In this document: piece after piece, positions 1-64,000 of the stretch
How the letters are laid out: the number at the start of each line of letters is the position of its first letter
How positions within the stretch are numbered: the stretch's first letter is position 1
DNA from: Methylotenera oryzisoli
GTDB taxonomy: Bacteria > Pseudomonadota > Gammaproteobacteria > Burkholderiales > Methylophilaceae
Assembly (NCBI GenBank): GCA_945872425.1
Contig: CAMBZE010000003.1
Span: 938-64,937, forward strand
Length of the DNA: 64,000 nt
Direction of reading: 5' to 3'
The notes under the pieces: model-generated
The model's database searches: none
Seen by the model: only the letters and a program-made list of their open reading frames with translations
What the model was told of the DNA's origin: nothing
Made by a program: the position numbers and the translations under genes

Positions 1-1
1 G

Positions 2-802
2 CGCTTTGTGTTGATTGCAAAGATACTTAACAAGGAACAATATTTACAGGCTGGCAATTACACGCTGAACAAGAATGTTTCACCCTATCAATTATTGTTA
101 TCTTTAAATCATGGTAAAACAACGCAAGGCAGTGTGACGTTTATTGAGGGGCGCACTTTTATGCAAATGCGCGAGAAACTCACTAAGAATGACGCGGTGA
201 AACAATCCATTGCGGATTTATCTGATCCTGAAATATTGAAACTTGTGGGCTCGTCACACAAGATAGCTGAGGGCTTGTTTTTTCCTGATACGTTCTATTT
301 TGATCGTAATACCAGTGATGTTGCGTTGCTACAGATTAGTTACGATGCCATGCAATCCAAATTAGAGAAAGCCTGGCAAAACCGAGATCAAAACTTACCC
401 TATCAGAATAGCTATCAGGCGTTAATTATGGCTTCAATCATTGAAAAAGAGACCGGCAAAGCCAGTGAAAGACCCATGATTGCTGGCGTTTTTGTTAATC
501 GACTACGCTTAGGTATGCGTTTACAAACGGATCCCACGGTCATTTATGGCATGGGCGCACGATATGATGGCAATATTCGCAAAAAAGATTTAATGACGGA
601 TACGCCGTACAACACTTACACCAGAGATGGCCTGCCGCCTACGCCGATTGCCATGCCTGGACTGGCGGCTATTAAAGCGGCTTTGCATCCTGAAAAAACC
701 AAGGCGCTATATTTTGTGGGGAAGGGCGATGGCAGCCATGTCTTTTCTAACAATTTGGATGAGCATAATCGAGCGGTAGCGCGTTACCAGTTAAAAAAGT
801 AA
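2..802 (+). CDS. mltG: Endolytic transglycosylase MltG (YceG), 5'-truncated by the window edge
   Basis: Frame is open to the window start. Contains ASIIEKET (catalytic Glu), [16 protein letters not shown] and [11 protein letters not shown]; lies upstream of tmk as usual. Confidence 0.95.
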
Positions 803-806
803 ATTC

Positions 807-1412
807 ATGAGAGCCAAATTTATTACATTAGAAGGTATGGATGGCGCTGGCAAAAGCACGCACATTCCCAATATCATCGCAGCACTTAAAGCGCGCGGGT
901 TAGAGGTGGTTTCAACTCGCGAACCCGGGGGCACGGCCTTAGGTGAGCGTTTACGTGAAATGTTGCTACATGAAACCATGCACGCTGAAACTGAAACCCT
1001 GTTAATGTTCGCTGCGCGACGTGAACATATTGCCAATGTCATCGCTCCTGCGCTGGCTCGCGGCGCTTGTGTTTTGTCCGATCGATTTACAGATGCTACT
1101 TATGCCTATCAATGCGGGGCAAAAGGGGTGTTGGCTGCAAAAATTGAAATGCTGGAACAATGGGTGCAGGAAGATTTGCAGCCAGACCTGACCTTATTAT
1201 TCGATGTGCCGGTAGAAGTGAGCATGGAGCGCTTGTCCAGCGCACGCGCCCCAGATAAGTTTGAACGTGAATCCGCAGAATTTTTTACGCGTATTCGTCA
1301 TGCCTATTTACAGCGCGCACGTGAAAATCCCGCAAGATTCAGAGTGATTGATGCCAGTAGGCCGCTGGAAGAAGTTGCTAAAACAGTTGAAGACATTATT
1401 GCAACACTATAA
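807..1412 (+). CDS. tmk: Thymidylate kinase
   Basis: P-loop [17 protein letters not shown] and SDRF motifs; mltG-tmk-holB synteny. Confidence 0.97.
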
Positions 1413-1417
1413 TTTAT

Positions 1418-2428
1418 ATGGATAATTTTATTAAAATATATCCTTGGCAAACTGAAGTTTGGCAGCGTTTGAATCAAGATAATCAACGGTTACCACACGC
1501 GCTTTTATTACATGGGCGCACCGGTATCGGCAAATATGATTTTGCACGCAGTTTTAGCCAATCGCTGTTATGTGCAAATAAAAAGCAGGATGGTAAAGCC
1601 TGCGGGCAATGTTCGAGTTGTCATTGGTTTAATGATGAAAGTCACCCGGATTTTCGCTTACTTAGCCCGGAACAAGAATCCGAAGCTGAAGAAGAAGTGA
1701 CAACCACAAAAAAAACCAAGAAAAAAACACAAATTTCTGTGGCTCAGATTCGTGAGTTGAATGATTTTTTAAGTCTAACCAGCCATCGCAGCCATGGTTT
1801 ACGCATTGTTTTGATTCATCCGGCTGAAGCGCTTAACCTAGCCTCAGCCAACGCCTTGCTAAAAATGTTGGAAGAGCCCGCGCCCGGGGTAGTTTTTATT
1901 TTGGTCGCACATCAATTGCAGCGCCTGTTGCCCACCATTATCAGTCGATGTCAAAAAATCAATATGCCAATCCCGGATGAAAATCAGGCGCTGGCATGGC
2001 TGACAGAGCAGGGCGTTCAACATGCCAAACAGCAACTGGCCTACCTGGAAGGCTCTCCTGTTAAGGTGCTTGCGGAGCAGATGCAATTTAACCAATTAAT
2101 GGAAATATGGCGAGTACTGAGTCTCGGTCATAAACTTGAGCCGCACAGCGCCGCACCTATTGTCATCGCAAATTCGGTGGAAGCGGGGATTATTGCAATC
2201 CAAAAATGGATATATGATATTGTTGCAGTCAAATTTGGACGGCAAATACGCTACCATGTACAGAATACGGGCACTTTGCAAGCGCTGGCGGAAAAAGTAA
2301 ACATGAGTCGTTTGTTTGATATGCAGAAAAAAACGAATGAACTGCGCAAACTTGCATTGCATCCATTAAATCATGAATTACAAATGGAAGGCTTATTGCT
2401 TGAATACACCAAGATTTTTCAATCTTGA
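1418..2428 (+). CDS. holB: DNA polymerase III delta' subunit
   Basis: PHALLLHG..GIGK, Zn motif CGQCSSC, HPDF, ANALLKMLEEP, TIISRCQ. Confidence 0.96.
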   Translation: MDNFIKIYPWQTEVWQRLNQDNQRLPHALLLHGRTGIGKYDFARSFSQSLLCANKKQDGKACGQCSSCHWFNDESHPDFRLLSPEQESEAEEEVTTTKKTKKKTQISVAQIRELNDFLSLTSHRSHGLRIVLIHPAEALNLASANALLKMLEEPAPGVVFILVAHQLQRLLPTIISRCQKINMPIPDENQALAWLTEQGVQHAKQQLAYLEGSPVKVLAEQMQFNQLMEIWRVLSLGHKLEPHSAAPIVIANSVEAGIIAIQKWIYDIVAVKFGRQIRYHVQNTGTLQALAEKVNMSRLFDMQKKTNELRKLALHPLNHELQMEGLLLEYTKIFQS

Positions 2429-2467
2429 TCATCAATAATTAGAAGCACATTGCTCCCACAAACTATC

Positions 2468-3238
2468 ATGCTCGTTGATTCTCACTGCCACCTTAATTTT
2501 CCAGAACTAGCCGAAAATCTACCTGCTATTAAGCAATCCATGCAAGCTAACGCAGTCGGGCATGCACTATGTATTTCCGTGACGCTTCCTGACTTTCCAC
2601 AAGTGTTGGCATTAGCAGAAGCCAATGAAAATTTTTATGCCTCTGTGGGCGTACACCCGGATTATGAGAATATAGAAGAGCCTACTGTAAATGGTTTACT
2701 GGCACTCGCAAACCATTCTAAAGTGATTGCGATTGGTGAAACTGGTTTAGATTATTTCAGGCTCACTGGGGATTTGGAGTGGCAGCGTACACGTTTCCGC
2801 ACTCATATACGAGCCGCTATTCAGTGTGGAAAGCCGTTAATTATCCATACACGCAATGCGGCAGAAGATACCTTGCGCATCATGCGCGAAGAAAATGCAC
2901 AGCAAGTGGGCGGTGTGATGCATTGCTTCACTGAGAGCCTAGACGTGGCGTTGCAAGCCATCGCGCTTGGTTTTTATATATCATTTTCAGGTATCGTAAC
3001 TTTTAAAAATGCATTATCAATTAAAGAGGTTGCAAAGTCGGTGCCATTGGACAGAATTTTAGTGGAAACTGACTCACCTTATCTTGCACCTATGCCATAT
3101 CGTGGCAAAATCAACCAGCCTAGCTATGTAAAATACGTTGCAGAAGAAATCGCAAAACTACGTGGGGTATCATTCGAAGCGGTTTCTACAGCGACCACAG
3201 AAAATTTCTTTCGTTTATTTAAACAAGCAACTCGCTAG
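2468..3238 (+). CDS. tatD: TatD family hydrolase (YcfH-like); ATG 2468 is the likely start (ORF track starts at TTG 2450)
   Basis: DSHCHL, GVHP, AIGETGLD, IHTR, HCF and ETDSPYL motifs. Confidence 0.93.
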   Translation: MLVDSHCHLNFPELAENLPAIKQSMQANAVGHALCISVTLPDFPQVLALAEANENFYASVGVHPDYENIEEPTVNGLLALANHSKVIAIGETGLDYFRLTGDLEWQRTRFRTHIRAAIQCGKPLIIHTRNAAEDTLRIMREENAQQVGGVMHCFTESLDVALQAIALGFYISFSGIVTFKNALSIKEVAKSVPLDRILVETDSPYLAPMPYRGKINQPSYVKYVAEEIAKLRGVSFEAVSTATTENFFRLFKQATR

Positions 3239-3284
3239 CAGCTAATCAGTGAGATAATAAGGCACTATTTTTGGAGAAATTAAG

Positions 3285-3671
3285 ATGCAATTTATAAGTA
3301 AAAAATTATTTTTAAGTTTTGCCATGGCAATATTTTTAGCGGTAACCTTTTCTGGCGCGCATGCCGCACCGCCTAAAAATAAAACCTACACTGAAGATGA
3401 ATTTTTGAATGCATTTAGCGGTAAATCAATGAAAGTCATTACTGAAAAACTGGGGCAACCTTTCAAAAAAGAATTATCGGTTAAGCCATCCGGGGCATCC
3501 ACTGTCATGCTCAAGGCTGGGGCGGACGAGAAAAATTCCAAGCCAGTTAAAGTTGAAATGTGGTATTACAAAAACTTGGTGAAGTATGATCCGAAGCGTA
3601 CTTATAAAGAAACAGAAATTACTTTTGTTAATGACAAAGCCATGAATATTGCATTTTTTAACAATCGGTAA
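3285..3671 (+). CDS. Secreted/periplasmic hypothetical protein (possible SmpA/BamE-like alpha-beta fold)
   Basis: GGAG RBS, Sec signal ending AHA-A, and a 'KLGQP...WYY' pattern reminiscent of SmpA/OmlA-like domains. Confidence 0.6.
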   Translation: MQFISKKLFLSFAMAIFLAVTFSGAHAAPPKNKTYTEDEFLNAFSGKSMKVITEKLGQPFKKELSVKPSGASTVMLKAGADEKNSKPVKVEMWYYKNLVKYDPKRTYKETEITFVNDKAMNIAFFNNR

Positions 3672-3719
3672 TAGATTTTTATTTTGGGAAAATTGCCCGA
3701 GAGACCATTCGTAACCTTA

Positions 3720-3800
3720 ATGATGAAGCCCACCAAATACTCAATCTGCTGTGCGTCAATTGCTCAGCAGCTTCAATTTACCTCATGTCGCACCAAGTAA
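3720..3800 (+). CDS. Putative 26-aa Cys-containing leader peptide MMKPTKYSICCASIAQQLQFTSCRTK, in frame with acr3
   Basis: ATG 3720 to TAA 3800 read directly from the sequence; stop lies 3 nt before the acr3 ATG. RBS is weak and the ORF is below the track's length cutoff. Confidence 0.3.
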   Translation: MMKPTKYSICCASIAQQLQFTSCRTK

Positions 3801-3803
3801 ATC

Positions 3804-4862
3804 ATGACGACGAATACTAACTCTTCAGCAGATGCTCCAAAAATTGGTGCGTTTGAGCGCAACCTTACATGGTGGGTGTTGGCTTGCATCATCATTGGCA
3901 TCAGCCTGGGTAAGCTTAACCCTGCATTTTTTCAAGCGGCAGGCAGCATTAAAATTGCCGAAGTGAATTTGATTGTGGCCGTGTTGATTTGGCTGATGAT
4001 TATTCCTATGTTGCTAAAAATCGACTTCGGCGCCATGAGTGATGTATTGCAACATAGCAAAGGCATCGGCGTTACACTTTTTATCAACTGGGTTGTCAAG
4101 CCGTTCTCAATGGCGCTGCTGGCTTGGATATTCATCAGGCACTTATTTGCTGACTATCTGCCAATGGAACAGCTGGATAGTTATATTGCCGGGTTGATTT
4201 TACTTGCCGCCGCGCCATGTACAGCAATGGTGTTCGTATGGAGCGGACTATGTAATGGCGAGCCAAAATTCACGCTTTCTCAGGTCGCTCTCAATGACGC
4301 CATCATGTTATTTGCATTTGCACCTCTTGTAGCCTTGCTGCTCGGGCTATCCAGCATTACGGTTCCCTGGAATACTCTTTTCTTGTCTGTATTGCTGTTT
4401 ATTGTGGTGCCTGTGGTTGTCAGTCAGGTATGGCGCAGGCTGCTGTTATTAAAAGGTCAAAAGGCTTTAGATGAAACGCTTAAGCGCTTGCACCCAATTT
4501 CACTTACCGCATTATTGGTGACTTTGGTTTTGCTGTTTGGCTTTCAAGGGCAGCAGATACTGGCTCAGCCCATGATTATCGGTTTGCTGGCAGTGCCTAT
4601 TACCATTCAGGTTTATTTTAACGCCATGCTTGCTTATTGGCTTAACAAGCAACTGAAAGTTGCGCATTGTGTGGCCGGGCCATCCGCTTTGATAGGCGCT
4701 TCAAATTTCTTTGAATTGGCGGTTGCTACCGCTATTGCCTTGTTTGGTTTTAATTCAGGCGCGGCGCTAGCAACGGTTGTGGGGGTGTTAATAGAAGTGC
4801 CGGTGATGCTGTCGGTTGTATCCATTGTGAATCGCAGTCGTGGTTGGTATGAAGCCAATTAG
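3804..4862 (+). CDS. acr3: Arsenite efflux permease, Acr3 family
   Basis: FERNLTWWV, AAAPCTAMVFVWS (conserved Cys), GASNFFELAVA (conserved Glu), GVLIEVPVML; about 10 hydrophobic segments. Confidence 0.93.
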   Translation: MTTNTNSSADAPKIGAFERNLTWWVLACIIIGISLGKLNPAFFQAAGSIKIAEVNLIVAVLIWLMIIPMLLKIDFGAMSDVLQHSKGIGVTLFINWVVKPFSMALLAWIFIRHLFADYLPMEQLDSYIAGLILLAAAPCTAMVFVWSGLCNGEPKFTLSQVALNDAIMLFAFAPLVALLLGLSSITVPWNTLFLSVLLFIVVPVVVSQVWRRLLLLKGQKALDETLKRLHPISLTALLVTLVLLFGFQGQQILAQPMIIGLLAVPITIQVYFNAMLAYWLNKQLKVAHCVAGPSALIGASNFFELAVATAIALFGFNSGAALATVVGVLIEVPVMLSVVSIVNRSRGWYEAN

Positions 4863-4885
4863 CGTTTGAGAAAAAGAATGAATAA

Positions 4886-4910
4886 AAAAAGCACCCACAG
4901 GGTGCTTTTT
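4886..4910. terminator. Bidirectional intrinsic terminator between convergent acr3 and the PepSY gene
   Basis: aaaaagcaccc-aca-gggtgcttttt perfect hairpin with A/T tracts. Confidence 0.85.
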
Positions 4911-4931
4911 GTTGTTAGCATTAGGTAACGA

Positions 4932-5450
4932 TTACTCTATACCGATTTGATAGACTTCTTCCTCTGGTTCTTCTGCCAATTTACCAGTCACTGCATCAAC
5001 TTCCACTTCTACTTCCTTGCCATCAGCAGTTTTGATGTCGAATTCATAAGAAGGGTTGCCATTCGCTTCAACTGAGAACTCGGTTTCAATGATTTCCCCT
5101 GGTTGTTTAGCAAGGGCAGTCTTTTTGGCATCGTCTAGGCTAACCTTGGCTTTGCTCTTGAATGCAGCGTCATCCGCACTGGCAACTTCCATCTCTTCTT
5201 CTGTCACCTTGCCTGACTTGGCATCACACTCAACTTCCCACTCCTTGCCATCTTTACCTTTGATATCGAATTCATAAATGGGCTTACCATTTTCAACTTC
5301 CGCTTCGAGTGAGAGCACTTGGCCTGGGTGTTTTGCCAAAGCCGCTTTCATACAGGTTTCCATTTTTCCAGTATGAGCATGTCCACCGGCGTAAGCTAGT
5401 GTACTCATAAAAGCGGATGCCAAAGCTATTACCACTATTTTCTTGTTCAT
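4932..5450 (-). CDS. lanP: Periplasmic tandem-PepSY protein, lanpepsy (LanP)-like lanthanide-binding candidate
   Basis: Signal peptide (AYA-G); two PepSY repeats (YEFDIKGKDGKEWEVECDAKSG / YEFDIKTADGKEVEVEVDAVTG); about 36 Asp/Glu in the ~150-aa mature chain; C-terminus EEEVYQIGIE. The symbol is by resemblance only. Confidence 0.65.
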   Translation of the reverse strand: MNKKIVVIALASAFMSTLAYAGGHAHTGKMETCMKAALAKHPGQVLSLEAEVENGKPIYEFDIKGKDGKEWEVECDAKSGKVTEEEMEVASADDAAFKSKAKVSLDDAKKTALAKQPGEIIETEFSVEANGNPSYEFDIKTADGKEVEVEVDAVTGKLAEEPEEEVYQIGIE

Positions 5451-5635
5451 TTCAATCTCCTTTGTGACGTTAAAAATAAAAAATTCCCATCTGCTGCAAG
5501 CTTGATTATAATGAGATGTAAATTATTTTTCAAGAAATAACTTATTGATTTATATAGGAATTATGGTTTAATTCAGCCGAATAGTGGCTGTATATAACCA
5601 TATAAATTACCAATTAACTTTAAAGAAATGACGCT

Positions 5636-6277
5636 ATGGATAATGTGCCTGATATTGTTGACTCTGTACTCTACTTTTTAGCGGGATTATCTATCCTGAC
5701 TTGGACTATTTTGATAGTGAAGAGTTATGTGTTTTTGCGGCAAAAGCAAGCCAACATTGAGTTGCTATCCGGTTACGCTGGAGTCACACGTTTAACCAAA
5801 TTGCCTGAAGTGCTATACAAAGCAAAAGGGTCATTAAGCAGCCTTAGCAATAAGGCCATGCATGATCTTATTGCCTGGAACAAGGATGCTTCGCTGGACG
5901 TTAACGTGTTCCACGATATGTTGCGGCAATCATTGCGAGAAGAGCGCCATCGGCAACAAGTGCGCCTGGAAAGCGGTCTGGCTGTACTTGCGAGTATAGG
6001 CTCCACTTCGCCATTTATTGGCTTGTTCGGCACCGTATGGGGCATCATGCATGCGTTGAAAGGTATTTCTGCCTCTGGTTCAGCTGGCTTGGACGTAGTT
6101 GCTGGCCCGATTGGTGAAGCGCTCATTGCCACGGCTGCGGGTATCGCAGCGGCAATTCCCGCAGTGCTTGCCTATAATTATTTTTTACGTCAATCGCGCC
6201 TAGCTGCGGCAGATATGGATCACTTCTCCGAACGCTTACAAATACTGGCTAAACATTCAGATTACAAGGTAGATTAA
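5636..6277 (+). CDS. exbB: MotA/TolQ/ExbB proton channel
   Basis: LASIGSTSPFIGLFGTVWGIM, IGEALIATAAGIAAAIPAVLAYNYF. Confidence 0.92.
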   Translation: MDNVPDIVDSVLYFLAGLSILTWTILIVKSYVFLRQKQANIELLSGYAGVTRLTKLPEVLYKAKGSLSSLSNKAMHDLIAWNKDASLDVNVFHDMLRQSLREERHRQQVRLESGLAVLASIGSTSPFIGLFGTVWGIMHALKGISASGSAGLDVVAGPIGEALIATAAGIAAAIPAVLAYNYFLRQSRLAAADMDHFSERLQILAKHSDYKVD

Positions 6278-6278
6278 C

Positions 6279-6701
6279 ATGTCCATGGATAACCATGCTG
6301 AAGGCGGCATGATGAGCGAGATTAACGTAACACCGTTGGTGGATGTGATGTTGGTATTGCTCACGGTGTTCATTGTCACCGCGCCACTGCTCATGAATTC
6401 AGTGGCGGTCAAACTACCCAAAGTTGCAGCGACCACTTCATTGCAAAAAATGAATGACGTCAAAGTGAGTATTACCTCAGCGACTGAGGTATATATAGAT
6501 GAAACACAAATTGCCGCCTCAACTTTGGAAGCTGAGCTAAGAAAAAGAAATAATAAAGGGGATCTGCAAGTGCAAATCATGGCGGATGAAAGCGTAGCTT
6601 ATCGTGAAGTAGCTAAAGCCATGGCACAAATTCAGCGCGCAGGGGTGAGCAAGTTTACCTTTGTCATGTTGCCAGATAGCACTGTGCAATCTGCCCATTA
6701 G
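6279..6701 (+). CDS. exbD: ExbD/TolR biopolymer transport protein
   Basis: SEINVTPLVDVMLVLLTVFIVTAPL, IMADESVAY. Confidence 0.92.
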   Translation: MSMDNHAEGGMMSEINVTPLVDVMLVLLTVFIVTAPLLMNSVAVKLPKVAATTSLQKMNDVKVSITSATEVYIDETQIAASTLEAELRKRNNKGDLQVQIMADESVAYREVAKAMAQIQRAGVSKFTFVMLPDSTVQSAH

Positions 6702-6724
6702 TTATTGAATGGGCATAGGATTAA

Positions 6725-7507
6725 GTGAAGCTATCTCTGAATGAACAACTGCATAATGAGCGGCATGAGTCTGATTCATTTGTAATAAGTCTGGCTTTTG
6801 CTATTTCGTTAGCGCTGCACGTTAGCATTATACTTGCACTACCCTGGATTGAAGCTACCAAAGCAAAACCACCTATTACTATCGTTGCTGAACTTCTACA
6901 ACCCTCACCACCAATAGAAGTTCCAGCAGAACCTAAACCCGTTGAGCCCCCAGTTAAACCAGAGATTGTGAAGGTTGAACGCACACTTACACCTAAGCCA
7001 GACACGCCGGCGCCAAAACCTCAATCCGTAGCGCAACCAGTACTGGCGGCAGAGAATTTGGCACAAGCCCCCAGCGATTACAGCGTGCCTGATATACCAA
7101 AACCCACGATTGTGCCTAACGAGCCAACAGCACCTGCAGCACCGGAGTTGCCTTCAACATCCTTCACAAAGAATGAAATTATCCCAACAACATCCAACAC
7201 CACTTGGGATGACGATGATTTGTGGGGTGAATATGGAAATAATCTACAAAGACAGGTTGAGCGCAATAAACAATACCCAGCCATTGCGCTCAGGCGTGGC
7301 TGGCAGGGTTTGGCAAAAGTACTCGTTCATTTTTCCTCAGAAGGAAAAGCCATCAGTGTCACCATAGGAAAATCAGCGGGGAAGAAATTATTAGATGACC
7401 AAGCCATAGAAATGGTCCAAAAAAGCCTCAATGATTTACCAGTGCCCAATAAATTCAAAGACAGAGAATTCAAGTTAACTATTCCTGTGGATTTTAAGCT
7501 TGAATAG
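6725..7507 (+). CDS. tonB: Energy transducer TonB
   Basis: N-terminal TM with SLALH, Pro-rich spacer, YPAIALRRGWQG, LLDDQAIEMV, IPVDFKL. Confidence 0.9.
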   Translation: MKLSLNEQLHNERHESDSFVISLAFAISLALHVSIILALPWIEATKAKPPITIVAELLQPSPPIEVPAEPKPVEPPVKPEIVKVERTLTPKPDTPAPKPQSVAQPVLAAENLAQAPSDYSVPDIPKPTIVPNEPTAPAAPELPSTSFTKNEIIPTTSNTTWDDDDLWGEYGNNLQRQVERNKQYPAIALRRGWQGLAKVLVHFSSEGKAISVTIGKSAGKKLLDDQAIEMVQKSLNDLPVPNKFKDREFKLTIPVDFKLE

Positions 7508-7722
7508 ACATTTAGCGGATGCTGAAATGCTGCATTATTCTTCTGATTATGGTTGGATTAATCGTGTTGAAGAAACTTCAATTTTTAGGTTATAAGGTTT
7601 AAATATTTCCTTGATATCTTGCGCTTAATTTTCTGACGCGCCCGATTTGCTAGTCATTTATTGGTTTGATAAACCTTTTCTGCGATAATGTCGTTTTTGT
7701 TTTTTATTGAAAGTTAAAGCAA

Positions 7723-8034
7723 ATGGCGCAATTTGATCATGTCAGTGTAAAAAAGAAAGCCAATATTTATTTTGATGGTAAGTGTGTCAGCCATACTGTG
7801 ATGTTTCCAAATGGCACACGCAGCACTATTGGAGTCATTTTTCCTAGTACTCTTACGTTTAATACCGCTGCGCCTGAGTTGATGGAAATCAATGTGGGGG
7901 TATGTAAAGTGCGCCTTAAAGGTGAAGATGGCTGGAAAACATACAGTGCCGGCGAAAAGTTTACTGTGCCAGGAAACTCATCATTTGATATTGAGACAGT
8001 GGAAACATTAGACTACGTTTGTCACTTTGAATAA
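7723..8034 (+). CDS. ppnP: Pyrimidine/purine nucleoside phosphorylase (YaiE/DUF1255)
   Basis: [40 protein letters not shown]. Confidence 0.9.
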
Positions 8035-8037
8035 TGC

Positions 8038-8138
8038 TTTCGTTATAAATCGCGCGATAACCTTGTTGTCATCACTCGCCGTACTCTTTGTACTTGCTTC
8101 GCTCTGACGCTTCGTTCTCGCACAATTTCTTAACGAAA
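8038..8138. repeat. ~100-bp ERIC/MITE-like imperfect palindrome (family A)
   Basis: Arms tttcgttataaatcgcgcgataac / gttctcgcacaatttcttaacgaaa are imperfect reverse complements. The core gtac-N5-gtac resembles 37478-37582. Confidence 0.65.
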
Positions 8139-8174
8139 CCGAGTGGTTTCTGAAAGATTGTAAAAGGATAAAAT

Positions 8175-8669
8175 ATGCCTTCATTTGATATTAGTTCAGA
8201 AGTTGATATGGTCGCGTTGAAAAACGCGATTGATACCGCGGGTAAACAAATCACCAATCGTTATGACTTCAAGGGTAGTTCGGCCAAGGTCGAACTGAAT
8301 GAGAAAGACAGCGTCATTACCCTTTTTGGCGATAATGATTTTCAGCTAGATCAGGTGAAAGATATTTTGCTGCCTGCGATGGAAAAGAAAGAGCCGGATT
8401 CATCAAAACGTCTTGATCATAAAGATGTGCAGAAAATATCAGGCAATAAAGTAAAGCAGGAGATGAGAATCCGTGCCGGAATTGATAGTGATTTAGCTAA
8501 GCGTATCACCAAGTTGATTAAAGATTCCGGTATGAAAGTGCAGGCAAGTATTCAAGGTGACACGGTGCGCGTTAACGGTGCAAAGCGTGACGTGTTGCAG
8601 GATGCCATTGCCTTTGTAAAAAAAAATGTAACGGATTTTCCGCTGCAGTTTGGTAATTTTAGGGACTAA
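8175..8669 (+). CDS. yajQ: YajQ family nucleotide (c-di-GMP)-binding protein
   Basis: MPSFDISSEVD, NRYDFKG, KVQASIQGDTVRV.G.KRD.LQ, PLQFGNFRD. Confidence 0.95.
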   Translation: MPSFDISSEVDMVALKNAIDTAGKQITNRYDFKGSSAKVELNEKDSVITLFGDNDFQLDQVKDILLPAMEKKEPDSSKRLDHKDVQKISGNKVKQEMRIRAGIDSDLAKRITKLIKDSGMKVQASIQGDTVRVNGAKRDVLQDAIAFVKKNVTDFPLQFGNFRD

Positions 8670-8709
8670 GTAGGCGCGATATAAACGGCGCTTTATGAAG
8701 CAGAGAAAT

Positions 8710-10116
8710 ATGGCAAAAACGTTATACGATAAATTATTTGACAGTCACGTTGTGACCGAGGAAAACGGCACCGCATTGATTTATATTGACCGCCATCTGG
8801 TGCATGAAGTGACCAGTCCGCAAGCGTTTGAGGGGCTCAGGTTGGCTGGCCGTAAATTATGGCGCATCAATTCGGTGTTGGCTGTGCCTGACCATAATGT
8901 GCCGACCACAGACAGAAGCACAGGGGTGGCTGGTATTGCCGACCCGATTTCACGTTTGCAAGTGCAAACTTTGGATGAAAACTGTACGGATTTTGGTGTA
9001 ACAGAGTTCAAAATGAATGATGTGCGTCAGGGGATTGTGCATGTGATTGGCCCAGAGCAGGGCGCAACCTTGCCGGGGATGACTGTGGTTTGTGGGGACT
9101 CTCATACCAGTACGCACGGGGCTTTTGGGGCTTTGGCACACGGTATCGGTACGTCTGAAGTCGAGCACGTGATGGCGACGCAATGTTTGGTGCAAAAAAA
9201 ATCCAAAGCGATGTTAGTAACGGTTGAAGGCGCCTTACAAAAAGGCGTGACAGCTAAAGATATTGCATTGGCAATCATTGGCAAAATAGGCACAGCAGGG
9301 GGCACGGGTTACGCGATTGAGTTTTCTGGCGCTGCAATTCGCAATTTGAGCATGGAAGGTCGCATGACTTTGTGCAATATGGCGATTGAGGCCGGTGCAC
9401 GCGCAGGCATGGTGGCAGTTGATGACACGACAATTAACTATATTAAAGATCGTCCGTTTGCGCCTAAAGCTGAGCAATGGGGTGCGGCGGTTGCCTATTG
9501 GAGCACTTTGCATAGTGATGCGGGTGCAGTATTCGATGCTGTTGTGACTTTGCAAGCTGAAGATATTCAACCGCAAGTAACTTGGGGGACTTCACCGGAG
9601 ATGGTGGTTGGCGTTGACGGTAAAGTGCCAAGTTTGGATCTCGCGAAAAATGAGGTGCAACGTGGCGATTGGGAACGTGCCTATGCTTACATGGGTTTAA
9701 CACCTAATACCCCTATCAATCAAATCAGTATTGATAAAGTGTTTATCGGGTCTTGTACCAACTCACGTATTGAGGATTTGCGTGCAGCGGCTGAGGTTGC
9801 AAAAGGCCGGCATATTGCACCTAACGTAAAATTAGCGTTGGTAGTGCCAGGCTCTGGTTTGGTGAAGGCACAAGCTGAACAAGAAGGTTTAGACAAGATT
9901 TTTATAGAGGCAGGTTTTGAATGGCGCGAACCAGGTTGCTCTATGTGCTTAGCCATGAATGCCGATAGGCTTGAGCCAGGTGAGCGTTGCGCTTCAACTT
10001 CAAATCGTAATTTTGAGGGGCGCCAGGGTCAGGGTGGCCGTACGCATTTGGTTAGCCCGGAGATGGCGGCGGCGGCGGCAGTGGCTGGACATTTTGTTGA
10101 TGTAAGAAGTTTGTAA
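8710..10116 (+). CDS. leuC: 3-isopropylmalate dehydratase large subunit (ATG 8710 likely; ORF track 8695)
   Basis: [51 protein letters not shown]. Confidence 0.98.
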
Positions 10117-10146
10117 GTCAATATTAACTAAATTTAAGAAAACAAT

Positions 10147-10785
10147 ATGCAAGCTTTTACGCAATTGAAGGGTTTGGTAGCCCCGTTAGACCGCGCGAAT
10201 GTGGATACTGACGCTATCATTCCAAAACAGTTTTTGAAGTCTATTAAACGCAGCGGTTTTGGACCCAATGCGTTTGATGAGTGGCGCTATTTAGACCAAG
10301 GTGAGCCTGGTATGGATAATAGTAAGCGCCCATTAAACCCTGACTTTGTGCTGAATCAATCACGCTACCAAGGGGCGAGTGTGTTACTTGCACGTGAGAA
10401 CTTTGGCTGTGGTTCAAGTAGGGAGCACGCGCCATGGGCATTGGAAGATTATGGCTTCAAAGTGGTGATTGCACCCAGTTTTGCTGATATTTTCTTCAAC
10501 AATTGCTTCAAAAATGGCATGTTGCCTATTGTATTGGCTGCGAAAGCTGTGGACGCTTTGTTTAATCAAGTTGTAGCCAATGAAGGTTACAAACTGGATG
10601 TTAACTTGAATGCTCAAACAGTGACTACGCCTGCCGGTGATGTCTATCCATTTGAGGTGGATGCTTTCCGCAAACACTGCTTGTTAAATGGTTTGGATGA
10701 CATTGGTTTAACCATGCAGCAACAAGACAAAATTAAGGCGTTTGAGCAAAAGCATCAGCAGTCTCAGCCATGGCTCTTTTTGTAA
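10147..10785 (+). CDS. leuD: 3-isopropylmalate dehydratase small subunit
   Basis: [38 protein letters not shown]. Confidence 0.98.
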
Positions 10786-10824
10786 GTCAGTTTTAATTAA
10801 AATCAAGTTTAAGAAAGTCAGTTC

Positions 10825-11895
10825 ATGAAAATTGCAGTGTTGCCAGGTGATGGCATTGGTCCGGAAATTGTTGCACAAGCTGTTAAAGTTTTAACCGCGC
10901 TAAAATTAGACATCAACATGACTGAGGCGCCTATTGGTGGCGCAGGTTACGAGGCTGCGGGTGACCCATTGCCGGATGCAACATTAAAACTCGCTAAGGA
11001 TGCAGATGCTGTTTTATTGGGCGCGGTGGGTGATTGGAAGTATGACAAATTAGAGCGTCATTTACGTCCTGAGCGTGGTTTGTTGCGTATTCGCAAAGAA
11101 CTTAATTTGTTTGCTAACTTGCGCCCGGCTTTGCTTTATCCTGAATTGGCGGCGGCCTCTACCTTGAAACCAGAAGTGGTTTCTGGCCTGGATATTATGA
11201 TTGTGCGCGAGCTCACTGGTGATATCTATTTCGGTCAGCCCCGTGGCATTTCTACCTTGGAGAACGGCGAGCGTGAAGGCATCAACACCATGCGCTATAA
11301 CGAGTCTGAGATTCGTCGTATTGGTCGAGTCGCGTTTGATATCGCCATGAAGCGGCGTGTCAATGGTCAAAAAGCAAAAGTATGTTCAGTGGATAAAGCC
11401 AACGTGCTGGAAACCACTGAATTATGGCGTCAAGTCATGATTGAACTGTCCGCTGAATATCCAGAAGTTGAATTGAGCCACATGTATGTCGATAACGCTG
11501 CGATGCAACTGATTCGAGCACCCAAGCAGTTTGATGTCATGGTAACAGGTAACATCTTCGGTGATATTTTGTCGGATGAAGCCTCTATGCTCACCGGTTC
11601 TATCGGTATGTTGCCTTCGGCATCGCTGGATGCAAATAACAAAGGCATGTATGAGCCTAGCCACGGCTCTGCGCCAGATATCGCGGGTAAAGACGTTGCT
11701 AATCCATTGGCAACGATTCTTTCTGTCGCCATGATGTTGCGTTACACCTTTGGCGACGAAGCTAATGCACAACGCGTTGAAAATGCAGTGAAAAAAGCGC
11801 TGGCACTTGGGTTTAGAACGGCTGACATTTGGACAGAAGGTACCAATAAAGTTGGATGTGCTGCGATGGGCGACGCTGTAGTGGCGGCATTGTAA
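10825..11895 (+). CDS. leuB: 3-isopropylmalate dehydrogenase
   Basis: [44 protein letters not shown]. Confidence 0.98.
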
Positions 11896-11906
11896 ATTTA
11901 AGAAAT

Positions 11907-11938
11907 GTAGGGTGGGTTAGGCGAAGCCGTAGCTCACC
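11907..11938 (+). repeat. GTAG-family REP element (single copy)
   Basis: GTAG followed by the hairpin GGTGGGTTA-GGC-GAA-GCC-G-TAGCTCACC (fully paired if G.T wobbles are allowed). Confidence 0.75.
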
Positions 11939-11974
11939 ATGAGTTAAATATGAACTAAATATGATGGGCGATAT

Positions 11975-13087
11975 ATGTTAAAAGTAGGTTTTGTCGGTTG
12001 GCGTGGCATGGTGGGTTCAGTCCTCATGCAACGCATGTTGGAAGAAAATGATTTTGCGCTTATCGAGCCACAATTCTTCACTACATCGCAAGTGGGCGGT
12101 AATGGCCCGAATGTGGGCAAAGAAACGCCTGCATTGCTGGATGCCAAAGATATTAACGCACTCAAAGCGATGGATGCGATTGTGTCATGCCAGGGCGGAG
12201 ACTACACCACTGAAATATTCCCAAAGTTACGTAATTCTGGTTGGAACGGTCATTGGATTGACGCTGCCTCAACTTTACGCATGGAAAAAGATGCGGTCAT
12301 TATTCTAGATCCTGTGAATATGCATGTGATACAGAATGCACTACATAATGGCGGCAAGAACTGGGTCGGTGGTAACTGTACAGTTTCATTGATGCTGATG
12401 GCCTTAAATGGTTTATTCAAGGCAGACCTGGTCGAGTGGGCAACCTCCATGACTTATCAGGCGGCTTCTGGTGCAGGCGCACAAAACATGCGCGAGCTAC
12501 TTAAGCAAATGGGTGAAGCGCACCGCGTGGCCAGCGACCTTTTAAAAGACCCGGCCTCTGCGATTTTAGATATTGACCGTGAAGTGGCAGGCACGCTGCG
12601 TGATGACGGTTTTCCAACAGCCCATTTTGGTGTGCCATTAGCCGGTAGTTTGATTCCATGGATTGATAAAGACTTGGGCAATGGGCAAAGTAAAGAGGAA
12701 TGGAAGGGTGGCGTTGAAACTAACAAAATTTTAGGGCGCGAAACTAATCCGATCTTGATAGATGGCCTTTGTGTGCGTATTGGCGCAATGCGCTGTCATA
12801 GCCAGGCCTTAACGATCAAGCTGAAGAAAAATGTACCGCTAGATGAAATAAATCAGATGTTGTCTGAAGCGAATCAATGGGCGAAAGTTGTGCCAAATGA
12901 GCGTGAGTCTAGTATGCGTGAACTCACGCCAGCTGCGGTGACCGGGACTTTAATCACCCCAGTGGGTAGAATCCGTAAGCTAAATATGGGTAATGATTAT
13001 TTATCTGCCTTTACTGTAGGTGACCAGCTGCTATGGGGTGCGGCAGAGCCGTTGCGTCGTATGTTGCGAATTTTAATAGAAAAATAA
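11975..13087 (+). CDS. asd: Aspartate-semialdehyde dehydrogenase
   Basis: [47 protein letters not shown]. Confidence 0.98.
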
Positions 13088-13250
13088 TTTGTAAAGTTCT
13101 TCAGTTGTTGTGAGGCTGACAACAGTCAAAGTCGCCAGCCAGATAGCAGTTGAAAGGTGTGTGCATTATGAGCTTGCATCCCTAACTATTAGATGTTAGT
13201 TTTATACTGAAAATATTGGATTGATTATTGGATGGACTAAAGGTAGTAAT

Positions 13251-15035
13251 GTGCATAAATCAAAAATAAAGCAATTTTCATTGGTAGCCTGCTTGGCATT
13301 TATGCCGTTTTTTGGTTTTGCCGCAGACTTAGGCGAGTTAAATGTAACCTCAAGTTTAGGTGAGCCACTAAAAGCTGAAGTGGAGCTTCTGTCAGTCACT
13401 CCAGAAGAGCTTTCAACGCTGGTTGCCGTCATTGCTTCTGAAGAAGCGTATGTAGCTCAAGGCATTGCCCGTCTAGGAATCCATAACGATATTAGAGTGG
13501 ATTTGACTAAAAATGCAGATGGCTTACCTGTATTGACGTTGTATTCCAGTCAGCCTATTAGTGATCCGTATCTGGACATGTTAATTCAGGTAAATTGGGC
13601 ATCGGGTCGCATACTGCGTGAATATGCTGTTTTGTTAGATTCACCAGAATATAAACAATCAATCAGTGAAGCGTCATTAGCACCGATTTCTCCTCCATCT
13701 GTAGCCAGCAATGCAAATAAAGATGAAGCCTCTGGCGAGGTAAATCCCGATACCTTTGATGGCGAGCTTGCAAAACAAGTTGGTAATCAAACTGATGAGC
13801 AACAAGACAAATATGATACAACTGCAGATACAGCGCAGTTAACCACAGTGCGCAGCGACACCTTGATCTCAATTGCAAGAAAAATGCAAGTCGATGGCGT
13901 GAGCTTGGATCAAATGCTCGTGGCTTTGTTTAAAAATAATAAAGAAGCATTTTCTGATGGCAATATGAACCGACTTAAAGTCGGTAAAATTATTAAGGCG
14001 CCTTCCAAAGACAGTTTCATGGCAATTGACGCACAGCAGGCTAAGCAGTCTGTGAAAGTGCACACTGCAAACTGGAATGAATATCGTAGAGCTCTAGCAG
14101 ATACTGTGGCTAAAATTTCTGCTGGCGTAGAGAGTGAGCAAAAACAATCGGCATCTGGAAAAATTGTTGCCGCTGAGGATAATGCTACCTTGGTTAAATC
14201 AGGTTCACGGGATGTTGTAAAACTATCTGCCGGTGAGAAAGATTTTGGAAAAGGCAGCAAAGAGAGTGGTCAAGAGTTTGACGCTAAAATTTCAGCTCTG
14301 CAAGAAGAAGCTATCGCACGTGAAAAGGCATTGAAGGAATCGCAAGAGCGTACGACTGTTTTAGAGAAACAAATTGAGGATATGCAAAAATTATTGGCTT
14401 TGAAAAACCAAGCGATGACAGATTTGCAAAAAAAGGTTGAAAATCCAACTAGCACAGCAGCTGAAATTGAAAAAATGCCACCTATTGTAAAAACTCCCGT
14501 TGAGTTTGTATTAGAGGCATCATTCATTGAAGGTCTGTTAGATAATGTAGATATGGCATTGCTTGGGGGCACTGCCGGTGTTACATTGCTAGGCATCGGC
14601 TGGATGTTCTTACGTAATAAGCGTAGAAGAACCCTAGATAGCTTTAAGCACGGTACGGTAACTTCTGGCGATTTGCGTGCTAACACCATATTTGGCAATA
14701 CTACTGATAATGCAAGTGCCTCAGACACTACATTTGATTTGCCACTAATGAATGAACTAGATACAAAGGTTTTTGATTTTTCTGCAATTAACCTAGATTT
14801 GGGCAAGGACGAGGATCAAGCAGTTGTGGGGCAATCATTAAATGATTTATCTATTGAACAGTCAGTGCAGATTGCACCTGAACATCAGGATATTGAAATT
14901 AAATTTGATTTAGTGGCTGCGTATATCGATATGGATGATAAAGATGGCGCGCGTGAATTGCTGGATGAAGTGATTAAAGAAGGCGGTCCTCAGCAACGGC
15001 AACGCGCCGAGCAGTTGTTAGCAAGTTTGGCATAA
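13251..15035 (+). CDS. fimV: FimV/HubP polar landmark protein (GTG 13251 likely; ORF track 13221)
   Basis: LGELNVTSSLGEPLKAEV, LysM-like region (QMLVALFKNN..AF..GNMNRLKVG), coiled coil, TM segment, C-terminal DLVAAYIDMDDKDGARELLDEV; asd-fimV-truA synteny. Confidence 0.9.
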   Translation: MHKSKIKQFSLVACLAFMPFFGFAADLGELNVTSSLGEPLKAEVELLSVTPEELSTLVAVIASEEAYVAQGIARLGIHNDIRVDLTKNADGLPVLTLYSSQPISDPYLDMLIQVNWASGRILREYAVLLDSPEYKQSISEASLAPISPPSVASNANKDEASGEVNPDTFDGELAKQVGNQTDEQQDKYDTTADTAQLTTVRSDTLISIARKMQVDGVSLDQMLVALFKNNKEAFSDGNMNRLKVGKIIKAPSKDSFMAIDAQQAKQSVKVHTANWNEYRRALADTVAKISAGVESEQKQSASGKIVAAEDNATLVKSGSRDVVKLSAGEKDFGKGSKESGQEFDAKISALQEEAIAREKALKESQERTTVLEKQIEDMQKLLALKNQAMTDLQKKVENPTSTAAEIEKMPPIVKTPVEFVLEASFIEGLLDNVDMALLGGTAGVTLLGIGWMFLRNKRRRTLDSFKHGTVTSGDLRANTIFGNTTDNASASDTTFDLPLMNELDTKVFDFSAINLDLGKDEDQAVVGQSLNDLSIEQSVQIAPEHQDIEIKFDLVAAYIDMDDKDGARELLDEVIKEGGPQQRQRAEQLLASLA

Positions 15036-15053
15036 CGCTGTTACTTCTAATAC

Positions 15054-15080
15054 AAGCCGGGCCTATGGCTCGGCTTTTTT
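15054..15080 (+). terminator. Intrinsic terminator after fimV
   Basis: aagccgggcc-tat-ggctcggct followed by a T6 tract. Confidence 0.8.
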
Positions 15081-15084
15081 ATCC

Positions 15085-15717
15085 ATGCATCCATTCGTAA
15101 AAATTTTATATTTCATATTGATATTATTGCTCATGAGTTTTTTGAGTAATCAATTATTGTGTGTACTTTTGATTTTACTAGGCACCTTTGCGGCAAGTTT
15201 GCAACTACGTAGCTTTTTACGCGTTGTTACGCGCATGCGCTGGCTGTTTTTATCCATATTGATTATTTATGGATTTGGTACGCCAGGCGAGTTTATTCCG
15301 CACATTCCTGTTAATTTCGCACCCACTTTTGAGGGCGTTCAGCAGGGGATGCTGCAGATTGTAAAATTATTGATTGCTTTGGCAGCACTGAGCCTATTGT
15401 TTTCCACCAGCTCAAAAGCGCATTTGATTCATGGTTTGTACATATTGCTTAGTCCGCTCAAGTTTTTAGGCTTGAATGTGAAAAGGTTTGCTGTTCGATT
15501 GTTATTAACGCTAGATTATGTTGAGGAGTTAGCTTCGCAGCAGCAGCATAAATTTAGCCTTAATCAGTTTGACGATATTTACCTGACGGCAGATGAACAA
15601 GTTGCTGACAAAGTAATTGTTTTCGAGAGTTTACCTTTCAATTTTTTAGATAAAGTGATGATGTTTATCTTTATGGGAGCAATTTCAGGAATGCTGGTTT
15701 TAGGATTTCAATCGTGA
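15085..15717 (+). CDS. CbiQ/EcfT-like ECF transporter transmembrane component (orphan)
   Basis: MHPFVK start, RMRWLFLSILIIYGFGTPGE, GLYILLSPL..LG....RFAVRLLLTLDY; 4-bp overlap with truA. Confidence 0.7.
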   Translation: MHPFVKILYFILILLLMSFLSNQLLCVLLILLGTFAASLQLRSFLRVVTRMRWLFLSILIIYGFGTPGEFIPHIPVNFAPTFEGVQQGMLQIVKLLIALAALSLLFSTSSKAHLIHGLYILLSPLKFLGLNVKRFAVRLLLTLDYVEELASQQQHKFSLNQFDDIYLTADEQVADKVIVFESLPFNFLDKVMMFIFMGAISGMLVLGFQS

Positions 15718-16499
15718 GATACGCCCTAGGTTTGTCTTATGATGGGACTCGTTTCTGCGGATGGCAAAGCCAGCCTAATGCTTGTGGCGTGCAGGATACA
15801 TTAGAGTCAGCTATTGCCAGTATCTCCCAGCATACAGTCAGGGTACATGCTGCAGGACGCACTGATGCCGCTGTGCATGCGCTTGGTCAGGTAATACATT
15901 TTGATACGGATGCAGTCAGGCCTTTATCTGCGTGGGTGCGGGGTGTCAATGCGCACTTGCCTGAAACAGTGCGTGTGGAATGGGCGCATGCGGTTGATGA
16001 TGGCTTTCATGCTCGATTTTCAGCTTTTAGTCGTAGCTATCAATATTTGCTTTATAACGCGCCGGTCGCGCCTGCGCTTATGGCAACAAAAGCCGGCTGG
16101 TTTCATTTGCCGCTGGACTTTAATGCCATGCATGAAGCCGCAAGTTATTTAATGGGTGAGCATGACTTTAGTGCATTCAGAGCTTCTGAATGCCAGGCAA
16201 AGTCGCCTGTCAGGCAGCTCACCAAAGCGAATATCCGGGTTGCAGGGCAGTATTTTATTTTTGAATTCTCGGCTAATGCATTTTTACAGCATCAGGTGCG
16301 TAACATGATAGGCGCGTTAGTTTATGTAGGTAAAGGTGCACATCCTCCAACATACATGCTAGAGCTGTTGCGGAAACGTAATCGCACCTTGTCGCCACCT
16401 ACTTTTTCACCTTCCGGCTTGTATCTGACAGGGGTTGATTACGATGCAAAATGGGGTTTACCAATTGCACCCCAGCGCGGCTTGCAAGTGCTGATTTAG
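15714..16499 (+). CDS. truA: tRNA pseudouridine(38-40) synthase
   Basis: YDGTRFCGWQSQ, AGRTDAAVHA, FHARFSA, FLQHQVRNMIG. Confidence 0.97.
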   Translation: MRYALGLSYDGTRFCGWQSQPNACGVQDTLESAIASISQHTVRVHAAGRTDAAVHALGQVIHFDTDAVRPLSAWVRGVNAHLPETVRVEWAHAVDDGFHARFSAFSRSYQYLLYNAPVAPALMATKAGWFHLPLDFNAMHEAASYLMGEHDFSAFRASECQAKSPVRQLTKANIRVAGQYFIFEFSANAFLQHQVRNMIGALVYVGKGAHPPTYMLELLRKRNRTLSPPTFSPSGLYLTGVDYDAKWGLPIAPQRGLQVLI

Positions 16500-16537
16500 C
16501 GTTACAATACGGCTTCCCTAGCGTGAATAATTTCATC

Positions 16538-16563
16538 AATGGCATATATTAATGGCATATATT
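16538..16563. repeat. 13-bp perfect tandem duplication aatggcatatatt x2
   Basis: Read directly. It creates the spurious upstream ATG used by the ORF track for trpF. Confidence 0.8.
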
Positions 16564-16575
16564 AAAGGTGGCGTT

Positions 16576-17190
16576 TTGAGAGTCCGAGTTAAAATTTGTG
16601 GTATCACTCGTGTAGAAGATGCGCTAAGCGCGGTTGCAAATGGCGCGGATGCTATTGGTTTGGTATTTTATGCACCTAGCCCTCGTCACGTCAGCATTGC
16701 TCAAGCCATTGATATTGTGAATAAAATTCCTGCTTTTGTCAGTATAGTCGGATTGTTTGTCAATGCGGAATCCACTGTTATCAATGAAGTCACCTCTCAA
16801 GTCCGGTTGGATTTATTGCAGTTTCATGGCGATGAAACACCGGAAGAGTGTGCGCGTTATCAACTACCTTTTATCAAAGCAATTCGCGTTAAGTCAGACA
16901 CAAATTTGATACAATGTGCGAAAGATTTTTCTGCGGCCAGAGCCTTGTTGCTGGATACTTATACCGAGGGTGTCGCTGGCGGTACTGGGCATGTGTTTGA
17001 TTGGAATTTAATTCCAGCTGAATTGGCAAAACCAGTGATACTGGCCGGTGGCTTAAATGTGCAAAATGTGGCGCAAGCAATTGCGCAGGTAAAACCTTAC
17101 GCTGTTGACGTCAGTGGCGGTGTGGAAATCTCAAAAGGAATTAAAGATGCAGCAAAAATTGCTGCATTTATGCAGCAAGTCACTATGTAG
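16576..17190 (+). CDS. trpF: Phosphoribosylanthranilate isomerase (TTG 16576 likely; ORF track 16552)
   Basis: [40 protein letters not shown]. Confidence 0.97.
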
Positions 17191-17220
17191 TGATTACAAA
17201 GTAGTGGTTACAAAGTAGTG
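17187..17220. repeat. 14-bp tandem repeat gtagtg(a/g)ttacaaa x2.4
   Basis: Read directly; overlaps the trpF stop codon. Confidence 0.75.
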
Positions 17221-17242
17221 AGTTTTAAGTGGAGAGTTAATA

Positions 17243-18445
17243 ATGCAGCTTTATGACATGCCGGATGCACGTGGGCATTTTGGACAATTTGGTGGTACGT
17301 TTGTAGCGGAAACTTTGGTTGAGGCACTGGAAGCGTTGCGTGTAATGTACGAGAAGTATCGTCATGATCCCGAGTTTTTGGCTGAGTTTGCGTACGATCT
17401 AAAACATTTTGTTGGACGCCCTAGTCCTATCTATCATGCCAAGCGATTATCAGACAAATTGGGCGGCGCTCAAATCTACTTGAAGCGTGAAGATCTGAAT
17501 CATACGGGCGCGCACAAAATTAACAATACCATTGGTCAGGCATTGCTTGCCAAACGCATGGGTAAACCTAGAGTGATTGCGGAAACAGGTGCGGGTCAAC
17601 ATGGTGTTGCAACGGCAACCATCGCAGCACGCCTGGGCCTGGAGTGCGTGGTATATATGGGCAGTGAAGACGTTAAACGTCAGGCCCCCAATGTGTTTAG
17701 AATGAAGCTGTTAGGAGCAACAGTCGTGCCGGTAGAAAGCGGGTCTAAAACGCTTAAAGACGCATTGAATGAAGCGATGCGTGATTGGGTTACCAATGTG
17801 AACAACACGTTCTATATCATCGGCACTGTAGCAGGTCCGCATCCATATCCGATGATGGTGCGTGATTTTCAGGCTGTGATTGGCATTGAAGCCAAAGAAC
17901 AAATGATGGAAATGGCTGGCCGTCAACCTGATGCTATCGTGGCATGTGTGGGCGGCGGCTCTAATGCGATGGGGATTTTTTATCCGTATATTGATGTGCC
18001 GAACGTGCGTTTAATTGGAGTTGAAGCTGCTGGTCACGGCATTGAAACCGGGTTGCATGCTGCGCCGTTGACCGCTAATAGCCCGGTAGGTGTATTACAT
18101 GGCAATCGTACTTATTTGATGCAGGATGCGGATGGTCAAATCATTGAAACGCACTCCGTTTCTGCAGGGCTGGATTACCCAGGTGTTGGGCCCGAGCATG
18201 CATGGCTAAAAGACATTAAGCGTGCAGAATATGTTGCAATTACTGATGATGAAGCGATGGCGGCTTTCCATAATCTATGCCGCACGGAGGGCATTATTCC
18301 TGCGCTGGAGTCCAGTCACGCATTGGCCTATGCCGAGAAGCTGGCTAAAACGATGAATAAAGACCAGATTATTTTAGTGAATTTATCTGGTCGTGGCGAT
18401 AAGGATATTAACACCGTAGCCAAACTCGCAAACATTACTTTGTAA
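17243..18445 (+). CDS. trpB: Tryptophan synthase beta chain
   Basis: [11 protein letters not shown] (PLP Lys), [25 protein letters not shown]. Confidence 0.98.
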
Positions 18446-18470
18446 ATACAATCTTATAAAAATATTACTC

Positions 18471-19271
18471 ATGTCCAGAATTCAATCAACTTTTGCTACT
18501 TTAAAACAGCAAGGCAAAACTGCCTTGATTCCCTACATTACAGCCGGTGATCCACATCCAAAGCACACGGTCAATCTGATGCACACACTGGTTAAGCATG
18601 GGGCAGATATGATCGAACTCGGCGTGCCGTTTTCTGACCCAATGGCAGATGGCCCGGTGATTCAACGCGCGAGTGAGCGCGCTTTGGTGCATAAGGTAGG
18701 TTTAACGGCTGTGTTGGAGATGGTAAAAGAGTTTCGTCAAACCAACCAAACAACGCCTATTATCTTGATGGGGTACGCCAACCCAGTTGAAGCAATGGGC
18801 ACGATTGTATTTGCTGATCGTGCGAAAGACGCAGATGTCGATGGTGTGATTACCGTTGATTACCCGCCGGAGGAATGTGGTGACTATGTTAAAGAACTTC
18901 GCGCTCGTGGTATAGATCCGGTGTTTTTATTGTCACCAACCACTGACCCCAAGCGGGTTGAGCTGATTGTGAATCAAGCGAGTGGCTTTGTGTATTACGT
19001 GTCACTTAAGGGTGTAACGGGTGCTGCTAATTTAGACATTACTGAAGTCTCCGGGCGCGTTGCCTCCATTCGCAAACAAACGGATTTGCCGGTAGGGGTC
19101 GGTTTCGGTATTCGTGATGCTGCGACTGCAAAAGCAACCGCCGCCATTGCAGACGCTGTTGTAGTCGGTAGCCGTATGGTACAGGCGATTGAGGCATCAG
19201 ACGAGAGCGATCTGCAAAGCAACGTAGCGACACTGATGGATGAATTAAGAGCAGCGGTTGACGCTGCTTAA
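18471..19271 (+). CDS. trpA: Tryptophan synthase alpha chain
   Basis: [37 protein letters not shown]. Confidence 0.98.
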
Positions 19272-19290
19272 TAGTTAAGAGGAATACGCA

Positions 19291-20154
19291 ATGGGCTGGT
19301 TAAATCAACTACCGCAAAAAATTAAACGCATTGTAGGCACTGACAAAAAAACTGTGCCGGAAGGACTGTGGAGTAAATGTCCATCCTGTCAATCCGTACT
19401 CTATCGTAAAGACTTGGAAGATAACGCTGAAGTTTGTCCGAAATGTGCCTACCACAATCGCATTGGCGCACGCGCACGCTTGGCTCATTTGTTAGATGCT
19501 GATGGTCAGCTTGAGATTGGGGCTGACGTACAGCCAATAGATCCACTCAAGTTCAAAGACAGTAAAAGCTATGCAGACCGTATTAAAGAATCACAGAAAA
19601 CGGTAAACGAGACGGATGCGTTAATTGTGATGCAGGGCAGCATTAAATCTGTTCCAGCGGTGGTTGCCGTGTTTGAGTTCAAATACATGGGCGGCTCAAT
19701 GGGTTCTGTTGTGGGGGAGCGTTTTGTGCGTGGTGTGCAAACGGCCATTGAAAACAAAATGGCGTTTGTGTGTATTTCTGCAAGTGGTGGCGCACGTATG
19801 CAGGAGGGCTTGTTGTCGCTCATGCAAATGGCAAAAACCAGCGCAGCGCTGACGCGATTAAGTAATGCCGGTTTGCCTTATATCTCGGTGCTGACTGATC
19901 CTACCATGGGGGGCGTTTCAGCCAGCTTTGCCATGCTGGGTGATGTGATTGTGGCTGAACCTCAGGCTTTAATCGGGTTTGCTGGCCCGCGTGTGATTGA
20001 GCAAACAGTTCGTGAAACTTTACCGGATGGTTTTCAGCGCGCAGAGTTTTTGTTGGAACATGGTGCCATTGATTTGATTATTGATCGCCGCGAAATGCGT
20101 AACAGATTAGCCGGATTATTAGCTAATTTGATGCGTTTACCAGTTGCCGCTTGA
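19291..20154 (+). CDS. accD: Acetyl-CoA carboxylase carboxyltransferase beta subunit
   Basis: Zn finger KCPSC...[38 protein letters not shown]. Confidence 0.98.
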
Positions 20155-20225
20155 TTGATATATGACGTTTTAGTTCTGAGCGATTGTCACCTTGAGATTG
20201 ACTGTGATGCTTGAAGATTTTTTGC

Positions 20226-21578
20226 ATGTCTAGCCAATTGGCAGCTAAAGATTTACCGTCTTGGCTAAGCCACATTGAGCGTTTGCATCCGAAATCAATT
20301 GCAATGGGTTTGGAGCGGGTTAGGTGCGTTATTCAGCGGCTGGAATTACAGCTAAATTTCAAAATCATCACCGTTGCCGGCACCAACGGCAAAGGCTCAA
20401 CATGCGCAATGCTGGCTCAAATTTATTCGCAAGCCGGTTATTCTGTAGGTTGTTATACCTCGCCCCATTTGATGCGCTACAACGAACGCGTTCGCGTTAA
20501 CGGGAGGGAAGTCAGTGATGAGTCGCTTTGCGAAGCATTTGCCGCCGTTGAGGCTGCGCGACAGGATGGAGAATCAATCCCGCTGACTTATTTTGAAGTT
20601 GGCACCTTAGCCGCAATGTGGCATTTTACACAAGCTGATATTGATGTTGCGATTCTGGAAATTGGATTAGGTGGCAGGTTAGATGCAGTTAATGCCTTTG
20701 AACCCGATTGTTCTATTGTGACTAATGTTGATTTAGACCATCAAGAGTTTTTAGGCGATACGCGCGAGAAAATCGGTTTTGAAAAAGCTGGGGTATATCG
20801 TCAATCAGTCCCCGCAATTTGCGGCGACAATAATCCGCCACAAAGTTTAATGGATTATGCCCAGAAAATTCATGCTGATTTCAAGTGCATCAATCGTGAT
20901 TTCAATTATGTATTATCCGCATCGGGTTGGGACTATTGGTCACATGGGCAAGCGGTGTACACGCTGCCACTGCCTGCGCTGACTGGCCGTTATCAGCTTG
21001 ATAATGCTTCATGCGTAATAACAGCCGTTGAGTCTCTGCAAGCGAGTTTGCCGGTGACAACAGAATCTATTGCTAACGCAATGCAGCAAGTATCACTCGC
21101 CGGGCGCTTCCAAACCGTAGCCAAATCTCCTTGGATAATTTTAGATGTGGCACATAACCCGCATGCTGCAAAAGCGCTGGCTGAAAACCTTGTTACACTC
21201 AAAGTTGAGTCGAAAAACGAAAATCAGAGAAAAAATACCGATGGTAAAACCGTGGCAGTATTTGCAATGCTGGCAGATAAAGACATAAAAGGGGTTGTTA
21301 ATGCGGTCAAGAGCGAGATTGACGCCTGGTATGTCGCGAGTATTGATCATGCGCGTGGGGCATTAGCCCCCGATCTGGCTGTTATTATTGCTGAAGCCAG
21401 CCCAAGAGCTACAATTAAAATTTTCGATAGCGCCGCTGATGCCTGTAAGCAAGCACGTATTGATACAGAAGCCTGTATTGATAGAAATGAAAATGATAAA
21501 ATAGTGGCGTTTGGTTCATTTTTTACCGTTTCAAGTGTGATGCAATACCTGAACGAATACGAAAATACACATTTTTAA
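20226..21578 (+). CDS. folC: Dihydrofolate/folylpolyglutamate synthase (ATG 20226 likely)
   Basis: TVAGTNGKGST, YTSPHL, LEIGLGGRLDAVN, LDVAHNP, FGSF. Confidence 0.96.
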   Translation: MSSQLAAKDLPSWLSHIERLHPKSIAMGLERVRCVIQRLELQLNFKIITVAGTNGKGSTCAMLAQIYSQAGYSVGCYTSPHLMRYNERVRVNGREVSDESLCEAFAAVEAARQDGESIPLTYFEVGTLAAMWHFTQADIDVAILEIGLGGRLDAVNAFEPDCSIVTNVDLDHQEFLGDTREKIGFEKAGVYRQSVPAICGDNNPPQSLMDYAQKIHADFKCINRDFNYVLSASGWDYWSHGQAVYTLPLPALTGRYQLDNASCVITAVESLQASLPVTTESIANAMQQVSLAGRFQTVAKSPWIILDVAHNPHAAKALAENLVTLKVESKNENQRKNTDGKTVAVFAMLADKDIKGVVNAVKSEIDAWYVASIDHARGALAPDLAVIIAEASPRATIKIFDSAADACKQARIDTEACIDRNENDKIVAFGSFFTVSSVMQYLNEYENTHF

Positions 21579-21588
21579 GGACGCAGCA

Positions 21589-22197
21589 ATGCCCTCTGAC
21601 TTACCTAATGAACAAGAGCTGTTACTTAAAAAGCGCGCACATCGCCGACTGGTGGGTGCAATAGCACTCGTGCTGTTGATGGTAATTGTTCTGCCGCAAG
21701 TATTGCAAGATCGTGCTGCTATTACACAGCAAGAAGCCATCAAAATTACGATGTCTGATGCGGTTGATGAGCCTAACCTAGAACCTGCTACTGATAAGAA
21801 TTCTGTGGCTCTTCAGGAGGCTGAAGTTTTAGCGCCTCAGCAAGAAGTTGTTGTTAGTGTAGAACCTGCTATTGAAAATATCATTGCAAATAAAGACGTA
21901 GAAAATAACAAAACTGAGCCTAAAAAATCTGAAATCTCACAAGTTGCAGCTTCTCAAAACCAAAGCGAGTATTTCACGGTGCAAGTGGGTGTGTACTCAG
22001 ATGCTGCCAATGTAAAACGATTGCAAGATCAATTAAAGCAAGCAGGGTTTAACGCTTATACAGAAAAAATTATGACGCCAAAAGGTGAAAGTATTCGCCT
22101 TAAAGCTGGCAACTTTACATCACGTCAGGACGCAGTTAATGCGTTGGGCAAACTAAAAGCAATAGGGTTGTCGGGAGTTGTCATTGACAATGACTAA
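21589..22197 (+). CDS. dedD: SPOR-domain cell division protein DedD
   Basis: KRAHRRLVGAIAL followed by a TM segment, C-terminal SPOR (VQVGVYS...LKQAGF); folC-dedD-cvpA-purF synteny. Confidence 0.9.
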   Translation: MPSDLPNEQELLLKKRAHRRLVGAIALVLLMVIVLPQVLQDRAAITQQEAIKITMSDAVDEPNLEPATDKNSVALQEAEVLAPQQEVVVSVEPAIENIIANKDVENNKTEPKKSEISQVAASQNQSEYFTVQVGVYSDAANVKRLQDQLKQAGFNAYTEKIMTPKGESIRLKAGNFTSRQDAVNALGKLKAIGLSGVVIDND

Positions 22198-22224
22198 CGT
22201 TAAGGGAACACTGAGACAGTCGCA

Positions 22225-22716
22225 ATGACAAGTTTTGATTATGCTGTACTCACAATTGTAGGGCTTTCTGTCATATTTAGTGTAATGCGTGGTATGGCGA
22301 GAGAAGTGATTGCTATTTTAGGGTGGGTCGCTGCATTTTATGTAGCTAGAACCTATACCAATCAGCTTTTGCCCATGATGCCGGCAGATATTCCGACCGA
22401 ATCACTACGAGTGCTGGCCGCATTTTTGCTGCTTTTTCTGGCAACGCTGTTGCTGGCTAGCTTGTTAGGCATTGCAATCTCGGCAATTTTTAAAAAAATC
22501 GGACTAGGCTGGCTTAATCGGTTGTTAGGTGCCTTATTTGGCACGGTTCGTGGATTGCTTATTGTTTGTGTGCTGGTGTTTTTGGCAGGCCTTACTGAAA
22601 TACCCAAAGATGCTCGTTGGCGGAATGCGATGTTTAGCGCGCCAATTGAAGCCTTGGTGGTCAGCATGTTGCCATGGATACCTGAAAACATTGCTAAGTA
22701 TGTTAAATACGACTAA
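22225..22716 (+). CDS. cvpA: Colicin V production family membrane protein
   Basis: MTSFDYA, RGMAREV, NRLLGALFGTVRG. Confidence 0.93.
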   Translation: MTSFDYAVLTIVGLSVIFSVMRGMAREVIAILGWVAAFYVARTYTNQLLPMMPADIPTESLRVLAAFLLLFLATLLLASLLGIAISAIFKKIGLGWLNRLLGALFGTVRGLLIVCVLVFLAGLTEIPKDARWRNAMFSAPIEALVVSMLPWIPENIAKYVKYD

Positions 22717-22821
22717 ATTAACATCTTTAGATTTTCTTTTCACGGGCTTAAATAATGCCATTGAAAATATCTTTAAGTAATACAAAAAGTAATACAAAAT
22801 TAATCAGTTAAGGTTTTATTC

Positions 22822-24366
22822 ATGTGCGGAATTATAGGCATTGTAGGTAAAAATCCAGTTAACCAATTGTTGTATGATGGGTTGCTGGTGTTGCAGCACA
22901 GGGGGCAAGATGCCGCAGGTATCGTGACTTGTGATGGCAACACGTTTTTTATGCATAAAAATAACGGATTGGTCAAAGATGTATTTCAAACTCGCCATAT
23001 GCGTAGTTTGGTTGGCAATGCAGGTATTGCCCATGTGAGATACCCAACAGCAGGCTCTTCTAACGCAGCTGAAGCTCAGCCGTTTTATGTGAATTCACCG
23101 TTTGGTATCGTGTTAGGTCACAACGGTAATTTAACCAATTCCGAGCAGTTAAAATCAGAAATGTTCCGTCAAGATTTACGGCATATCAATACCAGTTCAG
23201 ATTCTGAAGTATTGCTTAACGTGCTGGCACACGAAATTGAAAAAACCTCGCGTAACGCAGTACTCAATACCGATATGGCTTTTGACGCAGTTGCTGGCGT
23301 ACATAAGCGTTGCAAAGGCGCGTATGCTGTTGTGGCGATGATTGCTAATTTTGGTTTGCTTGCATTCCGCGATCCCAATGGCATACGCCCATTGGTCATC
23401 GGCAAAGGCGAGACAGATAAAGGCACAGAGTATATCGTTGCTTCTGAGAGCGTGGCTTTGGATGTATTGGGTTTCAAAGTGTTGCGGGATGTTGAGCCTG
23501 GTGAGGCGATATTTATTGATATGGATGGCAATATGTATTCACGTCAGTGTGCCGAAGATGCAAAATTGAATCCATGTATTTTTGAATATGTTTATTTGGC
23601 GCGACCTGATTCAGTCATTGATGGCGTTTCTGTCTATCAGACACGCTTAGACATGGGTAAAAGTCTGGCTGAAAAAATTAAGCGCGAATGGTCAGATAAA
23701 AAAATCGATGTGGTGATTCCGATTCCTGATACTAGCCGTCCTAGCGCACTGCAAGTCGGCATCGCTTTGGGGTTGGATTATCGCGAAGGATTTATTAAAA
23801 ATCGTTATATTGGCCGCACGTTCATTATGCCAGGCCAAGCATTACGTAAAAAATCCGTACGCCAAAAACTTAATCCGATTGGCATTGAGTTTAAAGGAAA
23901 AAACGTCTTGCTAGTGGATGATTCGATTGTACGCGGCACTACGTCTCAACAAATTGTTCAAATGGCACGTGATGCAGGCGCTAATAAAGTGTATTTTGCT
24001 TCTGCAGCACCGCCTGTGCGTTTCCCCAATGTCTATGGTATTGATATGCCAAGTCGCGATGAATTGCTGGCAACGGGTCGTACCGATGAAGAAATTTGCA
24101 AGGAAATAGGTGCTGATGCGCTGATTTACCAGGATTTAGATGCATTGGTGGCTGGCATTAAATTAAGTAATCCAAAAATCAAAGCCTTTGATTGTTCTTG
24201 TTTTGATGGAAAATATGTCACGGGCGATATCAGTGAAGCCTATTTTGCTAAAATTGAATCTGCGCGGGGCGATGGCAAAAAAAACCTGAATCAGACAAAC
24301 TCAAGCACTCAGTTGGATCTGAACTTGCTTAATGTCAATGAACTGGAGTTGGAAGATGGCGCGTAG
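22822..24366 (+). CDS. purF: Amidophosphoribosyltransferase
   Basis: N-terminal [33 protein letters not shown]. Confidence 0.98.
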
Positions 24367-24371
24367 GCTTA

Positions 24372-24527
24372 AGGAAACCCTGTGCCCATCAGGGTTGCGA
24401 TAAATTTGCGTGCTTACGTATGTGTGCTCCTTGGCTTCGTAGAATAACTACGACCTGCGTCGCACGCCGCGCAATCATCACAAATTTATTCGCAACGTGG
24501 CTCATGGTGATTTAATCAGTGCTTCCT
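24372..24527. mobile_element. 156-bp MITE-like element (family B) with nested palindromes
   Basis: Terminal imperfect inverted repeats aggaaaccctg / cagtgcttcct. Inner arms ttgcgataaatttg / caaatttattcgcaa and central hairpin tcgtag-aataa-ctacga. The right ~30 bp recur as an exact reverse complement at ~45600-45629. Confidence 0.65.
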
Positions 24528-24573
24528 TAGAGTAGTAAGCGATCAACATGAATTGTTTTAGCTTATTTTATGC

Positions 24574-24602
24574 TTGACTCTGTTTTAACTTGGGTCTACC
24601 AT
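24574..24602 (+). promoter_or_regulatory. sigma70-type promoter of the metZ leader
   Basis: TTGACT-N17-TACCAT; the predicted start site (~24609) coincides with the 5' end of the riboswitch P1. Confidence 0.7.
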
Positions 24603-24605
24603 GAA

Positions 24606-24686
24606 AATGCGCTGATTTGAGTTTGCCAACATTAATCAAGGCCACACTCAGCTTGCGGGCGCATTATAAACACAGCTAAAGCGAGT
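24606..24686 (+). ncRNA. SAM-II (SAM-alpha-type) riboswitch
   Basis: P1 aatgcgc/gcgcatt, conserved GCGCTGATTT, TTGC, ATAAA and AGCTAAA segments of the SAM-II pattern, a variable inserted hairpin, and position upstream of metZ. Confidence 0.85.
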
Positions 24687-24694
24687 AAAAAAAG

Positions 24695-24730
24695 AACCCG
24701 CTTTGGCACATTGCTTGAGCGGGTTTTTTT
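24695..24730 (+). terminator. Intrinsic terminator, expression platform of the SAM-II riboswitch
   Basis: aacccgct...agcgggtt stem followed by a T tract. Confidence 0.8.
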
Positions 24731-24754
24731 ATGCCCGGAATAATTGAGATGATT

Positions 24755-25942
24755 ATGAACAAACTACAATTTTACCCAGAAACATTAAGCGTGCGTGCTG
24801 GTAGTGAGTCCACTGAATTTGGCGAGAACTCCGAAGCATTGTTTTTAAATTCCAGCTTTAGATTTAAGAGTGCGGCACAAGCGGCGGCTCGCTTTGGCGG
24901 TACAGAGCCGGGAAATATCTATTCGCGTTTTACTAATCCCACGGTGACCATGTTTCAAAATAAACTGGCGGCGTTGGAGGGGGCTGAGCAATGTGTGGCA
25001 ACATCCAGTGGGATGTCTGCGATTTTAGCGTGCGTCATGGGCTTGTGTTCAGCTGGTGATCATGTGGTAGCTTCACGTAGTATTTTTGGCACTAGCGTGC
25101 AGTTATTTGGCAACATTCTAAAACGCTGGGGTTTGGAGGTAACGTTTGTTTCATTGACCAATCCTGATGAGTGGCAGGCGGCAGTCACGCCAAAAACCAA
25201 GCTGTTTTTTGTGGAAACGCCTTCTAATCCGTTAACGGAAGTATGTGATATTCGAGTACTCGCTGATATTGCTCATCAAGCAGGCGCACATTTGGTCGTG
25301 GATAACTGCTTTTGCACGCCAGCTATTCAGCAGCCGTTAGCACTGGGGGCTGATGTTGTGATTCATTCAGCCACTAAATATATCGACGGCCAGGGCAGAT
25401 GTTTAGGTGGCGCAGTGTTGGGTTCCAAAGTGTTGATGGAGCCTGTGTATGGTTTTTTACGTACAGCGGGCGTTACCATGAGCGCATTTAATGCATGGGT
25501 GTTCTTAAAAGGGTTGGAAACGCTATATATCCGCATGGAAGCACATGCCAGGAATGCTTTGGCATTGGCCACCTGGCTGGAGGCGCAGCCTCAGGTGGCG
25601 CAGGTGTATTACCCTGGCTTAGAGTCTCACCCACAGCATGCGTTGGCGATGCGCCAGCAAACCAATGGCGGTGGCATTGTTACTTTTGAGGTTAAACCAA
25701 AGTCAGGTCAAACCCCACAGGAGGCGGCTTGGGCGCTGATTGATGCCACGCAGTTGATTTCAATCACTGCTAATTTAGGCGATGCGAAGAGTACCATTAC
25801 GCATCCGGCGACCACGACGCACAGTCGCGTAACCCCAGAAGCGCGTGCAGCAGCTGGTATTAGCGATGGCTTGGTAAGAATTGCCGTAGGTTTGGAGCAT
25901 ATTGAAGACTTGAAGGCGGATTTGGTTTTGCTGACAAAATAA
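24755..25942 (+). CDS. metZ: O-succinylhomoserine sulfhydrylase (ATG 24755 or 24749 more likely than 24731)
   Basis: YSRFTNPTV, ATSSGMSAI, VETPSNP, VVDNCF, HSATKYIDGQGR (PLP Lys), NLGDAKSTITHPATTTH. Confidence 0.95.
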   Translation: MNKLQFYPETLSVRAGSESTEFGENSEALFLNSSFRFKSAAQAAARFGGTEPGNIYSRFTNPTVTMFQNKLAALEGAEQCVATSSGMSAILACVMGLCSAGDHVVASRSIFGTSVQLFGNILKRWGLEVTFVSLTNPDEWQAAVTPKTKLFFVETPSNPLTEVCDIRVLADIAHQAGAHLVVDNCFCTPAIQQPLALGADVVIHSATKYIDGQGRCLGGAVLGSKVLMEPVYGFLRTAGVTMSAFNAWVFLKGLETLYIRMEAHARNALALATWLEAQPQVAQVYYPGLESHPQHALAMRQQTNGGGIVTFEVKPKSGQTPQEAAWALIDATQLISITANLGDAKSTITHPATTTHSRVTPEARAAAGISDGLVRIAVGLEHIEDLKADLVLLTK

Positions 25943-25983
25943 CGTTACAAATCAATAAAACCAGTCGCCAATGTGTAAATTTG

Positions 25984-26009
25984 AATAGGGTACTTGTTAC
26001 CCTATTTTT
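25984..26009 (+). terminator. Intrinsic terminator after metZ
   Basis: aatagggta-cttgt-taccctatt followed by T residues. Confidence 0.7.
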
Positions 26010-26111
26010 ACATTGAGAAACTATGTTAAAAGTATGGTTAAAACCGTTAATTTACGGGCTAATCATGCTAAAATTTGTGCCATATAAAAATCATTAAAAG
26101 TTAGTTGGAAC

Positions 26112-28655
26112 ATGGATCAATTCGCGAAAGAAACTCTCCCGATTAGTTTAGAAGACGAGATGCGTCGGTCTTACCTTGATTACGCCATGAGCGTAATTGT
26201 GGGTCGTGCGTTACCCGACGTGCGCGATGGTTTGAAACCTGTGCATAGGCGCGTTTTATTTGCGATGCATGAGCTATCTAATGACTACAATAAGCCTTAC
26301 AAAAAATCGGCACGTATCGTGGGTGATGTCATCGGTAAGTACCATCCGCATGGCGATACCGCTGTTTACGACACCATCGTGCGCATGGCGCAAGACTTCT
26401 CTCTGCGTTATATGCTGGTCGATGGTCAAGGCAACTTCGGTTCAGTGGATGGAGATAATGCGGCAGCGATGCGTTATACCGAAATCCGTATGGCGAAAAT
26501 CGCACATGAGCTGTTAGCGGATATTGATAAAGAAACCGTGGATTTTGGCCCGAATTATGACGGTTCTGAACATGAGCCGCTCATCATGCCGGCACGCATT
26601 CCAAATCTGCTGATTAACGGTAGCTCCGGCATTGCGGTGGGGATGGCAACTAACATCCCGCCGCATAACTTAAATGAAGTGCTGGATGCCTGTTTTGCCT
26701 TGCTTAAAAATCCTGAAACTGGCATTGAAGAGTTGATTGAACTGGTGCCTGCACCTGACTTTCCGACTGCAGGTATCATTTACGGTACAGTTGGGGTTAA
26801 AGAAGGTTACCGCACAGGTCGTGGCCGTGTGGTGATGCGTGGCCGCACCCATGTGGAAGATATGGATAAGAGCGGTCGTCAGATGTTGATCGTGGACGAG
26901 TTGCCGTACCAGGTAAACAAAAAAACCTTTGTTGAAAAAATTGCCGAGTTAGTCAACGAGAAGAAAATCGAGGGTATTTCTGATTTGCGCGATGAGTCAG
27001 ATAAATCAGGCATGCGCGTAGTGATTGAGCTGAAACGCGGCGAAATTCCTGAAGTGATTTTGAATAACCTGTATAAGCAAACGCAGTTGCAGGATACGTT
27101 CGGCATGAACATGGTGGCTTTGTTAGATGGTCAGCCACGCCTGCTGAATTTGAAGCAAATGCTGGAGGCGTTCTTACGTCATCGCCGTGAAGTGGTAACA
27201 CGTCGCACTGTGTTTGAGTTGAAAAAAGCACGCGGTCGTGGACATGTGTTAGAAGGTCTAGCCGTTGCATTGGCAAACGTCGATGAAATGATTGCCATCA
27301 TTAAAGCGGCGCCAACGCCACCAGAAGCCAAAGTGGATTTGATGGCGAAAGCCTGGCACTCACCTGTGGTTGAAGAAATGCTCAAACGTGCAGCGATGGA
27401 AGCAGCGCGACCAGAAGGCTTAAGCGTTGATTTTGGTTTAACGCCAAAAGGTTACAAACTGAGCGACCTGCAAGCGCAGGAAATCTTGCAAATGCGCTTG
27501 CAACGCTTGACTGGGCTTGAGCAAGGCAAGATTGTGAGTGAATATAAAGAGGTGATGGATGTCATTGCTGATTTGCTGGATATTTTAGCAACACCATCAC
27601 GTGTGACCACTATCATCACGGATGAATTGACCGAAATTAGAAAACAATTCGGTGATCAACGTCGCAGTGAGATTGTGGTCAATGCGCAGGATTTGTCGCT
27701 GGAAGATTTAATCACGCCAACGGATGTTGTTGTGACGTTATCGCACACCGGTTATATTAAATCCCAGCCCTTAGACGAATACCGTGCGCAAAGACGCGGT
27801 GGGCGCGGCAAACAGGCTGCGGCCACAAAAGAAGACGACTTTATTGACAAGATGTTCGTCGCAAATACGCATGATTACATTCTATGCTTCTCAAGCCGTG
27901 GTCGTGTGTACTGGCTCAAGGTTTACGAAGTACCGCAAGGTAGCCGCACCAGTCGTGGCAAGCCCATTGTTAACCTATTCCCGTTAGAAGAAGGTGAAAA
28001 AATCAACGCTATTCTTTCAGTAAAAGAGTTCGATGAAAATCACTTCATTTTCATGGCAACCGCATTGGGTACCGTGAAGAAAACGGCGCTAACTGAATTT
28101 GCCAACCCACGTAAATCGGGCATTATCGCCATCAATTTAGATGACGGTGACTATTTGATTGGTGCAGAAGTCACCAATGGTGCCAATGATATTGTGTTGG
28201 TCTCTAACGGCGGCAAGGCTGTGTGGTTCGACGAGGAAGAAGTGCGTCAAATGGGGCGCGCAACACGTGGTGTTCGCGGCATGAAGTTGTCTGCTAAACA
28301 GCGAGTGCTGTCATTGTTGATCGCCGATGATGATAAGCAAACAGTGTTGGTGGCTACTGAAAATGGTTACGGCAAACGCACGGTACTTGCAGACTTCCGT
28401 CATTCTGGTCGTGGCACGCAAGGGGTGAAAGCGATTGCCGTGAGCGAGCGTAACGGTCTGGTGGTTGCTGCCAAACTTGTGAATGATGATGATGAAATCA
28501 TGCTGATTACCACTGGTGGGGTATTGATCCGTACGCGTGTGAAAGAGATTCGTGAATTGGGTCGTGCAACGCAAGGCGTAACGCTGATCAATTTGGGCGA
28601 AGGCGAAAAACTATCCGGTATTGAGAAAATTGTTGAAACGGATGACGAAGAATAA
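26112..28655 (+). CDS. gyrA: DNA gyrase subunit A
   Basis: [20 protein letters not shown] (catalytic Tyr), GyrA-box QRRGGRG, C-terminal beta-pinwheel repeats. Confidence 0.99.
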
Positions 28656-28667
28656 TAAATTGTTTTA

Positions 28668-28882
28668 GCCACAGATAAACAGATAAACACGGATATACAC
28701 AGATTAAACCAATGGAGCCTGGTATTCCAAATACATAGGAAACTTTATTGAGTTCAAAGAATTGTCCGATTGTCATTCCAGCCATTCGCTGGAATGGCTG
28801 AGTTTGATTTTTTATTAAAAATTGCAGCGTATTTCACACCGCGCAAAGCTCTCTTAATGATTTATCTGTGTTCATCTGTGGC
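28668..28882. repeat. 215-bp element bounded by gccacagat(a/g)aac... decamer-based inverted repeats (family C)
   Basis: Left: gccacagataaacagataaacacggatatacacagat. Right: atctgtgttcatctgtggc. Internal hairpin gtcattccagc-cattc-gctggaatggc at 28772-28798. Confidence 0.7.
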
Positions 28883-28910
28883 ACATATTTTTTGATGTTG
28901 AATTAAATAA

Positions 28911-29987
28911 ATGACAAAAATCTATAATTTCTCCGCAGGCCCTGCGGTCTTACCTAAACCTGTACTGGAGCGTGCGCAAGCAGAGATGCTGGATTGGCAC
29001 GGTTCTGGTATGAGCGTGATGGAGATGTCGCACCGTGGCAAAGAATTCACGGCGATATTGGCTAAAACTGAAGCGGATCTACGTGCACTGTTAAATATTC
29101 CGCAAAACTACAAGGTATTATTTTTGCAAGGTGGTGCAATCGCTGAAAATGCAATCATTCCAATGAACTTGCTCAATGGCGGTGAGGCTGATTATGTGGT
29201 GACAGGCGCATGGTCCAAGCGTAGCGTAGAGGATGCAAGCGCCTACGGCAAAATCAACGTGGTGGCGAGCAGTGAAGCGGATAAATTTACCCATGTACCA
29301 GCCTATGCAAGCTGGAAATTAAATAAAAACGCCGCCTATTTACATATCTGCACCAATGAAACGATCAATGGTGTAGAGTTTGAAGGAATTCCTGATGCTG
29401 GTGATGTGCCGATTGTTGCTGATATGTCTTCGCACATACTTTCACGGTCGGTTGATGTCAGCCAATATGGCGTCATTTACGGTGGCGCACAAAAAAACAT
29501 CGGTCCGGCAGGTTTGTGTATTGTCATTGTGCGTGAGGATTTATTGGGTAGGGCATCGCCTTTGACTCCAGCCGTGTTTAACTGGAAAACGCAGTCTGAA
29601 AATCAATCCATGATCAATACACCACCGACCTACAGCATCTACATGGCTGGTTTGGTATTTGAGTGGCTGTTGGCGCAGGGTGGGGTGGAAGCGATTGAAC
29701 AGATTAATATCAAAAAAGCCAATTTGCTTTATGATTATATTGATAGCACTGATTTTTATACCAATAATATTGCAATCAATAATCGCTCACGCATGAATAT
29801 ACCTTTTTTCCTGCGCGATGAATCATTGAATGATGCTTTTCTAAAAGGAGCCGAAGCGAACGGCTTATTGCAATTAAAAGGTCATCGTATGGTAGGTGGT
29901 ATGCGTGCATCTATCTATAATGCTATGCCAATAGAGGGTGTACAGGCTTTGATAAGCTATATGAAAACATTTGAAAAAGCACACTAA
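28911..29987 (+). CDS. serC: Phosphoserine aminotransferase
   Basis: YNFSAGPAVLP, SHRGKEF, ADMSS, GAQKNIGPAG, GHRMVGGMRASIYNAMP. Confidence 0.98.
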   Translation: MTKIYNFSAGPAVLPKPVLERAQAEMLDWHGSGMSVMEMSHRGKEFTAILAKTEADLRALLNIPQNYKVLFLQGGAIAENAIIPMNLLNGGEADYVVTGAWSKRSVEDASAYGKINVVASSEADKFTHVPAYASWKLNKNAAYLHICTNETINGVEFEGIPDAGDVPIVADMSSHILSRSVDVSQYGVIYGGAQKNIGPAGLCIVIVREDLLGRASPLTPAVFNWKTQSENQSMINTPPTYSIYMAGLVFEWLLAQGGVEAIEQINIKKANLLYDYIDSTDFYTNNIAINNRSRMNIPFFLRDESLNDAFLKGAEANGLLQLKGHRMVGGMRASIYNAMPIEGVQALISYMKTFEKAH

Positions 29988-29989
29988 AA

Positions 29990-31087
29990 ATGTCAAATCA
30001 ACAACCATCCAATCAATTAAAACAACATCGCAATCAAATAGATGCCATTGATGAGCAAATACTTGAGCTGGTCAATAAGCGTGCCAGTCATGCGCGTCAT
30101 ATTGGCGAACTTAAAGATGACGGTGTTATTTATCGACCGGAGCGTGAAGCGCAAATATTAAGACGTTTGGCTGAAATGAATACCGGACCATTGCCAGCTG
30201 AGGCGGTAACCAATATCTTTCGCAGTATTATGTCTAATTGCCGTGCGCTGGAAAAAGAACTGACGATCGCATTTTTGGGGCCATTAGGCACGTATAGCGA
30301 AGAAGCGGCGCTGAAACAATTCGGTCAAGGTAGAGGCGCCGTAGTCTGCGGGTCTATTGATGAAGTGTTTCGTACTGTAGAGGCAGGGCAGGCGGACTAC
30401 GGGATTGTGCCTGTAGAAAACTCTAATGAAGGTGCCGTTGGGTTAACGCTGGATTTATTGTTAACTAGCTCATTAAAGATATGTGGCGAGGTGACGATTC
30501 CTGTGCATCATTGCCTGTTATCGGCTCAAGCTGATATTCATGAAATCAGCCATATTTTTTCGCATGCACAATCTCTTTCGCAGTGCCATGAGTGGCTTAA
30601 TCGAGTTTTGCCCAACGTCACTCGTGAAGCAGTAGTGAGTAATGCACGCGCGGCGCAAATGGCGCATGAGCTTGTCACTACAGAAAATACCTTTGTAGCT
30701 GCGATTGCCAGCAAGCGCGCAGCCGAGTTGTTTGGGCTTAACATCCTGGCTGAAAACATTGAGGACGACACTAAAAACACAACACGTTTTCTAGTGCTGT
30801 CAGCGCATGGTGTAGCGGCCTCTGGTAAAGATAAAACATCACTTGTAATGGCTGCAAAAAACCAACCAGGTGCTGTTTTGGAACTGCTTGCGCCATTAGC
30901 CGCGCATGGGGTGAGTATGACCAAGTTTGAATCCAGGCCATCCAAAATCGGAATGTGGGAATATGTGTTTTATGTCGATATTGAAGGGCACGAACAAGAT
31001 CCGCATGTGGCTGCGGCAATCAAGGACATTGAAGTTTGCGCGTCCTATTTGAAAAAATTAGGCTCTTATCCGCTAGCGCTGCTGTGA
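29990..31087 (+). CDS. pheA: Chorismate mutase/prephenate dehydratase (P-protein)
   Basis: AroQ domain (RNQIDAID...RPERE), PVENSNEG, NTTRF, ACT domain ESRPS. Confidence 0.97.
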   Translation: MSNQQPSNQLKQHRNQIDAIDEQILELVNKRASHARHIGELKDDGVIYRPEREAQILRRLAEMNTGPLPAEAVTNIFRSIMSNCRALEKELTIAFLGPLGTYSEEAALKQFGQGRGAVVCGSIDEVFRTVEAGQADYGIVPVENSNEGAVGLTLDLLLTSSLKICGEVTIPVHHCLLSAQADIHEISHIFSHAQSLSQCHEWLNRVLPNVTREAVVSNARAAQMAHELVTTENTFVAAIASKRAAELFGLNILAENIEDDTKNTTRFLVLSAHGVAASGKDKTSLVMAAKNQPGAVLELLAPLAAHGVSMTKFESRPSKIGMWEYVFYVDIEGHEQDPHVAAAIKDIEVCASYLKKLGSYPLALL

Positions 31088-31115
31088 TGATATTGCGCTT
31101 TTAACGCTCACAAAA

Positions 31116-32213
31116 ATGACTATTTTAGCCCCGAAACACATCAGAGAAATTGCCCCCTATCAAGGTGGAAAACCCATCACTGAACTTGCCCGTGAAATGG
31201 GCCTGCGTATTGAAGATATTGTAAAGCTGGCCTCTAACGAAAATCCGCTTGGCATCAGCCCTAAAGCCGAGTACGCCATACAAGAAGCCTTGCTTGATAT
31301 TGCACGTTACCCGGATGGTAACAGCTTTGCGTTGCGCGATGCCGTGAGTAAAAAATTTGAGGTTGCACCTAATCAGATCGTGTTTGGTAACGGTTCAAAT
31401 GATATTTTAGAGCTGGCGGCTCGCGCTTACTTAACCAGTGATAGCGAAACTATCTATTCGCAACATGCTTTTGCCGTCTATCCTTTGGTCACGCAGGCGA
31501 CTGGGGCAACCGGCATTGTGGTACCCGCCAAGGATTTTGGGCATGACTTACCGGCAATGTTGGCTGCCGTGACCGCCAAAACACGCATTATCTTTGTGGC
31601 TAACCCCAATAACCCGACAGGAACATTGCTTGGTAAGGATGAGCTGTATGCCTTCTTGAAACAAGTGCCAAAACACGTGCTGGTTGTTCTTGATGAGGCC
31701 TATGATGAATATCTCCCCCCCGCATACAAATCAGTAGCGATTAGCTGGCTGAATGAATTTGATAATTTAATTATTTCACGCACTTTTTCCAAAGCGTATG
31801 GCTTGGCTGGTTTGCGCATCGGCTTTGGTTTGTGTCACGCTGCGATTGCCGACATGATGAATCGTGTGCGTCAACCATTTAACGTGAACAGCATCGCGCA
31901 AGCGGCGGCGGTTGCCTCACTGGCTGACGATGATTTTGTGGCACGCAGTTATGCCTTAAATCAGGCCGGGATGGCTCAATTGACACAAGGTTTAGAAAAA
32001 CTGGGCATAGAATATATCCCATCATTCGCCAACTTTATCAGTATAAAAGTTGGCGATGCCGCTGACTATAATCAAAAATTACTTAAAAATGGCGTGATTG
32101 TGCGACCGATTGCCAATTATGAAATGCCTGAATATTTGAGAGTGAGTATCGGATTATTTTCTGAAAATGCCAAATTTTTAGATGTGCTGGAAAAAATCAT
32201 AAAACAGTCGTGA
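31116..32213 (+). CDS. hisC: Histidinol-phosphate aminotransferase
   Basis: KLASNENPLG, NPNNPTG, LDEAY, RTFSKAYGLAGLRIG. Confidence 0.96.
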   Translation: MTILAPKHIREIAPYQGGKPITELAREMGLRIEDIVKLASNENPLGISPKAEYAIQEALLDIARYPDGNSFALRDAVSKKFEVAPNQIVFGNGSNDILELAARAYLTSDSETIYSQHAFAVYPLVTQATGATGIVVPAKDFGHDLPAMLAAVTAKTRIIFVANPNNPTGTLLGKDELYAFLKQVPKHVLVVLDEAYDEYLPPAYKSVAISWLNEFDNLIISRTFSKAYGLAGLRIGFGLCHAAIADMMNRVRQPFNVNSIAQAAAVASLADDDFVARSYALNQAGMAQLTQGLEKLGIEYIPSFANFISIKVGDAADYNQKLLKNGVIVRPIANYEMPEYLRVSIGLFSENAKFLDVLEKIIKQS

Positions 32214-32377
32214 GTTAGCTGCCTGTTAATGACTCATGATGTTTGCCTCATGAATTTACTTAGGTACTATTCGGTAAGTTTGCGGTGTTGTGGATGCCGA
32301 ATAGGGTGCAAAATGCTTCTCACGTTATGGCGATTTGCTTATAGCGAACAACAACAATTACTTAAAGGAACTTTACC

Positions 32378-32449
32378 ATGTGGACTAAACCAGCAGCGAC
32401 TGAAATGCGTTTTGGCTTTGAAGTAACAATGTACGTAATGAATAAATAA
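32378..32449 (+). CDS. pqqA: PQQ precursor peptide MWTKPAATEMRFGFEVTMYVMNK (missed by the ORF track)
   Basis: AAAGGA RBS, 23 aa, E-x-x-x-Y core (EVTMY), directly upstream of pqqB. Confidence 0.97.
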   Translation: MWTKPAATEMRFGFEVTMYVMNK

Positions 32450-32468
32450 TTAGCGATTTTGCTTAATT

Positions 32469-32499
32469 AAAAAAGGCTGCCGCAAGACAGCCTTTTTTT
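32469..32499 (+). terminator. Intrinsic terminator/hairpin between pqqA and pqqB
   Basis: aaaaaaggctg-ccgcaaga-cagcc followed by T7. Confidence 0.85.
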
Positions 32500-32563
32500 A
32501 TAAGAAACGGTTTCTAGGTTACGTAGTGTTAGTACAAATTATTTTATAGAATTGTAGAGTTTC

Positions 32564-33481
32564 ATGCATATACATGTATTAGGCGCCGGAGCCGGCGGTG
32601 GTTTTCCGCAGTGGAACTGTAATTGTTTTAACTGTGACGGCTTACGCAAAGGCACGATTAAAGCCACTAAGCGCACACAGTCATCCATTTGTGTCAGTAG
32701 TGATGGCATCAATTGGGTGTTATTTAACGCCTCACCGGATGTATTGCAGCAAATTCAGGATTTTGCACCATTGCAACCAGCGCGCGCCGTACGCGACACA
32801 GGTATTCAAGCTATTGTATTGATAGACGCGCAAATTGACCACACCACGGGTTTATATATGTTGCGTGAAGGCTCGGTTAAACGTGAAATCTACTGTACCG
32901 ATATGGTGTATGGCGATCTGACCTCAGGTAATCAGATATTGAATATCCTGGGCCACTATTGCGGCATCAACCATCACCAGGTGCCGATTGATGGCAAAAC
33001 CAGCTTCACTATGCCTAATGTGCCCAATCTCAAATTCACGACCGTGGCACTCAAGAGTGCCGCGCCACCATACTCACCACACCGTAATGACCCACAACCG
33101 GGCGACACGATTGGCGTGTTGATTGAAGAAATCAGCACCGGTAAAAAATGCTGGTATTCACCAGGCTTGGCAGAAATTGAGCCACACCTGCCAGAGTTGA
33201 TGAATCAGGCAGATTGCATCATGGTAGATGGTACGTTTTGGACCGATACCGAGATGATGGATTTAGGTTTGATGACCAAAACTGCACGCAGTATTGGTCA
33301 TAATCCCCAGTCTGGCAAAAATGGCATGATTGAAGATTTGGATAAATTTGGCGATGTACGTAAGGTGTTGATTCATATCAATAACACAAATCCTATTTTG
33401 CGTGAAGATTCTGCCGAACGTGCAATATTGAATGAACATAAGATTGAAGTGGCCTATGACGGCATGGACATTATTCTTTAA
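32564..33481 (+). CDS. pqqB: PQQ biosynthesis protein PqqB
   Basis: [43 protein letters not shown]. Confidence 0.98.
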
Positions 33482-33507
33482 AAACAGCTAATCAAACGGA
33501 GCAAAAA

Positions 33508-34278
33508 ATGAACGCAATCACAAACAATCAGCTACCTTGGACACGTGAAGAGTTTGAGGCAAAGTTACGTGAAAAAGGTAAGGGCTACCATATCCATCAT
33601 CCGATTCATGTGTTGATGTATGAAGGCAAACTTACACAACAGCAAATGCAGGCTTGGGTAGCCAATCGTTATTACTACCAGATTGCGATCCCAATGAAAG
33701 ATGCAGCAATTTTGTCTAATTGCCAAGATCGTGAAATTCGCCGTGGCTGGATTCAACGTATTTTTGATCATGATGGTAGCGGGCATATCGCAGAAGGCGG
33801 CGAGGGCGGCATTGAAGCGTGGATTCATCTAGGTGCTGCAGTGGGTTTGAGCCGTGAAGATATCATGTCACTTAAACTGGTTGCGCCAGGCACTACATTT
33901 GCCGTGGATGCTTATATCAATTTTGCAAAACAACGCCCTTGGCAAGAATCTGTATGTTCAAGCTTGACTGAACTATTTGCACCGCATATCCACCAGCAAC
34001 GTATTGATGCATGGCCTGAAATGTATCCTTGGATTAACGCAGAAGGGATGCAGTATTTCAAAAACCGCCTGACACAAGCGCGTCGTGACGTAGAACAAGG
34101 CTTGCATGTGACATTGGATTATTTTGGTCAAAGCCGCGCATTGCAAGAACGTGCATTGGAAATTTTGCAATTCAAGTTGAATGTATTATGGGTCATGGCC
34201 GATGCCATCATGTTGCAATGCACTGATATTAAAGTGGAAGGGCGCGATTACTTGCGTCAGCCAGTGTTTGAGGTTTAA
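33508..34278 (+). CDS. pqqC: PQQ synthase PqqC
   Basis: [39 protein letters not shown]. Confidence 0.98.
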
Positions 34279-34289
34279 TTAGATCCGCT

Positions 34290-34571
34290 ATGGAAAATCA
34301 AATACAACACACCGACATTTACGCACTTGCGCCACACCATCGCTTTCAGTGGGAAGAAGCACAGCAAAATTATGTGATACTTTTTCCTGAAGGCATGGTC
34401 AAACTGCACGGAGGGGCCGGTGAGATACTAAAGCGCCTGGATGGCAAGGTTACCGTTGGCGAGATTGCGGCTGATCTGAAAGCCACTTTCCCTGATGCCG
34501 TTGATATTGAAAGCGACATTATCGGTATGTTTGAACTAGCGGTAAGCAAGGCTTGGTTGCGCAAAGTTTAG
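34290..34571 (+). CDS. pqqD: PqqA-binding chaperone PqqD (RRE)
   Basis: FQWEEAQ..YVILFPEGMVKL.G.AGEIL. Confidence 0.96.
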   Translation: MENQIQHTDIYALAPHHRFQWEEAQQNYVILFPEGMVKLHGGAGEILKRLDGKVTVGEIAADLKATFPDAVDIESDIIGMFELAVSKAWLRKV

Positions 34572-34590
34572 TAAATTCAGGAGTAGTAAA

Positions 34591-35820
34591 ATGACACAAG
34601 CATCTTTAGGCGAGTCCGTGGCACAAAAGGCGATACATGCCGCTCAAAATAATGGTGTTTCATCCAGCTTCACCCGTACTCAGCCATTGTGGTTATTGGC
34701 TGAGGTGACTTACCGTTGCCCACTGCATTGTGCTTTTTGCTACAACCCGACTGATTACGACAAGCACACACAAAATGAGCTGACCACAGCGCAGTGGATA
34801 CAAGCTTTGCGTGACGCACGTAAATTGGGCGCAATTCAGTTGGGGATATCCGGTGGTGAGCCACTATTGCGTGATGATATTGAAGACATTGTGATTGAAG
34901 CCAAGAAACTCGGCTATTACAGCAATCTGATTACCTCTGGCGTAGGGTTGACTGAAAAACGTATTCAAGCATTCAAAGAGGGCGGTTTGGATCATATTCA
35001 GCTTTCCATGCACGACATTACGGAAGAGATTAACAACTTTATTACCCATACCAAGACGTTTGAACTGAAGAAAAAAGTTGCCGCCATGATTAAAGATCAT
35101 GGCTACCCCATGGTGCTGAATGTTGTTATTCATCGTTATAACATCGGCCACATGAAACAAATTCTTGAAATGGCCGAGGCGATTGGCGCTGATTATATCG
35201 AGTTAGCCAATACGCAATACTATGGTTGGTCGTTAGTGAATCGTAGCCAATTGATGCCGACTAAAGAGCAAGTGGATGAAGCTGAAGCGATCACCAATGA
35301 GTTTAGAGCAAAATCTGGTAGCAAGATGAAGATTTTCTTTGTGGTGCCAGATTATTTTTCAGATCGTCCTAAAAAATGCATGAACGGCTGGGGCGAAGTA
35401 TTCATGATTGTGACGGCAAATGGTGACGTGTTGCCGTGCCACTCAGCGCGCGTATTGCCGAATATGCAGTTTCCAAACGTAAAAGATACTGATCTGGGCT
35501 GGAGCTGGAAAGACTCTCCAGCCTTTAACCAATATCGTGGCGACAGCTGGATGAAAGAGCCATGCCGCAGCTGTGAGGAAAAAGAGAAAGACTTGGGCGG
35601 TTGCCGTTGCCAATCATTTTTGTTAACGGGTGATGCCGAAGCCGCTGACCCGGTATGTAGCAAATCACCACATCATCATTTGATACAAAAAGCGATTGCG
35701 GACTCTGAAAATCCAGCGTTAGCAGCGCAACCGATTGTGTTCAGAAATGATAAAAACTCTAAAAAAATTATTGCCGGTGAGTTTAAAGAGCTTGTTGCTG
35801 AGTTCCATGCTTTACCCTAA
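34591..35820 (+). CDS. pqqE: Radical SAM PqqA peptide cyclase PqqE
   Basis: LLAEVTYRCPLHCAFCYNP, SPASM domain CMNGWG...PCH, CRSC, GGCRCQ. Confidence 0.98.
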   Translation: MTQASLGESVAQKAIHAAQNNGVSSSFTRTQPLWLLAEVTYRCPLHCAFCYNPTDYDKHTQNELTTAQWIQALRDARKLGAIQLGISGGEPLLRDDIEDIVIEAKKLGYYSNLITSGVGLTEKRIQAFKEGGLDHIQLSMHDITEEINNFITHTKTFELKKKVAAMIKDHGYPMVLNVVIHRYNIGHMKQILEMAEAIGADYIELANTQYYGWSLVNRSQLMPTKEQVDEAEAITNEFRAKSGSKMKIFFVVPDYFSDRPKKCMNGWGEVFMIVTANGDVLPCHSARVLPNMQFPNVKDTDLGWSWKDSPAFNQYRGDSWMKEPCRSCEEKEKDLGGCRCQSFLLTGDAEAADPVCSKSPHHHLIQKAIADSENPALAAQPIVFRNDKNSKKIIAGEFKELVAEFHALP

Positions 35821-35838
35821 ATGTTTTAAGAATAAATC

Positions 35839-37029
35839 TTGAAACATCAGTCCTCTCCATTTTTACTGTCTGTTGTACTTGCAAGCTTGGCAGCATTGGC
35901 ACCTTTTGCTATTGATACCTATCTGCCCGCCTTTCCGACCCTGGAAAATGATTTGCAAGGATCATCGCTAGAGTTACAGCAAAGCCTGACTTTTTATCTA
36001 TTGCCGTATGCGTTAATGACGCTATGGCATGGCGCAATTTCAGATTCAATCGGGCGTATTACCACCATTAAATGGGGGTTGGGTGTTTTTGTACTCGCTT
36101 CTATCGGCTGTGCTTTTGCCCCCAACATTGAAACGTTGTGGTTTTTTCGTGCCTTACAAGGGTTATCCGGCGGGGCAGGTAATGTTGTGGCCCGTGCGAT
36201 GGTGCGCGATCTGTTCGAAGGCCCGCAAGCACAGCGTGTCATGGCAACGGTGCAGATGCTGTTTGGTATTGCGCCGGCGGTGGCACCTATCATCGGCGGA
36301 TTGCTGCTAGGTATTCACTGGCAGGCTATTTTTATCTTTTTGGCAATTTATGCCGCCCTGAGCCTGTGGGCGGCAATGCATTATTTGCCTGAAACGATGC
36401 CAAAGGAAAAACGTTTGCCACTTTCAGCCAAGCAAGTGATTAAAGACTACCGTATTATATTTGGCGATAAAGAATTCAATTACTTAGTGTTTGGATTAGG
36501 CGCTAATTTCGCCGGGTTTTTTCTGTATGTACTGGCCAGCCCGGTGTTTTTGGTGAAACATTTAGGGTTAACCGAACATCAGTTCGGTTGGATGTTTATT
36601 CCCACTGTGTGTGGCATGGTGTTCGGCTCTTACCTGGCTAAACATGCTGCGGGTAAGTATTCGCAGCGAAAAGTGGTGAAAGCTGCATACGCATGGATGG
36701 CTGCAATGGCCGGGTTGAATTTATTGATTTGTTTTATGCTGCCCACTAACGCAATGTATAACATTGTGCCGGTAGCGCTGTTTAATATCGGCATGGCGTT
36801 GGCGATGCCGATACTTTCTTTGGCGGCTTTAGAGCAGCATCCAAAAATCCGAGGCACTGCGGCCTCTGGGCAGGCTTTTATACAAATGCTGTTATCTACA
36901 GTATCTGCGGGGCTGATTGTGCCACTGGTGTGGTACGCACCATCAGGTCTGGCGTTGGCGATGGCGGGTTATTTAGTCTTTAGTTGGATAACGATCAGGC
37001 AGGCCAACATCTGGCGTAATTGTTTATAA
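35839..37029 (+). CDS. Bcr/CflA-family MFS efflux transporter
   Basis: IDTYLPAFP, GAISDSIGR, RALQG, RAMVRDLF, APAVAPIIGG; about 12 TM segments; TTG start 18 nt after pqqE. Confidence 0.9.
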   Translation: MKHQSSPFLLSVVLASLAALAPFAIDTYLPAFPTLENDLQGSSLELQQSLTFYLLPYALMTLWHGAISDSIGRITTIKWGLGVFVLASIGCAFAPNIETLWFFRALQGLSGGAGNVVARAMVRDLFEGPQAQRVMATVQMLFGIAPAVAPIIGGLLLGIHWQAIFIFLAIYAALSLWAAMHYLPETMPKEKRLPLSAKQVIKDYRIIFGDKEFNYLVFGLGANFAGFFLYVLASPVFLVKHLGLTEHQFGWMFIPTVCGMVFGSYLAKHAAGKYSQRKVVKAAYAWMAAMAGLNLLICFMLPTNAMYNIVPVALFNIGMALAMPILSLAALEQHPKIRGTAASGQAFIQMLLSTVSAGLIVPLVWYAPSGLALAMAGYLVFSWITIRQANIWRNCL

Positions 37030-37032
37030 AAT

Positions 37033-37060
37033 ACAAAAGGAGATTTGCGCCTCCTTTTGT
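37033..37060. terminator. Bidirectional terminator between the MFS gene and fdxA
   Basis: acaaaaggag-atttgcgc-ctccttttgt. Confidence 0.8.
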
Positions 37061-37084
37061 TGTATTTCTGATTAAATGATTCGT

Positions 37085-37408
37085 TTATTCAATCAGCAAA
37101 TCACGCTTACCTGGTACGCCATTCATGGCGTCAGCATCATCAAGTGCGGCTTTACGAGAGGTAATGACTGGCCACAATTCGGCTAAGCGCGCATTCAGTG
37201 CAATAAACTCTTGTTGATCAGCCGGTACATCATCCTCGGCAAAAATCGCTTCCGCAGGACATTCTGCAACGCATAAGGTGCAGTCAATACATTCATCCGG
37301 GTTAATTGCCAAAAAATTTGGGCCTTCTACAAAGCAATCCACTGGGCAAACATCTACACAATCTGTGAATTTGCATTGAATACAGTTTTCGGTAACCACA
37401 TAGGTCAT
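37085..37408 (-). CDS. fdxA: 7Fe ferredoxin (FdxA/FdI type)
   Basis: [26 protein letters not shown]...[17 protein letters not shown]. Confidence 0.96.
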
Positions 37409-37477
37409 TTCAAGTCCTTTACAGCTTTAATAGCTAAAGCGTTATTTTATAAGAAATTCTATTAATTTTCTTCTGTT

Positions 37478-37582
37478 ATTTCATTCAAAAAACCACAGTG
37501 GCGAGGCGCAAGAGCGCAGACAGTACAATTAAAGTACGTCAAGTGAATGCAACAATGCCAATGTGGAATTTTTGTGTGAAAT
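37478..37582. repeat. ~105-bp ERIC/MITE-like imperfect palindrome (family A)
   Basis: Arms atttcattcaaaaaaccacagtggc / gccaatgtggaatttttgtgtgaaat; core gcgcagacagtac-aattaaa-gtacgtcaagtga. Confidence 0.65.
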
Positions 37583-37584
37583 CA

Positions 37585-38895
37585 TTAAATAATCATCCCC
37601 GCGCCAACAGTATTATTGCTTGATTCATCAATCACAATGAAGGCCCCGGTAGAGCGATTGCTGGCATAACTATCAACCATCAGTGGTTGTGCGAGTTTGA
37701 AGCTGATACGCGCTATGTCATTCATTTTGAGGTCAGTCGTCGTTTGCTGTTCCAGCGTGTTGACATCAACCTTGTAGCTGATGCTGCCAATTTTAGCTTT
37801 TGATTCACGCGTTGTATGTCGCACAATGTAAGTGCGCGCAGTGGACATCGGTGTTTCTGATAACCAGCACACAAAGGCTTCGATTTGTTTCACAGGTTCG
37901 TTTGCTTCGCCTGTTTTGACAATCATGTCGCCACGTGAAGTGTCGATTTCATCTTCTAAAAGCAAGGTAATGCTTTGTTCAGTGGACGCAGATTGCAAAT
38001 TTTCTTCGCCTAATTGAATGGCTTTGACTTTAGATGTATAGCCGTTCGGTAGCACAGTCACTGCATCGCCAACGGCAATCTCACCTGATTCGATGCGACC
38101 CATGAAGCCACGGAAGTCGTGTAATTTTGGGTCATCTGAAGCATGTGGGCGGCAAACAAACTGTACTGGGAAGCGGAAGGCTTCGGATTGCTCTGTATGT
38201 GCGGCAGGCGCTTCTTCCAGCATTTCAAGCAGCGTTTCACCTTGATACCAAGGCATGTTGTCCAGACGGTCAACCAGCATGTCACCATTGAGTGCAGACA
38301 TTGGAATAAAGCGGATGTTATGACCAGCTTCATTGTTATCGTTACGTTGCAGGCCAATTTCTTTGGCAAAGGCTAGGTAATCTGCGCAAATCTTGTTGTA
38401 AATCGCTTGGTCATAGCTCACCAGATCCATTTTGTTAACGGCAACCACGATGTGCGGAATGCCTACCAGATGCGCCAAGTAGCTATGGCGACGCGTTTGG
38501 GTGAGCACACCTTTACGTGCATCAATCAAAATAATTGCGAGATTAGCAGTGGAAGCCGCAGTGACCATGTTGCGCGTATATTGCTCATGGCCTGGTGCAT
38601 CCGCAATAATATACTTGCGTGTACCGGTGCTGAAGTAGCGATAAGCGACGTCAATGGTAATGCCTTGCTCACGCTCAGCTTGTAAGCCGTCGGTGAGCAA
38701 TGATAAATCGACTGCTTCCATACCGCGTTTTTTAGACGTGTTTGAAATTTGCGTCAGTGTGTCTGCCAAAATTGTTTTGGTGTCAAATAGCAGGCGGCCA
38801 ATTAAAGTGCTTTTGCCGTCATCTACGCTACCGCAAGTCATGAAGCGCAAAAGGCTATCATTGTGGTTGGAGTCGTTGTGTTGTGTGTTTGTCAT
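37585..38895 (-). CDS. cysN: Sulfate adenylyltransferase subunit 1 (no fused APS kinase)
   Basis: TCGSVDDGKSTLIG, QGITIDVAYRYF, DAPGHEQYTRNM, NKMD; ends at TVGAGMII. Confidence 0.97.
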   Translation of the reverse strand: MTNTQHNDSNHNDSLLRFMTCGSVDDGKSTLIGRLLFDTKTILADTLTQISNTSKKRGMEAVDLSLLTDGLQAEREQGITIDVAYRYFSTGTRKYIIADAPGHEQYTRNMVTAASTANLAIILIDARKGVLTQTRRHSYLAHLVGIPHIVVAVNKMDLVSYDQAIYNKICADYLAFAKEIGLQRNDNNEAGHNIRFIPMSALNGDMLVDRLDNMPWYQGETLLEMLEEAPAAHTEQSEAFRFPVQFVCRPHASDDPKLHDFRGFMGRIESGEIAVGDAVTVLPNGYTSKVKAIQLGEENLQSASTEQSITLLLEDEIDTSRGDMIVKTGEANEPVKQIEAFVCWLSETPMSTARTYIVRHTTRESKAKIGSISYKVDVNTLEQQTTTDLKMNDIARISFKLAQPLMVDSYASNRSTGAFIVIDESSNNTVGAGMII

Positions 38896-38953
38896 AATTT
38901 TAGTGCCTTGTTTTTAGCCACTGATAGTGCGAGTAAATGCATTATTTATTATT

Positions 38954-39039
38954 CGTCATTCCCGCGTAACCGTAAAGGTCATCACCGCAGAATATGCCAG
39001 CTGAAGCTGGCTATTCATGCGCGATAGGCGGGAATGACG
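38954..39039. repeat. gtcattcccgc-type REP-like palindrome (family D)
   Basis: Perfect 12-bp arms cgtcattcccgc / gcgggaatgacg; inner hairpin gaata-t-gccagc-tgaa-gctggc-tattc. Confidence 0.75.
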
Positions 39040-39050
39040 GGCTTAGAAAA

Positions 39051-39998
39051 TTAAAAGTAACCCTCTTTTTTACGTTGCTCCATTGAAGCGTCCGAGGTTT
39101 GATCATCCAGACGTGTTGCGCCACGCTCGGTGATAGTGGTTGTTGCGGTTTCCAGCACGATTTTAGCAACATTACCTGCATCACTGATAACAGGTGCTGT
39201 GCAGGTGATGTCACCTACAGTTCTAAAGCGCACTTGCATGTTGATTACTTCTTCACCTACCTTCGGCGGATTGATAACGCCGCCGCTCACAAGCGGCACA
39301 TTCACCGGCACAATTGCGCCGCCACGCATGACGACATCGCGTTGATGTGCAAAATAGATGCTTGGCAGACCTAAGTTTTCGCGCTCAATGTATTGCCATA
39401 CGTCCATTTCTGTCCAATTGGAAATAGGGAAGGCGCGGATGTTTTCACCCTTATGTGAGCGAGCGTTATACAAGCTCCATAACTCAGGGCGTTGATTTTT
39501 AGGGTCCCATTGACCAAACTCGTCACGGAAACTCATGATGCGCTCTTTAGCGCGGGCTTTTTCTTCATCGCGACGTGCGCCGCCAATGCAGCAGTCAAAG
39601 CCAAATTCTTCAATGGCTTCCAGCAAAGTGACCGATTGATGTTTGTTGCGTGGCTCATCAGGTGTTTTCAACACGACGGTGCCGCGTTGCATGGAGTCCT
39701 CAACAGAACGTACAATCAGGCGCTCGCCCAGTTCTGCTGCACGCTGGTCGCGAAAATCAATCACTTCCTGGTAGTTGTGACCGGTGTCGATGTGCATGAG
39801 CGGGAAGGGGAAGCGACCCGGACGGAAAGCTTTTTCCGCCAAGCGCAAAATGCAGAGAGAATCTTTGCCGCCCGAGAATAGCAATACAGGGTTGCTACAT
39901 TGCCCCGCAACTTCGCGCAGAATGTAAATGGCTTCAGATTCCAGCCAGTCTAAGTGCGAGAGAGGTTTGGAAGGTTTGGGTTGTTTAATTGATGTCAT
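39051..39998 (-). CDS. cysD: Sulfate adenylyltransferase subunit 2
   Basis: LFSGGKDS, HIDTGHNY, GGARRDEEKARAKER, RFRTVGD, KKEGYF. Confidence 0.98.
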   Translation of the reverse strand: MTSIKQPKPSKPLSHLDWLESEAIYILREVAGQCSNPVLLFSGGKDSLCILRLAEKAFRPGRFPFPLMHIDTGHNYQEVIDFRDQRAAELGERLIVRSVEDSMQRGTVVLKTPDEPRNKHQSVTLLEAIEEFGFDCCIGGARRDEEKARAKERIMSFRDEFGQWDPKNQRPELWSLYNARSHKGENIRAFPISNWTEMDVWQYIERENLGLPSIYFAHQRDVVMRGGAIVPVNVPLVSGGVINPPKVGEEVINMQVRFRTVGDITCTAPVISDAGNVAKIVLETATTTITERGATRLDDQTSDASMEQRKKEGYF

Positions 39999-40018
39999 AT
40001 TGTGTATTTCAAAATCAA

Positions 40019-40048
40019 TTCAACTGCATTAGCGTAATTGCAGTTGAA
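40019..40048 (-). terminator. Hairpin between cysH and cysD (weak terminator or mRNA stabiliser)
   Basis: ttcaactgca-tta..taat-tgcagttgaa; followed by a U-rich run on the minus strand. Confidence 0.5.
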
Positions 40049-40058
40049 ATTTAAAAAA

Positions 40059-40838
40059 TTATTTCTTTACGTGTAACCCGCATTCTTTATTGTTTGGGTC
40101 TTCCCACCACCAGCGGCCTGCGCGTACGTCTTCTCCCGAGGTGATGGCGCGTGTACATGGCGCGCAGCCGATGCTAGGGTAAAACTGGTCATGTAGCTTA
40201 TTATAAGGCACTTCGTGTAAGCGAATGTATGCCCACACTTCCTGTTCAGTCCAATCGCTTAGTGGATTAAACTTTTCCAGCTTGTTGCCCGTATCAAATT
40301 CGCGGAATGGCAGATTCACGCGCGTGGTCGATTGTTCAGCGCGCATGCCGGTAACCCATGCTTTTTTGCCCTTGAGCGCACGTTGTAATGGCTCTACTTT
40401 ACGCATAAAACAGCAGGCTTTACGCAAATCTATGGATTCGTAAAACGCATTGATACCATTCGTTCTCACATAGGTTTCAACGGCCTCAGCTTGTGGAAAA
40501 AATATCTTGAGCTTGGTGTGATAGGTTTTCTCTGTTTGCGCAATCAAATCATAGGTTTCAATTGGCAGGCGACCGGTATCCAGCGAAAAAATCTCAATAG
40601 CAAGCTGATTGCGCTGAATGATGTCAGTTAGCACCATATCTTCCGCGCCAAAGCTATTGGCGAAGGTGATGTTGTTTGCGCCAAACTCACTGGCTGCGGC
40701 ACTGAGCAAGTTTAATGCTGCGCTTGTTTTGGTTTTAACACTAGCGACTAATTCATCGGTAAGAGCAGGCTTGGTTGCAGGGTTATTTGCACCTAGTTTC
40801 AGCATCACGATTTGACCTAAATCTGTATCTGCGGCCAT
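40059..40838 (-). CDS. cysH: APS reductase-type CysH (Fe-S)
   Basis: SFGAEDMV, LDTGRL, CC motif (KACCFMRKVEPL), SIGCAPCT, C-terminal ECGLH; start uncertain. Confidence 0.95.
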   Translation of the reverse strand: MAADTDLGQIVMLKLGANNPATKPALTDELVASVKTKTSAALNLLSAAASEFGANNITFANSFGAEDMVLTDIIQRNQLAIEIFSLDTGRLPIETYDLIAQTEKTYHTKLKIFFPQAEAVETYVRTNGINAFYESIDLRKACCFMRKVEPLQRALKGKKAWVTGMRAEQSTTRVNLPFREFDTGNKLEKFNPLSDWTEQEVWAYIRLHEVPYNKLHDQFYPSIGCAPCTRAITSGEDVRAGRWWWEDPNNKECGLHVKK

Positions 40839-41456
40839 TTAGGTACCCCTGTTATAGCGCTGGAATACAGGCCGAGGCTCATCTACTGCGCCTTGGTATG
40901 GTTGGCTGAAGTCATTCAGGCTTGCGATAGCATCAGCTGCGGAACGATCTGCGCGAATGACAAAGCTGGTAAAGCCGCCGCGTTTCAAGAAAAACAACTG
41001 ATCGCGCAGCACGTCGCCAAAGGCTCGCAGGTCATTTTTGTAACCATACCTGCTACGTAACAACGTGCCTAGTGAGAATATACGACCATCAGCAAAGCGC
41101 TCTACAAAAATTGCAATGATGGGCAATTCGTTGATATCGGTTTGATGTTGTATCAGATGCTCTAATAATTCATGTGTAGCCAGCCAAACGCCAACTTCGT
41201 TTTCTGCTACGCGATTAGCAAGTTCGCGATGACGAGCAATGAACACACTTAACGGCACGATGATTTTACCGGTTGCAGGAATAATCGTATTTTCAATTTG
41301 CTCTGTGGTAACGCTTTCTTCACCGGTCAGTTTGAATAAAACTACTTTACCGGCTTGTTTGCGTGCTTCTACTTGCGTGGCTGGTAATTGGACGATCGTC
41401 CAATCATCACTTGCCAAGCTTGCTACGCCATTTTTCAGTTGAATCAAACTATTCAT
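40839..41456 (-). CDS. DUF934 family protein (cysI partner)
   Basis: FADGRIFSLGTLLRSRYGYKNDLRAFGDVLRDQLFFLKRGGF; 4-bp overlap with cysI. Confidence 0.9.
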   Translation of the reverse strand: MNSLIQLKNGVASLASDDWTIVQLPATQVEARKQAGKVVLFKLTGEESVTTEQIENTIIPATGKIIVPLSVFIARHRELANRVAENEVGVWLATHELLEHLIQHQTDINELPIIAIFVERFADGRIFSLGTLLRSRYGYKNDLRAFGDVLRDQLFFLKRGGFTSFVIRADRSAADAIASLNDFSQPYQGAVDEPRPVFQRYNRGT

Positions 41457-43120
41457 GCCGTCACCTCATTTTTTGCATAGACATGCGCTTTGAATGGGGC
41501 GATGCCCAAACGACGCGCAGTATCAATAAAGCGTTCTTCAGGTGTACGCTCTTTGATGTAAACCTCAATCAATTTTTGCACTACACCAGGCATTTCTTCC
41601 GCCGAGAATGAAGGCCCAATCACGCTGCCGATGCTGGCGTCATTGCCTTGTTTGCCGCCAATCGTCACTTGATACCATTCTGAGCCGTCTTTATCTACCC
41701 CTAAAATACCGATATGACCAACGTGGTGATGCCCGCAGGCGTTCATGCAGCCTGAGATATTGAGTTCAATGTCGCCAATGTCATGCAAGTAGTCCAAATT
41801 ATCAAATTGCATTTGAATGGCTTCAGCAATCGGAATGCTTTTTGCATTTGCCAGTGAGCAAAAGTCACCGCCCGGGCAGCAAATGATGTCTGTCAGCAGG
41901 CCAATGTTGGGCGTAGCCAAGCCGTGCGCGCGGGCTTTTTCCCACACGGCAAATAAGTCGCTCAATTTCACATCCGCCAGAATTAAATTTTGCTCATGCG
42001 AAACGCGCAGCTCACCAAAGCTGTATTGTGCCGCCAAATCAGCCACCACATGCATTTGCTCACTGCTGGCATCACCTGGCGGTTTGCCATGAGGCTTGAG
42101 TGATAGCGTAACCGCGCGGTAACCCGAGGTTTTGTGTGGGTGCACACAACGTTTAACCCAGGCAGCAAATGCAGGACTGCTGGCTACAGCTGTGTCAAAA
42201 CTTGCGTCTTGCGCAGGCAGTGATTCATAGTCAAAATCTGCAAAATGCTGCGCAACACGCGCCAGCTCGGCTTCAGTAATGGTATTGGGGCTATCTTTCA
42301 GGTGTAACCATTCAGCCTCAACCTGTTTGCGGAACTCATCAATCCCAAGCGCTTTAACTAAGATTTTGATACGTGCCTTGTACATATTGTCACGGCGACC
42401 ATGCAGGTTATACACGCGAACAATGGCCTCGCAATAGGTGAGGGCATGTTGCCATTCAAGATGCTCACGAATGACGGCACCTAAAATAGGGGTGCGGCCT
42501 AAACCGCCGCCTACCCATACTTTAATGGCTATTTTGTGATTGGCATCTCGGTAGAATTCCATACCAATATCGTGTACTTGCACAACGGCACGATCTTGCA
42601 GGGTGCCGGAAACGGCGATTTTGAACTTGCGTGGTAATAACGCGAACTCCGGGTGAAATGTGCTCCATTGGCGCATGATTTCAGCCATGGCACGCGGGTC
42701 AATGACTTCGTCAGGCGCAACCCCTGCAAATTGATCCGTGGTGATATTGCGGATGCAGTTGCCCGAAGTTTGAATAGCATGCATTTCAACCGTAGCCAAC
42801 TCGGCAAGAATGTCCGGTGTATCTTCCAATTTTGGCCAGTTGAGTTGCAAGTTTTGGCGCGTACTAAAATGACCGTAGCCTTTATCATATTGGGTGGCAA
42901 TATCAGCCAATTTATGTAACTGCTTGGCTGACAACATGCCATAGGGCACGGCAATACGCAACATAGGGGCGTGGCGTTGGATATACAAGCCATTTTGCAA
43001 GCGCAGTGGGCGAAATTCATCATCGGTCAATTCGCCGGCTAAAAAACGGCGCATCTGGTCGCGATATTGCGCAACGCGCTCATCAACGATTTGTTGATCT
43101 ATTTCATCGTATTTGTACAT
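41453..43120 (-). CDS. cysI: Nitrite/sulfite reductase hemoprotein (ferredoxin-dependent CysI type)
   Basis: RLQNGLYIQ, STRQNLQ, LPRKFKIA, siroheme/Fe-S Cys motifs CCPGGDFCSLA and SGCMNACG; in the cys operon with no cysJ. Confidence 0.94.
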   Translation of the reverse strand: MYKYDEIDQQIVDERVAQYRDQMRRFLAGELTDDEFRPLRLQNGLYIQRHAPMLRIAVPYGMLSAKQLHKLADIATQYDKGYGHFSTRQNLQLNWPKLEDTPDILAELATVEMHAIQTSGNCIRNITTDQFAGVAPDEVIDPRAMAEIMRQWSTFHPEFALLPRKFKIAVSGTLQDRAVVQVHDIGMEFYRDANHKIAIKVWVGGGLGRTPILGAVIREHLEWQHALTYCEAIVRVYNLHGRRDNMYKARIKILVKALGIDEFRKQVEAEWLHLKDSPNTITEAELARVAQHFADFDYESLPAQDASFDTAVASSPAFAAWVKRCVHPHKTSGYRAVTLSLKPHGKPPGDASSEQMHVVADLAAQYSFGELRVSHEQNLILADVKLSDLFAVWEKARAHGLATPNIGLLTDIICCPGGDFCSLANAKSIPIAEAIQMQFDNLDYLHDIGDIELNISGCMNACGHHHVGHIGILGVDKDGSEWYQVTIGGKQGNDASIGSVIGPSFSAEEMPGVVQKLIEVYIKERTPEERFIDTARRLGIAPFKAHVYAKNEVTA

Positions 43121-43135
43121 GACTATTAAGACTTC

Positions 43136-43930
43136 TTAAACAAAAACAAATTTCAAACCAATAGCAAGCAACAAGGCTGCCAGCATTGGGCGTAATACTT
43201 TTTCTGGGATTTTGACGCTTAAATGACTACCAACCCATATCCCAGGCAGGGAGCCGATGAGCAGGGTGCCTAGTAATTCAAAGTTAACATGCCCTAATGT
43301 CCAATGTCCAAAACCCGCAACTGCAGTTAATGGAATGGCATGTGCCAAGTCTGTCCCCACTACTTTTAAGGTGCTCATTTTTGGGTAGAGGAATAGAATT
43401 GCCAAAGTACCCAATGCACCTGCGCCAACTGAAGATATGGTGACCAGCACGCCCAGTATTATGCCAGTAAACACGGTTGCCGGGATTTGAATTTGATTAA
43501 AACGCCCCGTGCTAATCACGCTATTTTCGATTTCACGTATTTTTTTTCGGGTTAAATAGCTACGAATAAGCACTGCAATCGCCGTAAGTATGAGCGCAAT
43601 TCCCAGTGTGAAGGTGATCAGTCCAGTGACATCTTTTTCAATTTTAATCAGGTGTTTGATTAAAAAGATGGTGATAACAGCAGCAGGCAGGCTACCCAAT
43701 GACAGCCAGGATACGACGCGCCAATCAACAGATTTGTGCGAGGTGTGATGCACAAATACACCACCTGTTTTGGTGATGGCTGCGTAAAGCAAGTCGGTTC
43801 CTACCGCAATGGCGGGTTTGAAGCCAAATAAAAATACCAGCAAAGGCGTCATGAGTGATCCGCCGCCCACGCCAGTAATGCCGACGAGCATACCGACAGC
43901 AAAGCCTGAGATGATATAACCAAGTTCCAT
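43136..43930 (-). CDS. TauE/SafE (TSUP) family sulfur-compound transporter
   Basis: GITGVGGGSLMTP, AVGTDL, SSVGAGALG, VVGTDLAHAIPL. Confidence 0.9.
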   Translation of the reverse strand: MELGYIISGFAVGMLVGITGVGGGSLMTPLLVFLFGFKPAIAVGTDLLYAAITKTGGVFVHHTSHKSVDWRVVSWLSLGSLPAAVITIFLIKHLIKIEKDVTGLITFTLGIALILTAIAVLIRSYLTRKKIREIENSVISTGRFNQIQIPATVFTGIILGVLVTISSVGAGALGTLAILFLYPKMSTLKVVGTDLAHAIPLTAVAGFGHWTLGHVNFELLGTLLIGSLPGIWVGSHLSVKIPEKVLRPMLAALLLAIGLKFVFV

Positions 43931-44074
43931 ATTTGGAGTATCCGTTAATTGAGCGTTTAATCGAGGTGCGTAATATAACAGTAGATGATATTTATTTATA
44001 AGAATATGTTATTCTATGAATATGCTTTTTAGTTATATAAAACTTTTTTCTAATTTGACTAAAGATGAATCAAC

Positions 44075-45001
44075 ATGAAGTTGCATCAATTACGTTACTT
44101 GCATGAAGTTGTACGTCAAGGTTTGAATATTACCGGTGCCGCAGATGCGTTAAACACCTCTCAACCAGGAGTGAGTAAGCAAATTCAGCTGCTTGAAGAA
44201 GAGTTGGGCTTACAGATTTTTCAACGTAATGGTAAACGCCTGATCGGGATCACTGAACCAGGGGTCAAAATTTTAGCTTTAGCCACTCAAGTGATTCGTG
44301 ATATTGATAATATCAAACGCGTGGGTGAGGAGTTTGGTGATGTGGAAACGGGCACGTTAACCATTGCCACCACACATACGCAGGCGCGTTATAAATTACC
44401 TGCGGCCGTTAAAGCCTTCATGAGCAAATACCCCAAGGTTAAGTTAAACATACATCAAGGCAACCCTGGCCAAGTGGCAGAGCAGGTTGTCAATGGTGAT
44501 GCCGATTTCGGTATTGCTACAGAGTCAATTAGCAGCTATGACAGCTTGCTGTGCCTGCCTTGCTACCACTGGAATCGTTGTGTTGTGGTGCCCTATGGCC
44601 ATCCATTGCTGTCTAATGGTGAGTTAACGCTTGAAAAATTGGCCTCTTATCCGCTCATCACTTATGACTTTGCTTTTACTGGCGGCACTCTGGTATCTAA
44701 AACCTTTGGTGACGCAGGCTTGACACCCAATGTGGTGCTCACTGCAATTGATGCAGACGTGATTAAGACCTATGTGTCGCTGGGTTTGGGTGTGGGCTTG
44801 CTTGCTAATATGGCATATGATCCCGAACGTGATGCCAATTTGGTCATGATAGATGCGAGCCACTTGTTTGCTGATAGTACAACCTATTTAGGAGTACGTA
44901 AGGATGTATTCTTACGTGGTTATATGTACGATTTTATTGAGTTGATTGCGCCACATTTTAATCGTGCTGCGGTGAATGCTGCGCTGAAAATCAGTGCGTA
45001 A
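44075..45001 (+). CDS. cysB: LysR-type regulator CysB/Cbl
   Basis: MKLHQLRY, TSQPGVSKQI, ATTHTQARY, YPLITY, DADVIKTYVSLGLGVG; divergent from the cys operon. Confidence 0.95.
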   Translation: MKLHQLRYLHEVVRQGLNITGAADALNTSQPGVSKQIQLLEEELGLQIFQRNGKRLIGITEPGVKILALATQVIRDIDNIKRVGEEFGDVETGTLTIATTHTQARYKLPAAVKAFMSKYPKVKLNIHQGNPGQVAEQVVNGDADFGIATESISSYDSLLCLPCYHWNRCVVVPYGHPLLSNGELTLEKLASYPLITYDFAFTGGTLVSKTFGDAGLTPNVVLTAIDADVIKTYVSLGLGVGLLANMAYDPERDANLVMIDASHLFADSTTYLGVRKDVFLRGYMYDFIELIAPHFNRAAVNAALKISA

Positions 45002-45014
45002 TGGAGGTAAGCAA

Positions 45015-45590
45015 ATGATGCTGCAAAATAACAGAATGAATCAATACCTTTTGACCATAGCGCTGGTTGTGCTGATGACAGCTTGCTGCGCAGTCAAATC
45101 CGTTGCACCTGCTCAAGCGGAGCTAACAGGCAAAGTTAGCATCGACATGCCGGCAATTGACCCGAGTACGGCCATCTATGAATTGCCGGTGAAAGACGGC
45201 GTGAGTTATCAGGATGTAGTGGATAGCTTAAAGTCCATATCCGAGGGCATGAACTTTGTGAACCCAGCCAATTTCCCCATTGCGGAACACATGAAGCAGC
45301 GCGGTGTGGATGCACAAGGTGTAAAAGAGGTACATTCATTTTGCAACTTGAGTATGGGTACGGAAATTATTTTAGATCATCCGGAGTTTTTGGTGTTTGC
45401 GCCATGCCGTATCGCACTCTATGAAAAACCTGACGCTAATCATCAATTAAAGCTTTTCTTAGCGTTGGATCGCCCAACATTTGATTTGAAAAGCATTAAA
45501 AATCCGAGTGAACGGGCAAAAAAATCAGCACAGGAATTAGAAACAGCCTTGCTAAAAATAATGGATAAGGCGCGTAGGGGTGATTTTTAG
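45015..45590 (+). CDS. DUF302-family exported protein or lipoprotein (ATG 45015 with GGAGG RBS; ORF track 44994)
   Basis: Signal or lipobox-like LMTAC; FCN...PCRIALYE pattern typical of DUF302. Confidence 0.75.
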   Translation: MMLQNNRMNQYLLTIALVVLMTACCAVKSVAPAQAELTGKVSIDMPAIDPSTAIYELPVKDGVSYQDVVDSLKSISEGMNFVNPANFPIAEHMKQRGVDAQGVKEVHSFCNLSMGTEIILDHPEFLVFAPCRIALYEKPDANHQLKLFLALDRPTFDLKSIKNPSERAKKSAQELETALLKIMDKARRGDF

Positions 45591-45597
45591 ATCGCTT

Positions 45598-45656
45598 GGG
45601 AAGCACTGATTAAATCACCATGAGCCACGCACATGAGGATTTAATCAGTGTTTCCC
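45598..45656. mobile_element. 59-bp minimal MITE-like hairpin (family B)
   Basis: 19-bp arms gggaagcactgattaaatc / gatttaatcagtgtttccc (one mismatch); cttg lies on both sides if the ends are taken as ggaa/ttcc. Shares ~30 bp with 24372-24527. Confidence 0.75.
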
Positions 45657-45683
45657 TTGGCAAAACCGTATGAAAGAATTCAT

Positions 45684-46259
45684 TTGAAAGCGTTGTTAGT
45701 TATTGCTCAACCAGGGTTTGCAGAGCAAACCATCACCAAATCCCGTTTTATAGCCATGGCGATGCAATGTATCAGCGAGAGGGAGGTGGGAGCAGCATTG
45801 CGCGCATTTGCGGCACAGCACCCCAGTGCGCATCATTTGGCTTATGCATTCAGGCTGAAAACCGAGCAAGGAATCATTCAGCGTTTTTCAGACGCAGGTG
45901 AGCCCTCCGGCACTGCCGGTATGCCAATATTAAAGTTGATAGAAGGTCGCGAGCTTGTTAATGTTTGCGTCGCTGTTATCCGTTATTACGGTGGTATCAA
46001 TTTGGGCACCGGCGGATTAGCAAGGGCATACGGCGGCACGGCAAAATTGGCGTTAGATGCGGCAAAAACCAGTGTTTTTGTTGAAATGCAAACAGTAGCG
46101 TTAACGATTCATTATAATCAAATGGATTTAATGACCAGAGCTTTGGCTAAGTGTAACGGGTGTATTCTAGATAAGTCATTTAATGAGCAGGTTGATTTGG
46201 TCGTGTCATTACCAATAGACGAGATATCAGGTTTTTTGAGTAGATTTTTAGTAAAATAA
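45684..46259 (+). CDS. yigZ: YigZ/IMPACT family protein (TTG 45684 likely; the ORF-track GTG 45648 lies inside the repeat)
   Basis: TKSRF, AHHLAYAF, SDAGEPSGTAGMP, RYYGGINLGTGGLARAY. Confidence 0.92.
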   Translation: MKALLVIAQPGFAEQTITKSRFIAMAMQCISEREVGAALRAFAAQHPSAHHLAYAFRLKTEQGIIQRFSDAGEPSGTAGMPILKLIEGRELVNVCVAVIRYYGGINLGTGGLARAYGGTAKLALDAAKTSVFVEMQTVALTIHYNQMDLMTRALAKCNGCILDKSFNEQVDLVVSLPIDEISGFLSRFLVK

Positions 46260-46315
46260 TTAGATAAAAAACAATCTATTATAGATTTAATTTAACTTTA
46301 TACATTAAGGTAAAT

Positions 46316-47350
46316 ATGAGCAGACTTTCGCAAGCATCACCAGTAACCGTCCATGAAATTGCAGCGTGGGTGCTAACCGCCTTTGCCTTATTTTTTGTGG
46401 TGAAATTCAGTCTGCTACCGGCTTTATTGGCAGGTTTGTTAGTGTTTCAGTTGGTGCATATTATTACACCTTATATTTCACAGCGCTTTCCTAGTAAGCG
46501 CCCTAGCAACCGCGCTAAATTATGGGCGGTGGGCATTTTGGTGTTTATCATTGTTAGCTTGCTTGCACTGGCAGGTGCCGGATTGATGGCGTTTTTGCGG
46601 TCAGATGCAGGCAGTGTCACCGTGCTACTGGCAAAAATGGCGCAAATTCTTGAAGATTCACGCAAAATTTTACCAAGCTGGTTGTTGGAACATTTGCCCG
46701 CTGATGCTATTACGTTTAAAGAGCAGGCAACAGCCTGGCTACGTTCGCATGCGGATGAATTGCAAGTAGTGGGTAAGGAAGCCGGTCGCGTCACCGCACA
46801 CATTATTATCGGCATGATTGTTGGCGGCATGTTGGCATTGCGTGAGGCGGTGATAATTGATCACTTTAAGTCATTCGCACGTGCGCTGGTTGGGCGTTGC
46901 AGTTTATTGAGTGATGCATTCAAACGCGTGGTGTTTGCTCAAATTCGCATATCGGCAATCAATACTTTTTTCACGGCAATCTACTTGGCCGTAGTGTTGC
47001 CATTAGCCGGCATTCATTTGCCTTTGGTTAAAACCATGATTGCCATCACATTTGTGGTAGGTTTGATCCCAGTGATTGGTAATTTAATTTCCAATACAGT
47101 GATTGTGGTGGTGAGTTTGAGCCAATCACTAGGCGTGGCGATAGGTTCGTTGGTGTACTTGGTGGTGATTCATAAATTCGAATATTTTTTGAATGCGCGT
47201 ATCGTGGGTAGTCAGATTCGCGCAAACGCATGGGAGTTATTGATTGCCATGTTGTGCATGGAAGCCGCCTTTGGCTTAATCGGCATTGTCGCGGCGCCCA
47301 TTTATTACGCTTATATCAAAGCGGAGTTGCGTGCGCGTGATTTAATTTAA
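46316..47350 (+). CDS. AI-2E (PerM/UPF0118) family transporter
   Basis: AQIRISAINT, LIPVIGNLISN, KFEYFLNARIVGSQI, FGLIGIVAAPI. Confidence 0.88.
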   Translation: MSRLSQASPVTVHEIAAWVLTAFALFFVVKFSLLPALLAGLLVFQLVHIITPYISQRFPSKRPSNRAKLWAVGILVFIIVSLLALAGAGLMAFLRSDAGSVTVLLAKMAQILEDSRKILPSWLLEHLPADAITFKEQATAWLRSHADELQVVGKEAGRVTAHIIIGMIVGGMLALREAVIIDHFKSFARALVGRCSLLSDAFKRVVFAQIRISAINTFFTAIYLAVVLPLAGIHLPLVKTMIAITFVVGLIPVIGNLISNTVIVVVSLSQSLGVAIGSLVYLVVIHKFEYFLNARIVGSQIRANAWELLIAMLCMEAAFGLIGIVAAPIYYAYIKAELRARDLI

Positions 47351-47378
47351 ACATAGGGCATCAGGTATAATCGACCCT

Positions 47379-48698
47379 ATGATACAAATTACTATTTTAA
47401 TCATTGCTGCTGCCGTTCTTTTGTTGCTGTTGTGGCAAATGTGGCGAGGAAGCCGGGGCGATAAAAATATCGTTATTCTGCAACAGTTGGAAGAGAAGCA
47501 TCGCGCCATGCTGCTTGATTTTAACGATGGCTTAAACAAGCTAGGTGACCGATTGAGTGCGACATCCGGTGACACAAGCGAACGCTTGCGCTCAAGTGTG
47601 GCTACTGAGTTGCAATCTACGCGCGATGCTATGCAAGCCTTGCAGTTGGCGCAAAATAGCAGCCTTTCACTTACGCGTGAGACGGTGCTGGAAAAGTTGC
47701 ACACCACGTTAGCAGAGCAGGGCAAGGCTGAACAGGAACTCATTCAATCAACCATGCGCAATGCAACTTCGCAGCTCACGGCAAGTATCGAAACTTTGAC
47801 CAAAACGGTAGATGGTCAGCTTGAGCAGATTGGCGGCAAGGTTTCTGAGCGTCTGGATGAAGGGTTCAAGAAAACCAATCAAACGTTTGCTGATGTGATG
47901 GCACGCTTGGCGACCATTGATGAAGCGCAAAAGAAAATTGATGGTTTAACCACCAATGTGGTGAGCTTGCAAGAGTTATTGGGCGATAAACGCTCACGCG
48001 GCGCCTTTGGCGAAGTACAACTGGAAGCATTGGTACGCAATGTGCTCCCTGTGAATTCGTTTGCCATGCAACATACCTTTGCAAACGGTACCCGCGCTGA
48101 TTGTGCTCTGTTTTTACCTGAACCCACTGGTACGGTAGCGGTGGATAGCAAGTTTCCACTTGAAAATTACCACCGTATGCTGGATAACAAGCTGAGCGAG
48201 GCCGAGAAAGCGTTGGCAGAAAAACAGTTTAAGTTAGACGTTAAAAAGCATGTGGATGACATTGCCACTAAATATATTATTTCTAACGTGACCTCTGATG
48301 GTGCGGTCATGTTTATTCCGGCTGAGGCGGTGTTTGCCGAGTTGCATGCTTATCATGCCGATGTGATTGAATATGCCATGAATAAACGGGTGTGGGTGGT
48401 TTCGCCCACCACCTTGATGGCCGTGCTTAACACGGCACGTGCCGTGCTTAAAGATGTGGAAACACGTAAACAAGTACATGTGATTAAGGAAGAGCTCGGC
48501 AAGCTCAGTAAAGACTTTGGCCGTTTTGATGTACGCATGAAGAAATTGGCTGATAATATCCGTCAGGCGCACGAAAATGCACAGGACGTGCATATTTCCA
48601 GCCAAAAAATCTCGCAGCGATTTGCACAGATTGAACGCGTAGAATTAACTAAAAATTCAGCAGAATTACTCGACACAATAGATGATAATGAAAATTAA
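47379..48698 (+). CDS. rmuC: DNA recombination protein RmuC
   Basis: N-terminal TM, coiled coil, RGAFGEVQLE, VDSKFPLE, AVMFIPAE, VSPTTL. Confidence 0.95.
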   Translation: MIQITILIIAAAVLLLLLWQMWRGSRGDKNIVILQQLEEKHRAMLLDFNDGLNKLGDRLSATSGDTSERLRSSVATELQSTRDAMQALQLAQNSSLSLTRETVLEKLHTTLAEQGKAEQELIQSTMRNATSQLTASIETLTKTVDGQLEQIGGKVSERLDEGFKKTNQTFADVMARLATIDEAQKKIDGLTTNVVSLQELLGDKRSRGAFGEVQLEALVRNVLPVNSFAMQHTFANGTRADCALFLPEPTGTVAVDSKFPLENYHRMLDNKLSEAEKALAEKQFKLDVKKHVDDIATKYIISNVTSDGAVMFIPAEAVFAELHAYHADVIEYAMNKRVWVVSPTTLMAVLNTARAVLKDVETRKQVHVIKEELGKLSKDFGRFDVRMKKLADNIRQAHENAQDVHISSQKISQRFAQIERVELTKNSAELLDTIDDNEN

Positions 48699-48945
48699 AT
48701 TATTTTACTTTGCAAGACTCAAAGAAGCGCTTAAATATTCGACTGAAGATTTAGAGCTGCCAGATGAATCGATGACTGTCCTTAAACTTAAAGCCTATTT
48801 AGCCAAGCGCGGCGATGTTTGGGGGCAAATGTTAATGGGCAAGTTAAAAGTTCGCGCAGCCATCAATCATGAATTGGTGGATGATAATGCGGCCATTGCT
48901 GACGGCGATGAAGTGGCGTTTTTTCCGCCGGTGACAGGCGGTTAG
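48688..48945 (+). CDS. moaD: Molybdopterin synthase sulfur carrier
   Basis: YFARLKE, AINHE, C-terminal FFPPVTGG. Confidence 0.96.
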   Translation: MKIKLFYFARLKEALKYSTEDLELPDESMTVLKLKAYLAKRGDVWGQMLMGKLKVRAAINHELVDDNAAIADGDEVAFFPPVTGG

Positions 48946-48958
48946 CGATCCTTAAAAT

Positions 48959-49417
48959 ATGACTGTTCGTGTACAGACAGAAGATTTCGATGTTGGCTTT
49001 GAAATCAACCAATTTCGTAAAGCACGTAACGATATAGGCGCGATAGTTAGCTTTGTCGGTTTAGTACGTGATTTAAATGATGGCGATGCTGTATCTCAGC
49101 TCACGCTGGAGCATTATCCCGGCATGACGGAGAAGTCTTTAGCGGCAATTATCAGCCAAGCCAAGGCGCGCTGGAATATTATAGAGGCATTGATTATTCA
49201 CCGCGTCGGAACATTGCAGCCGAGCGACCAAATTGTATTGGTCTTGGTAAGCAGTGCGCACCGAGGAGATGCCTTTGCAGTCTGTGAATTTATGATGGAT
49301 TACTTGAAAACAGAAGCCCCGTTTTGGAAAAAAGAGGCAACGCCGCAGGGCGAGCATTGGGTAGAAGCAAAATCAGCAGATGACGTGGCGCGCGAGCGCT
49401 GGAATATGAAAAAATAA
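48959..49417 (+). CDS. moaE: Molybdopterin synthase catalytic subunit
   Basis: LEHYPGMT, HRVG, SAHRGDAF, LKTEAPFWKKE. Confidence 0.97.
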   Translation: MTVRVQTEDFDVGFEINQFRKARNDIGAIVSFVGLVRDLNDGDAVSQLTLEHYPGMTEKSLAAIISQAKARWNIIEALIIHRVGTLQPSDQIVLVLVSSAHRGDAFAVCEFMMDYLKTEAPFWKKEATPQGEHWVEAKSADDVARERWNMKK

Positions 49418-49418
49418 T

Positions 49419-51524
49419 ATGCAAAACAGATTAACACCACAACAACTCACACTCAATATTGATGCAACGCAATTTAGCTTTGCTAACACGTCAGAGTTGG
49501 TTACTGAACATCATAATGACGCACAGTATCAAGCATGGGTCGCGCAGTCAGAAGCTAAAAAAGCGGCTGAGTTTGGCTTGAGCATTCAGCATGCAGGTTT
49601 TAATCTGCTGACATTAGGCGAGCCTGGCTCTGGGCGCACTACGCTGATGCTTAATATGATGCACGATGCCGCAAAAAAACAACCTGTGGCTAGTGATCTT
49701 GTTGCGCTTTACCAATTTGAGGCAAATGGTAAACCTTTGTTTCTAAAATTGCCTGCCGGCGCAGGCACGCAGCTAAAGCTTGCTTTAGATACATTCATTC
49801 GCAATTTTGCTAAAGACTTATCCAGCCTATTGGAAGCCAGAGTACGGCAAAGTTCAATGGCGCCGCTACAAATCTTTTTAGACGGGCAGTTGAGTGCCGT
49901 TAAAGCTAGCCTTACGCTGATTGATGCGAACAAAATGCCTATGCATTACTTCGATCAACTGAAGCAGGACATATTGGAAACTTTAGAGGCCTGGCAGCCG
50001 AACTCTAGTGCAGAGGGTGAACTAAATCTTGAACCTTTGCTGTCGGAGAGTTTTTTTGGGCGCTACCGCGCTAATATATTGGTCGAGCATCATGTCGGTC
50101 AGCGTGCGCCTGTTATTTATGATAATGATCCGAGCTTGCAATCTTTATTCGGCGGTGTAGAAGGTGCCAGTGAGTCTAGCAATGTGCCTGACTTTATGCG
50201 CCTGCGTGCGGGAAACTTACTGCGTGCCGATGCTGGTACGCTATTGCTGCATTTACGCGACATTTTGGCGGATGAGCAAAACGGATCACATATCCTTGAA
50301 AAACTACACCGCTTTTTGCGTAATGGTACCTTGCAAATTGAAGATCTAAGCAGTAGCAGCAATCAGGGTAGTAGCCTCATCAGTGCGCAGGCTGCGATAC
50401 CGGTGGCGGTTAAAATCGTGTTGATTGCAACGCGAGAAGATTATTACGAATTGCTCAGTATCAAGCCGGATTTTTTCGATTACTTTCCTATCAAAATAGA
50501 GTTTGCTGATCAAGTTAAAGCCAACGTTGAAAATTATGCCGCTTATGCCGCATTTGTAGCGCATAAATGCCAGCAACATCATTGCCATCATTTTACTGCT
50601 GATGCCGTAGCGGGCTTATTACAAGCCATGCACAGGTTGATTGAAGATCAAACCAGATTAAGCACCAAGTTTGCTGTGTTAGAAAAATTGCTACTGGAAA
50701 GCGCCGCCACTGCTTCTTTGCGCGGGACCCTTTTAGTTGAAATTAAAGACGTAAAATCGGCAATACAACGTAAATATGCGCGCCATAGTTATATTGAATC
50801 GCATATGCGTGATTCCATTGTCGACAAAGAGTTAATCATTAGCGTGCATGGCGAATGCATTGGGCAGATTAACGGCCTCACACACATTGACCTTTCTGAA
50901 GCGAGTTTTGGCTCACCGGTGCGCATTTCAGCTAATTGTTACGCGGGTAATCGCGGTGTACTCACCATCGACCGCGAGGTATCCATGAGCGGTCCTACAC
51001 ATGATAAAGGCGTGATGATACTGCAAAGCTGGTTACACACTAACTTTGCACGAATGAACCCGCTTAATCTCACTGCGTCATTAGTGTTTGAGCAAGAATA
51101 CAGCGGTGTAGATGGTGACTCTGCCTCATGCGCAGAGCTATTTGCGTTACTGTCATCGCTAGCGCAAGTGCCGATTAAACAGGGCATTGCCGTTACCGGT
51201 GCGCTTAATCAGCATGGCGAAGTGCTGCCCGTAGGCGGCTTGAATGAAAAAATTGAAGGTTACTTCAGGGTGTGTAAAGAAATCGGTCTGGACGGCAAAC
51301 AGGGTGTGCTGATACCCGAGCGTAATATGCGCCACTTAATGTTGAGTGATGAAGTGATTCAAGCCGTCGTCGATGGCAAATTCCAGATTATCACAATGAA
51401 CACTATTGCAGATGGTGTCGCACAACTTACCGGGCGTAGCCTGCAAGAACTTAATAGCCTGGCTGAAGTGGCGTTGAGTGCTTTTAAATTGGTGCTCGAA
51501 CAAAATACGCCAAAAAAATCTTAA
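49419..51524 (+). CDS. Lon-family (S16) protease with degenerate AAA module, LonC/YcbZ-like
   Basis: Walker A reads GEPGSGRTT (K to R). Protease motifs GVDGDSAS (Ser) and PVGGLNEKIEG (Lys) are intact. Confidence 0.88.
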   Translation: MQNRLTPQQLTLNIDATQFSFANTSELVTEHHNDAQYQAWVAQSEAKKAAEFGLSIQHAGFNLLTLGEPGSGRTTLMLNMMHDAAKKQPVASDLVALYQFEANGKPLFLKLPAGAGTQLKLALDTFIRNFAKDLSSLLEARVRQSSMAPLQIFLDGQLSAVKASLTLIDANKMPMHYFDQLKQDILETLEAWQPNSSAEGELNLEPLLSESFFGRYRANILVEHHVGQRAPVIYDNDPSLQSLFGGVEGASESSNVPDFMRLRAGNLLRADAGTLLLHLRDILADEQNGSHILEKLHRFLRNGTLQIEDLSSSSNQGSSLISAQAAIPVAVKIVLIATREDYYELLSIKPDFFDYFPIKIEFADQVKANVENYAAYAAFVAHKCQQHHCHHFTADAVAGLLQAMHRLIEDQTRLSTKFAVLEKLLLESAATASLRGTLLVEIKDVKSAIQRKYARHSYIESHMRDSIVDKELIISVHGECIGQINGLTHIDLSEASFGSPVRISANCYAGNRGVLTIDREVSMSGPTHDKGVMILQSWLHTNFARMNPLNLTASLVFEQEYSGVDGDSASCAELFALLSSLAQVPIKQGIAVTGALNQHGEVLPVGGLNEKIEGYFRVCKEIGLDGKQGVLIPERNMRHLMLSDEVIQAVVDGKFQIITMNTIADGVAQLTGRSLQELNSLAEVALSAFKLVLEQNTPKKS

Positions 51525-51540
51525 CTATTTGCTTTAAAGC

Positions 51541-51936
51541 ATGAACGAAACCGATACAAAGTGCAGATTAGACAAATGGCTGTGGGCGGCACGTTTCTTT
51601 AAAACACGCAGCTTGGCTACCGCAGCAATTGAAACAGGCAAGGTGCATGTCGATGGTGACCGCGTAAAGCCTGCCAAAGAAGTGCGCATCGGGCAGATAA
51701 TTCATATCCGTAACCGAGATTTTGAAATTGAAGTAGATGTTCAGGCACTATCCAATATCCGTAAAGGCGCACCAGAGGCTACGTTGTTATATACTGAAAC
51801 GCCAGCAAGTATCGCCAAGCGCGAAAATGCAAAACTAACCGGTGAAAACGAATTCGCCCAGCGTGACCGTGGGGCAGGGCGGCCAACCAAGCGGCAATTG
51901 AGAGACATCAGGAAATTTACCGGGGACGCTTATTAG
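51541..51936 (+). CDS. hslR: Heat shock protein 15 (S4 RNA-binding)
   Basis: RLDKWLWAARFFKTRSLA, GRPTKRQ.R. Confidence 0.95.
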   Translation: MNETDTKCRLDKWLWAARFFKTRSLATAAIETGKVHVDGDRVKPAKEVRIGQIIHIRNRDFEIEVDVQALSNIRKGAPEATLLYTETPASIAKRENAKLTGENEFAQRDRGAGRPTKRQLRDIRKFTGDAY

Positions 51937-52018
51937 CGAGTAATTTTTGAAGTTGCTTGTTAATAACAAGCAGCTAGCGATCCTAATCTAAAATTTAATC
52001 GAAAGCATTGACACAAAT

Positions 52019-53983
52019 ATGACAAAAAAAATTAACGTCAATACGTTAATGGCAAGTACAGGCATTGGTTTTGGTACGAGTGGGTTACGTGGCTTGGTCG
52101 CGCAAATGAGCGATGAGGTATGTTATGCCTATGTCACAGCATTTTTACAGGAGGTGGTCGGTCATGCTACTCCAATAGGTAAAGTTGTATTGGGGCATGA
52201 TTTAAGGCCGAGCAGTCCGCGCATTGCCAAAGCCTGCGCTTCAGCCATTATAGATGCTGGTGGGCAGGTGGTTTATGCCGGAGCCTTACCTACGCCCGCC
52301 ATCGCGTTTTATGCGATGACTACAAAGGCGCCAGCAATCATTGTTACCGGCAGTCATATTCCTTTTGATCGTAACGGGATAAAGTTTTACCGTGCCGATG
52401 GCGAAATTTCCAAAGATGACGAGTATGCAATTCAGCAGACTGAAGTTGAAGTGCCTAATGAGTTGGTGACCGTAGCGTTGCCAGAGGTCAATCAGTCGGT
52501 CGCTGACTTTTATGTGCGGCGCTATGTGGATTTTTTTGGTGCTGATCATTTTAATGGGTTACGCATAGCCTCTTATGAGCATTCCAGCGTTGCGCGTGAT
52601 TTGATATTGAAAATCTTAAATGCATTGGGTGCCGAAGTCATCAGTTTAGGGCGTACAGAGTCTTTTGTGCCGATAGATACAGAGGCGGTGAGGCCGGAAG
52701 ATGTGGTGCAGGCCAAAGCATGGGCGCATGATTATGTTTTTGATGCTATTTTTTCAACGGATGGTGACGCTGATAGGCCGCTGATTGGTGATGAGCGTGG
52801 TCAATGGTTGCGCGGAGATATGGTAGGCATTCTGTGCGCTAAATTTTTAGCAATTGATACCATTGTTACACCGGTTAGTAGCAACACGCTGGCTGAAAAG
52901 TTAGCCTGGTTTAAGAGTGTGATGCGCACAAAAATTGGCTCTCCCTATGTGATTGCCGCCATGGAGCAAGCCATAGATCAGAATATTGGATCAGTGGCAG
53001 GTTTTGAAGCCAATGGCGGTTTTTTGCTGGCAAGTGAAATAAGTCGAAATGGTAGAATTTTAGCTGCACTGCCTACGCGTGATGCAGTGCTGCCGATGCT
53101 GGCATTACTCAGTTTTGCGCGTGAACTTAAGTGCAGGCTATCTGACCTGGTTTTGAGTTTGCCAGGCCGCTATACCGCTAGTGATCGATTGCAGAATTTT
53201 CCAATTCAACAAAGCGCAAAATTACTGGATATATTGCATAAAAATCATCAGCTCGCAGCGAAAACTCTGGCTCCAAACTCAGGTGATATTATTGCCGTTG
53301 ATTTAACCGATGGCTTTCGAGCCACCTTTAATAATGGTGACATTGTGCATTTGCGGCCTTCTGGCAATGCCCCGGAGCTACGTTGCTATGCTGAGTCTGA
53401 TACACAAAACAAAGCGCAATCGCTATGTGATATTTGTTTAAACGGCATCAAGCTGTATCCACAACAATTACTCAATCAAGCGCAGCTTATTCATTCGTCA
53501 GTAGTAGTAGAAGCGGCGATTGTCAGATTAAGTAAAGAAATCACTCAAGCACTGGAAAATACATCTCCCATTGTTATTTGCGTCATGGGTGGTGGCATTG
53601 TGTTTGCAGGACAATTGCTGACACAACTAAAATTCCCGTTAGAGCTGGACTATGTTCATGCGAGTCGCTACCAAAATGAAACTGTAGGTACAACGCTCAA
53701 TTGGAAAGCATTGCCCAAGTTGGATTTATCGGGTCGTACTTTGTTGTTGGTGGATGATATTTTAGACGAAGGCATTACCCTGCAAGCGATTAAGGAAAAA
53801 TGTTTAGCACTGGGCGCAAAACAAGTATTGTCTGCGGTATTGGTTGAAAAGAAACTTGATCACAGCAAGCCCATTGCTGCAGATTTTGTTGGGCTTGAGG
53901 TACCTGATCATTATGTGTTTGGGTGCGGCATGGATATTTACGGGTGGTGGCGCAATCTCCCCGAAATTTACGCGCTAACGTAG
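52019..53983 (+). CDS. In-frame fusion of an alpha-D-phosphohexomutase (ManB-like) and a hypoxanthine-guanine phosphoribosyltransferase
   Basis: Mutase motifs FGTSGLRG, TGSH, DGDADR, FEANGG, RPSGNAPELRCYAE. These run without a stop into an Hpt-like domain with VICVMGGG, YVHASRY, LLVDDILDEGITL and VFGCGMD. Confidence 0.88.
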   Translation: MTKKINVNTLMASTGIGFGTSGLRGLVAQMSDEVCYAYVTAFLQEVVGHATPIGKVVLGHDLRPSSPRIAKACASAIIDAGGQVVYAGALPTPAIAFYAMTTKAPAIIVTGSHIPFDRNGIKFYRADGEISKDDEYAIQQTEVEVPNELVTVALPEVNQSVADFYVRRYVDFFGADHFNGLRIASYEHSSVARDLILKILNALGAEVISLGRTESFVPIDTEAVRPEDVVQAKAWAHDYVFDAIFSTDGDADRPLIGDERGQWLRGDMVGILCAKFLAIDTIVTPVSSNTLAEKLAWFKSVMRTKIGSPYVIAAMEQAIDQNIGSVAGFEANGGFLLASEISRNGRILAALPTRDAVLPMLALLSFARELKCRLSDLVLSLPGRYTASDRLQNFPIQQSAKLLDILHKNHQLAAKTLAPNSGDIIAVDLTDGFRATFNNGDIVHLRPSGNAPELRCYAESDTQNKAQSLCDICLNGIKLYPQQLLNQAQLIHSSVVVEAAIVRLSKEITQALENTSPIVICVMGGGIVFAGQLLTQLKFPLELDYVHASRYQNETVGTTLNWKALPKLDLSGRTLLLVDDILDEGITLQAIKEKCLALGAKQVLSAVLVEKKLDHSKPIAADFVGLEVPDHYVFGCGMDIYGWWRNLPEIYALT

Positions 53984-54100
53984 TGTTAGCGTTCATTTCT
54001 CGCGGAAATTTTTTACTAATGATTGGTGTATAATGAGCTGGCTAGACTTGCCAGTGCTAGAGTTTTGAGTTGTTTTGATTAAAACATTTAATTAAAACAA

Positions 54101-54185
54101 TGGTGCCCAGAAGAGAACTCGAATCTCCACATCTTTCGATACTAGTACCTGAAACTAGCGCGTCTACCAATTCCGCCATCTGGGC
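54101..54185 (-). tRNA. tRNA-Leu(CAG), 85 nt, CCA encoded
   Basis: Acceptor GCCCAGA/TCTGGGC, anticodon loop TTCAGGT, long variable arm, TTCGA T-loop, ACCA end. Confidence 0.97.
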
Positions 54186-54255
54186 AACTTTTAGCTATAC
54201 GGTTTCTACCATCAATAGCCAATAAAGGTGTCGAATTTTATATTAAAGGTAAGCT

Positions 54256-56703
54256 TTGTCAATGACAAATCATAGAAATAATCACAAAAGCAAAAGAAGT
54301 AATGACCCACACGCTACGCGCGAGGCGAGTCGTTATGAGACACCGTTGCCCAGTCGTGAATTTATATTGGCGACGATGGGCGAGCAGGGCGTTCCATTAA
54401 GCATGGAGCAGTTATATTTGTTGCTAGATATTAGCGATGCTGAGCGTGAGGTTTTTAATAAGCGCTTGAACGCCATGGAGCGTGAAGGGCAGATTATCAG
54501 GAATAGAAAAGGCGCGCTGTGCATTGCTGACAAACTCGATCTGATTGCCGGCGTAGTACAAGGGCATCCTGATGGTTTTGGCTTTTTGATTCCGGACGAC
54601 AAAACAAAGTGCAATGGTGAGGATCTATTTTTAAGTCCGAAAGAAATGTCGCAGGTGATGCATGGCGATCGCGCCATGGTGCGCATGAGCGGTTTGGATA
54701 GAAGAGGGCGGCCGGAAGGGAAAATAGTCGAGGTGCTGGAGCGACGGACGCAACGTCTGGTTGGCCGAGTGATCCGCACGGCTGGTGTAACCATTGTTGC
54801 GGCGGAAGATAAGCGCGTTAATCTGGATATTTTGATTCCGTATCATTTGGATATGCAGGCTAAACCTGGGCAGGTGGTGATGGTAGAGCTCACCGAGCAA
54901 CCGTCAGCGCATGCGCAGCCTATGGGTAAAGTGGTTGAGATTCTAGGTAACTACGCTGACAGTGGCATGGAAATTGAAATCGCTCTGCGTAAGCATAATT
55001 TACCCCACGAATTTAGTGCGGAGTCGGTCAGGCTTGCGGAGTCGTATCCTAAGTTAGTGCAAGCCACTGATTACAAAGGCCGTATTGATAACCGAGAAAT
55101 GCCGCTGATTACGATTGATGGCGAAACGGCGCGCGACTTTGATGATGCCGTGTATGTTGAACCGCAAGGCAAAGGTTGGCGATTAGTGGTGGCTATTGCC
55201 GATGTCAGTTTTTATGTGAAACCCAATGATGCTCTGGATAAAGGCGCGTTTGACCGTGGGAATTCTGTGTATTTTCCACGACGCGTGATCCCGATGCTGC
55301 CAGAAGCTTTGTCCAATGGCTTGTGCTCACTGAACCCTGATGTAGAGCGCTTGTGCATGATATGCGACATGCAAATTGATGGTGCCGGCATTGTTAAACA
55401 GTATAAGTTTTATCCTTCTGTTATGCGCTCAAAAGCACGCATGACTTACACGCAAGTGCATGAAATACTGCAAAATCCACAAGGTGAGCTAGCGCAAGAA
55501 TATGCTTGGCTCGTGCCGCACCTGCAACATTTATACAGTGTTTATCAATTGTTACAAACGCAGCGTGAAAAGCGCGGTGCCATTGAGTTTGAATCATCCG
55601 AAACCATCATGATTTTTAACGACCAAGGCAAGATCGAGCGTATTGAGCCTAGCACTCGCAATGAGGCGCATAAGCTGATTGAGGAATGCATGTTGGCCGC
55701 CAATGTCTGTGCGTCCGAGTTTTTGAAAAAACATGAGCATCCGGCTTTGTACCGTATCCATGAGGGCCCAACGCCGGAGAAGCTGGAGCTTTTGCGTACG
55801 TTTATGGCTGAATTTGGTTTTGGGGTTGGCGGTGGCGATTCTCCACAAGCCAAAGATTACTGCAAATTGCTGGATCGGATTAAAGATCGTCCGGATGCGC
55901 AGTTATTGCAGACTGTATTATTGCGTTCTATGCAGCAGGCGGTGTATAGCCCTGATAACGTAGGTCACTTTGGCCTTGCCTATGAGGCATACGCGCACTT
56001 TACATCGCCTATACGGCGTTATCCGGATTTGCTGATACATCGAGCGATCAAAGCGGTATTAAATGGTGATCAATACAAAGCGGGAAACTGGAGTGAATTG
56101 GGTATGCATTGCTCGATGACCGAGCGGCGTGCCGACGATGCAACGCGCGATGTGACCAATTGGCTCAAATGCTTTTATATGCAGGATAAAATTGGTGAGG
56201 TGTTTGAAGGCACGGTTGCCGGTGTTACCAGCTTCGGTCTGTTTGTGGCGTTGGATGGTGTCTATGTTGAGGGCCTACTGCACGTAACCGAGCTGGGTAA
56301 TGATTATTTCCACTATGATAAAGCGCGTCATGAAATGCTGGGGGAACGTACTGCTGCGCGCTATCGTTTGGGAGACAGATTAACGATTAAAGTTGTGCGC
56401 GTAGATTTGGAAACTACTAAAATAGATTTTACTTTAGCAAGTAAAAATAAAGAGTTGGATGATAATCCTAATGTTGATTATAATAAAATAAGCGCTGATA
56501 TTAAAACGGGTGGCAGAGAAAAATCTACTGTAAAATCCGCCTCTGAATTTAAGGGTGATAAATTTGGCGTTAAACCCAAAGGCAAACCTGTCGAAAGATC
56601 AGCAGGACAATCAACGCTTTCAACAAATCCTAAAAAACAGAATAAACCCAGCAAACCCGGTAAAAGGGTTGAGCGTGCTACTAAACGTAAGGTAAAAAAA
56701 TGA
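54256..56703 (+). CDS. rnr: Ribonuclease R (start TTG 54256 or ATG 54262)
   Basis: [55 protein letters not shown]1 domain, basic tail. Confidence 0.97.
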
Positions 56704-57449
56704 GCGATGCCCGTATTTTATTTGGCTTTCATGCCGTGCTCAGTCGTTTGCGCCAACATAGCGCAAGTGTGCAAGAAATTTTAATCGACCGCGATCGCGT
56801 TGATGCGCGTATGAAAGACCTGCTCAATATCGCTGAAACCGCTGGTGTGCGCACCATGCAGGTGGAACGTAGCAGGCTGGATGGCATGGCAGGCATGAAT
56901 GGTCGGCATCAAGGCGTTATCGCGCGCGTAGTCGATACACCAATTCCGTATAAAGACATTCATGATATTTTAGAATCTGATTTAACTGAACCGCCGTTCT
57001 TTTTGATTTTAGATGGTGTAGAAGACCCGCATAACTTGGGTGCCTGCCTGCGCGTGGCCGATGCCATGGGTGTGCACGCCGTGATTGCACCTAAAGATCG
57101 AGCCGCTGGCTTGAACGCAACGGTGCGTAAAGTCGCCTGTGGTGCAGCGGAAACAGTACCCTTTATTGCTGTGACTAATTTAGCCAGAACGATACGAGAG
57201 CTGAAAGATGCCGGAGTTTATGTGGTGGGTACGACGATGGATGCGCCGAGTACATTGCTCAATACCAAGCTTGAGGGCCCCATTGCCTTAGTATTAGGCG
57301 CAGAGGGCGATGGCATGCGCCGCTTGACCGCTGAAACTTGCGATGCCTTAATGACGATTCCAATGTTCGGCTCAGTTGAGAGCTTGAATGTAAGCGTCGC
57401 CAGTGGCATATGTTTGTATGAGGTACGTCGCCAGCGCAGCTTAGCGTAA
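56700..57449 (+). CDS. rlmB: 23S rRNA (G2251-2'-O)-methyltransferase
   Basis: [38 protein letters not shown]; 4-bp overlap with rnr. Confidence 0.97.
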
Positions 57450-57713
57450 TATCACTTATCCGTTAGATAAAGCGATTGTTATAATGATGTCCTAGACTTA
57501 TGGTCTATTCCAGTAGCAGCATTACTATCAAGAAATGAATCATATATTGCACGCATAACTGAAGAGATTTCATGGCTAAAAAATATGAAGTCTCCTTAAC
57601 TGCTCTCGATAGAGGGGTTGAGTCAGCGTGATTTTTTATTAAATCCGCCAATTATTAAAAGTAGTGGCAATCCCCCTCAAGTCCACAGTGTACAATGGTT
57701 TCGTAAATAATCC

Positions 57714-57797
57714 GTCATGCCGTGCACGACACGGCATCCAGTGTCTTTGAATTAAATAATCCTAGAGCCACTGGATACCGGCTTTCGCCGGCATGAC
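57714..57797. repeat. gtcatgccg...cggcatgac double-hairpin REP-like element (family D)
   Basis: Left hairpin atgccgtg-cacga-cacggcat then ccagtg; right cactggat-accggc-tttc-gccggc-atgac. Lies between convergent rlmB and mqo. Confidence 0.75.
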
Positions 57798-57884
57798 AAC
57801 AAAAATAACTATCGTATTATGGCATCAATTATTTACTGGAATAGCTATAGTTGCATGAGCTGCTTGCACCGCGCTCATGCAATA

Positions 57885-59366
57885 TCACGTCAGTTTCAGT
57901 GTGTTAAGTGTCTGTGTGCGCACTTGTTTGAGTAGATTTGCATCGTCAATCAGTGACTCACCAAATGATGGAATCGCAGTTTTAATTTTCTGCTGCCAGT
58001 CATTGTGTTCCATACGGTCCTTGAAACAGCGTTTCATTACATCTAGCATGGCTTGAACCGATACTGAGGCGCCTGGCGAGGCGCCTAGCAATGCCGCGAT
58101 ACTGCCGTCACTAGAAGTCACGATTTCAGTGCCAAACTCCAGTTTTCCACCTTTTTCATCACATTGCTTGATGATTTGCACACGGTTACCAGCCTCAGCG
58201 AGTACCCATTCTGAATCTTTGGCAGCAGGGTAATATGCACGCAAGGTATTCATGCGCGCTTTATGTTTTTGCAGGGACTCGCCGATTAAATAGCGCGTGA
58301 GATCCATATTGTTTTTGCCTACAGCTAACATTGACAATACATTGTTAGCTTTAACTGATTGTAGCAAATCGAGTTTTGAGCCTTGCTTTAGAAATTTGGT
58401 GGTAAAGCCGGCGTAGGGACCAAATAAAAGGGCGGGTTTGCCTTCAATTAAGCGCGTGTCCAAATGTGGCACAGACATTGGCGGCGCGCCAATCGCCGCT
58501 TTGCCATAGACTTTGGCTAAGTGTGTTTTTATTACGGCATCATTCTTACATACCAGCCATTGACCACTGACCGGAAAGCCGCCATAGCCTTTACTTTCCG
58601 GGATATTGGTTTTTTGTAATAAAGGCAGGGCACCGCCGCCAGCCCCTAAAAATACAAACTTAGCCTGCAGTGTTTTTGGATGTTTGGATATGGAGTCTTT
58701 TACTGCCACATGCCAGATGCCGCTTTTATCTTGTTTTAGTGTTTTTACCTGGTGATTCAACAGTAATTTGAAGTTGGCATTTTGCTGCATACTCGTGACC
58801 AAGTGACGTGTTAGTGTGCCAAAATCAACGTCTGTGCCATGGTCAACGCGTGTGGCGGCAATACGGGCAGTGGCGTCTTGGCCATCCATAACAAGCGGCA
58901 TCCAATCCCTCAATGTGGCGGCGTCTTCACTGTATTGCATCGCTTCAAATAATGGATGCCGACTTAACAGCGTATGGCGTTTTTTTAGAAAAGCAATGTC
59001 ATCATCACCCCAAACCACGCTTAAATGCGGTGTTTTATTGATAAAATTTTGTGGGGCGGGTAGCTTGTGTTTATCGACCAGATACGACCAATATTGTAGT
59101 GAAACCTCGAAAGCGGCATTGATGCTGAGTGCGCGTTTGATGTCTATATCACCATTCTCAGCTTGTGGTGTGTAATTCAGTTCGCAATAACCAGCGTGCC
59201 CGGTGCCTGCATTATTCCAACTGCTGGAGCTTTCGTGAGCGATTTCACCCAAACGCTCAACCATGACAATGGACAAGCTTGGATCAACAAGTTGCAGCAA
59301 TGAACCTAATGTGGCGCTCATAATGCCGCCACCCACTAATAACACATCCACTTTGTTTTCAGTCAT
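57885..59366 (-). CDS. mqo: Malate:quinone oxidoreductase
   Basis: LVGGGIMSATLG, NNAGTGHAGYCELNYTP, GTDVDFG, PPMSVPHLDTR, LLGASPGAS. Confidence 0.96.
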   Translation of the reverse strand: MTENKVDVLLVGGGIMSATLGSLLQLVDPSLSIVMVERLGEIAHESSSSWNNAGTGHAGYCELNYTPQAENGDIDIKRALSINAAFEVSLQYWSYLVDKHKLPAPQNFINKTPHLSVVWGDDDIAFLKKRHTLLSRHPLFEAMQYSEDAATLRDWMPLVMDGQDATARIAATRVDHGTDVDFGTLTRHLVTSMQQNANFKLLLNHQVKTLKQDKSGIWHVAVKDSISKHPKTLQAKFVFLGAGGGALPLLQKTNIPESKGYGGFPVSGQWLVCKNDAVIKTHLAKVYGKAAIGAPPMSVPHLDTRLIEGKPALLFGPYAGFTTKFLKQGSKLDLLQSVKANNVLSMLAVGKNNMDLTRYLIGESLQKHKARMNTLRAYYPAAKDSEWVLAEAGNRVQIIKQCDEKGGKLEFGTEIVTSSDGSIAALLGASPGASVSVQAMLDVMKRCFKDRMEHNDWQQKIKTAIPSFGESLIDDANLLKQVRTQTLNTLKLT

Positions 59367-59411
59367 ATCTTAAAAGATTATAAAATATTTAACGGGTTAT
59401 TGGCCTTAAAC

Positions 59412-61073
59412 CTAATCTTGTTTAACGTTTTTTTCTGCTGCTTGCGGATTAGCAAGCAGGACCTCTATATCTGTTTTTGTTAGCGTACTATTCGGCTGGG
59501 ATAAATCATTGCTCGTTGTATGCGCGCTATGAAAATCGTGACAAGACATGCAACCGCTGGCGATGCGCTTATGTTTAGGGCGATTGCCGGAGTGACAGAG
59601 CAAGCAAGATTTCCGATCCGGCATGGCGACATCGGCACTGCTTTCCGAGTTTTCAACCTGATGACAGGATGTGCATTGCTGCGTGCGGTGCAAGGCATGG
59701 TTGAATCGCGCTTTACTGAACCAGTCGGTGTTGATTAACAAGGGTGTGATGCGCCATGGGAGTGAATCGCCTTCTTTGGAATCAACAACATCATGGCAGT
59801 ATGCGCATCCTGTTGATTTTAATGTTTCCGAATAGCGGGTAAATTCTTTAGGGGCGTAAAGTTTTAATGTGTTCATTACGTTTTGCTCTGCACCATGCGG
59901 AACGCTGATTCTTGACCCCGCCGGACCAACTTTTAGCTCGCTGGCATGGCACGCAAGACAGTCGCGCTTGAATGATAAAGGCTTGAAGCGCATTTCTTTA
60001 CCTTCTGGCTGGTGGCACATCGTACATGACATTTCGCGCACATCGGAAAGCCCATTCGGCCCTTGAACTTTACCGGTATGCTGGTAGTGAGAAAATTTCA
60101 GGCCAGATTTTTCAATCAAACGCGCTTGATCTGTCTGCGGAACTCTAATGCTACCTTCATCATGGCTGGTCTTGAATGTTAATCTGAAGTCAGGGTGATC
60201 ATGGTCAAAATCATGAATATCTGACAGTGATGTTTTCGCATTCACAGACTTGATATTGCCGTGACATTTAATACACATGCCATCATCTTGCCGTGTGAGC
60301 GGAAAAGGAGATTTGTGCTCACGGTGACATTCTGCACACTGCGTGCCGCCTACAAATTTACGTTTGGCAACAAAAGCATGATGTTGCAATGCTTTATCTT
60401 CAATGTGAGGCGCAGTGTCGCGATGGCATTGCATACAGGCTTTGTCAGAAACGGGTTTAGTCAGCGTTTGGTGGCAATTGATGCATTGCGACCCAAAATG
60501 TCTATGGGCATTGGATACGTGTCCGGGACTCCATACCCGGTCAAAACCGAATGGTAGTTGTGCTATAGCCTCACGCAATTGCGGAACCAGGTTTTGTGCA
60601 ACGGGTAGGGCCACGAAGAACAGTGCGATCAATGCCACCATCCACAGAGACAGATGTCGTTTAAAAGCGGAAGCACCAGGCAGTGGCTCATGTGTGCGTG
60701 ATTTGATGTTTTGAAAGTCATCCGGCAGGCGGTTAGCAAGTGCCAGGGAGATTGCCAGATTGACATCGGGCGGCGCCGGTTCTACCGTTAATCGATAGGG
60801 GCCAACCATGACTTCTGTACCTGGAGTGAGCGGCACGTTTTGTTTTGTAGAAAACTCGACTTCCAGTTCGCCATTGATTGTGACTATATGTATTTCATCA
60901 TCGTGCATCCGCTTGATAACAGCGTGATGCATGGCAATACGAGGGTCTGGCAAATGAACCGTACATTCAGCGCCACGACCGAATGTGATTTCTTCAGCGA
61001 CTAAGGTACGATAACTGCGAACGGGCAAGCCGCGTGAGTTATGCGTAATTTTAATTAATAAACAATTGATCAT
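59412..61073 (-). CDS. FHA domain - single TM - decaheme cytochrome c (uncharacterised)
   Basis: FHA-like FGRGAECTVHLPDPRIAMHHA; TM SLWMVALIALFFVALPVA; ten CxxCH motifs: CINCH, CMQCH, CAECH, CIKCH, CTMCH, CLACH, CAYCH, CTSCH, CLLCH, CMSCH. Confidence 0.9.
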   Translation of the reverse strand: MINCLLIKITHNSRGLPVRSYRTLVAEEITFGRGAECTVHLPDPRIAMHHAVIKRMHDDEIHIVTINGELEVEFSTKQNVPLTPGTEVMVGPYRLTVEPAPPDVNLAISLALANRLPDDFQNIKSRTHEPLPGASAFKRHLSLWMVALIALFFVALPVAQNLVPQLREAIAQLPFGFDRVWSPGHVSNAHRHFGSQCINCHQTLTKPVSDKACMQCHRDTAPHIEDKALQHHAFVAKRKFVGGTQCAECHREHKSPFPLTRQDDGMCIKCHGNIKSVNAKTSLSDIHDFDHDHPDFRLTFKTSHDEGSIRVPQTDQARLIEKSGLKFSHYQHTGKVQGPNGLSDVREMSCTMCHQPEGKEMRFKPLSFKRDCLACHASELKVGPAGSRISVPHGAEQNVMNTLKLYAPKEFTRYSETLKSTGCAYCHDVVDSKEGDSLPWRITPLLINTDWFSKARFNHALHRTQQCTSCHQVENSESSADVAMPDRKSCLLCHSGNRPKHKRIASGCMSCHDFHSAHTTSNDLSQPNSTLTKTDIEVLLANPQAAEKNVKQD

Positions 61074-61076
61074 GTA

Positions 61077-61907
61077 TTACCAATAAGCAAAAACGGCAAA
61101 TATGTGCGCCACCATGGCCGCGAGCAGGGCAATGGTAAAAGGCACGTGAAAATATAGCCAGAAACCCAAACGTGCGCGGTACATTAAATCTTGCCTTGCG
61201 CGTTTGACCAGAGACTCACGACGCACCATGATGGAATAGAGTTCACGGTAAAGTTTGCGCTGTTCCATAGATAAATCATTGCCCATTGCAGTGAGTTGTT
61301 GCACGGCGATTGCCGATGGGCAGTTTGGCTGAAATCCTCTGAGCTGCTCAAGCAATCCAATACCAATTGAAGTTTCACGACAAGCCCGTGCAACGACATG
61401 GTTGATGTCATCCGGCATCACCAGCGCAATTTGACGCGCTAACTTATCAGCTTCTGCAATGCGTAACAGCAAGCCATCCAGATTATCTTCCCCCATATTC
61501 TCGGTCATTCGGCGTGGGTAAACCATATAGGTATAGTTGCCAAAAAATCCGCTGATGACCACGACCAACAATAGACCATAAGCAAGCGTGTGGATATTGA
61601 ACCCAAAATGAAACCCACTGTGCAGGGTGACAATTACTGTGAGCGCCGTGCCTAAATAAATATGCGCCGACAACCAGCCCTGTGTGGAACCCGAGCTGCG
61701 GTAGCGACGTTTGCGTACGCCATACCATGCCATCCACAATACCATCATTGCTGAAATCGAGCCCAGGGTATAACCAAGCCAGCTGCCGCCATAATGACCT
61801 ACTGCTGGCTCAAACAGCAGATATAAAACAAAGGCGATAAGAATCGCGATAGTCGCTAACTTGAGGTAACGATAGTGTTTATAGTCAAAAATATTACTGC
61901 GTTGCAT
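61077..61907 (-). CDS. Membrane protein with ferric-reductase-like bis-His pairs (putative di-heme b)
   Basis: About 5 hydrophobic helices; two His pairs 14 residues apart (AHIYLGTALTVIVTLH and FHVPFTIALLAAMVAH). Confidence 0.7.
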   Translation of the reverse strand: MQRSNIFDYKHYRYLKLATIAILIAFVLYLLFEPAVGHYGGSWLGYTLGSISAMMVLWMAWYGVRKRRYRSSGSTQGWLSAHIYLGTALTVIVTLHSGFHFGFNIHTLAYGLLLVVVISGFFGNYTYMVYPRRMTENMGEDNLDGLLLRIAEADKLARQIALVMPDDINHVVARACRETSIGIGLLEQLRGFQPNCPSAIAVQQLTAMGNDLSMEQRKLYRELYSIMVRRESLVKRARQDLMYRARLGFWLYFHVPFTIALLAAMVAHIFAVFAYW

Positions 61908-61921
61908 TCTGCTTATTCTTT

Positions 61922-64000
61922 CTAATGTTCGTCAGAACCAAGTAAAGCGGTTTCACCAGGGGTGCCGCTGGCGTAACCCAGAAGCTCCTCAGGGTTCACG
62001 CGTAGCGCAGCGCCTACCGGGCAAGCGCGCACACACATAGGACCTCCGCTAAGGTCCTTACACATATCGCATTTAACTGCTACTTTACGGTCTTCGGCAG
62101 AGGGCAAGGGTTTAGGGGTGATGTCAAGCAACATCTGCCATAAGCTGCGTTCCGGTTGATCTTGAATCACGGCCATCTGAATCACATCATAAGGGCAGTT
62201 TTGCTGGCAATTGCCGCAGCCGATACAGCTGTCGTCAATGTAAACTTCGCCGTGCGGCGCACGATGAATTGCATCAGGCGGGCAATCCTTCATGCAATGT
62301 GGATGCTCGCAATGGCGGCACGATGTCGGCACGCGAATATTAGCGAAAATGGGGCCAGTGTCACGATCTAGGCGCGAAGCCCCGCCATGCGTGTCAGCAC
62401 AAGCCTGTTCACAATGATTACAACGTATGCATAAAGATTCATCAATCAGCAGCACATCAGTCGCTTCACCAACGCCTTGTTGAATGAGAAATGAAATTAA
62501 ATTGGATTGCGTAGATTGACCGGTAACAGCACCACCGCCGTCCGCAGCGCTTTCCAACTGTTGGCGTTTCTCCTGCTCTTGTAAATGCTGAAGATAACGC
62601 GCATCCAGCTCACTGCGAATTTCCGGATTACGCGCAATGATGTCGCGCATACGATCAGCTTTAATCAACACCGCATCGGTGGCCACTGCCGCGCGTACCG
62701 TGGCGTAACGCGGCTCGCCGGAAACAAGTGACATTTCCCCAACATAGTGACCTGCTGCCACATAGAACAACACGACCTCTCTGCCACCAATCATGCGGGA
62801 TACGGTGACGGAGCCACTTTGAATGAGGTAAAGCCCATCCGCTTCATCGCCTTCGTGAAAAAAATCCTCGCCGGCGCTGAAGCTTTTAAGCTCAGCATGA
62901 CTAGCCAAATCGTTCAGGTCTTCTTCACTCAGTGAAAGCCCGATACACACGTGAACAACGCTCTTAATGGCGACTTCATTGAGCATACGGCGCATGGACT
63001 GCACGGAACCAATGAGTTTTTGCATCACTCGCCGTGGGGTTTCAATCAATACGCAGTGGGTACGGGCGCGTACGGTTCCTGCACGGCGACGGCCAGAAAC
63101 GAGTGCCAGCTCACCAAAAAAATCGCCCGTCTTGAGTTGTGCGTCTGGTACATCATCTACGTCAATTAAAACATCCAGCTCGCCTTCAACGATAGAAAAG
63201 AAAGTGGTGCTGTAATCATTGCGCTTGAAGATGATGTCTCCAGGCTTTGGTAGAAGGATGTTGCTTTCCAGTACCAGTTCGCGCAGTTGTAGCGTATTGA
63301 GCATCGCTAATAGCGGCACATTTTTTTGAATTTTCGTCAAAACATCATCAATACCACGGTCTGTGCAAAAGTCAGCGAATTTCTCACGCAGCAAAGCGGT
63401 ATCGGCAGGCTCCACAGCATTACCGAGTATGTACTCAATGACCTCATAACCCTGATTGATGCCTTGCTTAATGAGAGGGTAGCCAGCCAACGCGCCAATA
63501 ATATAGAGCCCGGGTACGTTGGATTCATAACTTGTGGAAAGCAGGGGCAGCGCACCTAAGTCAGACGTTGGAAAAGCAACGCCAAAGTTTTCCAGTAGTG
63601 GGCGTGACGGTAGGGCGCCAAGCCGTGCGATTATCCGGTGGCAAGGAATGCGTTCAGCCCCATTCGGCGTGTTGGCGTAAAGGGTGATGGGAAACTCGCC
63701 ATGGGGATTTTGCTCAATAGATTGTGGTTTTGTTTGCAGCAACCAGTCTATAGCACCTTTTTGGCGCGCATCCATGAGCTGACTCAAGTTGCTATCTTTA
63801 AGGTTACTAAAATCCTCGGCACGATTCAGTATCATCACCTGATTTCGACCAGTCAGTGCCAATGCGTTTTCTACGCCACTATCGCCACCGCCAACAATGA
63901 CAATGGTTTCATTCTGATAGTCTTTTGGATCATCAAGTTGGTATTGCACCTGCGGTAAATCCCCGCCCGGTATTTCCAGCTTACGCAAATTGCCTTGCAC
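61922..64000 (-). CDS. TrxR/FNR-type FAD-NAD(P)H oxidoreductase + 2 cNMP-binding domains + 4x[4Fe-4S] domain; 5'-truncated by the window edge
   Basis: IVIVGGGDSGVENA and YIIGALAG; FGELALVSGRRRAGTV and VGEMSLVSGEPRYATV; CIRCNHCEQAC, CRHCEHPHCMKDCP, CIGCGNCQQNCP, CDMC..PMCVRACP. Confidence 0.9.
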   Translation of the reverse strand: MQGNLRKLEIPGGDLPQVQYQLDDPKDYQNETIVIVGGGDSGVENALALTGRNQVMILNRAEDFSNLKDSNLSQLMDARQKGAIDWLLQTKPQSIEQNPHGEFPITLYANTPNGAERIPCHRIIARLGALPSRPLLENFGVAFPTSDLGALPLLSTSYESNVPGLYIIGALAGYPLIKQGINQGYEVIEYILGNAVEPADTALLREKFADFCTDRGIDDVLTKIQKNVPLLAMLNTLQLRELVLESNILLPKPGDIIFKRNDYSTTFFSIVEGELDVLIDVDDVPDAQLKTGDFFGELALVSGRRRAGTVRARTHCVLIETPRRVMQKLIGSVQSMRRMLNEVAIKSVVHVCIGLSLSEEDLNDLASHAELKSFSAGEDFFHEGDEADGLYLIQSGSVTVSRMIGGREVVLFYVAAGHYVGEMSLVSGEPRYATVRAAVATDAVLIKADRMRDIIARNPEIRSELDARYLQHLQEQEKRQQLESAADGGGAVTGQSTQSNLISFLIQQGVGEATDVLLIDESLCIRCNHCEQACADTHGGASRLDRDTGPIFANIRVPTSCRHCEHPHCMKDCPPDAIHRAPHGEVYIDDSCIGCGNCQQNCPYDVIQMAVIQDQPERSLWQMLLDITPKPLPSAEDRKVAVKCDMCKDLSGGPMCVRACPVGAALRVNPEELLGYASGTPGETALLGSDEH

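Follow-up and report, generated by a model that had tools for sequence, protein, structure and literature searches.

Among the lanthanide-binding proteins of methylotrophs that are not enzymes, lanpepsy (LanP) is only the second to be known. In Methylobacillus flagellatus KT it corresponds to Mfla_0908, which equals Mfla_1052 (Hemmann et al. 2023, PMC9988556), and its hosts lack lanmodulin, LanM (Hemmann et al., PMC9988556). The protein strongly prefers Ln3+ over Ca2+, which it binds weakly, and rejects Fe3+, Fe2+ and Zn2+; its deletion gave no phenotype. Apo and Ln-bound crystal structures of M. flagellatus lanpepsy (9VY3-9VYA), there termed 'MIF', are described in a preprint whose available text presents the LanP structure as an 'atomic ruler' for separating adjacent rare earths (bioRxiv 10.1101/2025.10.21.683075). 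As far as that text names them, the bridging ligands are D54, E68, E106, E108, E118 and E132, with E104 as a further ligand at site 5, E66 and E142 at site 1, and E35 and E56 at an extra site for mid-size ions (bioRxiv 10.1101/2025.10.21.683075). According to the same text, lysines K29, K33 and K130 hydrogen-bond the ligand carboxylates, reach into the ligand shell and stabilise the stacked ions, and the bridging carboxylates together with K130 are singled out as keeping the ions 4.3 A apart (bioRxiv 10.1101/2025.10.21.683075).

Two other systems offer useful comparisons. LanM has the role proposed here for the new LanP relative, being small and periplasmic with several sites selective for Ln3+, but its EF-hand fold is unrelated and its sites are dispersed. 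UipA of Microbacterium (PDB 7ATH), which binds uranyl and Fe3+, likewise uses acidic PepSY domains as metal-binding surfaces; as summarised by Hemmann et al. (PMC9988556), it is instead anchored in the membrane, and its domain-swapped dimer presents an open concave sheet, not a barrel.

Here we describe a relative of LanP, designated LanP-B, encoded in a 64,000-nucleotide stretch of a Methylotenera oryzisoli genome (hereafter the window). Both proteins have a Sec signal, a mature chain of about 150 aa, two PepSY domains, a Cys pair and extreme acidity (pI about 4.5), and they share 57% identity; both come from XoxF-bearing methylotrophs of the Methylophilaceae, and the LanP-B host shows no LanM-like protein. 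The two differ in genomic setting, since lanP-B lies beside exbBD-tonB. They also differ in the channel, where LanP-B carries K29 to S, K33 to E, K130 to E, A52 to E, E108 to S and Q69 to M replacements, and at its C-terminal mouth, which reads EEPEEE in LanP-B and EA-NQE in LanP.

The lanP-B gene, its product and its host

The host genome assembly comprises 1.49 Mb in 81 contigs, is 98% complete and has 46% GC, and the closest homologs of LanP-B come from Methylotenera and other Methylophilaceae. One PQQ dehydrogenase, on contig C17, scored above the methanol/ethanol-family cut-off, and it carries a WDYDG motif. The DYD motif marks lanthanide-dependent XoxF enzymes. We detected no other canonical methanol dehydrogenase in the genome, which also holds two divergent PQQ-dehydrogenase-like frames on C80 and C81. 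Because the sole canonical methanol dehydrogenase is an XoxF-type DYD enzyme and pqqC is present in the window, the first-pass annotation's view of the host as a PQQ-producing methylotroph is supported, as is its dependence on lanthanides. A crude EF-hand pattern retrieved no multi-EF-hand, LanM-like ORF from the genome, in keeping with the published absence of LanM from LanP hosts. The features that matter here, in window coordinates, are the following.

4886 to 4910, minus strand: terminator-like hairpin, with an 11 bp stem and then a run of T, between lanP-B and the convergent acr3 gene
4932 to 5450, minus strand: lanP-B, predicted secreted tandem-PepSY protein of 172 aa, lanpepsy family clade B (ORF, Pfam, 9VY3 match, tree)
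4941 to 5144, minus strand: PepSY domain 2, residues 103-170, helix and strands 5-8 (Pfam, model, mapping onto 9VY3)
5184 to 5366, minus strand: PepSY domain 1, residues 29-89, helix and strands 1-4 (Pfam stretch 31-86, model secondary structure, mapping onto 9VY3)
5388 to 5450, minus strand: predicted signal peptide codons, residues 1-21, cleavage after AYA (sequence; AF2 pLDDT low over 1-28, high from 29)
5457 to 5461, minus strand: Shine-Dalgarno sequence AGGAG, 6 nt before the lanP-B ATG (sequence, shared 10-mer)
5505 to 5533, minus strand: sigma-70-like promoter for lanP-B, TTGAAA-17-TATAAT, 11/12 (consensus match only)
5562 to 5602, no strand: imperfect 17-nt inverted repeat with a 7-nt spacer in the divergent lanP-B/exbB intergenic region, candidate shared operator
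5636 to 6277, plus strand: exbB, divergent from lanP-B (Pfam MotA_ExbB 1.6e-33; NCBIfam tolQ and exbB models both below cut-offs)
6279 to 6701, plus strand: exbD (Pfam ExbD 6.4e-27)
6725 to 7507, plus strand: tonB, with a Pro-rich linker and a TonB_C domain (Pfam TonB_C 1.8e-14; TIGR01352)
33508 to 34278: pqqC

The lanP-B ORF runs for 172 codons from an ATG start codon on the minus strand, which the first-pass annotation had left unstated. Its N-terminus, with a basic n-region, a hydrophobic core and an AYA (AXA) cleavage motif, reads by eye as a Sec/SPI signal peptide, MNKKIVVIALASAFMSTLAYA followed by GG; the same inspection of the sequence found neither a lipobox nor a second hydrophobic segment, and LanP-B is predicted to be a small periplasmic protein without a membrane anchor. 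This agrees with the first-pass annotation, whose other compositional claims also held. Its two PepSY repeats correspond to two stretches matching Pfam PF03413 (E 2.7e-30), and the two halves of the protein align to each other across about 60 residues. Its estimate of a mature chain about 24% acidic matches 36 Asp and Glu among 151 residues (22-172; 23.8%), set against 18 Lys and Arg for a pI of 4.5. The two Cys that it noted are at positions 33 and 75, and its EEEME and EEPEEE clusters lie at residues 84-88 and 160-165. When the six-frame ORFs of 120 aa or more across the whole genome (1373 in total) were ranked by Asp plus Glu content, lanP-B came first and a paralog on contig C44 third; the acidity of LanP-B is therefore not a matter of chance.

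The ribosome-binding site, the promoter-like site and the terminator-like hairpin appear to frame lanP-B as a single-gene unit, with the reservation that promoter-like sites in this region are as numerous as shuffling would predict. The context around the ribosome-binding site, AGGAGATTGA, also stands before the C44 paralog, as a shared 10-mer shows. Other 10-mers common to the upstream regions of lanP-B, the C44 copy, xoxF and the putative receptor gene discussed below were confined to A/T-rich words, and a sigma-54 promoter pattern was found upstream of none of these four genes. The inverted repeat at 5562-5602 matches the equivalent intergenic region of a syntenic Methylotenera locus (L008) at 30 of 41 positions, where 200 shuffles reached at most 26, and we regard it as a candidate operator, nothing more. 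A Fur-box scan of the lanP-B/exbB intergenic region reached 12/19 at best, a score common in this AT-rich window, and gave no sign of iron regulation. lanP-B may be co-regulated with exbBD-tonB; our literature search returned no published expression data for the LanP-B clade.

Homology to LanP was unambiguous. A phmmer search against the PDB aligned residues 29-171 of LanP-B with residues 11-152 of 9vy3_A (E 1.1e-45), covering 142 of the 153 residues of the 9VY3 chain and 143 of the 151 mature LanP-B residues, with one single-residue gap near the C-terminus and 57% identity over 132 ungapped columns. Three chains were matched at E <= 10 (9vy3_A, 8bl3_A and 6d0t_A); 9vy3_A was the sole strong match and UipA was not among the three. 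LanP-B passes the homology filter that Hemmann et al. 2023 applied to the LanP family (E <= 1e-20, coverage of about 85% or more) against Mfla_0908. The alignment clearly places LanP-B in the lanpepsy family in the broad sense. By those criteria it is a LanP homolog, and its presence in a member of the Methylophilaceae is expected and unsurprising.

An AF2 model of LanP-B, built from a 54-sequence alignment, had a mean pLDDT of 89.5, with values of 94-98 over residues 31-170, and showed the helix/4-strand/helix/4-strand order described for LanP. In a Foldseek search of a PDB set without 9VY3, the best matches were the tandem-PepSY folds 4exr and YpmB, at low TM-scores (0.29-0.39); 4exr was also the top HHpred match of LanP (Hemmann et al., PMC9988556). 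From homology we infer an eight-stranded pseudo-C2 barrel in LanP-B, with the orientation of side chains towards the lumen taken from homology and strand periodicity.

To compare ligands we converted numbering by adding 18 to the LanP residue, the published numbers being chain indices as verified on ten named residues, and scored the 11 residues named in the available text of the preprint out of 19 LanP ligands. Nine are identical in LanP-B (E68 as E86, E106 as E124, E118 as E136, E132 as E150, E104 as E122, E66 as E84, E142 as E160, E35 as E53 and E56 as E74), one is conservatively exchanged (D54 to E72) and one is lost (E108 to S126). Mapped onto 9VY3, PepSY domain 1 holds Cys33 and Cys75 together with the lumen residues S47, E49, E51, E53, E60, D62, E70, E72, E74, D76, E84, E86 and E88, and PepSY domain 2 holds E122, E124, S126 (LanP E108), E128, E136, D138, E146, E148 (LanP K130), E150, D152 and the C-terminal EEPEEE. 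The first-pass annotation had proposed a LanP-like candidate lanthanide binder, which the 9VY3 match and the retention of most named ligands support. It had also counted loss of the acidic ligands against that proposal, and such loss is slight: one of the six bridging carboxylates is gone. The lumen lysines K29, K33 and K130 are all replaced, by S47, E51 and E148. Because none of these lysines is present, the geometry of ion stacking in LanP-B may differ from that of LanP or may fail.

Two clades within the lanpepsy family

The genome encodes a second family member of 175 aa on contig C44 (9415-9942), 55% identical to LanP-B. The two resemble each other in architecture, signal peptide and Cys pair, but the C44 copy retains K29, K33, K130, A52, D54 and E108 as in LanP, and it follows a gene for a 616-aa translational-GTPase-like protein (typA/BipA type, judged from the N-terminus only) with no TonB system near. 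To place both copies, we took the best 80 of 185 matches, translated the loci from species-representative genomes and built trees with the 9VY3 chain. A quick tree and a careful, unrooted tree of 82 sequences agreed on a bipartition of 49 sequences, including LanP-B (clade B), against 33 (clade A), supported at UFBoot 100 / SH-aLRT 99. The 33-sequence side holds LanP, its Methylobacillus orthologs, the copies of gammaproteobacterial methanotrophs and the C44 copy.

Several Methylophilus genomes carry one gene from each side, and the split therefore reflects an old duplication, not speciation. Of 201 Methylophilaceae genomes sampled, 146 had a homolog, and roughly a fifth of these had at least two. 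One genome (G125) contains two identical LanP copies 143 kb apart; these match the published identity of Mfla_0908 and Mfla_1052, and we take this genome to be M. flagellatus KT-like. Both it and M. flagellatus strain A12 (G201) have the LanP-side type only, and other genomes (e.g., L048/G202 and L008/G203) have only the clade-B type.

These patterns bear directly on the first-pass annotation's claim that the protein is an ortholog of LanP. If LanP-B were the one-to-one ortholog of Mfla_0908 and shared its sites and role, its near-full-length, almost gapless alignment at 57% identity would be readily explained, as would the domain order, Cys pair and most ligands that it has in common with LanP, and in L048/G202 and L008/G203 the clade-B type, being alone, may indeed fill that role. 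Such orthology is nevertheless very improbable, and the claim is contradicted by several results: the 100/99 split separates the two clades, the C44 copy sits on LanP's side and scores higher against 9VY3 than LanP-B does (176 versus 159 bits), one copy per clade occurs in several Methylophilus genomes, the M. flagellatus-type genomes G125 and G201 have only the LanP type, and five channel substitutions are diagnostic of the clades. LanP-B is very probably a paralog of LanP, and the trees place it in an old, well-separated and uncharacterised sister clade. That the streamlined 1.5-Mb genome retains both genes would argue that the roles of the two paralogs are not redundant. Being genome-reduced, with XoxF as sole canonical methanol dehydrogenase and both paralogs kept, this host is a good place to search for a phenotype.

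The residues that distinguish the clades are concentrated in the channel, as follows (LanP numbering; 33 rows in clade A, 49 in clade B).

Position 29: K in 33/33 of clade A; S in 33 and T in 16 of clade B
Position 33: K in 33/33 of clade A; E in 49/49 of clade B
Position 52: mostly A in clade A; E in 49/49 of clade B
Position 54: D in 25 and E in 8 of clade A; E in 49/49 of clade B
Position 108: E in 33/33 of clade A; S in 28, E in 11, A in 6 and G in 3 of clade B
Position 130: K in 33/33 of clade A; E in 48/49 of clade B
Positions 144 and 145 (C-terminal mouth): varied in clade A; mostly E in clade B

Judged by strand periodicity, position 52 would share a face of strand 3 with D54 and E56. 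With K29 replaced by S or T, K33 and K130 by E, and A52 by E, clade B would therefore have a lysine-free channel with about three additional carboxylates. Averaged over the clade, the net charge of the aligned mature region comes to about -19 to -20 in clade B, compared with about -15 in the two betaproteobacterial groups of clade A and -17 in its methanotroph group. Across all 82 sequences, the invariant carboxylates are exactly the LanP metal ligands. The trees and alignment show two deep LanP branches in Methylophilaceae, in one of which, as far as the sequences go, loss of the lysines is systematic; a literature search of limited reach turned up neither a described A/B split nor a systematic three-lysine loss in Methylophilaceae LanP. 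The LanP-B clade offers a ready natural variant series for what sets stoichiometry and selectivity in LanP, and this series bears on a protein now engineered for rare-earth separation.

Genomic neighbourhood and proposed role

A spacing of 185 bp separates lanP-B from the divergent exbB, and on its other flank an ACR3 arsenite-efflux gene is convergent. The sole other MotA/ExbD pair in the genome lies in a ybgC-tolQRA-tolB-pal-cpoB cluster on contig C35; since that pair belongs to Tol-Pal, the exbB-exbD-tonB set beside lanP-B is the only one in the genome. Contig C17 encodes a second TonB_C-like protein, some 9 kb away from xoxF.

To see how general such linkage is, we clustered the genes within 5 kb of a family member at 82 loci (80 fetched and the genome's own two). 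ExbB/ExbD/TonB occurred near 10 of the 82, gammaproteobacterial methanotrophs among them, comprising six of the 49 clade-B loci and four of clade A (Methylocaldum, Methylobacter, Methylomonas and Methylomicrobium). The small share of clade-B loci, and the many substrates that TonB systems serve, count against the lanthanide role proposed below. One protein cluster of TonB-dependent receptors was represented near 12 of the 82 loci (eight in clade B, four in clade A). About 14 loci had xoxF nearby, and many had a HAMP/HisKA_3 kinase together with a response regulator of the LuxR type. In G125, the best homolog of the receptor cluster, at 64% identity, has a sigma-54 response regulator immediately after it, the same receptor-regulator arrangement as that of the published Mfla_1253/1254, a La-induced receptor essential for the La response. 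In Ca. Methylopumilus genomes, the receptor gene is followed by those of the kinase and the regulator, then by two small genes, lanP-B and tilS-accA-dnaE. The receptor of the present genome still adjoins tilS-accA-dnaE, on contig C7, and lanP-B is placed with exbBD-tonB, an arrangement that L008 and L012, two MAGs resembling Methylotenera, also have. The repeated association of both clades with TonB systems, a La-type receptor, xoxF and two-component regulators strengthens the case for a role in lanthanide trafficking, a role that LanP deletion did not reveal.

We consider it probable, from homology and ligand conservation, that LanP-B is a periplasmic Ln3+-binding protein of the LanP family. 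After removal of the signal peptide, its two PepSY domains would pack into an eight-stranded pseudo-dimeric barrel as in LanP, with a lumen lined by Glu and Asp side chains that could hold several stacked Ln3+. These ions would enter through a TonB-dependent receptor energised by the neighbouring ExbB-ExbD-TonB, and LanP-B would buffer them or hand them on en route to XoxF; its lysine-free channel may give it properties unlike those of LanP. More tentatively, and as a possibility that we would not rate as likely, the LanP-B clade may be a functionally distinct natural lanthanide-binding subfamily that differs from LanP in ion stoichiometry or size selectivity. The carboxylates gained at 33, 52, 130 and the C-terminal mouth, with the frequent absence of Glu108, could account for such a difference, and LanP-B would then be a periplasmic partner of TonB-dependent Ln uptake.

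The main rival to lanthanide binding keeps the LanP fold and gives it other or non-specific cargo, so that LanP-B would buffer Ca2+, Fe3+, some other hard cation or an actinide in the periplasm in the service of general TonB uptake. Here the placement of lanP-B beside the genome's general TonB energiser, and not beside xoxF or the receptor, would be natural, a more negative, lysine-free channel without the bridging E108 might accept different ions, and PepSY domains are known to bind uranyl and Fe3+ in UipA, as cited by Hemmann et al. (PMC9988556). We nonetheless judge this unlikely: LanP, whose ligands are very similar, rejects iron and zinc and strongly prefers Ln3+ over Ca2+, clade-B genes elsewhere do adjoin xoxF and a La-type receptor, the lanP-B/exbB intergenic region yielded no Fur box, and close homologs are almost confined to methylotroph lineages. 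It is less credible by far that LanP-B has nothing to do with metals and is an ordinary PepSY protein, for instance an inhibitor of proteases or a protein associated with the envelope, that is acidic only incidentally. The name of the Pfam family and the customary labels ('peptidase M4 propeptide', 'YkoI') point that way, but there is no peptidase gene nearby, the carboxylates invariant in the family coincide with LanP's metal ligands, and no ORF of 120 aa or more in the genome is as acidic as that of LanP-B.

The occurrence of lanthanide-binding candidates of the LanP-B type is uneven among close relatives. A same-genus sample of about 45 genomes contained no clade-B-level match to LanP-B, the best identity being at most 58%, and a single genome (G208) had close ExbB and ExbD (82-85% identity), on a contig that ends 286 nt upstream of exbB. 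The patchiness of clade B is real in this sample, and loss and transfer both fit it; lanP-B and exbBD-tonB are ordinary in GC and GC3.

Split of the lanP-B/receptor cassette and sequences upstream

Outside the window, the host genome carries an ortholog of the La-type TonB-dependent receptors, those resembling a published La-induced receptor.

C7:1-8879, at the contig end: La-type TonB-dependent receptor ortholog, adjoining tilS-accA-dnaE

This receptor is 46-57% identical to the cluster-5 receptors, the TonB-dependent receptor cluster that recurs near lanpepsy loci. In Ca. Methylopumilus, the slot beside tilS-accA-dnaE also holds lanP-B (the clade-B lanpepsy gene) and a kinase/regulator pair, whereas the lanP-B of the host genome lies elsewhere. 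Judging by gene order, the lanP-B/receptor cassette is thus split in the host genome. The 576 bp upstream of the C7 receptor contain a roughly 110-bp element (GTCATTCCGGCGAAAGCCGGAATCC...GACACCGGC...GGTGTGACAAATAAATCAGCG) in two copies, REP- or MITE-like in appearance.

Window 5562-5602: 17-nt imperfect inverted repeat between lanP-B and exbB

It has a 30/41 counterpart (shuffle maximum, 26) in the equivalent intergenic region, about 5451-6000, of L008 (Methylotenera sp. D1-2020).

Lanpepsy copies and variants

The host genome also encodes a second lanpepsy-family protein, recognized by homology and tree placement.

C44:9415-9942 (L002:1474-2001), + strand: second lanpepsy-family gene, 175 aa

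In the tree, this copy falls on the same side as the characterised LanP, and comparison with the LanP sequence shows that the channel residues K29, K33, K130, and E108 are all retained. It ranks third in acidity among the genome's ORFs, and its 5' neighbour codes for a 616-aa protein resembling translational GTPases, of typA/BipA type going by the N-terminus alone. Within the Methylophilaceae, the 3.0-Mb single-contig genome G125 carries LanP in two identical copies separated by 143 kb (C1:956023-956532 and C1:1099055-1099564), in agreement with the published duplication in M. flagellatus KT (Mfla_0908 = Mfla_1052); no clade-B copy is present in the G125 genome.

Clade-B proteins vary in both anchoring and cysteine content. 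Some are probably lipid-anchored, since a lipobox (LSAC) replaces the plain signal peptide in the members from M. flagellatus strain L1B (L048) and Pseudomethylobacillus aquaticus (L045), both at 6001-6537. Joint replacement of C15 by A and C57 by V was found in eight or nine of the 49 clade-B proteins (e.g., L018, L020, L022, L046, L072, and L053), a paired loss that matches the co-variation expected of a putative disulfide pair.

Other genes of the window and host genome

Two further window genes lie near lanP-B.

Window 3285-3671, + strand: protein of 128 aa, signal peptide evident (MQFISKKLFLSFAMAIFLAVTFSGAHA)
Window 3804-4862, + strand: arsenite efflux transporter of the ACR3 family (368 bits against TIGR00832, exceeding the model's cut-off)

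The ACR3 gene is convergent with lanP-B, and neither arsR nor arsC was seen among its immediate neighbours. The 128-aa protein had no match in Pfam or NCBIfam, and the GC content of its gene (36%) is below that of the neighbours.

C17:12953-13759, + strand: second gene for a TonB_C-like protein (268 aa)

Over its C-terminal domain, the encoded protein shares 43% identity with the TonB of the window. The gene is followed by one for a 497-aa membrane protein, and xoxF-xoxJ-xoxG-like genes (C17:21058-24854) lie about 9 kb away. Finally, C80 and C81, near-identical contigs of about 3 kb, look like two strain variants assembled separately; each encodes one 610-aa PQQ-dependent dehydrogenase-like lipoprotein. 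The score of this lipoprotein falls below the cut-off for the methanol/ethanol family, and WGYDL takes the place of the WDYDG found in XoxF.

What the first reader, a model, noticed from the sequence alone, without database searches (positions are those of the whole stretch)
59412..64000. Candidate undescribed system: cyclic-nucleotide-gated transmembrane electron conduit (flavin, 4x[4Fe-4S], di-heme b, decaheme c)
Seen: three co-oriented genes with 14-nt and 3-nt gaps encode a cytoplasmic FAD/NAD(P)H + 2 cNMP + 4x[4Fe-4S] protein, a bis-His membrane protein, and an FHA-TM-10xCxxCH protein. Known: each module is an electron-transfer part (TrxR-type FNR, DmsB/NrfC-type Fe-S wire, NOX/MsrQ-type heme-b domain, periplasmic multiheme c). 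The layout parallels Fre-MsrQ-MsrP and NOX, but there is no catalytic molybdo- or other terminal subunit and no porin. Inference: a continuous wire from cytoplasmic NAD(P)H to a periplasmic heme array, or the reverse, switched by cAMP/cGMP and possibly by FHA-mediated protein contacts. It would thus be a second-messenger-controlled redox output or a redox-sensing signalling complex. I know of no characterised complex with this architecture.
Basis: partly seen in the sequence, partly recalled or inferred. Interest (0 to 1): 0.92.

Follow-up and report, generated by a model that had tools for sequence, protein, structure and literature searches.

The report
NAD(P)H-to-periplasm flavin/FeS/heme electron wire
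Three tightly packed genes of a small-genome Methylotenera-like methylotroph carry every cofactor site needed to pass electrons from NAD(P)H inside the cell, across the inner membrane, to a ten-heme protein outside it. The trio is widespread and has been noticed in three genome papers, but nobody has tested what it does.

Summary
On the minus strand lie A, B and C. A is 818 aa and its first 126 residues lie beyond the window. It has a TrxR/YpdA-like flavoprotein, two cNMP-binding domains and four [4Fe-4S] motifs. B is 276 aa with 5 TM helices and four invariant His. C is 553 aa: FHA fold, one TM helix, ten invariant CxxCH. The gaps are 14 and 3 nt.

The trio is not undescribed. B carries the exact WX3HX13H/SGXXG signature of the "inner membrane protein" of the PCC3/PCC4 clusters (He 2017). 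The parts match PtdC+E/PtdF/PtdG of the ptd operon (2023 preprint), and an FHA-multiheme/5-TM/FeS trio was reported in Ferrigenium (2026 preprint). None has been tested.

A, B and C co-localise in every lineage examined, in three arrangements: A-B-C, an A::B fusion, and B-C-…-A. The window's clade keeps only this inner module; relatives add a barrel-like protein and further multiheme proteins.

Most likely function: a regulated NAD(P)H→FAD→FeS→2 heme b→10 heme c conduit that exports electrons.

cNMP control is plausible: the binding residues are conserved, and a phosphodiesterase-like gene sits in the operon in Sphingobium. But this draft genome has no detectable cyclase. The FHA domain lacks the phosphothreonine-binding Ser.

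The parts
61922..64000 (-). Gene A, residues 127-818 of an 818-aa protein. The start codon and the FAD GxGxxG motif lie 378 nt beyond the window end. It is a cytoplasmic TrxR/YpdA-like NAD(P)H flavoprotein, followed by tandem cNMP-binding domains and a 4x[4Fe-4S] ferredoxin domain.
63875..63892 (-). Second dinucleotide-binding motif GGGDSG of A (residues 163-168), the NAD(P)H site. The conserved 'LNR' after the next strand suggests NADPH; this is an inference.
63011..63247 (-). cNMP-binding domain 1 of A. Its phosphate-binding cassette is FGELALVSGRRRAGTV, with the Glu and Arg conserved.
62627..62887 (-). cNMP-binding domain 2 of A. Its cassette is GEMSLVSGEPRYATV, with the Glu and Arg conserved.
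62009..62446 (-). HycB/DmsB-type ferredoxin domain of A. The four Cys motifs are CxxCxxCxxxC, CxxCx4CxxxC, CxxCxxCxxxC and CxxCx8CxxxC, 16 Cys in all, conserved in every homologue.
61077..61907 (-). Gene B, a 276-aa 5-TM inner-membrane protein with the N-terminus inside and the C-terminus outside. It is a predicted di-heme b protein and has a 119-residue cytoplasmic helical insert between TM4 and TM5.
   Evidence: motif definition in PMC5566968
61617..61682 (-). TM3 of B, carrying W78-x3-H82-x13-H96.
61086..61169 (-). TM5 of B, carrying W250-x3-H254-x13-H268.
59412..61073 (-). Gene C, a 553-aa protein made of a cytoplasmic FHA-fold domain, one TM helix and a periplasmic decaheme c domain.
60738..61073 (-). 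FHA-fold domain of C (residues 1-112). The canonical Arg is kept, the phosphate-binding Ser is replaced by Ala47, and the Asn is not conserved.
60588..60668 (-). Single TM helix of C (residues 136-162).
59529..60506 (-). Ten CxxCH motifs of C plus ten conserved non-motif His (H190, 223, 253, 293, 329, 332, 393, 459, 462, 515). This fits bis-His ligation of all ten hemes, a wire rather than a catalytic site.

Best explanation
A, B and C form one inner-membrane electron-transfer module.

Proposed path:
- A oxidises NAD(P)H, probably NADPH, at a TrxR/YpdA-like flavoprotein that lacks any redox-active cysteine.
- A passes the electrons down its own four [4Fe-4S] clusters.
- The clusters dock on the cytoplasmic face of B.
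- B relays the electrons across the membrane through two b hemes. One is held by H82/H254 near the cytoplasm and one by H96/H268 near the periplasm.
- C takes them into a chain of ten bis-His c hemes in the periplasm.

Direction is inferred to be outward, from NAD(P)H to the periplasm. That direction is favoured both by redox potential and by the membrane potential, as in NOX and Fre-MsrQ.

The tandem PKA-R-like cNMP-binding domains lie between the flavin and FeS parts. They most likely modulate this flux.

The FHA fold of C is a phospho-independent docking domain.

The window's clade carries only this inner module. It must therefore hand electrons to soluble periplasmic partners. In relatives the same module feeds a c554-like cytochrome, a 10-heme/beta-propeller cytochrome, a barrel-like protein and an HbpS-like lipoprotein.

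Shown here: domains, motifs, their conservation, co-localisation and the fusion. Inferred: heme b binding, direction, acceptor and regulation.
For: Domains and motifs.

B:
- It has the PCC3/PCC4 IMP signature, with four invariant His across 17-80% identity.
- It gives a weak cytochrome b561 Pfam hit of 28.1 bits.
- Its topology follows the positive-inside rule and is fixed by natural A::B fusions of 1118-1135 aa in one genus.

Co-localisation:
- A-B-C stand in the same order in all ~35 Methylophilaceae loci and in 12 genomes of at least five other families.
- The order is B-C-...-A on the same contig in 10 of 10 Burkholderiales, Arenimonas and Usitatibacter genomes.
- Sphingobium herbicidovorans pMSHV is a named example.

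NAD(P)H as the cytoplasmic partner: ptd-like clusters pair the same cNMP-FeS/IMP/decaheme core with a non-orthologous FNR-type NAD(P)H flavoprotein (bioRxiv 10.1101/2023.11.21.568154). That is independent recruitment of an NAD(P)H input.

C as a wire: ten conserved distal His for ten hemes. C is the only cytochrome in this genome with more than two hemes.

cNMP link:
- Both cassettes keep Glu and Arg in all full-length homologues.
- The nearest PDB relatives are the PKG/PKA-R tandem domains (5e-29).
- A CpdA/SpdA-like phosphodiesterase gene follows C in five Sphingomonad-type genomes.
- 15 of 16 A-bearing Methylophilaceae have a class III cyclase, against 44 of 65 others (one-sided p=0.03).
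Against: - No experiment exists for any member of the family.
- B has no significant Pfam or NCBIfam family and no fold or sequence match to any solved cytochrome b. Heme b therefore rests on motifs alone.
- This genome has no detectable class I, III or IV cyclase and no homologue of the phosphodiesterase. cNMP gating here is unproven.
- No terminal acceptor is identifiable. Direction is a thermodynamic argument only.
- No multimer model or cofactor distances could be computed.
- He et al. and the Ferrigenium preprint favour a quinone link instead.
Confidence: 0.6

Rival explanations
1. B-C is a quinone-coupled module. Electrons from periplasmic donors (cytochromes c; Fe(II) oxidases in iron oxidisers) run through C and B into the quinone pool, or quinol is oxidised outward as with CymA or CbcL. 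A is an accessory or regulatory redox sensor rather than the main electron input.
For: He et al. proposed a quinone-active di-heme b role for the IMP. The Ferrigenium preprint proposes that the FHA-multiheme protein links Fe(II) oxidation to quinone reduction. B's best Pfam hit is the quinone-reactive cytochrome b561/HyaC family.
Against: A is never missing where B-C was found. It shows three gene orders plus a covalent A::B fusion. A four-cluster FeS wire tethered to an NAD(P)H flavoprotein is electron-transfer hardware, not a typical sensor, and it has no output domain. Ptd-type clusters recruit a different NAD(P)H flavoprotein to the same core. No quinone-site motif could be tested.
Confidence: 0.2
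2. The wire runs inward. Low-potential periplasmic or extracellular donors reduce cytoplasmic NAD(P)+ through C, B and A, as reverse electron supply for biosynthesis.
For: Relatives occur in iron oxidisers and carry outer-envelope cytochromes. TrxR-like FNRs are reversible enzymes.
Against: Inward electron movement works against the membrane potential. In a methylotroph the periplasmic donors (cytochromes cL/cH) are about 0.5 V more positive than NAD(P)H. The module has no proton-coupling or bifurcating element. This genome has no outer conduit.
Confidence: 0.08
3. It is a signalling complex without net electron throughput. It would sense periplasmic redox state via C and B and integrate it with cNMP and FHA contacts.
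For: cNMP-binding and FHA domains are typical signalling parts. One Hanks-type kinase exists in the genome.
Against: None of the three proteins has an output domain (no kinase, GGDEF, HTH or the like). The FHA lacks the phosphothreonine-binding Ser. Sixteen hemes or clusters and a flavin are excessive for a sensor. Relatives couple the module to more multiheme proteins.
Confidence: 0.07

Closest known systems
PtdC/PtdE/PtdF/PtdG of the ptdABCDEFG cluster (bioRxiv 10.1101/2023.11.21.568154), equivalent to the PCC4 cluster of He et al. 2017 (PMC5566968). Predicted only, never tested.
   Same: It has a cNMP-binding FeS protein directly upstream of a 5-TM 'ferric-reductase-like' membrane protein with WX3HX13H on TM3 and TM5, followed by a decaheme c. 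An NAD(P)H flavoprotein belongs to the set. Ptd-like loci L114 and L115 align with A (26-27% over cNMP domain 2 plus FeS), B (21-26%) and C (21-23%).
   Different: Here the flavoprotein is TrxR/YpdA-like and fused to the cNMP/FeS protein. In ptd it is a separate FNR-type protein. Here there are two cNMP domains and four clusters. C carries a cytoplasmic FHA fold. There are no porin and no penta- or tetra-heme genes in the genome.
FHA-nonaheme cytochrome c / 5-TM protein / [4Fe-4S] protein cluster of Ferrigenium straubiae KS (bioRxiv 10.64898/2026.01.22.701106, section 6.3.2)
   Same: It has the same three-gene layout, with a cytosolic FHA domain on a single-TM multiheme c. It was expressed under all conditions tested there and its function is unknown.
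   Different: It has nine hemes, not ten. The authors found no redox motif in the 5-TM protein and did not report cNMP or flavin domains. Sequences were not on hand, so homology was not tested directly.
NOX/FRE ferric reductases and Fre-MsrQ
   Same: The logic is the same: cytoplasmic NAD(P)H flavin, then two b hemes stacked across the membrane on His pairs of TM3 and TM5, then an acceptor outside.
   Different: B gives no Pfam FRD (PF01794) hit and no fold match. B has 5 TM helices, not 6, and a 119-residue cytoplasmic insert. An FeS wire lies between flavin and heme. The acceptor is a decaheme c, not O2, Fe(III) or MsrP.
Tmc/Hmc/DsrMKJOP complexes of sulfate reducers and CbcL of Geobacter
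   Same: These are transmembrane complexes that join periplasmic multiheme c to membrane heme b and, in Tmc/Hmc/Dsr, to cytoplasmic FeS proteins.
   Different: The subunit families are unrelated. None has an NAD(P)H flavoprotein, cNMP-binding domains or an FHA domain. CbcL is quinone-linked. This comparison rests on general knowledge and was not tested here.

Membership tests
PCC3/PCC4-type inner membrane protein (He et al. 2017) = PtdF | About 300 aa, five TM helices, WX3HX13H on TM3 and on TM5, SGXXG on TM4 | tested here: met
   W78/H82/H96, S119-G120-x-x-G123 and W250/H254/H268 are invariant or nearly so in 20 sequences. Five helices in the AF2 model. Definition taken.
PCC4 / ptd gene cluster | FeS (PF13247) protein gene directly upstream of the IMP gene, carrying a cNMP-binding domain (PtdE) | tested here: met
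   A ends 14 nt before B. Fer4_11 and cNMP_binding hits.
PCC4 / ptd gene cluster | Decaheme periplasmic cytochrome next to the IMP | tested here: met
   C has ten invariant CxxCH and starts 3 nt after B.
PCC4 / ptd gene cluster | Porin plus tetra- and penta-heme cytochrome genes in the cluster | tested here: not met
   None is adjacent. C is the only cytochrome in the genome with more than two hemes. No homologue of the barrel-like or 10-heme/LVIVD genes exists, also in three closed same-genus genomes.
PCC4 / ptd gene cluster | Separate FNR-type FAD/NAD(P) oxidoreductase (PtdC) | tested here: not met
   The ptd-like locus L114 has an NAD_binding_1+Fer2 protein. Here a TrxR/YpdA-like domain is fused to A.
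Prokaryotic cytochrome b561 / Ni_hydr_CYTB (PF01292) | Score above Pfam gathering threshold | tested here: inconclusive
   28.1 bits against a cut-off of 30.1, covering residues 42-126 only. No PDB sequence or fold match.
Ferric reductase domain (NOX/FRE/MsrQ, PF01794) | Pfam match or fold match to solved members | tested here: not met
   No PF01794 hit. Best Foldseek E-value 0.09, to unrelated helical proteins.
Cyclic-nucleotide-binding domain (PF00027), ligand-competent | Domain match plus the Glu and Arg of the phosphate-binding cassette | tested here: met
   121 bits with two domains. FGE...R.A and GEM...R.A are conserved in all full-length homologues.
Cyclic-nucleotide signalling in this organism | A nucleotide cyclase encoded in the genome | tested here: not met
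   PF00211, PF01295 and PF01928 are all absent from the 98.3%-complete draft. One is present in the three same-genus genomes.
Phosphothreonine-binding FHA domain | FHA fold with the conserved Arg, Ser and Asn that contact pThr | tested here: not met
   The fold is confirmed (TM 0.7 to GarA/OdhI) and the Arg is kept. The Ser aligns with Ala47. Ser and Asn are not conserved in the family.
Thioredoxin reductase / YpdA bacillithiol-disulfide reductase | Redox-active CxxC (TrxR), or Cys in the GGPCG motif (YpdA) | tested here: not met
   There is no CxxC in residues 1-340 (Cys only at 246 and 338), and the motif reads GAGPSG. The feature definitions come from general knowledge.
HycB/DmsB/NrfC-type four-cluster ferredoxin | Four Cys groups (16 Cys) in the Fer4_11 pattern | tested here: met
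   The motifs are at 650, 687, 718 and 770, conserved in all homologues. The best PDB relatives are HycB3/HycB4 of HDCR.

The most novel reading that the evidence does not exclude
The trio would be a quinone-independent NAD(P)H:periplasmic-cytochrome oxidoreductase, NOX-like in logic, gated by a second messenger and built around a structurally unrepresented family of di-heme b membrane proteins. That family has about 4,900 clusters at 50% identity and no Pfam model. In this streamlined methylotroph, which has no outer conduit, the trio would act as a regulated valve that dumps excess reducing power onto periplasmic cytochromes or soluble acceptors.
Probability: 0.35. Interest if true: 0.8.

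Novelty: new member of a known kind. Interest (0 to 1): 0.55.

Why it matters
Known bacterial routes that send electrons to periplasmic or extracellular multiheme cytochromes start at the quinone pool (CymA, ImcH, CbcL).

A direct NAD(P)H-FeS-heme b-heme c route under cyclic-nucleotide control would be a different way to cross the inner membrane. It would also give a function to a large family of unannotated membrane proteins.

The family occurs in cultured, tractable strains: Methylotenera mobilis 13, M. oryzisoli and Sphingobium herbicidovorans MH. The hypothesis is therefore directly testable.

The minimal three-gene form in a 1.5-Mb genome is the simplest version to reconstitute.

Tried and rejected
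- I first concluded from 8-kb flanks that A was absent from Burkholderiales, Arenimonas and Usitatibacter loci. That was an artefact. Whole-genome searches found A on the same contigs just beyond the flank.
- Fold search and PDB profile search of B gave no meaningful match.
- The whole-chain model of C was only moderate (pLDDT 70.6). Its PDB matches were all to the FHA domain, so nothing was learned about the heme domain's fold.
- Promoter and terminator scans were at chance level. They do not say whether mqo, 45 nt downstream, is co-transcribed.
- Rejected: TrxR or bacillithiol reductase function for A, because it has no redox-active Cys.
- Rejected: C as a catalytic multiheme enzyme, because there are ten distal His for ten hemes.
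- Literature searches for a characterised homologue found only the three genome-context descriptions.


Full report
**Where the finding lies.** The window is contig C3:938-64937 of a 1.49-Mb, 81-contig genome that is 98.3% complete and has 46% G+C. Its closest relatives are Methylotenera and other Methylophilaceae. I fetched the rest of the contig as L002.

**The observation.** Three co-oriented minus-strand ORFs are present as described.
- A runs from 61922 to the window end. In the contig it is 818 aa, with its ATG 378 nt beyond the window.
- B is 61077-61907 (276 aa).
- C is 59412-61073 (553 aa).
- The gaps are 14 nt and 3 nt.
- Upstream of A there is only a divergent modABC operon. There is no cyclase, phosphodiesterase or kinase gene there.
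- Downstream, 45 nt after C, lies mqo.

**Protein A.**
- Pfam finds Pyr_redox_2/3, two cNMP_binding domains (121 bits) and Fer4_11-type clusters.
- The nearest solved relatives are YpdA/Bdr and TrxR-like FNRs for residues 3-300. For residues 353-572 they are the tandem cNMP domains of PKG and PKA-R (5e-29). For residues 642-799 they are HycB3/HycB4 and HycB.
- The FAD motif reads GAGPSG, and there is no CxxC in the flavoprotein part. A is therefore not a disulfide reductase. It resembles a ferredoxin-NADP reductase feeding its own FeS domain.
- The second dinucleotide motif is followed by a conserved LNR, which suggests NADPH. This is an inference.
- Both phosphate-binding cassettes (FGELALVSGRRRAGTV and GEMSLVSGEPRYATV) keep the ligand-contacting Glu and Arg in every full-length homologue at 41-89% identity. 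All 16 Cys of the four cluster motifs are conserved as well.

**Protein B.**
- It has no family above threshold: Ni_hydr_CYTB scores 28.1 bits against 30.1, and NCBIfam finds nothing.
- Databases call it a hypothetical protein.
- An alignment of 20 homologues at 17-80% identity leaves W78, H82, H96, G120, G123, W250, H254, P256 and H268 invariant.
- This is exactly the signature WX3HX13H on TM3 and TM5 plus SGXXG on TM4. He et al. 2017 defined it for the conserved inner membrane protein of their putative PCC3 and PCC4 porin-cytochrome clusters, and read it as two b hemes.
- The AF2 model is confident (pLDDT 84.8, pTM 0.74). It shows five TM helices and a helical insert between TM4 and TM5.
- Charge distribution puts the N-terminus, loop 2 and the insert inside the cell.
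- H82/H254 then sit near the cytoplasmic face and H96/H268 near the periplasmic face.
- Neither Foldseek nor a profile search finds any solved relative. Heme b binding therefore remains a motif-based prediction.
- The family is large: 4,918 clusters at 50% identity with E≤1e-3.

**Protein C.**
- All ten CxxCH motifs are invariant in 20 homologues at 23-68% identity. Ten further His are invariant or nearly so, enough for bis-His ligation of every heme. C is thus an electron wire without an open catalytic site.
- Residues 1-112 fold as an FHA domain, with pLDDT about 90 and GarA and OdhI as top hits.
- In the HMMER alignment with GarA, the phosphate-binding Ser corresponds to Ala47.
- Across the family only the Gly-Arg pair is invariant.
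- I therefore read the FHA as a phospho-independent docking domain. The genome does encode one Hanks-type kinase.
- C is the only cytochrome in the genome with more than two hemes.

**Conservation of the trio.**
- A-B-C occurs in the same order in all Methylophilaceae loci with enough flank.
- It is found in 16 of 81 genomes, or 10 of 41 genera, of the family.
- It is found in 12 genomes of at least five other families of Pseudomonadota.
- In one genus A and B are a single 1118-1135-aa protein. This argues for direct contact and fixes B's N-terminus in the cytoplasm.
- In Burkholderiales, Arenimonas and Usitatibacter I at first thought A was missing. Whole-genome searches then found it in 10 of 10 genomes, on the same contig and strand.
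- The gene order there is: B, C, an HbpS-like lipoprotein, a barrel-like protein without a Pfam match, a 10-heme/LVIVD-propeller cytochrome, a c554-like cytochrome, then A.
- A named example is plasmid pMSHV of Sphingobium herbicidovorans MH. It carries A-B-C-metallophosphoesterase, convergent with the heme-binding, hypothetical and multiheme genes, all generically annotated.
- Within Methylophilaceae, ten carriers have the trio only, including the three closed same-genus genomes. Five more distant carriers have the long form.
- The window's own genome has no homologue of the outer genes.

**Prior descriptions.**
- PCC4 comprises a porin, 4-, 5- and 10-heme cytochromes, the IMP, and in subgroup II a PF13247 FeS gene upstream of the IMP.
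- The ptdABCDEFG operon lists PtdC (FAD/NAD(P) oxidoreductase), PtdE (cNMP-binding FeS protein), PtdF (ferric-reductase-like membrane protein) and PtdG (decaheme). Its function is unknown.
- A 2026 preprint on Ferrigenium straubiae describes an FHA-nonaheme cytochrome beside a 5-TM protein and a [4Fe-4S] protein. It was expressed under all conditions tested and its function is unknown.
- Ptd-like loci in my set (L114, L115) align weakly but consistently with A, B and C.
- Their flavoprotein is of the FNR type. Two unrelated NAD(P)H flavoproteins have thus been recruited to the same core, which supports NAD(P)H as the cytoplasmic partner.

**Cyclic nucleotides.**
- For: the conserved cassettes.
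- For: a CpdA/SpdA-like phosphodiesterase gene directly after C in five Sphingomonad-type genomes. It scores below the equivalog cut-offs.
- For: a weak enrichment of class III cyclases among A-bearing Methylophilaceae, 15 of 16 against 44 of 65, one-sided p=0.03 without phylogenetic correction.
- Against, for this organism: no class I, III or IV cyclase and no phosphodiesterase homologue in the draft. The three same-genus genomes each have one cyclase.

**Mechanism.** The best-supported reading is a wire: NAD(P)H, FAD, four [4Fe-4S], two heme b, ten heme c.
- I infer outward flow. It is downhill in redox terms, and it moves negative charge toward the positive side of the membrane.
- Inward flow would oppose both, and the module has no coupling device.
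- Outward flow dissipates membrane potential, which gives a rationale for tight control by the cNMP domains.
- The acceptor in this clade is unknown. Candidates are the soluble mono- and di-heme cytochromes c of the periplasm.
- Earlier notes of this scan on homologous trios in other genomes reached similar readings. I treat them as agreement, not as evidence.

**Verdict.** The system is a new member, in minimal trio-only form, of a kind that has been described from genome context but never characterised.

Noticed in passing
L039 9725-17390; L122 818-8380; L121 (Sphingobium pMSHV) 19153-26484: Relatives attach an outer module to the trio. It consists of a lipoprotein with three HbpS-like domains, a ~626-aa protein with no Pfam match and an OMP-like C-terminal aromatic residue, a ~1280-aa 10-heme cytochrome with an LVIVD beta-propeller, and a 444-aa c554-like cytochrome. 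It looks like an undescribed porin-cytochrome type.
   Followed up: partly
L103 6380-9787; L113 5850-9206: Natural fusion of A and B into one 1118-1135-aa protein in one genus. The C-terminus of the FeS domain is joined to B's N-terminus by a ~15-residue linker.
   Followed up: yes
L107 10381-11250; L108 10769-11620; L111 10698-11543; L112 10377-11225; L121 17227-18075: A ~285-aa calcineurin-like phosphoesterase lies directly downstream of C. Its best matches are SpdA (a 2',3'-cNMP phosphodiesterase) and CpdA, both below the curated cut-offs. The window's genome has no homologue.
   Followed up: partly
L041, L043, L051-L053, L058, L061, L067 (upstream of B): In Burkholderiales-type loci a full System I cytochrome c maturation set (ccmI, ccmABC, ccmE, ccmF) is transcribed divergently from B-C. 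The window's genome has no System I homologues apart from a weak CcsA-like hit on C13.
   Followed up: partly
L051 and L061 (both on contig JANYDB010000076.1): Two paralogous copies of the whole ccm/B-C/outer-module cluster lie on one 54.6-kb contig.
   Followed up: no
L106 5985-8462: Genome G001 has a second A paralogue (44% identity). It is not followed by B or C but by an unrelated 297-aa ORF.
   Followed up: no
window 57885-59366 (-): mqo (malate:quinone oxidoreductase) lies 45 nt downstream of C. It is the downstream neighbour in about 16 Methylophilaceae loci but not in all. No terminator was detected between the two genes, so co-transcription is unresolved.
   Followed up: partly
window 54256-57449 (+): RNase R (815 aa) and RlmB (249 aa) overlap by 4 nt. 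This is an ordinary pair, also syntenic in relatives.
   Followed up: no
L002 7475-9798 (+), beyond the window end: The molybdate ABC transporter modABC is transcribed divergently from A, with a 158-nt intergenic region.
   Followed up: no

Follow-up and report, generated by a model that had tools for sequence, protein, structure and literature searches.

The multihaem cytochrome c encoded near the end of the window (the whole 64,000-nucleotide stretch of Methylotenera oryzisoli DNA analysed here) probably forms one arm of a route for electrons through the inner membrane, rather than a receptor. Its gene closes a compact operon of three, with the genes for a flavoprotein and a five-TM inner-membrane protein (IMP) lying upstream; the intergenic gaps are 14 and 3 bases, and the IMP gene ends 3 bases ahead of the cytochrome start codon. 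Judging from the sequences of the three products, we lean toward the trio being a cNMP-gated wire, which would run from NAD(P)H to ten c haems by way of FAD, iron-sulfur clusters and two b haems. The features and their positions in the window are as follows.

59412..61073, minus strand: FHA-TM-decahaem cytochrome c, whole gene (ORF call), 553 aa, ATG start
60744..61073, minus strand: its cytoplasmic FHA domain, residues 1-110 (AF2, Foldseek, residue mapping)
60588..60674, minus strand: its single TM helix, residues 134-162 (AF2 helix; K138/R139, positive-inside)
59526..60506, minus strand: its periplasmic decahaem domain, residues 190-516 (ten CxxCH and ten invariant distal His)
61077..61907, minus strand: five-TM IMP, 276 aa, predicted dihaem cytochrome b (invariant motif columns)
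61922..64000, minus strand: cytoplasmic flavoprotein, 818 aa, whose gene extends 378 bases past the window end (full ORF, 818 aa, at 4859..7315 of locus L002, minus strand)

The original prediction had described this reading frame as an FHA domain, one TM helix and ten haem motifs, and that anatomy was confirmed in every detail. Pfam matches to the protein are to FHA and to the cytochrome c3/c7 families. The ten CxxCH motifs fall into the predicted groups of four (C197, C213, C246, C267), two (C350, C372), one (C423) and three (C467, C490, C508), and all ten are invariant in 101 homologues with 26-79% identity. Exactly ten more periplasmic histidines are invariant in the same 101 sequences (H190, 223, 253, 293, 329, 332, 393, 459, 462 and 515), and their number fits ten bis-His haems. 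The single TM helix predicted by AF2 (residues 134-162) has K138 and R139 at its start, the latter conserved in at least 90% of the 101 sequences, which supports the proposed topology with the N terminus inside and the C terminus outside.

The cytochrome belongs to a widespread family that has already been noticed in the literature. It has 298 close homologues, and the family comprises 462 clusters at 50% identity (E<1e-30), spread over methylotrophs, iron oxidisers and lineages of Arenimonas and Burkholderiales. Because the haem motifs are kept in hundreds of these clusters, they are no chance pattern; 142 of 151 representatives carry ten CxxCH and the other nine carry nine. The gene was found in 27 of 201 family genomes, and its product is the sole cytochrome with three or more haems in the source genome of 1.49 Mb. 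The family profile also matches the GSU1996 dodecahaem cytochrome and nine-haem and 16-haem cytochromes. Several known classes were considered and rejected: the match to the MtrA/DmsE decahaem model (TIGR03508) reached 30.4 bits against a cut-off of 192.2 and covered one local stretch, and scores for GSU2203 and QrcA were far under their cut-offs. The NapC/NirT family was absent from the Pfam and NCBIfam matches at E<=0.1, and assignment to the NapC/NirT/CymA class of quinol dehydrogenases was set aside, as the cytochrome has ten haems and an FHA domain ahead of the helix.

The FHA fold that had been claimed for the N-terminal ~100 residues was recovered. PF00498 scored 23.0 bits for the protein (cut-off 20.7) and 26.6 bits in a six-frame search of the genome, and the family profile matched the FHA domains of FhaA, GarA, Rv1747 and EmbR over residues 23-102 with E-values of 2e-7 to 1e-5. 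The AF2 model of residues 1-110 is an eleven-stranded beta-sandwich with a pLDDT of 96-98. In a Foldseek search of the PDB with this model, 52 matches had E <= 0.001, all 50 of the 50 matches listed were FHA domains, and the best were those of GarA, OdhI and FhaA (TMt ~0.7, up to 0.73; probability 1.0). A match to the Yop-YscD_cpl family of Pfam (E 5e-4) scored 20.6, under the cut-off of 33.2. As the original prediction had stated, the Gly-Arg pair and the histidine are kept (Gly32, Arg33 and His50), and alanine (Ala47) replaces the phosphothreonine-binding serine, aligning with the Ser of 'SrrHA' in GarA. Of about 142 representatives, 67 have Ala at this position and only 10 have Ser, and the position of the binding Asn shows no conservation, so the domain holds only part of the full phosphothreonine-contacting set (Arg, Ser and Asn, with the structural Gly and His). 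Arg33, which contacts the phosphate in canonical FHA domains, is retained in 135 of 141 family members, so the domain might still bind a phospho- or acidic group. The FHA domain and linker (identity 0.66-0.75) are conserved like the haem domain (0.65), which fits the expectation for a fixed protein interface.

The IMP carries the motifs W78xxxH82x13H96 on TM3, S119GxxG123 on TM4 and W250xxxH254x13H268 on TM5. In 29 sequences with 35-88% identity, W78, H82, H96, G120, G123, W250, H254 and H268 are all invariant, and S119 is conserved in at least 90%. The AF2 model (pLDDT 77) shows four membrane helices within residues 13-129, a cytoplasmic helical insert of 115 aa, and a fifth membrane helix formed by the end of a helix spanning residues 214-275. 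With TM3 and TM5 parallel and each bearing WX3HX13H, His82 and His254 come to lie at one depth of the membrane and His96 and His268 at the other, an arrangement that PMC5566968 discusses as a mark of dihaem b proteins. The IMP scored 28.1 bits against PF01292, below the cut-off of 30.1; 26 of the 29 members gave a weak match to this family and seven to PF01794, under the curated cut-offs. A Foldseek search of the PDB with the model returned nothing below E 0.1, and a sequence search of the PDB returned noise only. Since no fold was matched and the Pfam scores lie under the cut-offs, it is the motifs that argue for haem b binding, and on them we predict that the IMP is a dihaem cytochrome b.

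According to Pfam and NCBIfam, the flavoprotein combines a TrxR/YpdA-like module for FAD and NAD(P)H, two cNMP-binding domains in which the phosphate-binding cassette is intact, and four [4Fe-4S] motifs. It has two GxGxxG motifs, 16 cysteines in the four ferredoxin motifs, and no signal peptide. Its relatives in the PDB are YpdA/Bdr, FNR of the TrxR type, the tandem CNB domains of PKA/PKG, and polyferredoxins of the HycB type. NCBI names its relatives thioredoxin-reductase-like flavoproteins. The redox-active CxxC of that class is missing from its flavin module; the only cysteines before residue 650 are C246, C338, C442 and C478. Nucleotide cyclases of class I or class III were not found in the source genome, and the supposed cNMP signal thus lacks a source among these two classes.

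The gene order of flavoprotein, IMP and FHA-cytochrome is conserved in all Methylophilaceae loci with enough flanking sequence, and also in distant metagenomic members with 38%, 31%, 28% and 27% identity; in every locus examined with enough flank, the cytochrome is linked to the other two. An apparent lack of the flavoprotein in some lineages was dismissed, as a full-length, 53-56% identical orthologue was located some 3 kb beyond the examined locus, on its downstream side, in six of six Arenimonas and Burkholderiales genomes. In Arenimonas, for which a single cluster was read through, it closes the same seven-gene cluster. In these two lineages, the trio is joined by further multihaem cytochromes and by what is probably an outer-membrane barrel, whereas a search of the source genome found no homologues of the HbpS-like protein, the ~615-aa barrel or the large MHC. 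Neither a conserved transcription factor nor a conserved kinase was seen in the neighbourhoods examined. The downstream neighbour Mqo was rejected as a functional partner, its adjacency being confined to about 20 Methylotenera loci and seen in none of the distant ones. A promoter and terminator scan of the operon region gave no more sites than shuffled sequence, and is therefore uninformative on transcription units.

In the path that we favour, NAD(P)H would reduce the FAD of the flavoprotein, and electrons would then pass along the four [4Fe-4S] clusters to the cytoplasmic-side b haem of the IMP (His82/His254), move on through the membrane to the other b haem, on the periplasmic side (His96/His268), and finally reach the ten bis-His c haems; this outward direction is suggested on thermodynamic grounds. 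Gating would fall to the flavoprotein's pair of cNMP-binding domains. The FHA domain may serve as a degenerate, phospho-independent dock that holds the single-pass cytochrome to the 115-aa insert of the IMP, to the flavoprotein, or to both, much as the FHA-like cytoplasmic domain of YscD/PrgH, with the same topology, does in type III secretion systems (T3SS); the flavoprotein that the original prediction proposed as FHA partner is a plausible one if the 818-aa protein was meant. In other lineages the module might feed the outer-membrane barrel and the further multihaem cytochromes. As these outer-membrane parts are absent from the streamlined methylotroph, its acceptors should lie in the periplasm, soluble cytochromes c and the cbb3/aa3 oxidases being examples. 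A more specific version would make the trio a NOX-like NAD(P)H:cytochrome c oxidoreductase that is split, works without quinones and is gated by a cyclic nucleotide or another CNB ligand, with the FHA domain as a phosphate-free structural clamp between the single-pass cytochrome and its partners; it is put forward tentatively, as a possibility that we regard as rather less probable than its opposite.

The FHA domain might instead bind a phosphothreonine placed on the IMP or the flavoprotein by a PP2C-Ser/Thr-kinase, and so switch the conduit on or off. The source genome has exactly one Pkinase gene, encoding such a fusion, and exactly one FHA domain, a pairing that invites this reading along with the conserved Gly32, Arg33 and His50 and with two threonines in the cytoplasmic part of the IMP, the nearly invariant T135 (Met, Leu or Ile at +3) and the invariant T179. 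We nevertheless think such a switch very unlikely, given the rarity of the phosphate-contacting Ser, which is Ala here, and the unconserved Asn position. The kinase gene sits on another contig next to a NarK-like transporter, and it shows no phyletic coupling to the cytochrome: of 201 family genomes, 106 have the kinase and 27 the cytochrome. Three related genomes that are 99% complete (G157, G164 and G012) keep the cytochrome and gave no Pkinase match at E<=0.001, so that the FHA domain probably does not depend on a Ser/Thr kinase of the same genome. The kinase was rejected as its partner on these phyletic grounds, and retention of the cytochrome in near-complete genomes without a Hanks kinase indicates that the domain is probably a phospho-independent dock, as the original prediction had suspected.

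That prediction went on to read the protein as receptor-like, with the state of the periplasmic haems, redox or ligand, passing through the single helix to make the FHA domain bind or release a cytoplasmic partner. While its FHA fold, topology and suspected phospho-independence are supported, this last step has become less likely. A single-pass protein with a protein-binding module inside does resemble a sensor, the neighbouring flavoprotein has cNMP-binding regulatory domains, and the FHA domain is as well conserved as the haem domain; but a single helix cannot carry electrons and the FHA domain has no output domain, and the IMP and flavoprotein, always encoded alongside, would supply a complete transmembrane chain of cofactors. 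Ten tightly packed bis-His haems with invariant ligands are moreover typical of a wire, sensors usually having one or two; elsewhere the same gene is clustered with a probable porin and larger cytochromes, and the absence of a conserved transcription factor or kinase from the neighbourhood also speaks against a sensor, which we consider highly improbable. Geobacter CbcL, in which a dihaem b is joined to a multihaem c domain, provides a precedent for another alternative, a quinol dehydrogenase that would connect quinol with partners in the periplasm or outside the cell, with flow either way, and leave the flavoprotein as an accessory or regulatory feeder. The weak similarity of the IMP is to PF01292, that is, to the quinone-reactive b subunits of hydrogenases and formate dehydrogenases, and models of this kind have been proposed for the IMP of PCC3/PCC4 (PMC5566968) and for NHC of Ferrigenium (10.64898/2026.01.22.701106). 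A quinone site on the IMP, as both papers assume, would make the flavoprotein dispensable for the path and thus counts against the NAD(P)H-driven wire. On the other hand, a flavoprotein with a four-cluster wire, linked to the pair in every locus with enough flank, is hard to explain by quinol oxidation, and there is no NapC/NirT family match; we regard this alternative as unlikely, if less so than the switch or the sensor.

If the NAD(P)H-driven wire holds, it would be a quinone-free electron route over the bacterial inner membrane, built of familiar parts in a new combination, and its FHA domain would be the first to serve a respiratory complex as a fixed interface between subunits. The NOX-like version, if true, would let RuMP-cycle methylotrophs pass the reducing power of cytoplasmic NAD(P)H straight to periplasmic cytochromes and terminal oxidases, bypassing complex I and bc1, and would let other bacteria use the module to supply an outer-membrane conduit. 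As the family is large, what it does matters for redox balancing and for electron transfer to the outside of cells in many habitats. The same operon is present in two cultured relatives, Methylotenera mobilis 13 and M. oryzisoli La3113, and is thus open to experiment.

The proposed path follows the same logic as several well-known systems. In NOX/FRE enzymes, the electrons of NAD(P)H reach two stacked b haems by way of flavin, the haems being held in NOX by His pairs 13 residues apart, and in NarH-NarI and FdnH-FdnI a four-cluster ferredoxin subunit is docked on a dihaem b. Here, in contrast to NOX/FRE and NarGHI/FdnGHI, the flavoprotein and membrane steps are on separate polypeptides, the outlet is a decahaem c, and the membrane protein has five TM helices instead of six. 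The FHA-like cytoplasmic domains of T3SS YscD/PrgH/EscD, followed by one TM helix and periplasmic domains, lack the phosphothreonine-binding residues and are docking modules, and the FHA domain of GarA binds enzymes also without phosphate. The topology of YscD is that of the cytochrome, although the periplasmic parts are unrelated and, unlike the YscD/PrgH/EscD context, no secretion system was found here.

Counterparts to the trio or its parts have been described in three earlier papers. He et al. 2017 (PMC5566968) predicted the IMP of the PCC3/PCC4 clusters to be a dihaem b with a role in relaying electrons over the inner membrane; its groups share motifs without overall sequence similarity, and coupling to the quinone pool was assumed (PMC5566968). 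The 276-aa protein has the five TM helices, two WX3HX13H motifs and one SGXXG motif of this type, identical to those on TM3, TM4 and TM5 of the IMP in PCC3/PCC4 and in porin-less clusters of 'MHC + IMP + redox protein'. Some of these clusters also have an adjacent Fe-S gene (PF13247), comparable to the flavoprotein here, whereas the periplasmic cytochromes of PCC3 have about 21 haems and no reported FHA domain, against ten haems and an FHA domain here. In Ferrigenium straubiae, 'NHC' is a membrane-associated nonahaem cytochrome c of unknown function according to its authors (bioRxiv 10.64898/2026.01.22.701106). It likewise has a cytoplasmic FHA domain, one TM helix, a periplasmic multihaem domain and no signal peptide, and adjoins a five-TM protein and a [4Fe-4S] protein; it differs in having nine haem motifs rather than ten. 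Its authors saw no redox motif in their five-TM protein, whereas the IMP here has two invariant HX13H pairs, and they proposed an inward flow from Fe(II) to quinone, opposite to the outward flow from NAD(P)H to c haems proposed here; the present host, unlike that of NHC, is a small methylotroph without outer-membrane cytochromes. The ptdABCDEFG preprint, in which the function of PtdE-PtdF-PtdG is called completely unknown (bioRxiv 10.1101/2023.11.21.568154), describes a cNMP-binding 4Fe-4S protein, a ferric-reductase-like membrane protein and a decahaem cytochrome side by side, and does not mention FHA. The ptd clusters, from marine bacteria, additionally encode a pentahaem and a tetrahaem protein, a porin and a stand-alone FAD/NAD(P) oxidoreductase, whereas the present operon lacks a porin and has its flavin module fused to the cNMP/FeS protein. 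By these published descriptions, the trio probably belongs with NHC and PtdG, having an FHA domain, one TM helix, nine or ten CxxCH, and adjacent five-TM and [4Fe-4S]/cNMP proteins. In short, the architecture of the FHA-anchored cytochrome has been noted before in two preprints (NHC and ptdEFG) and its membrane partner in He et al. 2017, and the window adds a minimal version of three genes that lacks outer-membrane parts and includes the genome's only multihaem cytochrome.

The gene of the FHA-cytochrome is the last in a minus-strand set of three closely packed genes, listed here with the gene downstream.

57885-59366, minus strand: malate:quinone oxidoreductase (869 bits to NF003613), after a 45-base gap downstream of the cytochrome
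59412..61073, minus strand: FHA-cytochrome, ORF of 553 aa with an ATG start
61077..61907, minus strand: five-TM protein, 276 aa, 3-base gap upstream of the cytochrome
about 62627-63247, minus strand: cNMP-binding (CNB) domains of the flavoprotein
start 378 bases past the window end, minus strand: flavoprotein, 818 aa, 14-base gap upstream of the five-TM gene

The malate:quinone oxidoreductase adjoins the cytochrome in about 20 Methylotenera loci and in none of the distant loci. Just past the window end (locus L002, 7474-9797, plus strand), ORFs of 253, 221 and 291 aa diverge from the operon; by eye, they resemble a molybdate ABC transporter (ModA/ModB/ModC-like).

The N-terminus of the cytochrome matches the Pfam FHA model at 23.0 bits (cut-off 20.7), and the family profile matches the PDB FHA domains of FhaA, GarA, Rv1747 and EmbR over residues 23-102 (E 2e-7 to 1e-5). 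In an AlphaFold2 model built from a 101-sequence alignment (mean pLDDT 88.9), residues 1-110 form eleven strands at pLDDT 96-98; a Foldseek search of the PDB listed 50 of its 52 matches with E <= 0.001, every one of those listed being an FHA domain, with GarA and OdhI at the top (TM-score to target about 0.7, probability 1.0). No N-terminal signal peptide was found in the cytochrome; it has one helix (residues 134-162) with K138/R139 ahead of it, and because haem attachment requires the periplasm, the topology is N-in/C-out. The ten CxxCH motifs (Cys197, 213, 246, 267 / 350, 372 / 423 / 467, 490, 508) fall in groups of four, two, one and three, and are invariant in the 101 homologues (26-79% identity), as are exactly ten more periplasmic histidines (H190, 223, 253, 293, 329, 332, 393, 459, 462 and 515). 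Together they match the requirement of ten bis-His haems, as predicted from these motifs. Among representatives of 50%-identity clusters, 142 of 151 have ten CxxCH motifs and nine have nine. The original prediction, an FHA domain joined by a single N-in/C-out helix to a decahaem domain with this 4+2+1+3 grouping, is confirmed in full.

The 276-aa five-TM protein has the invariant motifs W78xxxH82x13H96 in TM3 and W250xxxH254x13H268 in TM5, and S119GxxG123 in TM4, with S119 at least 90% conserved (29 sequences, 35-88% identity). The positive-inside rule orients TM3 and TM5 alike, from inside to outside, so that His82 and His254 share one depth and His96 and His268 the other; these pairs have the geometry of two predicted stacked b haems. 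The TM4-TM5 insert is a helical, cytoplasm-facing segment of 115 residues (modelled pLDDT 83-94). In the flavoprotein, a flavin module of TrxR/YpdA type (two GxGxxG motifs, CxxC absent) is combined with two cNMP-binding domains, whose phosphate-binding cassettes retain Glu and Arg (FGELAL...RRAGTV and VGEMSL...PRYATV), and with four ferredoxin-type motifs holding 16 Cys. Related proteins of solved structure are YpdA/Bdr and TrxR-type ferredoxin-NADP reductases, PKA/PKG with their tandem CNB domains, and HycB-type polyferredoxins.

Close homologues of the cytochrome number 298, chiefly from Methylotenera, and are annotated as 'cytochrome c3 family protein' or 'FHA domain-containing protein'. 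An exhaustive search gave 462 50%-identity clusters below E 1e-30, most of which align from residues 1-25 on and therefore include the FHA domain. In Methylophilaceae, the cytochrome occurs in 27 of the 201 sampled genomes, and in 16 of 18 of the window's own genus. Among 78 genome loci, the order flavoprotein, five-TM protein, cytochrome holds in each Methylophilaceae locus that has enough flank, and the trio recurs in distant metagenomic members at 38%, 31%, 28% and 27% identity. Some orthologue alignments contain a single in-frame stop (TAA in the cytochromes of genomes G114 and G093; TGA in the flavoproteins of G202, G203 and G206, all Burkholderiales MAGs), and the G199 cytochrome is in two pieces; pseudogenes, errors of assembly or alignments running past the gene start could account for these cases.

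In Arenimonas/Burkholderiales loci, the gene after those of the five-TM protein and cytochrome encodes an HbpS-like protein; then come genes for an unannotated protein (about 615 aa) and a decahaem protein (about 1260 aa). The signal peptide and C-terminal ...LTF/LTY of the unannotated protein suggest an outer-membrane barrel. The flavoprotein seemed absent from these loci; a genome search rejected this, finding a full-length, 53-56% identical orthologue about 3 kb past the locus end in six of six. One contig was read through.

L094 (129,572-bp MAG contig) 378-14380, also L083 and L089: Arenimonas seven-gene cluster

Its order is five-TM protein, FHA-decahaem, a 673-aa HbpS-like repeat protein, a 622-aa probable outer-membrane barrel (no Pfam match, C-terminus ...LLMTF), a 1263-aa decahaem, a 444-aa tetrahaem and the flavoprotein. 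The cluster looks like an uncharacterised envelope-spanning conduit, and both the HbpS-like protein and the barrel have so far gone undescribed in this context. Since the trio is kept across loci and the outer parts vary, the module has a conserved core, the trio, and optional outer parts. In the window's own genome (1.49 Mb, 98.3% complete), no HbpS-like protein, barrel of about 615 aa or large decahaem was found, and the FHA-cytochrome is the sole c-type cytochrome with at least three haem motifs.

As to what the FHA domain does, a phospho-switch could draw on the residues retained in the cytochrome (Gly32, Arg33 and His50); of these, Gly32 never varies and 135 of 141 representatives keep Arg33. 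Ala47, however, originally noticed where the pThr-binding Ser usually sits, falls on the Ser of 'SrrHA' in the GarA alignment. Among about 142 representatives, 67 have Ala and 10 have Ser at this position; the position of the canonical Asn shows no conservation. The own genome encodes one FHA domain, that of the cytochrome, and one Hanks-type kinase, which made the two look like a possible pair.

C62:3865-5556 (L003 673-2367), own contig outside the window, plus strand: 564-aa protein in which a PP2C phosphatase is fused to a Ser/Thr kinase, with a TM helix at the C-terminus

This gene directly follows that of a NarK-like MFS transporter, on a contig other than the cytochrome's. As a partner of the sole FHA domain the kinase was rejected: 106 of 201 family genomes encode it (60-86% identity), many of these lacking the cytochrome, and no Pkinase match was found in three cytochrome-bearing, 99% complete genomes (G157, a single 1.8-Mb contig, G164 and G012). 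We therefore regard a phospho-switch as very unlikely; read most simply, the FHA domain would be a fixed protein interface independent of phosphate, in support of the earlier suggestion of phospho-independence. The FHA domain and the linker behind it match the haem domain in conservation, with mean identities among orthologues of 0.66, 0.75 and 0.65 respectively. GarA and OdhI bind enzymes phosphate-independently, and a further precedent is the cytoplasmic FHA-like domain of T3SS YscD/PrgH, whose FHA-TM-periplasm topology is the same as the cytochrome's, the Pfam match here being weak.

We lean modestly towards a path in which electrons would pass from NAD(P)H through FAD, four [4Fe-4S] clusters, the cytoplasmic-side and then the periplasmic-side b haem to the ten c haems; each cofactor site is predicted and motif-supported. 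The FHA domain would dock the single-pass cytochrome onto the b subunit, at its cytoplasmic insert, and/or onto the flavoprotein. Outward flow would be favoured because c-type cytochromes sit about 0.5 V above NAD(P)H and the membrane potential aids outward electrons, whereas reverse flow would have to run against both. Gating would fall to the cNMP domains, although neither a class III (PF00211) nor a class I (PF01295) nucleotide cyclase was found in the own genome, which has four cNMP-binding domain matches (two in the flavoprotein, one each on contigs C12 and C17). The main rival, a b/c module linked to quinol, accords with the proposal that such five-TM proteins are quinone-coupled dihaem b proteins (He et al. 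2017, PMC5566968); beside the constant flavoprotein, we judge it unlikely. The receptor-like role originally proposed keeps its phospho-independent FHA domain, but the sensor part is unsupported and seems quite improbable.

The cytochrome belongs to a family that is recognised in the literature yet experimentally untouched. PCC3/PCC4 clusters, and also porin-less 'MHC + IMP + redox protein' clusters, were described as encoding inner-membrane proteins that have five TM helices, two WX3HX13H motifs and SGXXG (PMC5566968). Elbon et al. (bioRxiv 10.1101/2023.11.21.568154) coined ptdABCDEFG, whose function they call completely unknown, with PtdE as a cNMP-binding and 4Fe-4S protein, PtdF as ferric-reductase-like and PtdG as a decahaem, and make no mention of FHA. 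In Ferrigenium straubiae, the nonahaem cytochrome 'NHC' has a cytosolic FHA domain and adjoins a five-TM protein and a [4Fe-4S] protein, according to a 2026 preprint (10.64898/2026.01.22.701106), which claims no earlier report of FHA-multihaem fusions. In short, the system is unusual and testable but already noticed; new here, compared with these systems, are the ten invariant distal histidines, the kinase-free genomes carrying the FHA-cytochrome, the universal linkage of the flavoprotein, including loci where it seemed missing, and, in a streamlined methylotroph, a minimal version that has no porin.

Follow-up and report, generated by a model that had tools for sequence, protein, structure and literature searches.

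Gene A of Methylotenera oryzisoli, judged from its sequence, is a genuine fusion of a predicted NAD(P)H-flavin module with two putative cNMP sensor domains and a four-cluster Fe-S wire. Its product is probably the cytoplasmic electron-input head of a three-subunit wire that spans the inner membrane, with the pair of cNMP-binding (CNB) domains likely to switch electron entry. The other two subunits would be encoded by genes B and C, which follow A directly: B starts 14 nt beyond the stop of A, and C starts 3 nt beyond the stop of B. This conserved three-gene transmembrane module was overlooked by the initial annotation of the locus. In the path that we propose, NAD(P)H would reduce the FAD in the YpdA/TrxR-like module of A, and the electrons would then move down a chain of four [4Fe-4S] clusters in A's C-terminal domain. 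Two b haems, held by the four invariant His of B, would take them across the membrane to the periplasm, where the ten c haems of C would receive them. The family would connect NAD(P)H in the cytoplasm with cytochromes of the periplasm and, in many lineages, of the outer membrane, and its function would affect how environmental genomes are annotated for redox balancing, iron oxidation and extracellular electron transfer. The features in the window (the whole stretch of 64,000 nucleotides that was analysed) are as follows.

61922..64000, minus strand: gene A, C-terminal residues 127-818 of 818, flavo-FeS protein with tandem cNMP-binding domains
63389..64000, minus strand: YpdA/TrxR-like FAD/NAD(P)H module of A, part within the window (residues 127-330), from Pfam, sequence and fold matches; no CxxC
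62969..63316, minus strand: cNMP-binding domain 1 of A (about residues 355-470), from Pfam, PDB sequence matches and cassette
63071-63121, minus strand: cassette of cNMP domain 1, FFGELALVSGRRRAGTV
62579..62941, minus strand: cNMP-binding domain 2 of A (about residues 480-600), from Pfam, PDB sequence matches and cassette
62696-62746, minus strand: cassette of cNMP domain 2, YVGEMSLVSGEPRYATV
61979..62452, minus strand: predicted four-cluster [4Fe-4S] ferredoxin domain of A, HycB/DmsB type (residues 643-800), 16 Cys in four motifs
61077..61907, minus strand: gene B, 276 amino acids, five-helix inner-membrane protein, predicted di-haem b, with two W-x3-H-x13-H motifs and SGFFG
59412..61073, minus strand: gene C, 553 amino acids, FHA-TM-decahaem cytochrome c
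60777-61007, minus strand: degenerate FHA domain of C, cytoplasmic
60597-60653, minus strand: single TM helix of C
59415-60506, minus strand: periplasmic decahaem part of C, 10 CXXCH

Modules of gene A

The reading frame at the end of the window covers the last 692 residues of A, and its apparent GTG start is an edge artefact, as the gene is truncated by the window end and runs on past it. We obtained the full-length gene, a step that the initial annotation had proposed; it lies at 62859-65315 of the contig (C3) and encodes 818 amino acids, with the N-terminus reading MRKHFNVIIIGAGPSG. The true start is at C3:65315, 378 nt past the window end, and the first 126 residues, including the FAD GxGxxG motif, are just outside the window. 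The protein is a 100% match to database cluster P0001 and matches [quoted passage not shown] at 81-89%. Pfam assigns Pyr_redox_3/Pyr_redox_2 to residues 1-310 (E 1e-30), cNMP_binding twice (E 2.8e-35), and 4Fe-4S dicluster families to residues 643-800. No TM helix is found in A. In a PDB fold search with the whole protein, the match is confined to the N-terminal flavin module (TMq at most 0.36), with no solved multi-domain relative.

The best sequence matches of residues 1-330 are YpdA/Bdr and TrxR-type ferredoxin-NADP+ reductases (7a7b, 2zbw, 5ygq; E 4e-19). The best PDB fold match is the YpdA/Bdr structure 7a7b, which has its fold in common with the N-terminal 330 residues (TM 0.87, rmsd 2.9). 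The module is thus a YpdA/TrxR-like flavoprotein with two dinucleotide-binding domains, and not “FNR-like” as it had been labelled. Other observations made at the outset hold. The NAD(P)H Rossmann motif GGGDSG is present on the minus strand (window 63875-63892), with VQYQLDDP at the position of the TrxR CxxC, and the protein is YpdA-like rather than a true thioredoxin reductase. Neither enzyme is recovered as such: A scores 57.7 bits against the thioredoxin reductase model (TIGR01292, cut-off 343), the redox-active CxxC being missing, and 123 bits against the YpdA/Bdr bacillithiol disulfide reductase model (TIGR04018, cut-off 340), the Cys of GGGPCGL being missing. Ser14 of A aligns with this Cys of 7a7b, and the family consensus is Ala. 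Residues G163, G165, D166 and E170 are invariant among A homologues. At the HRR-type motif of TrxR, the sole conserved Arg in the A family is R186, which bears on the preference for NADH or NADPH; the sequence is not decisive on this point. Unlike YpdA/Bdr and the TrxR-type reductases, the flavin module of A is fused to CNB and Fe-S domains.

The two CNB domains are recognized by PF00027 over two stretches (120.6 bits, cut-off 27.5). The best PDB sequence matches to residues 353-576 are the CNB-A/CNB-B tandems of the PKA regulatory subunit and PKG. As in these proteins, A has one CNB domain right after the other, each with a canonical G-E...R-x-A-T-V cassette; Gly-Glu and Arg are retained in both, as first reported, and both pockets look intact in sequence. 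Directly after the cassette Arg, domain 1 has Ala and domain 2 has Tyr. Unlike PKA and PKG, A has no kinase partner and no HTH, and its output would be an electron-transfer chain. The CNB pair had also been described as inserted in a flavoenzyme. In other lineages, however, the 2xCNB + Fe-S unit is found without the flavin domain and with the same membrane partners (the flavin-less CNB-FeS gene is followed by a four-His B and then by a TM multihaem c), so the pair belongs to the Fe-S/membrane side. It seems plausible that an ancestral “CNB-CNB-FeS” unit, holding the tandem cNMP domains, docks on B.

The C-terminal domain carries the four Cys motifs of the CxxCxxCxxxC(P) type that mark DmsB/HycB-type four-cluster ferredoxins, in agreement with the sixteen Cys in four DmsB-like groups first proposed. 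The groups are C650-x2-C-x2-C-x3-C, C687-x2-C-x4-C-x3-CP, C718-x2-C-x2-C-x3-CP and C770-x2-C-x8-C-x3-CP. None of the 16 Cys varies among 32 homologues, which reach down to 32% identity. The domain matches HycB3/HycB4 (7qv7), HycB (7z0s) and the NCBIfam HydN/AegA/DmsB models, and the Cys pattern is best read as four Fe-S clusters.

Probable partners of A in the membrane and the periplasm

Gene B has the features of the di-haem “IMP” of PCC3 and PCC4, namely five TM helices, SGXXG on TM4 and W-x3-H-x13-H on both TM3 and TM5 (PMC5566968). Its motifs are WLSAH...H96 (H82/H96, TM3), WLYFH...H268 (H254/H268, TM5) and SGFFG on TM4, and haem binding is predicted. The four His are invariant in 18 homologues, very distant ones included, and the W-x3-H-x13-H and SGxxG motifs are invariant in 16-18 homologues. 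The AF2 model of B has five long helices and a helical insert. A PDB fold search with this model returned generic helical bundles (all E > 0.1), to which no structural family could be assigned. Gene C is the sole ORF with at least three CXXCH motifs in the whole assembly.

The A-B-C order, with 10 CXXCH in C, occurs in Acidobacteriota as well as in Beta-, Gamma- and Alphaproteobacteria. Five genomes of the same genus carry the trio as a self-contained unit whose flanks vary, being Mqo and modABC at this locus. Some lineages join the modules by fusion: in one locus (L024), CNB, FeS and B form a single protein, and in another (L023), B is fused with a multihaem c while FAD and FHA are fused in a second protein. 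One could argue that A is a stand-alone soluble oxidoreductase whose adjacency to B and C is coincidental, since it has no TM helix and its three redox/sensor modules would be enough for a soluble NAD(P)H:ferredoxin-like enzyme. The strict synteny across phyla, the gaps of 3-14 nt and the module-joining fusions make this barely credible; synteny and fusions effectively refute it. We infer instead that the three proteins form a complex. A promoter and terminator scan of the operon gave counts equal to the shuffled expectation.

The proposed wiring has two kinds of precedent. NarH-NarI and FdnH-FdnI also join a DmsB-type four-cluster ferredoxin to two b haems in the membrane, whose bis-His ligands sit on two helices. 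In contrast to them, the trio has no molybdopterin catalytic subunit and carries a flavin/NAD(P)H module instead, with sensor domains added, and B has no detectable homology to NarI. NADPH oxidase and Fre-MsrQ follow a like path, from cytoplasmic NAD(P)H to flavin, two stacked b haems and an acceptor across the membrane, with H-x13-H pairs on two helices. They differ in that the flavin fold of the trio is TrxR/YpdA rather than FNR, a predicted four-cluster Fe-S relay lies between flavin and haems, ten c haems are added, and B has no match to Pfam Ferric_reduct.

It is conceivable, though improbable, that B and C act mainly as a quinol:cytochrome c oxidoreductase (cf. CbcL, CymA, NarI), with A as an accessory or regulatory protein. 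B scores 28.1 bits against Pfam Ni_hydr_CYTB, a quinone-reactive di-haem b family, below the cut-off of 30.1, and a sub-threshold match of this kind occurs in 15 of 16 B homologues. The fusion of B with a multihaem c in L023 has an architecture that we take to resemble CbcL. A quinone-active cytochrome b has also been suggested by He et al. (PMC5566968). Against such a role, the four-cluster Fe-S domain is always encoded directly upstream of B, and even fused to it, and the wiring mirrors that of NarH-NarI and FdnH-FdnI, where the Fe-S subunit is on the main path. In addition, no quinone-site motif is identifiable in B, and its model has no PDB fold match.

Published relatives and the direction of electron flow

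The family comprises more than 6,400 database clusters and occurs in about 3% of the sampled Pseudomonadota genomes, and in 20 of the 121 sampled Methylophilaceae genomes. It is found in iron oxidisers and beside porin-cytochrome genes, and extended clusters in other lineages include a beta-barrel and an LVIVD multihaem protein. The trio itself is already described bioinformatically, in He et al. 2017 and in preprints on “ptd” and on the Ferrigenium “NHC”, as a family that is described and uncharacterised. Our literature searches on ptd and on Methylophilaceae found no experimental follow-up.

He et al. (Front Microbiol 8:1584, PMC5566968) defined PCC4 subgroup II and porin-less “MHC + IMP + redox protein” clusters. 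These share with the present locus a decahaem c, the motifs of a 5-TM IMP, and a pfam13247 Fe-S gene directly upstream of the IMP; the cNMP and FAD domains are undescribed there, and an inward flow to quinone is proposed. The ptdABCDEFG operon (bioRxiv 10.1101/2023.11.21.568154) encodes PtdC, an FAD/NAD(P) oxidoreductase; PtdE, a cNMP-binding Fe-S protein; PtdF, a ferric-reductase-like membrane protein; and PtdG, a decahaem cytochrome. By its description, it has an equal module set and order (flavoprotein ... CNB-FeS, membrane b-type, decahaem), whereas the PtdC-like and PtdE-like parts form one polypeptide here. The ptd preprint counts two clusters, while the 16 invariant Cys of our family indicate four. 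Ferrigenium straubiae has an “NHC” cluster (bioRxiv 10.64898/2026.01.22.701106) that, like the present locus, encodes a [4Fe-4S] protein beside a 5-TM protein and an FHA-TM-multihaem cytochrome. Nine haems are reported in NHC versus ten here, cNMP domains are unmentioned in that preprint, and it gives no redox motif in the membrane protein, against which the four invariant His argue.

The locus and the genome lack the porin and, by a CXXCH count over the whole assembly, the 4- and 5-haem periplasmic cytochromes of PCC4, corresponding to PtdB (porin), PtdD (tetrahaem) and PtdA (pentahaem), so the complete PCC4/ptd form does not occur at this locus. The components of the porin-less “MHC + IMP + redox protein” and NHC type, a multihaem c, a four-His IMP and an Fe-S protein, do occur together. 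The Methylophilaceae copy is a bare inner-membrane core without the outer-membrane porin-cytochrome extension. The trio does not stand in for a missing bc1 complex, as cytochrome b is present on another contig (C13; PF00033, 234 bits).

Should electrons flow inward, the quinone pool or NAD(P)+ would be fed from the periplasm, by Fe(II)-derived donors or by methanol dehydrogenase cytochromes. This direction follows published hypotheses on the homologous PCC4 and NHC clusters (PMC5566968; bioRxiv 10.64898/2026.01.22.701106) and agrees with the presence of the family in iron oxidisers and beside porin-cytochrome genes. We find it improbable here: the host is a Methylophilaceae of the methylotroph type, it lacks an outer-membrane conduit and has C as its one multihaem cytochrome, and the Rossmann motif for NAD(P)H is invariant. 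Electrons entering the cell would have to move against both the membrane potential and the gap in potential between NAD(P)+ and cytochrome c. Reducing NAD(P)+ (about -320 mV) from c-type cytochromes would be doubly uphill, with no visible coupling device, and we infer on these grounds that the trio sends electrons outward.

Candidate regulatory domains

The CNB pair is most likely a ligand-controlled switch or clamp on electron entry, and in lineages with a retained cassette the ligand would probably be a 3',5'-cyclic nucleotide. Canonical cassettes persist in many lineages, the flavin-less forms among them, and are conserved in Beta-, Gamma- and Alphaproteobacteria. In several distant members (P0125, P0141, P0158, P0162, P0170, P0180 and L023) the cassettes are degenerate while the cofactor ligands, the 16 Cys among them, are all intact, so any gating must be confined to part of the family.

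Is there a source of cyclic nucleotides in this organism? No class I, III or IV nucleotide cyclase is found in its own genome. Synteny with the closest relatives indicates that their class III cyclase was lost here by clean deletion; an assembly gap is rejected, since the flanking genes are adjacent on contig C37 with a 131-bp spacer and no Ns. A class III cyclase is present in 19/20 A-carrying Methylophilaceae genomes, that is, in all 19 of the other carriers, versus 65/101 non-carriers (Fisher p = 0.0066, uncorrected for phylogeny or genome size). The loss may be recent. The copy is useful twice over, as a minimal three-gene core and, in a small genome, as a natural “cyclase-minus” background.

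These data bear on a further reading, in which the wire is real and the CNB domains here are no cyclic-nucleotide sensors. Lying between flavin and Fe-S, they would be a structural spacer or would mediate dimerisation, or they would bind some other ligand. CooA, NtcA and CprK are CNB folds that bind other ligands. The cyclase deletion fits this reading, as do the degenerate cassettes of distant members and the fact that A is the sole protein of its genome with canonical cassettes, the two other CNB proteins lacking the Arg. On the other hand, both cassettes of A are close to the PKA/PKG consensus, with the PKG and PKA tandems as best PDB sequence matches; their conservation in three proteobacterial classes and in flavin-less forms is difficult to account for unless phosphate-ribose binding is under selection; and nearly all carriers in the family have a cyclase whose loss here may be recent. 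We consider a non-sensor role possible, if unlikely, and continue to favour a switch on electron entry.

How far such a switch would reach is a separate matter. The initial annotation proposed an electron gate in which nucleotide binding would reposition FAD relative to the Fe-S chain. This proposal is weakened, but not overturned, by the flavin-less CNB-FeS units, the degenerate cassettes of distant members and the cyclase deletion in this genome. It is tempting to extend the favoured reading to a quinone-independent, second-messenger-gated “electron export valve”. Such a valve would do in bacteria what NADPH oxidase does, with parts that are unrelated to it: its flavin module would be TrxR-like, its relay would hold four Fe-S clusters, its di-haem b protein would represent a new family, a decahaem c would end the chain, and the CNB pair would switch entry on and off. 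With the cyclase lost, the pockets would read an exogenous or non-canonical nucleotide. In this full form the idea is doubtful. To our knowledge, no cyclic nucleotide has been shown to act directly and allosterically, instead of through transcription, on a respiratory-type electron chain in bacteria.

The FHA domain of C has been presumed to be a second regulatory input. Its Pfam match is weak (23 bits), and Yop-YscD_cpl matches too. A canonical phosphothreonine-binding FHA is rejected: of the contact residues, Gly-Arg and His persist, most members have Ala or Asp in place of the Ser, and Asn-Gly shows no conservation. Since the pThr-binding Ser and Asn-Gly are missing in most C members, this domain may be a mere docking fold.

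Modules of the flavo-iron-sulphur protein

The minus-strand open reading frame (ORF) of gene A is interrupted by the end of the window:

61922..64000, minus strand: in-window part of gene A from the ORF listing (residues 127-818)

The ORF lister gave a GTG start, which is an artefact of the window edge. On the contig the frame runs for 378 nucleotides more beyond the window to an ATG, giving a product of 818 amino acids with the N-terminus MRKHFNVIIIGAGPSGLSAA. Pfam assigns residues 1-310 to Pyr_redox_3/Pyr_redox_2 and residues 643-800 to 4Fe-4S dicluster families, and finds two cyclic nucleotide-binding (CNB) domains (cNMP_binding, E 2.8e-35). The details listed in the initial annotation were all found, namely GGGDSG (window 63875-63892), VQYQLDDP at the CxxC position of thioredoxin reductase (TrxR), both phosphate-binding cassettes and 16 cysteines in four motifs. 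Its domain reading of the protein stands, although it overlooked the three-gene system to which gene A belongs. AF2 models the full-length protein with confidence (pLDDT 81, pTM 0.69), and a PDB fold search with the whole protein returned no solved structure that matches more than one of its modules.

By both sequence and predicted fold, the flavin module is nearest to YpdA/Bdr (7a7b; E 4e-19, TM 0.87), with the TrxR-type ferredoxin-NADP+ reductases next. We rejected membership of either enzyme family on three grounds: the TIGR04018 score of 123 against a cut-off of 340, which places the module outside the YpdA/Bdr family; the cysteine of Bdr in GGGPCGL, where gene A has an aligned serine and the consensus of its family an alanine; and the CxxC of TrxR, which the module lacks. 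The FAD motif GxGxxG and the NAD(P)H motif GxGD...E are invariant among 32 aligned full-length homologues with identity down to 32%. The most plausible role for the module is electron input, from NAD(P)H to FAD.

The CNB pair finds its best match in the PKG and PKA regulatory tandems, and both cassettes (FFGELALVSGRRRAGTV and YVGEMSLVSGEPRYATV) match the consensus. In the C-terminal domain, all 16 cysteines are invariant across the same 32 homologues. This domain has matches in HycB3/HycB4 and HycB, subunits of the four-cluster "wire" kind, and also in HydN, AegA and DmsB.

Membrane partners and a proposed electron path

Gene B starts 14 nucleotides past gene A on the same strand and encodes 276 amino acids with about five long hydrophobic helices. 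Its match to Ni_hydr_CYTB is sub-threshold, as it is in 15 of 16 homologues. The motif W-x3-H-x13-H occurs twice (H82/H96 and H254/H268), together with SGFFG, and the four histidines are invariant in 18 homologues, very distant ones included. With the RKRRYR stretch after TM2 read by the positive-inside rule, H82 and H254 would lie towards the cytoplasm and H96 and H268 towards the periplasm, an arrangement that would form the classic two-haem transmembrane relay. Between TM4 and TM5 lies a helical insert of about 100 residues (residues 140-245; window 61104-61664, minus strand; pLDDT 83-96), whose length differs among homologues. Predictions place it in the cytoplasm, and either the Fe-S domain of A or the FHA-like domain of C might dock on it.

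Gene C (553 amino acids) follows on the same strand, 3 nucleotides past B, and has an N-terminal FHA-like domain, one transmembrane helix and ten CXXCH motifs. No other ORF in the whole assembly has at least three haem motifs. In the FHA domain, Gly-Arg and His are conserved across members, most of them have Ala or Asp in place of the phosphothreonine-contacting Ser, and conservation is lacking at Asn-Gly. Rather than reading phosphothreonine, the domain more probably forms a docking fold, like FHA domains of the YscD type.

Electrons would pass from NAD(P)H to FAD, through four [4Fe-4S] clusters to the haem b on the cytoplasmic side, on to the haem b on the periplasmic side, and finally to the ten c haems. 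We favour outward flow, because electrons moving inwards would have to work against the membrane potential and also rise from the potentials of cytochrome c to that of NAD(P)+. Flow in the outward direction would be dissipative, so that tight control would make sense. The genome encodes a bc1-type cytochrome b at another locus, which rules out the trio as a bc1 substitute.

Conservation, fusions and described relatives

The order A-B-C, with C always carrying ten CXXCH motifs, is seen in Beta-, Gamma- and Alphaproteobacteria and in Acidobacteriota. Homologues of A form more than 6,400 clusters in a word-indexed search (870 representative clusters at E < 1e-30), were present in 12 of the 400 further Pseudomonadota genomes that were sampled, and are annotated solely as "cyclic nucleotide-binding domain-containing protein." In the genus itself the three genes keep together as a self-contained unit, and what flanks them varies. 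The gene for malate:quinone oxidoreductase (Mqo; 762 bits) lies 45 nucleotides downstream of C on the same strand (window 57885-59366, minus); this adjacency, found in three of five loci of the genus, is probably inherited synteny rather than part of the module. Just past the window end, three ORFs divergent from A (L002 9475-11798, plus strand) look by eye like the periplasmic binding protein, permease and ATPase of a molybdate ABC transporter; they are not conserved beside the trio in relatives.

Shuffling of domains among the three genes provides independent evidence that the parts work together. A Kofleriaceae MAG (L024 6869-12909) combines two CNB domains, Fer4 and B in one protein, and four FHA domains, six CXXCH motifs, Fer4 and FAD in another. 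An Actinomycetes MAG (L023 3901-11313) has three proteins: FAD with three FHA domains; two CNB domains flanked by Fer4 on each side; and a B-like (DUF4405) protein with five CXXCH motifs, a multihaem c. Flavin-less proteins of 460-481 amino acids, with two CNB domains and Fe-S motifs, retain B and multihaem partners of the same kind, which argues that the CNB pair belongs with the Fe-S/membrane side and that the flavin domain at the N-terminus is an optional extra.

In most loci outside Methylophilaceae, the trio is followed by an HbpS-like protein (665-705 amino acids, three PF03928 repeats), a probable beta-barrel protein (approximately 610-640 amino acids, weak Alginate_exp match) and a large LVIVD-repeat multihaem cytochrome:

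L010 12031-16407: trio with three further genes
L021 12623-16376: trio with three further genes
L014 3-6990: trio with three further genes
L020 13350-16628: trio with three further genes

The added genes look like an outer-membrane extension; none of the three is present in the M. oryzisoli genome.

Related sets have been described. In "PCC4 subgroup II" and porin-less clusters, He et al. 2017 (PMC5566968) reported a decahaem cytochrome, a 5-TM "IMP" read as di-haem b, which has exactly the motifs of gene B, and an upstream pfam13247 Fe-S gene. The ptd preprint (bioRxiv 10.1101/2023.11.21.568154) lists PtdC (FAD), PtdE (cNMP-binding and Fe-S), PtdF (ferric-reductase-like) and PtdG (decahaem), and the Ferrigenium preprint (bioRxiv 10.64898/2026.01.22.701106) an FHA-anchored multihaem "NHC" with membrane and Fe-S neighbours. 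None of the three reports biochemical data, and the cNMP pockets are scrutinised in none of them. Our trio is the minimal, porin-less, fused-flavin form of a kind already described bioinformatically. Our analysis adds several points to these descriptions: a CNB-FeS core that occurs without flavin, the way cassettes are conserved in some members and decayed in others, domain fusions as evidence, an FHA domain in C that is degenerate, and a cyclase cleanly lost from this genome.

Nucleotide pockets and the lost cyclase

Canonical cassettes are kept in many lineages, including the flavin-less proteins; in several distant homologues of A they are degenerate, and the cofactor ligands there are intact. 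Among 121 Methylophilaceae genomes, a class III nucleotide cyclase is found in 19 of 20 carriers of A versus 65 of 101 non-carriers (p = 0.0066 by Fisher's test, with no correction for phylogeny or genome size). No cyclase of class I, III or IV is encoded in the M. oryzisoli genome, which is 98.3% complete. In the two closest complete genomes of the genus (L097 3994-6717; L098 3789-6446), the sole class III cyclase is an ORF of 700-740 amino acids with a neighbour of 143-161 amino acids. On contig C37 of M. oryzisoli (2539-2671, outside the window), the genes that flank this pair are adjacent, with a 131-bp spacer free of Ns, and both cyclase and neighbour are cleanly absent; the loss is therefore real.

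The other two CNB proteins of the genome, an FNR-type regulator and a YihY/BrkB-like membrane protein, lack the cassette Arg. In this genome, which apparently has no means of making cNMP, the product of gene A is the sole canonical cNMP receptor. Its intact cassettes may reflect a recent loss of the cyclase, an exogenous or non-canonical ligand, or another use of the pockets. The initial annotation had proposed that nucleotide binding could reposition FAD relative to the Fe-S chain. A flavin domain that is optional on a CNB-FeS core fits poorly with a device evolved specifically for that movement, and the case for a putative nucleotide-controlled electron gate is somewhat weakened.

The YihY/BrkB-like CNB protein is a 452 amino acid ORF on contig C17 (approximately 26000-27400, plus strand, outside the window) with a C-terminal cNMP-binding domain, in which the cassette keeps Gly-Glu and Thr replaces the phosphate-binding Arg. 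Its likeness to YihY/BrkB-type multi-pass membrane proteins is read by eye from the sequence.
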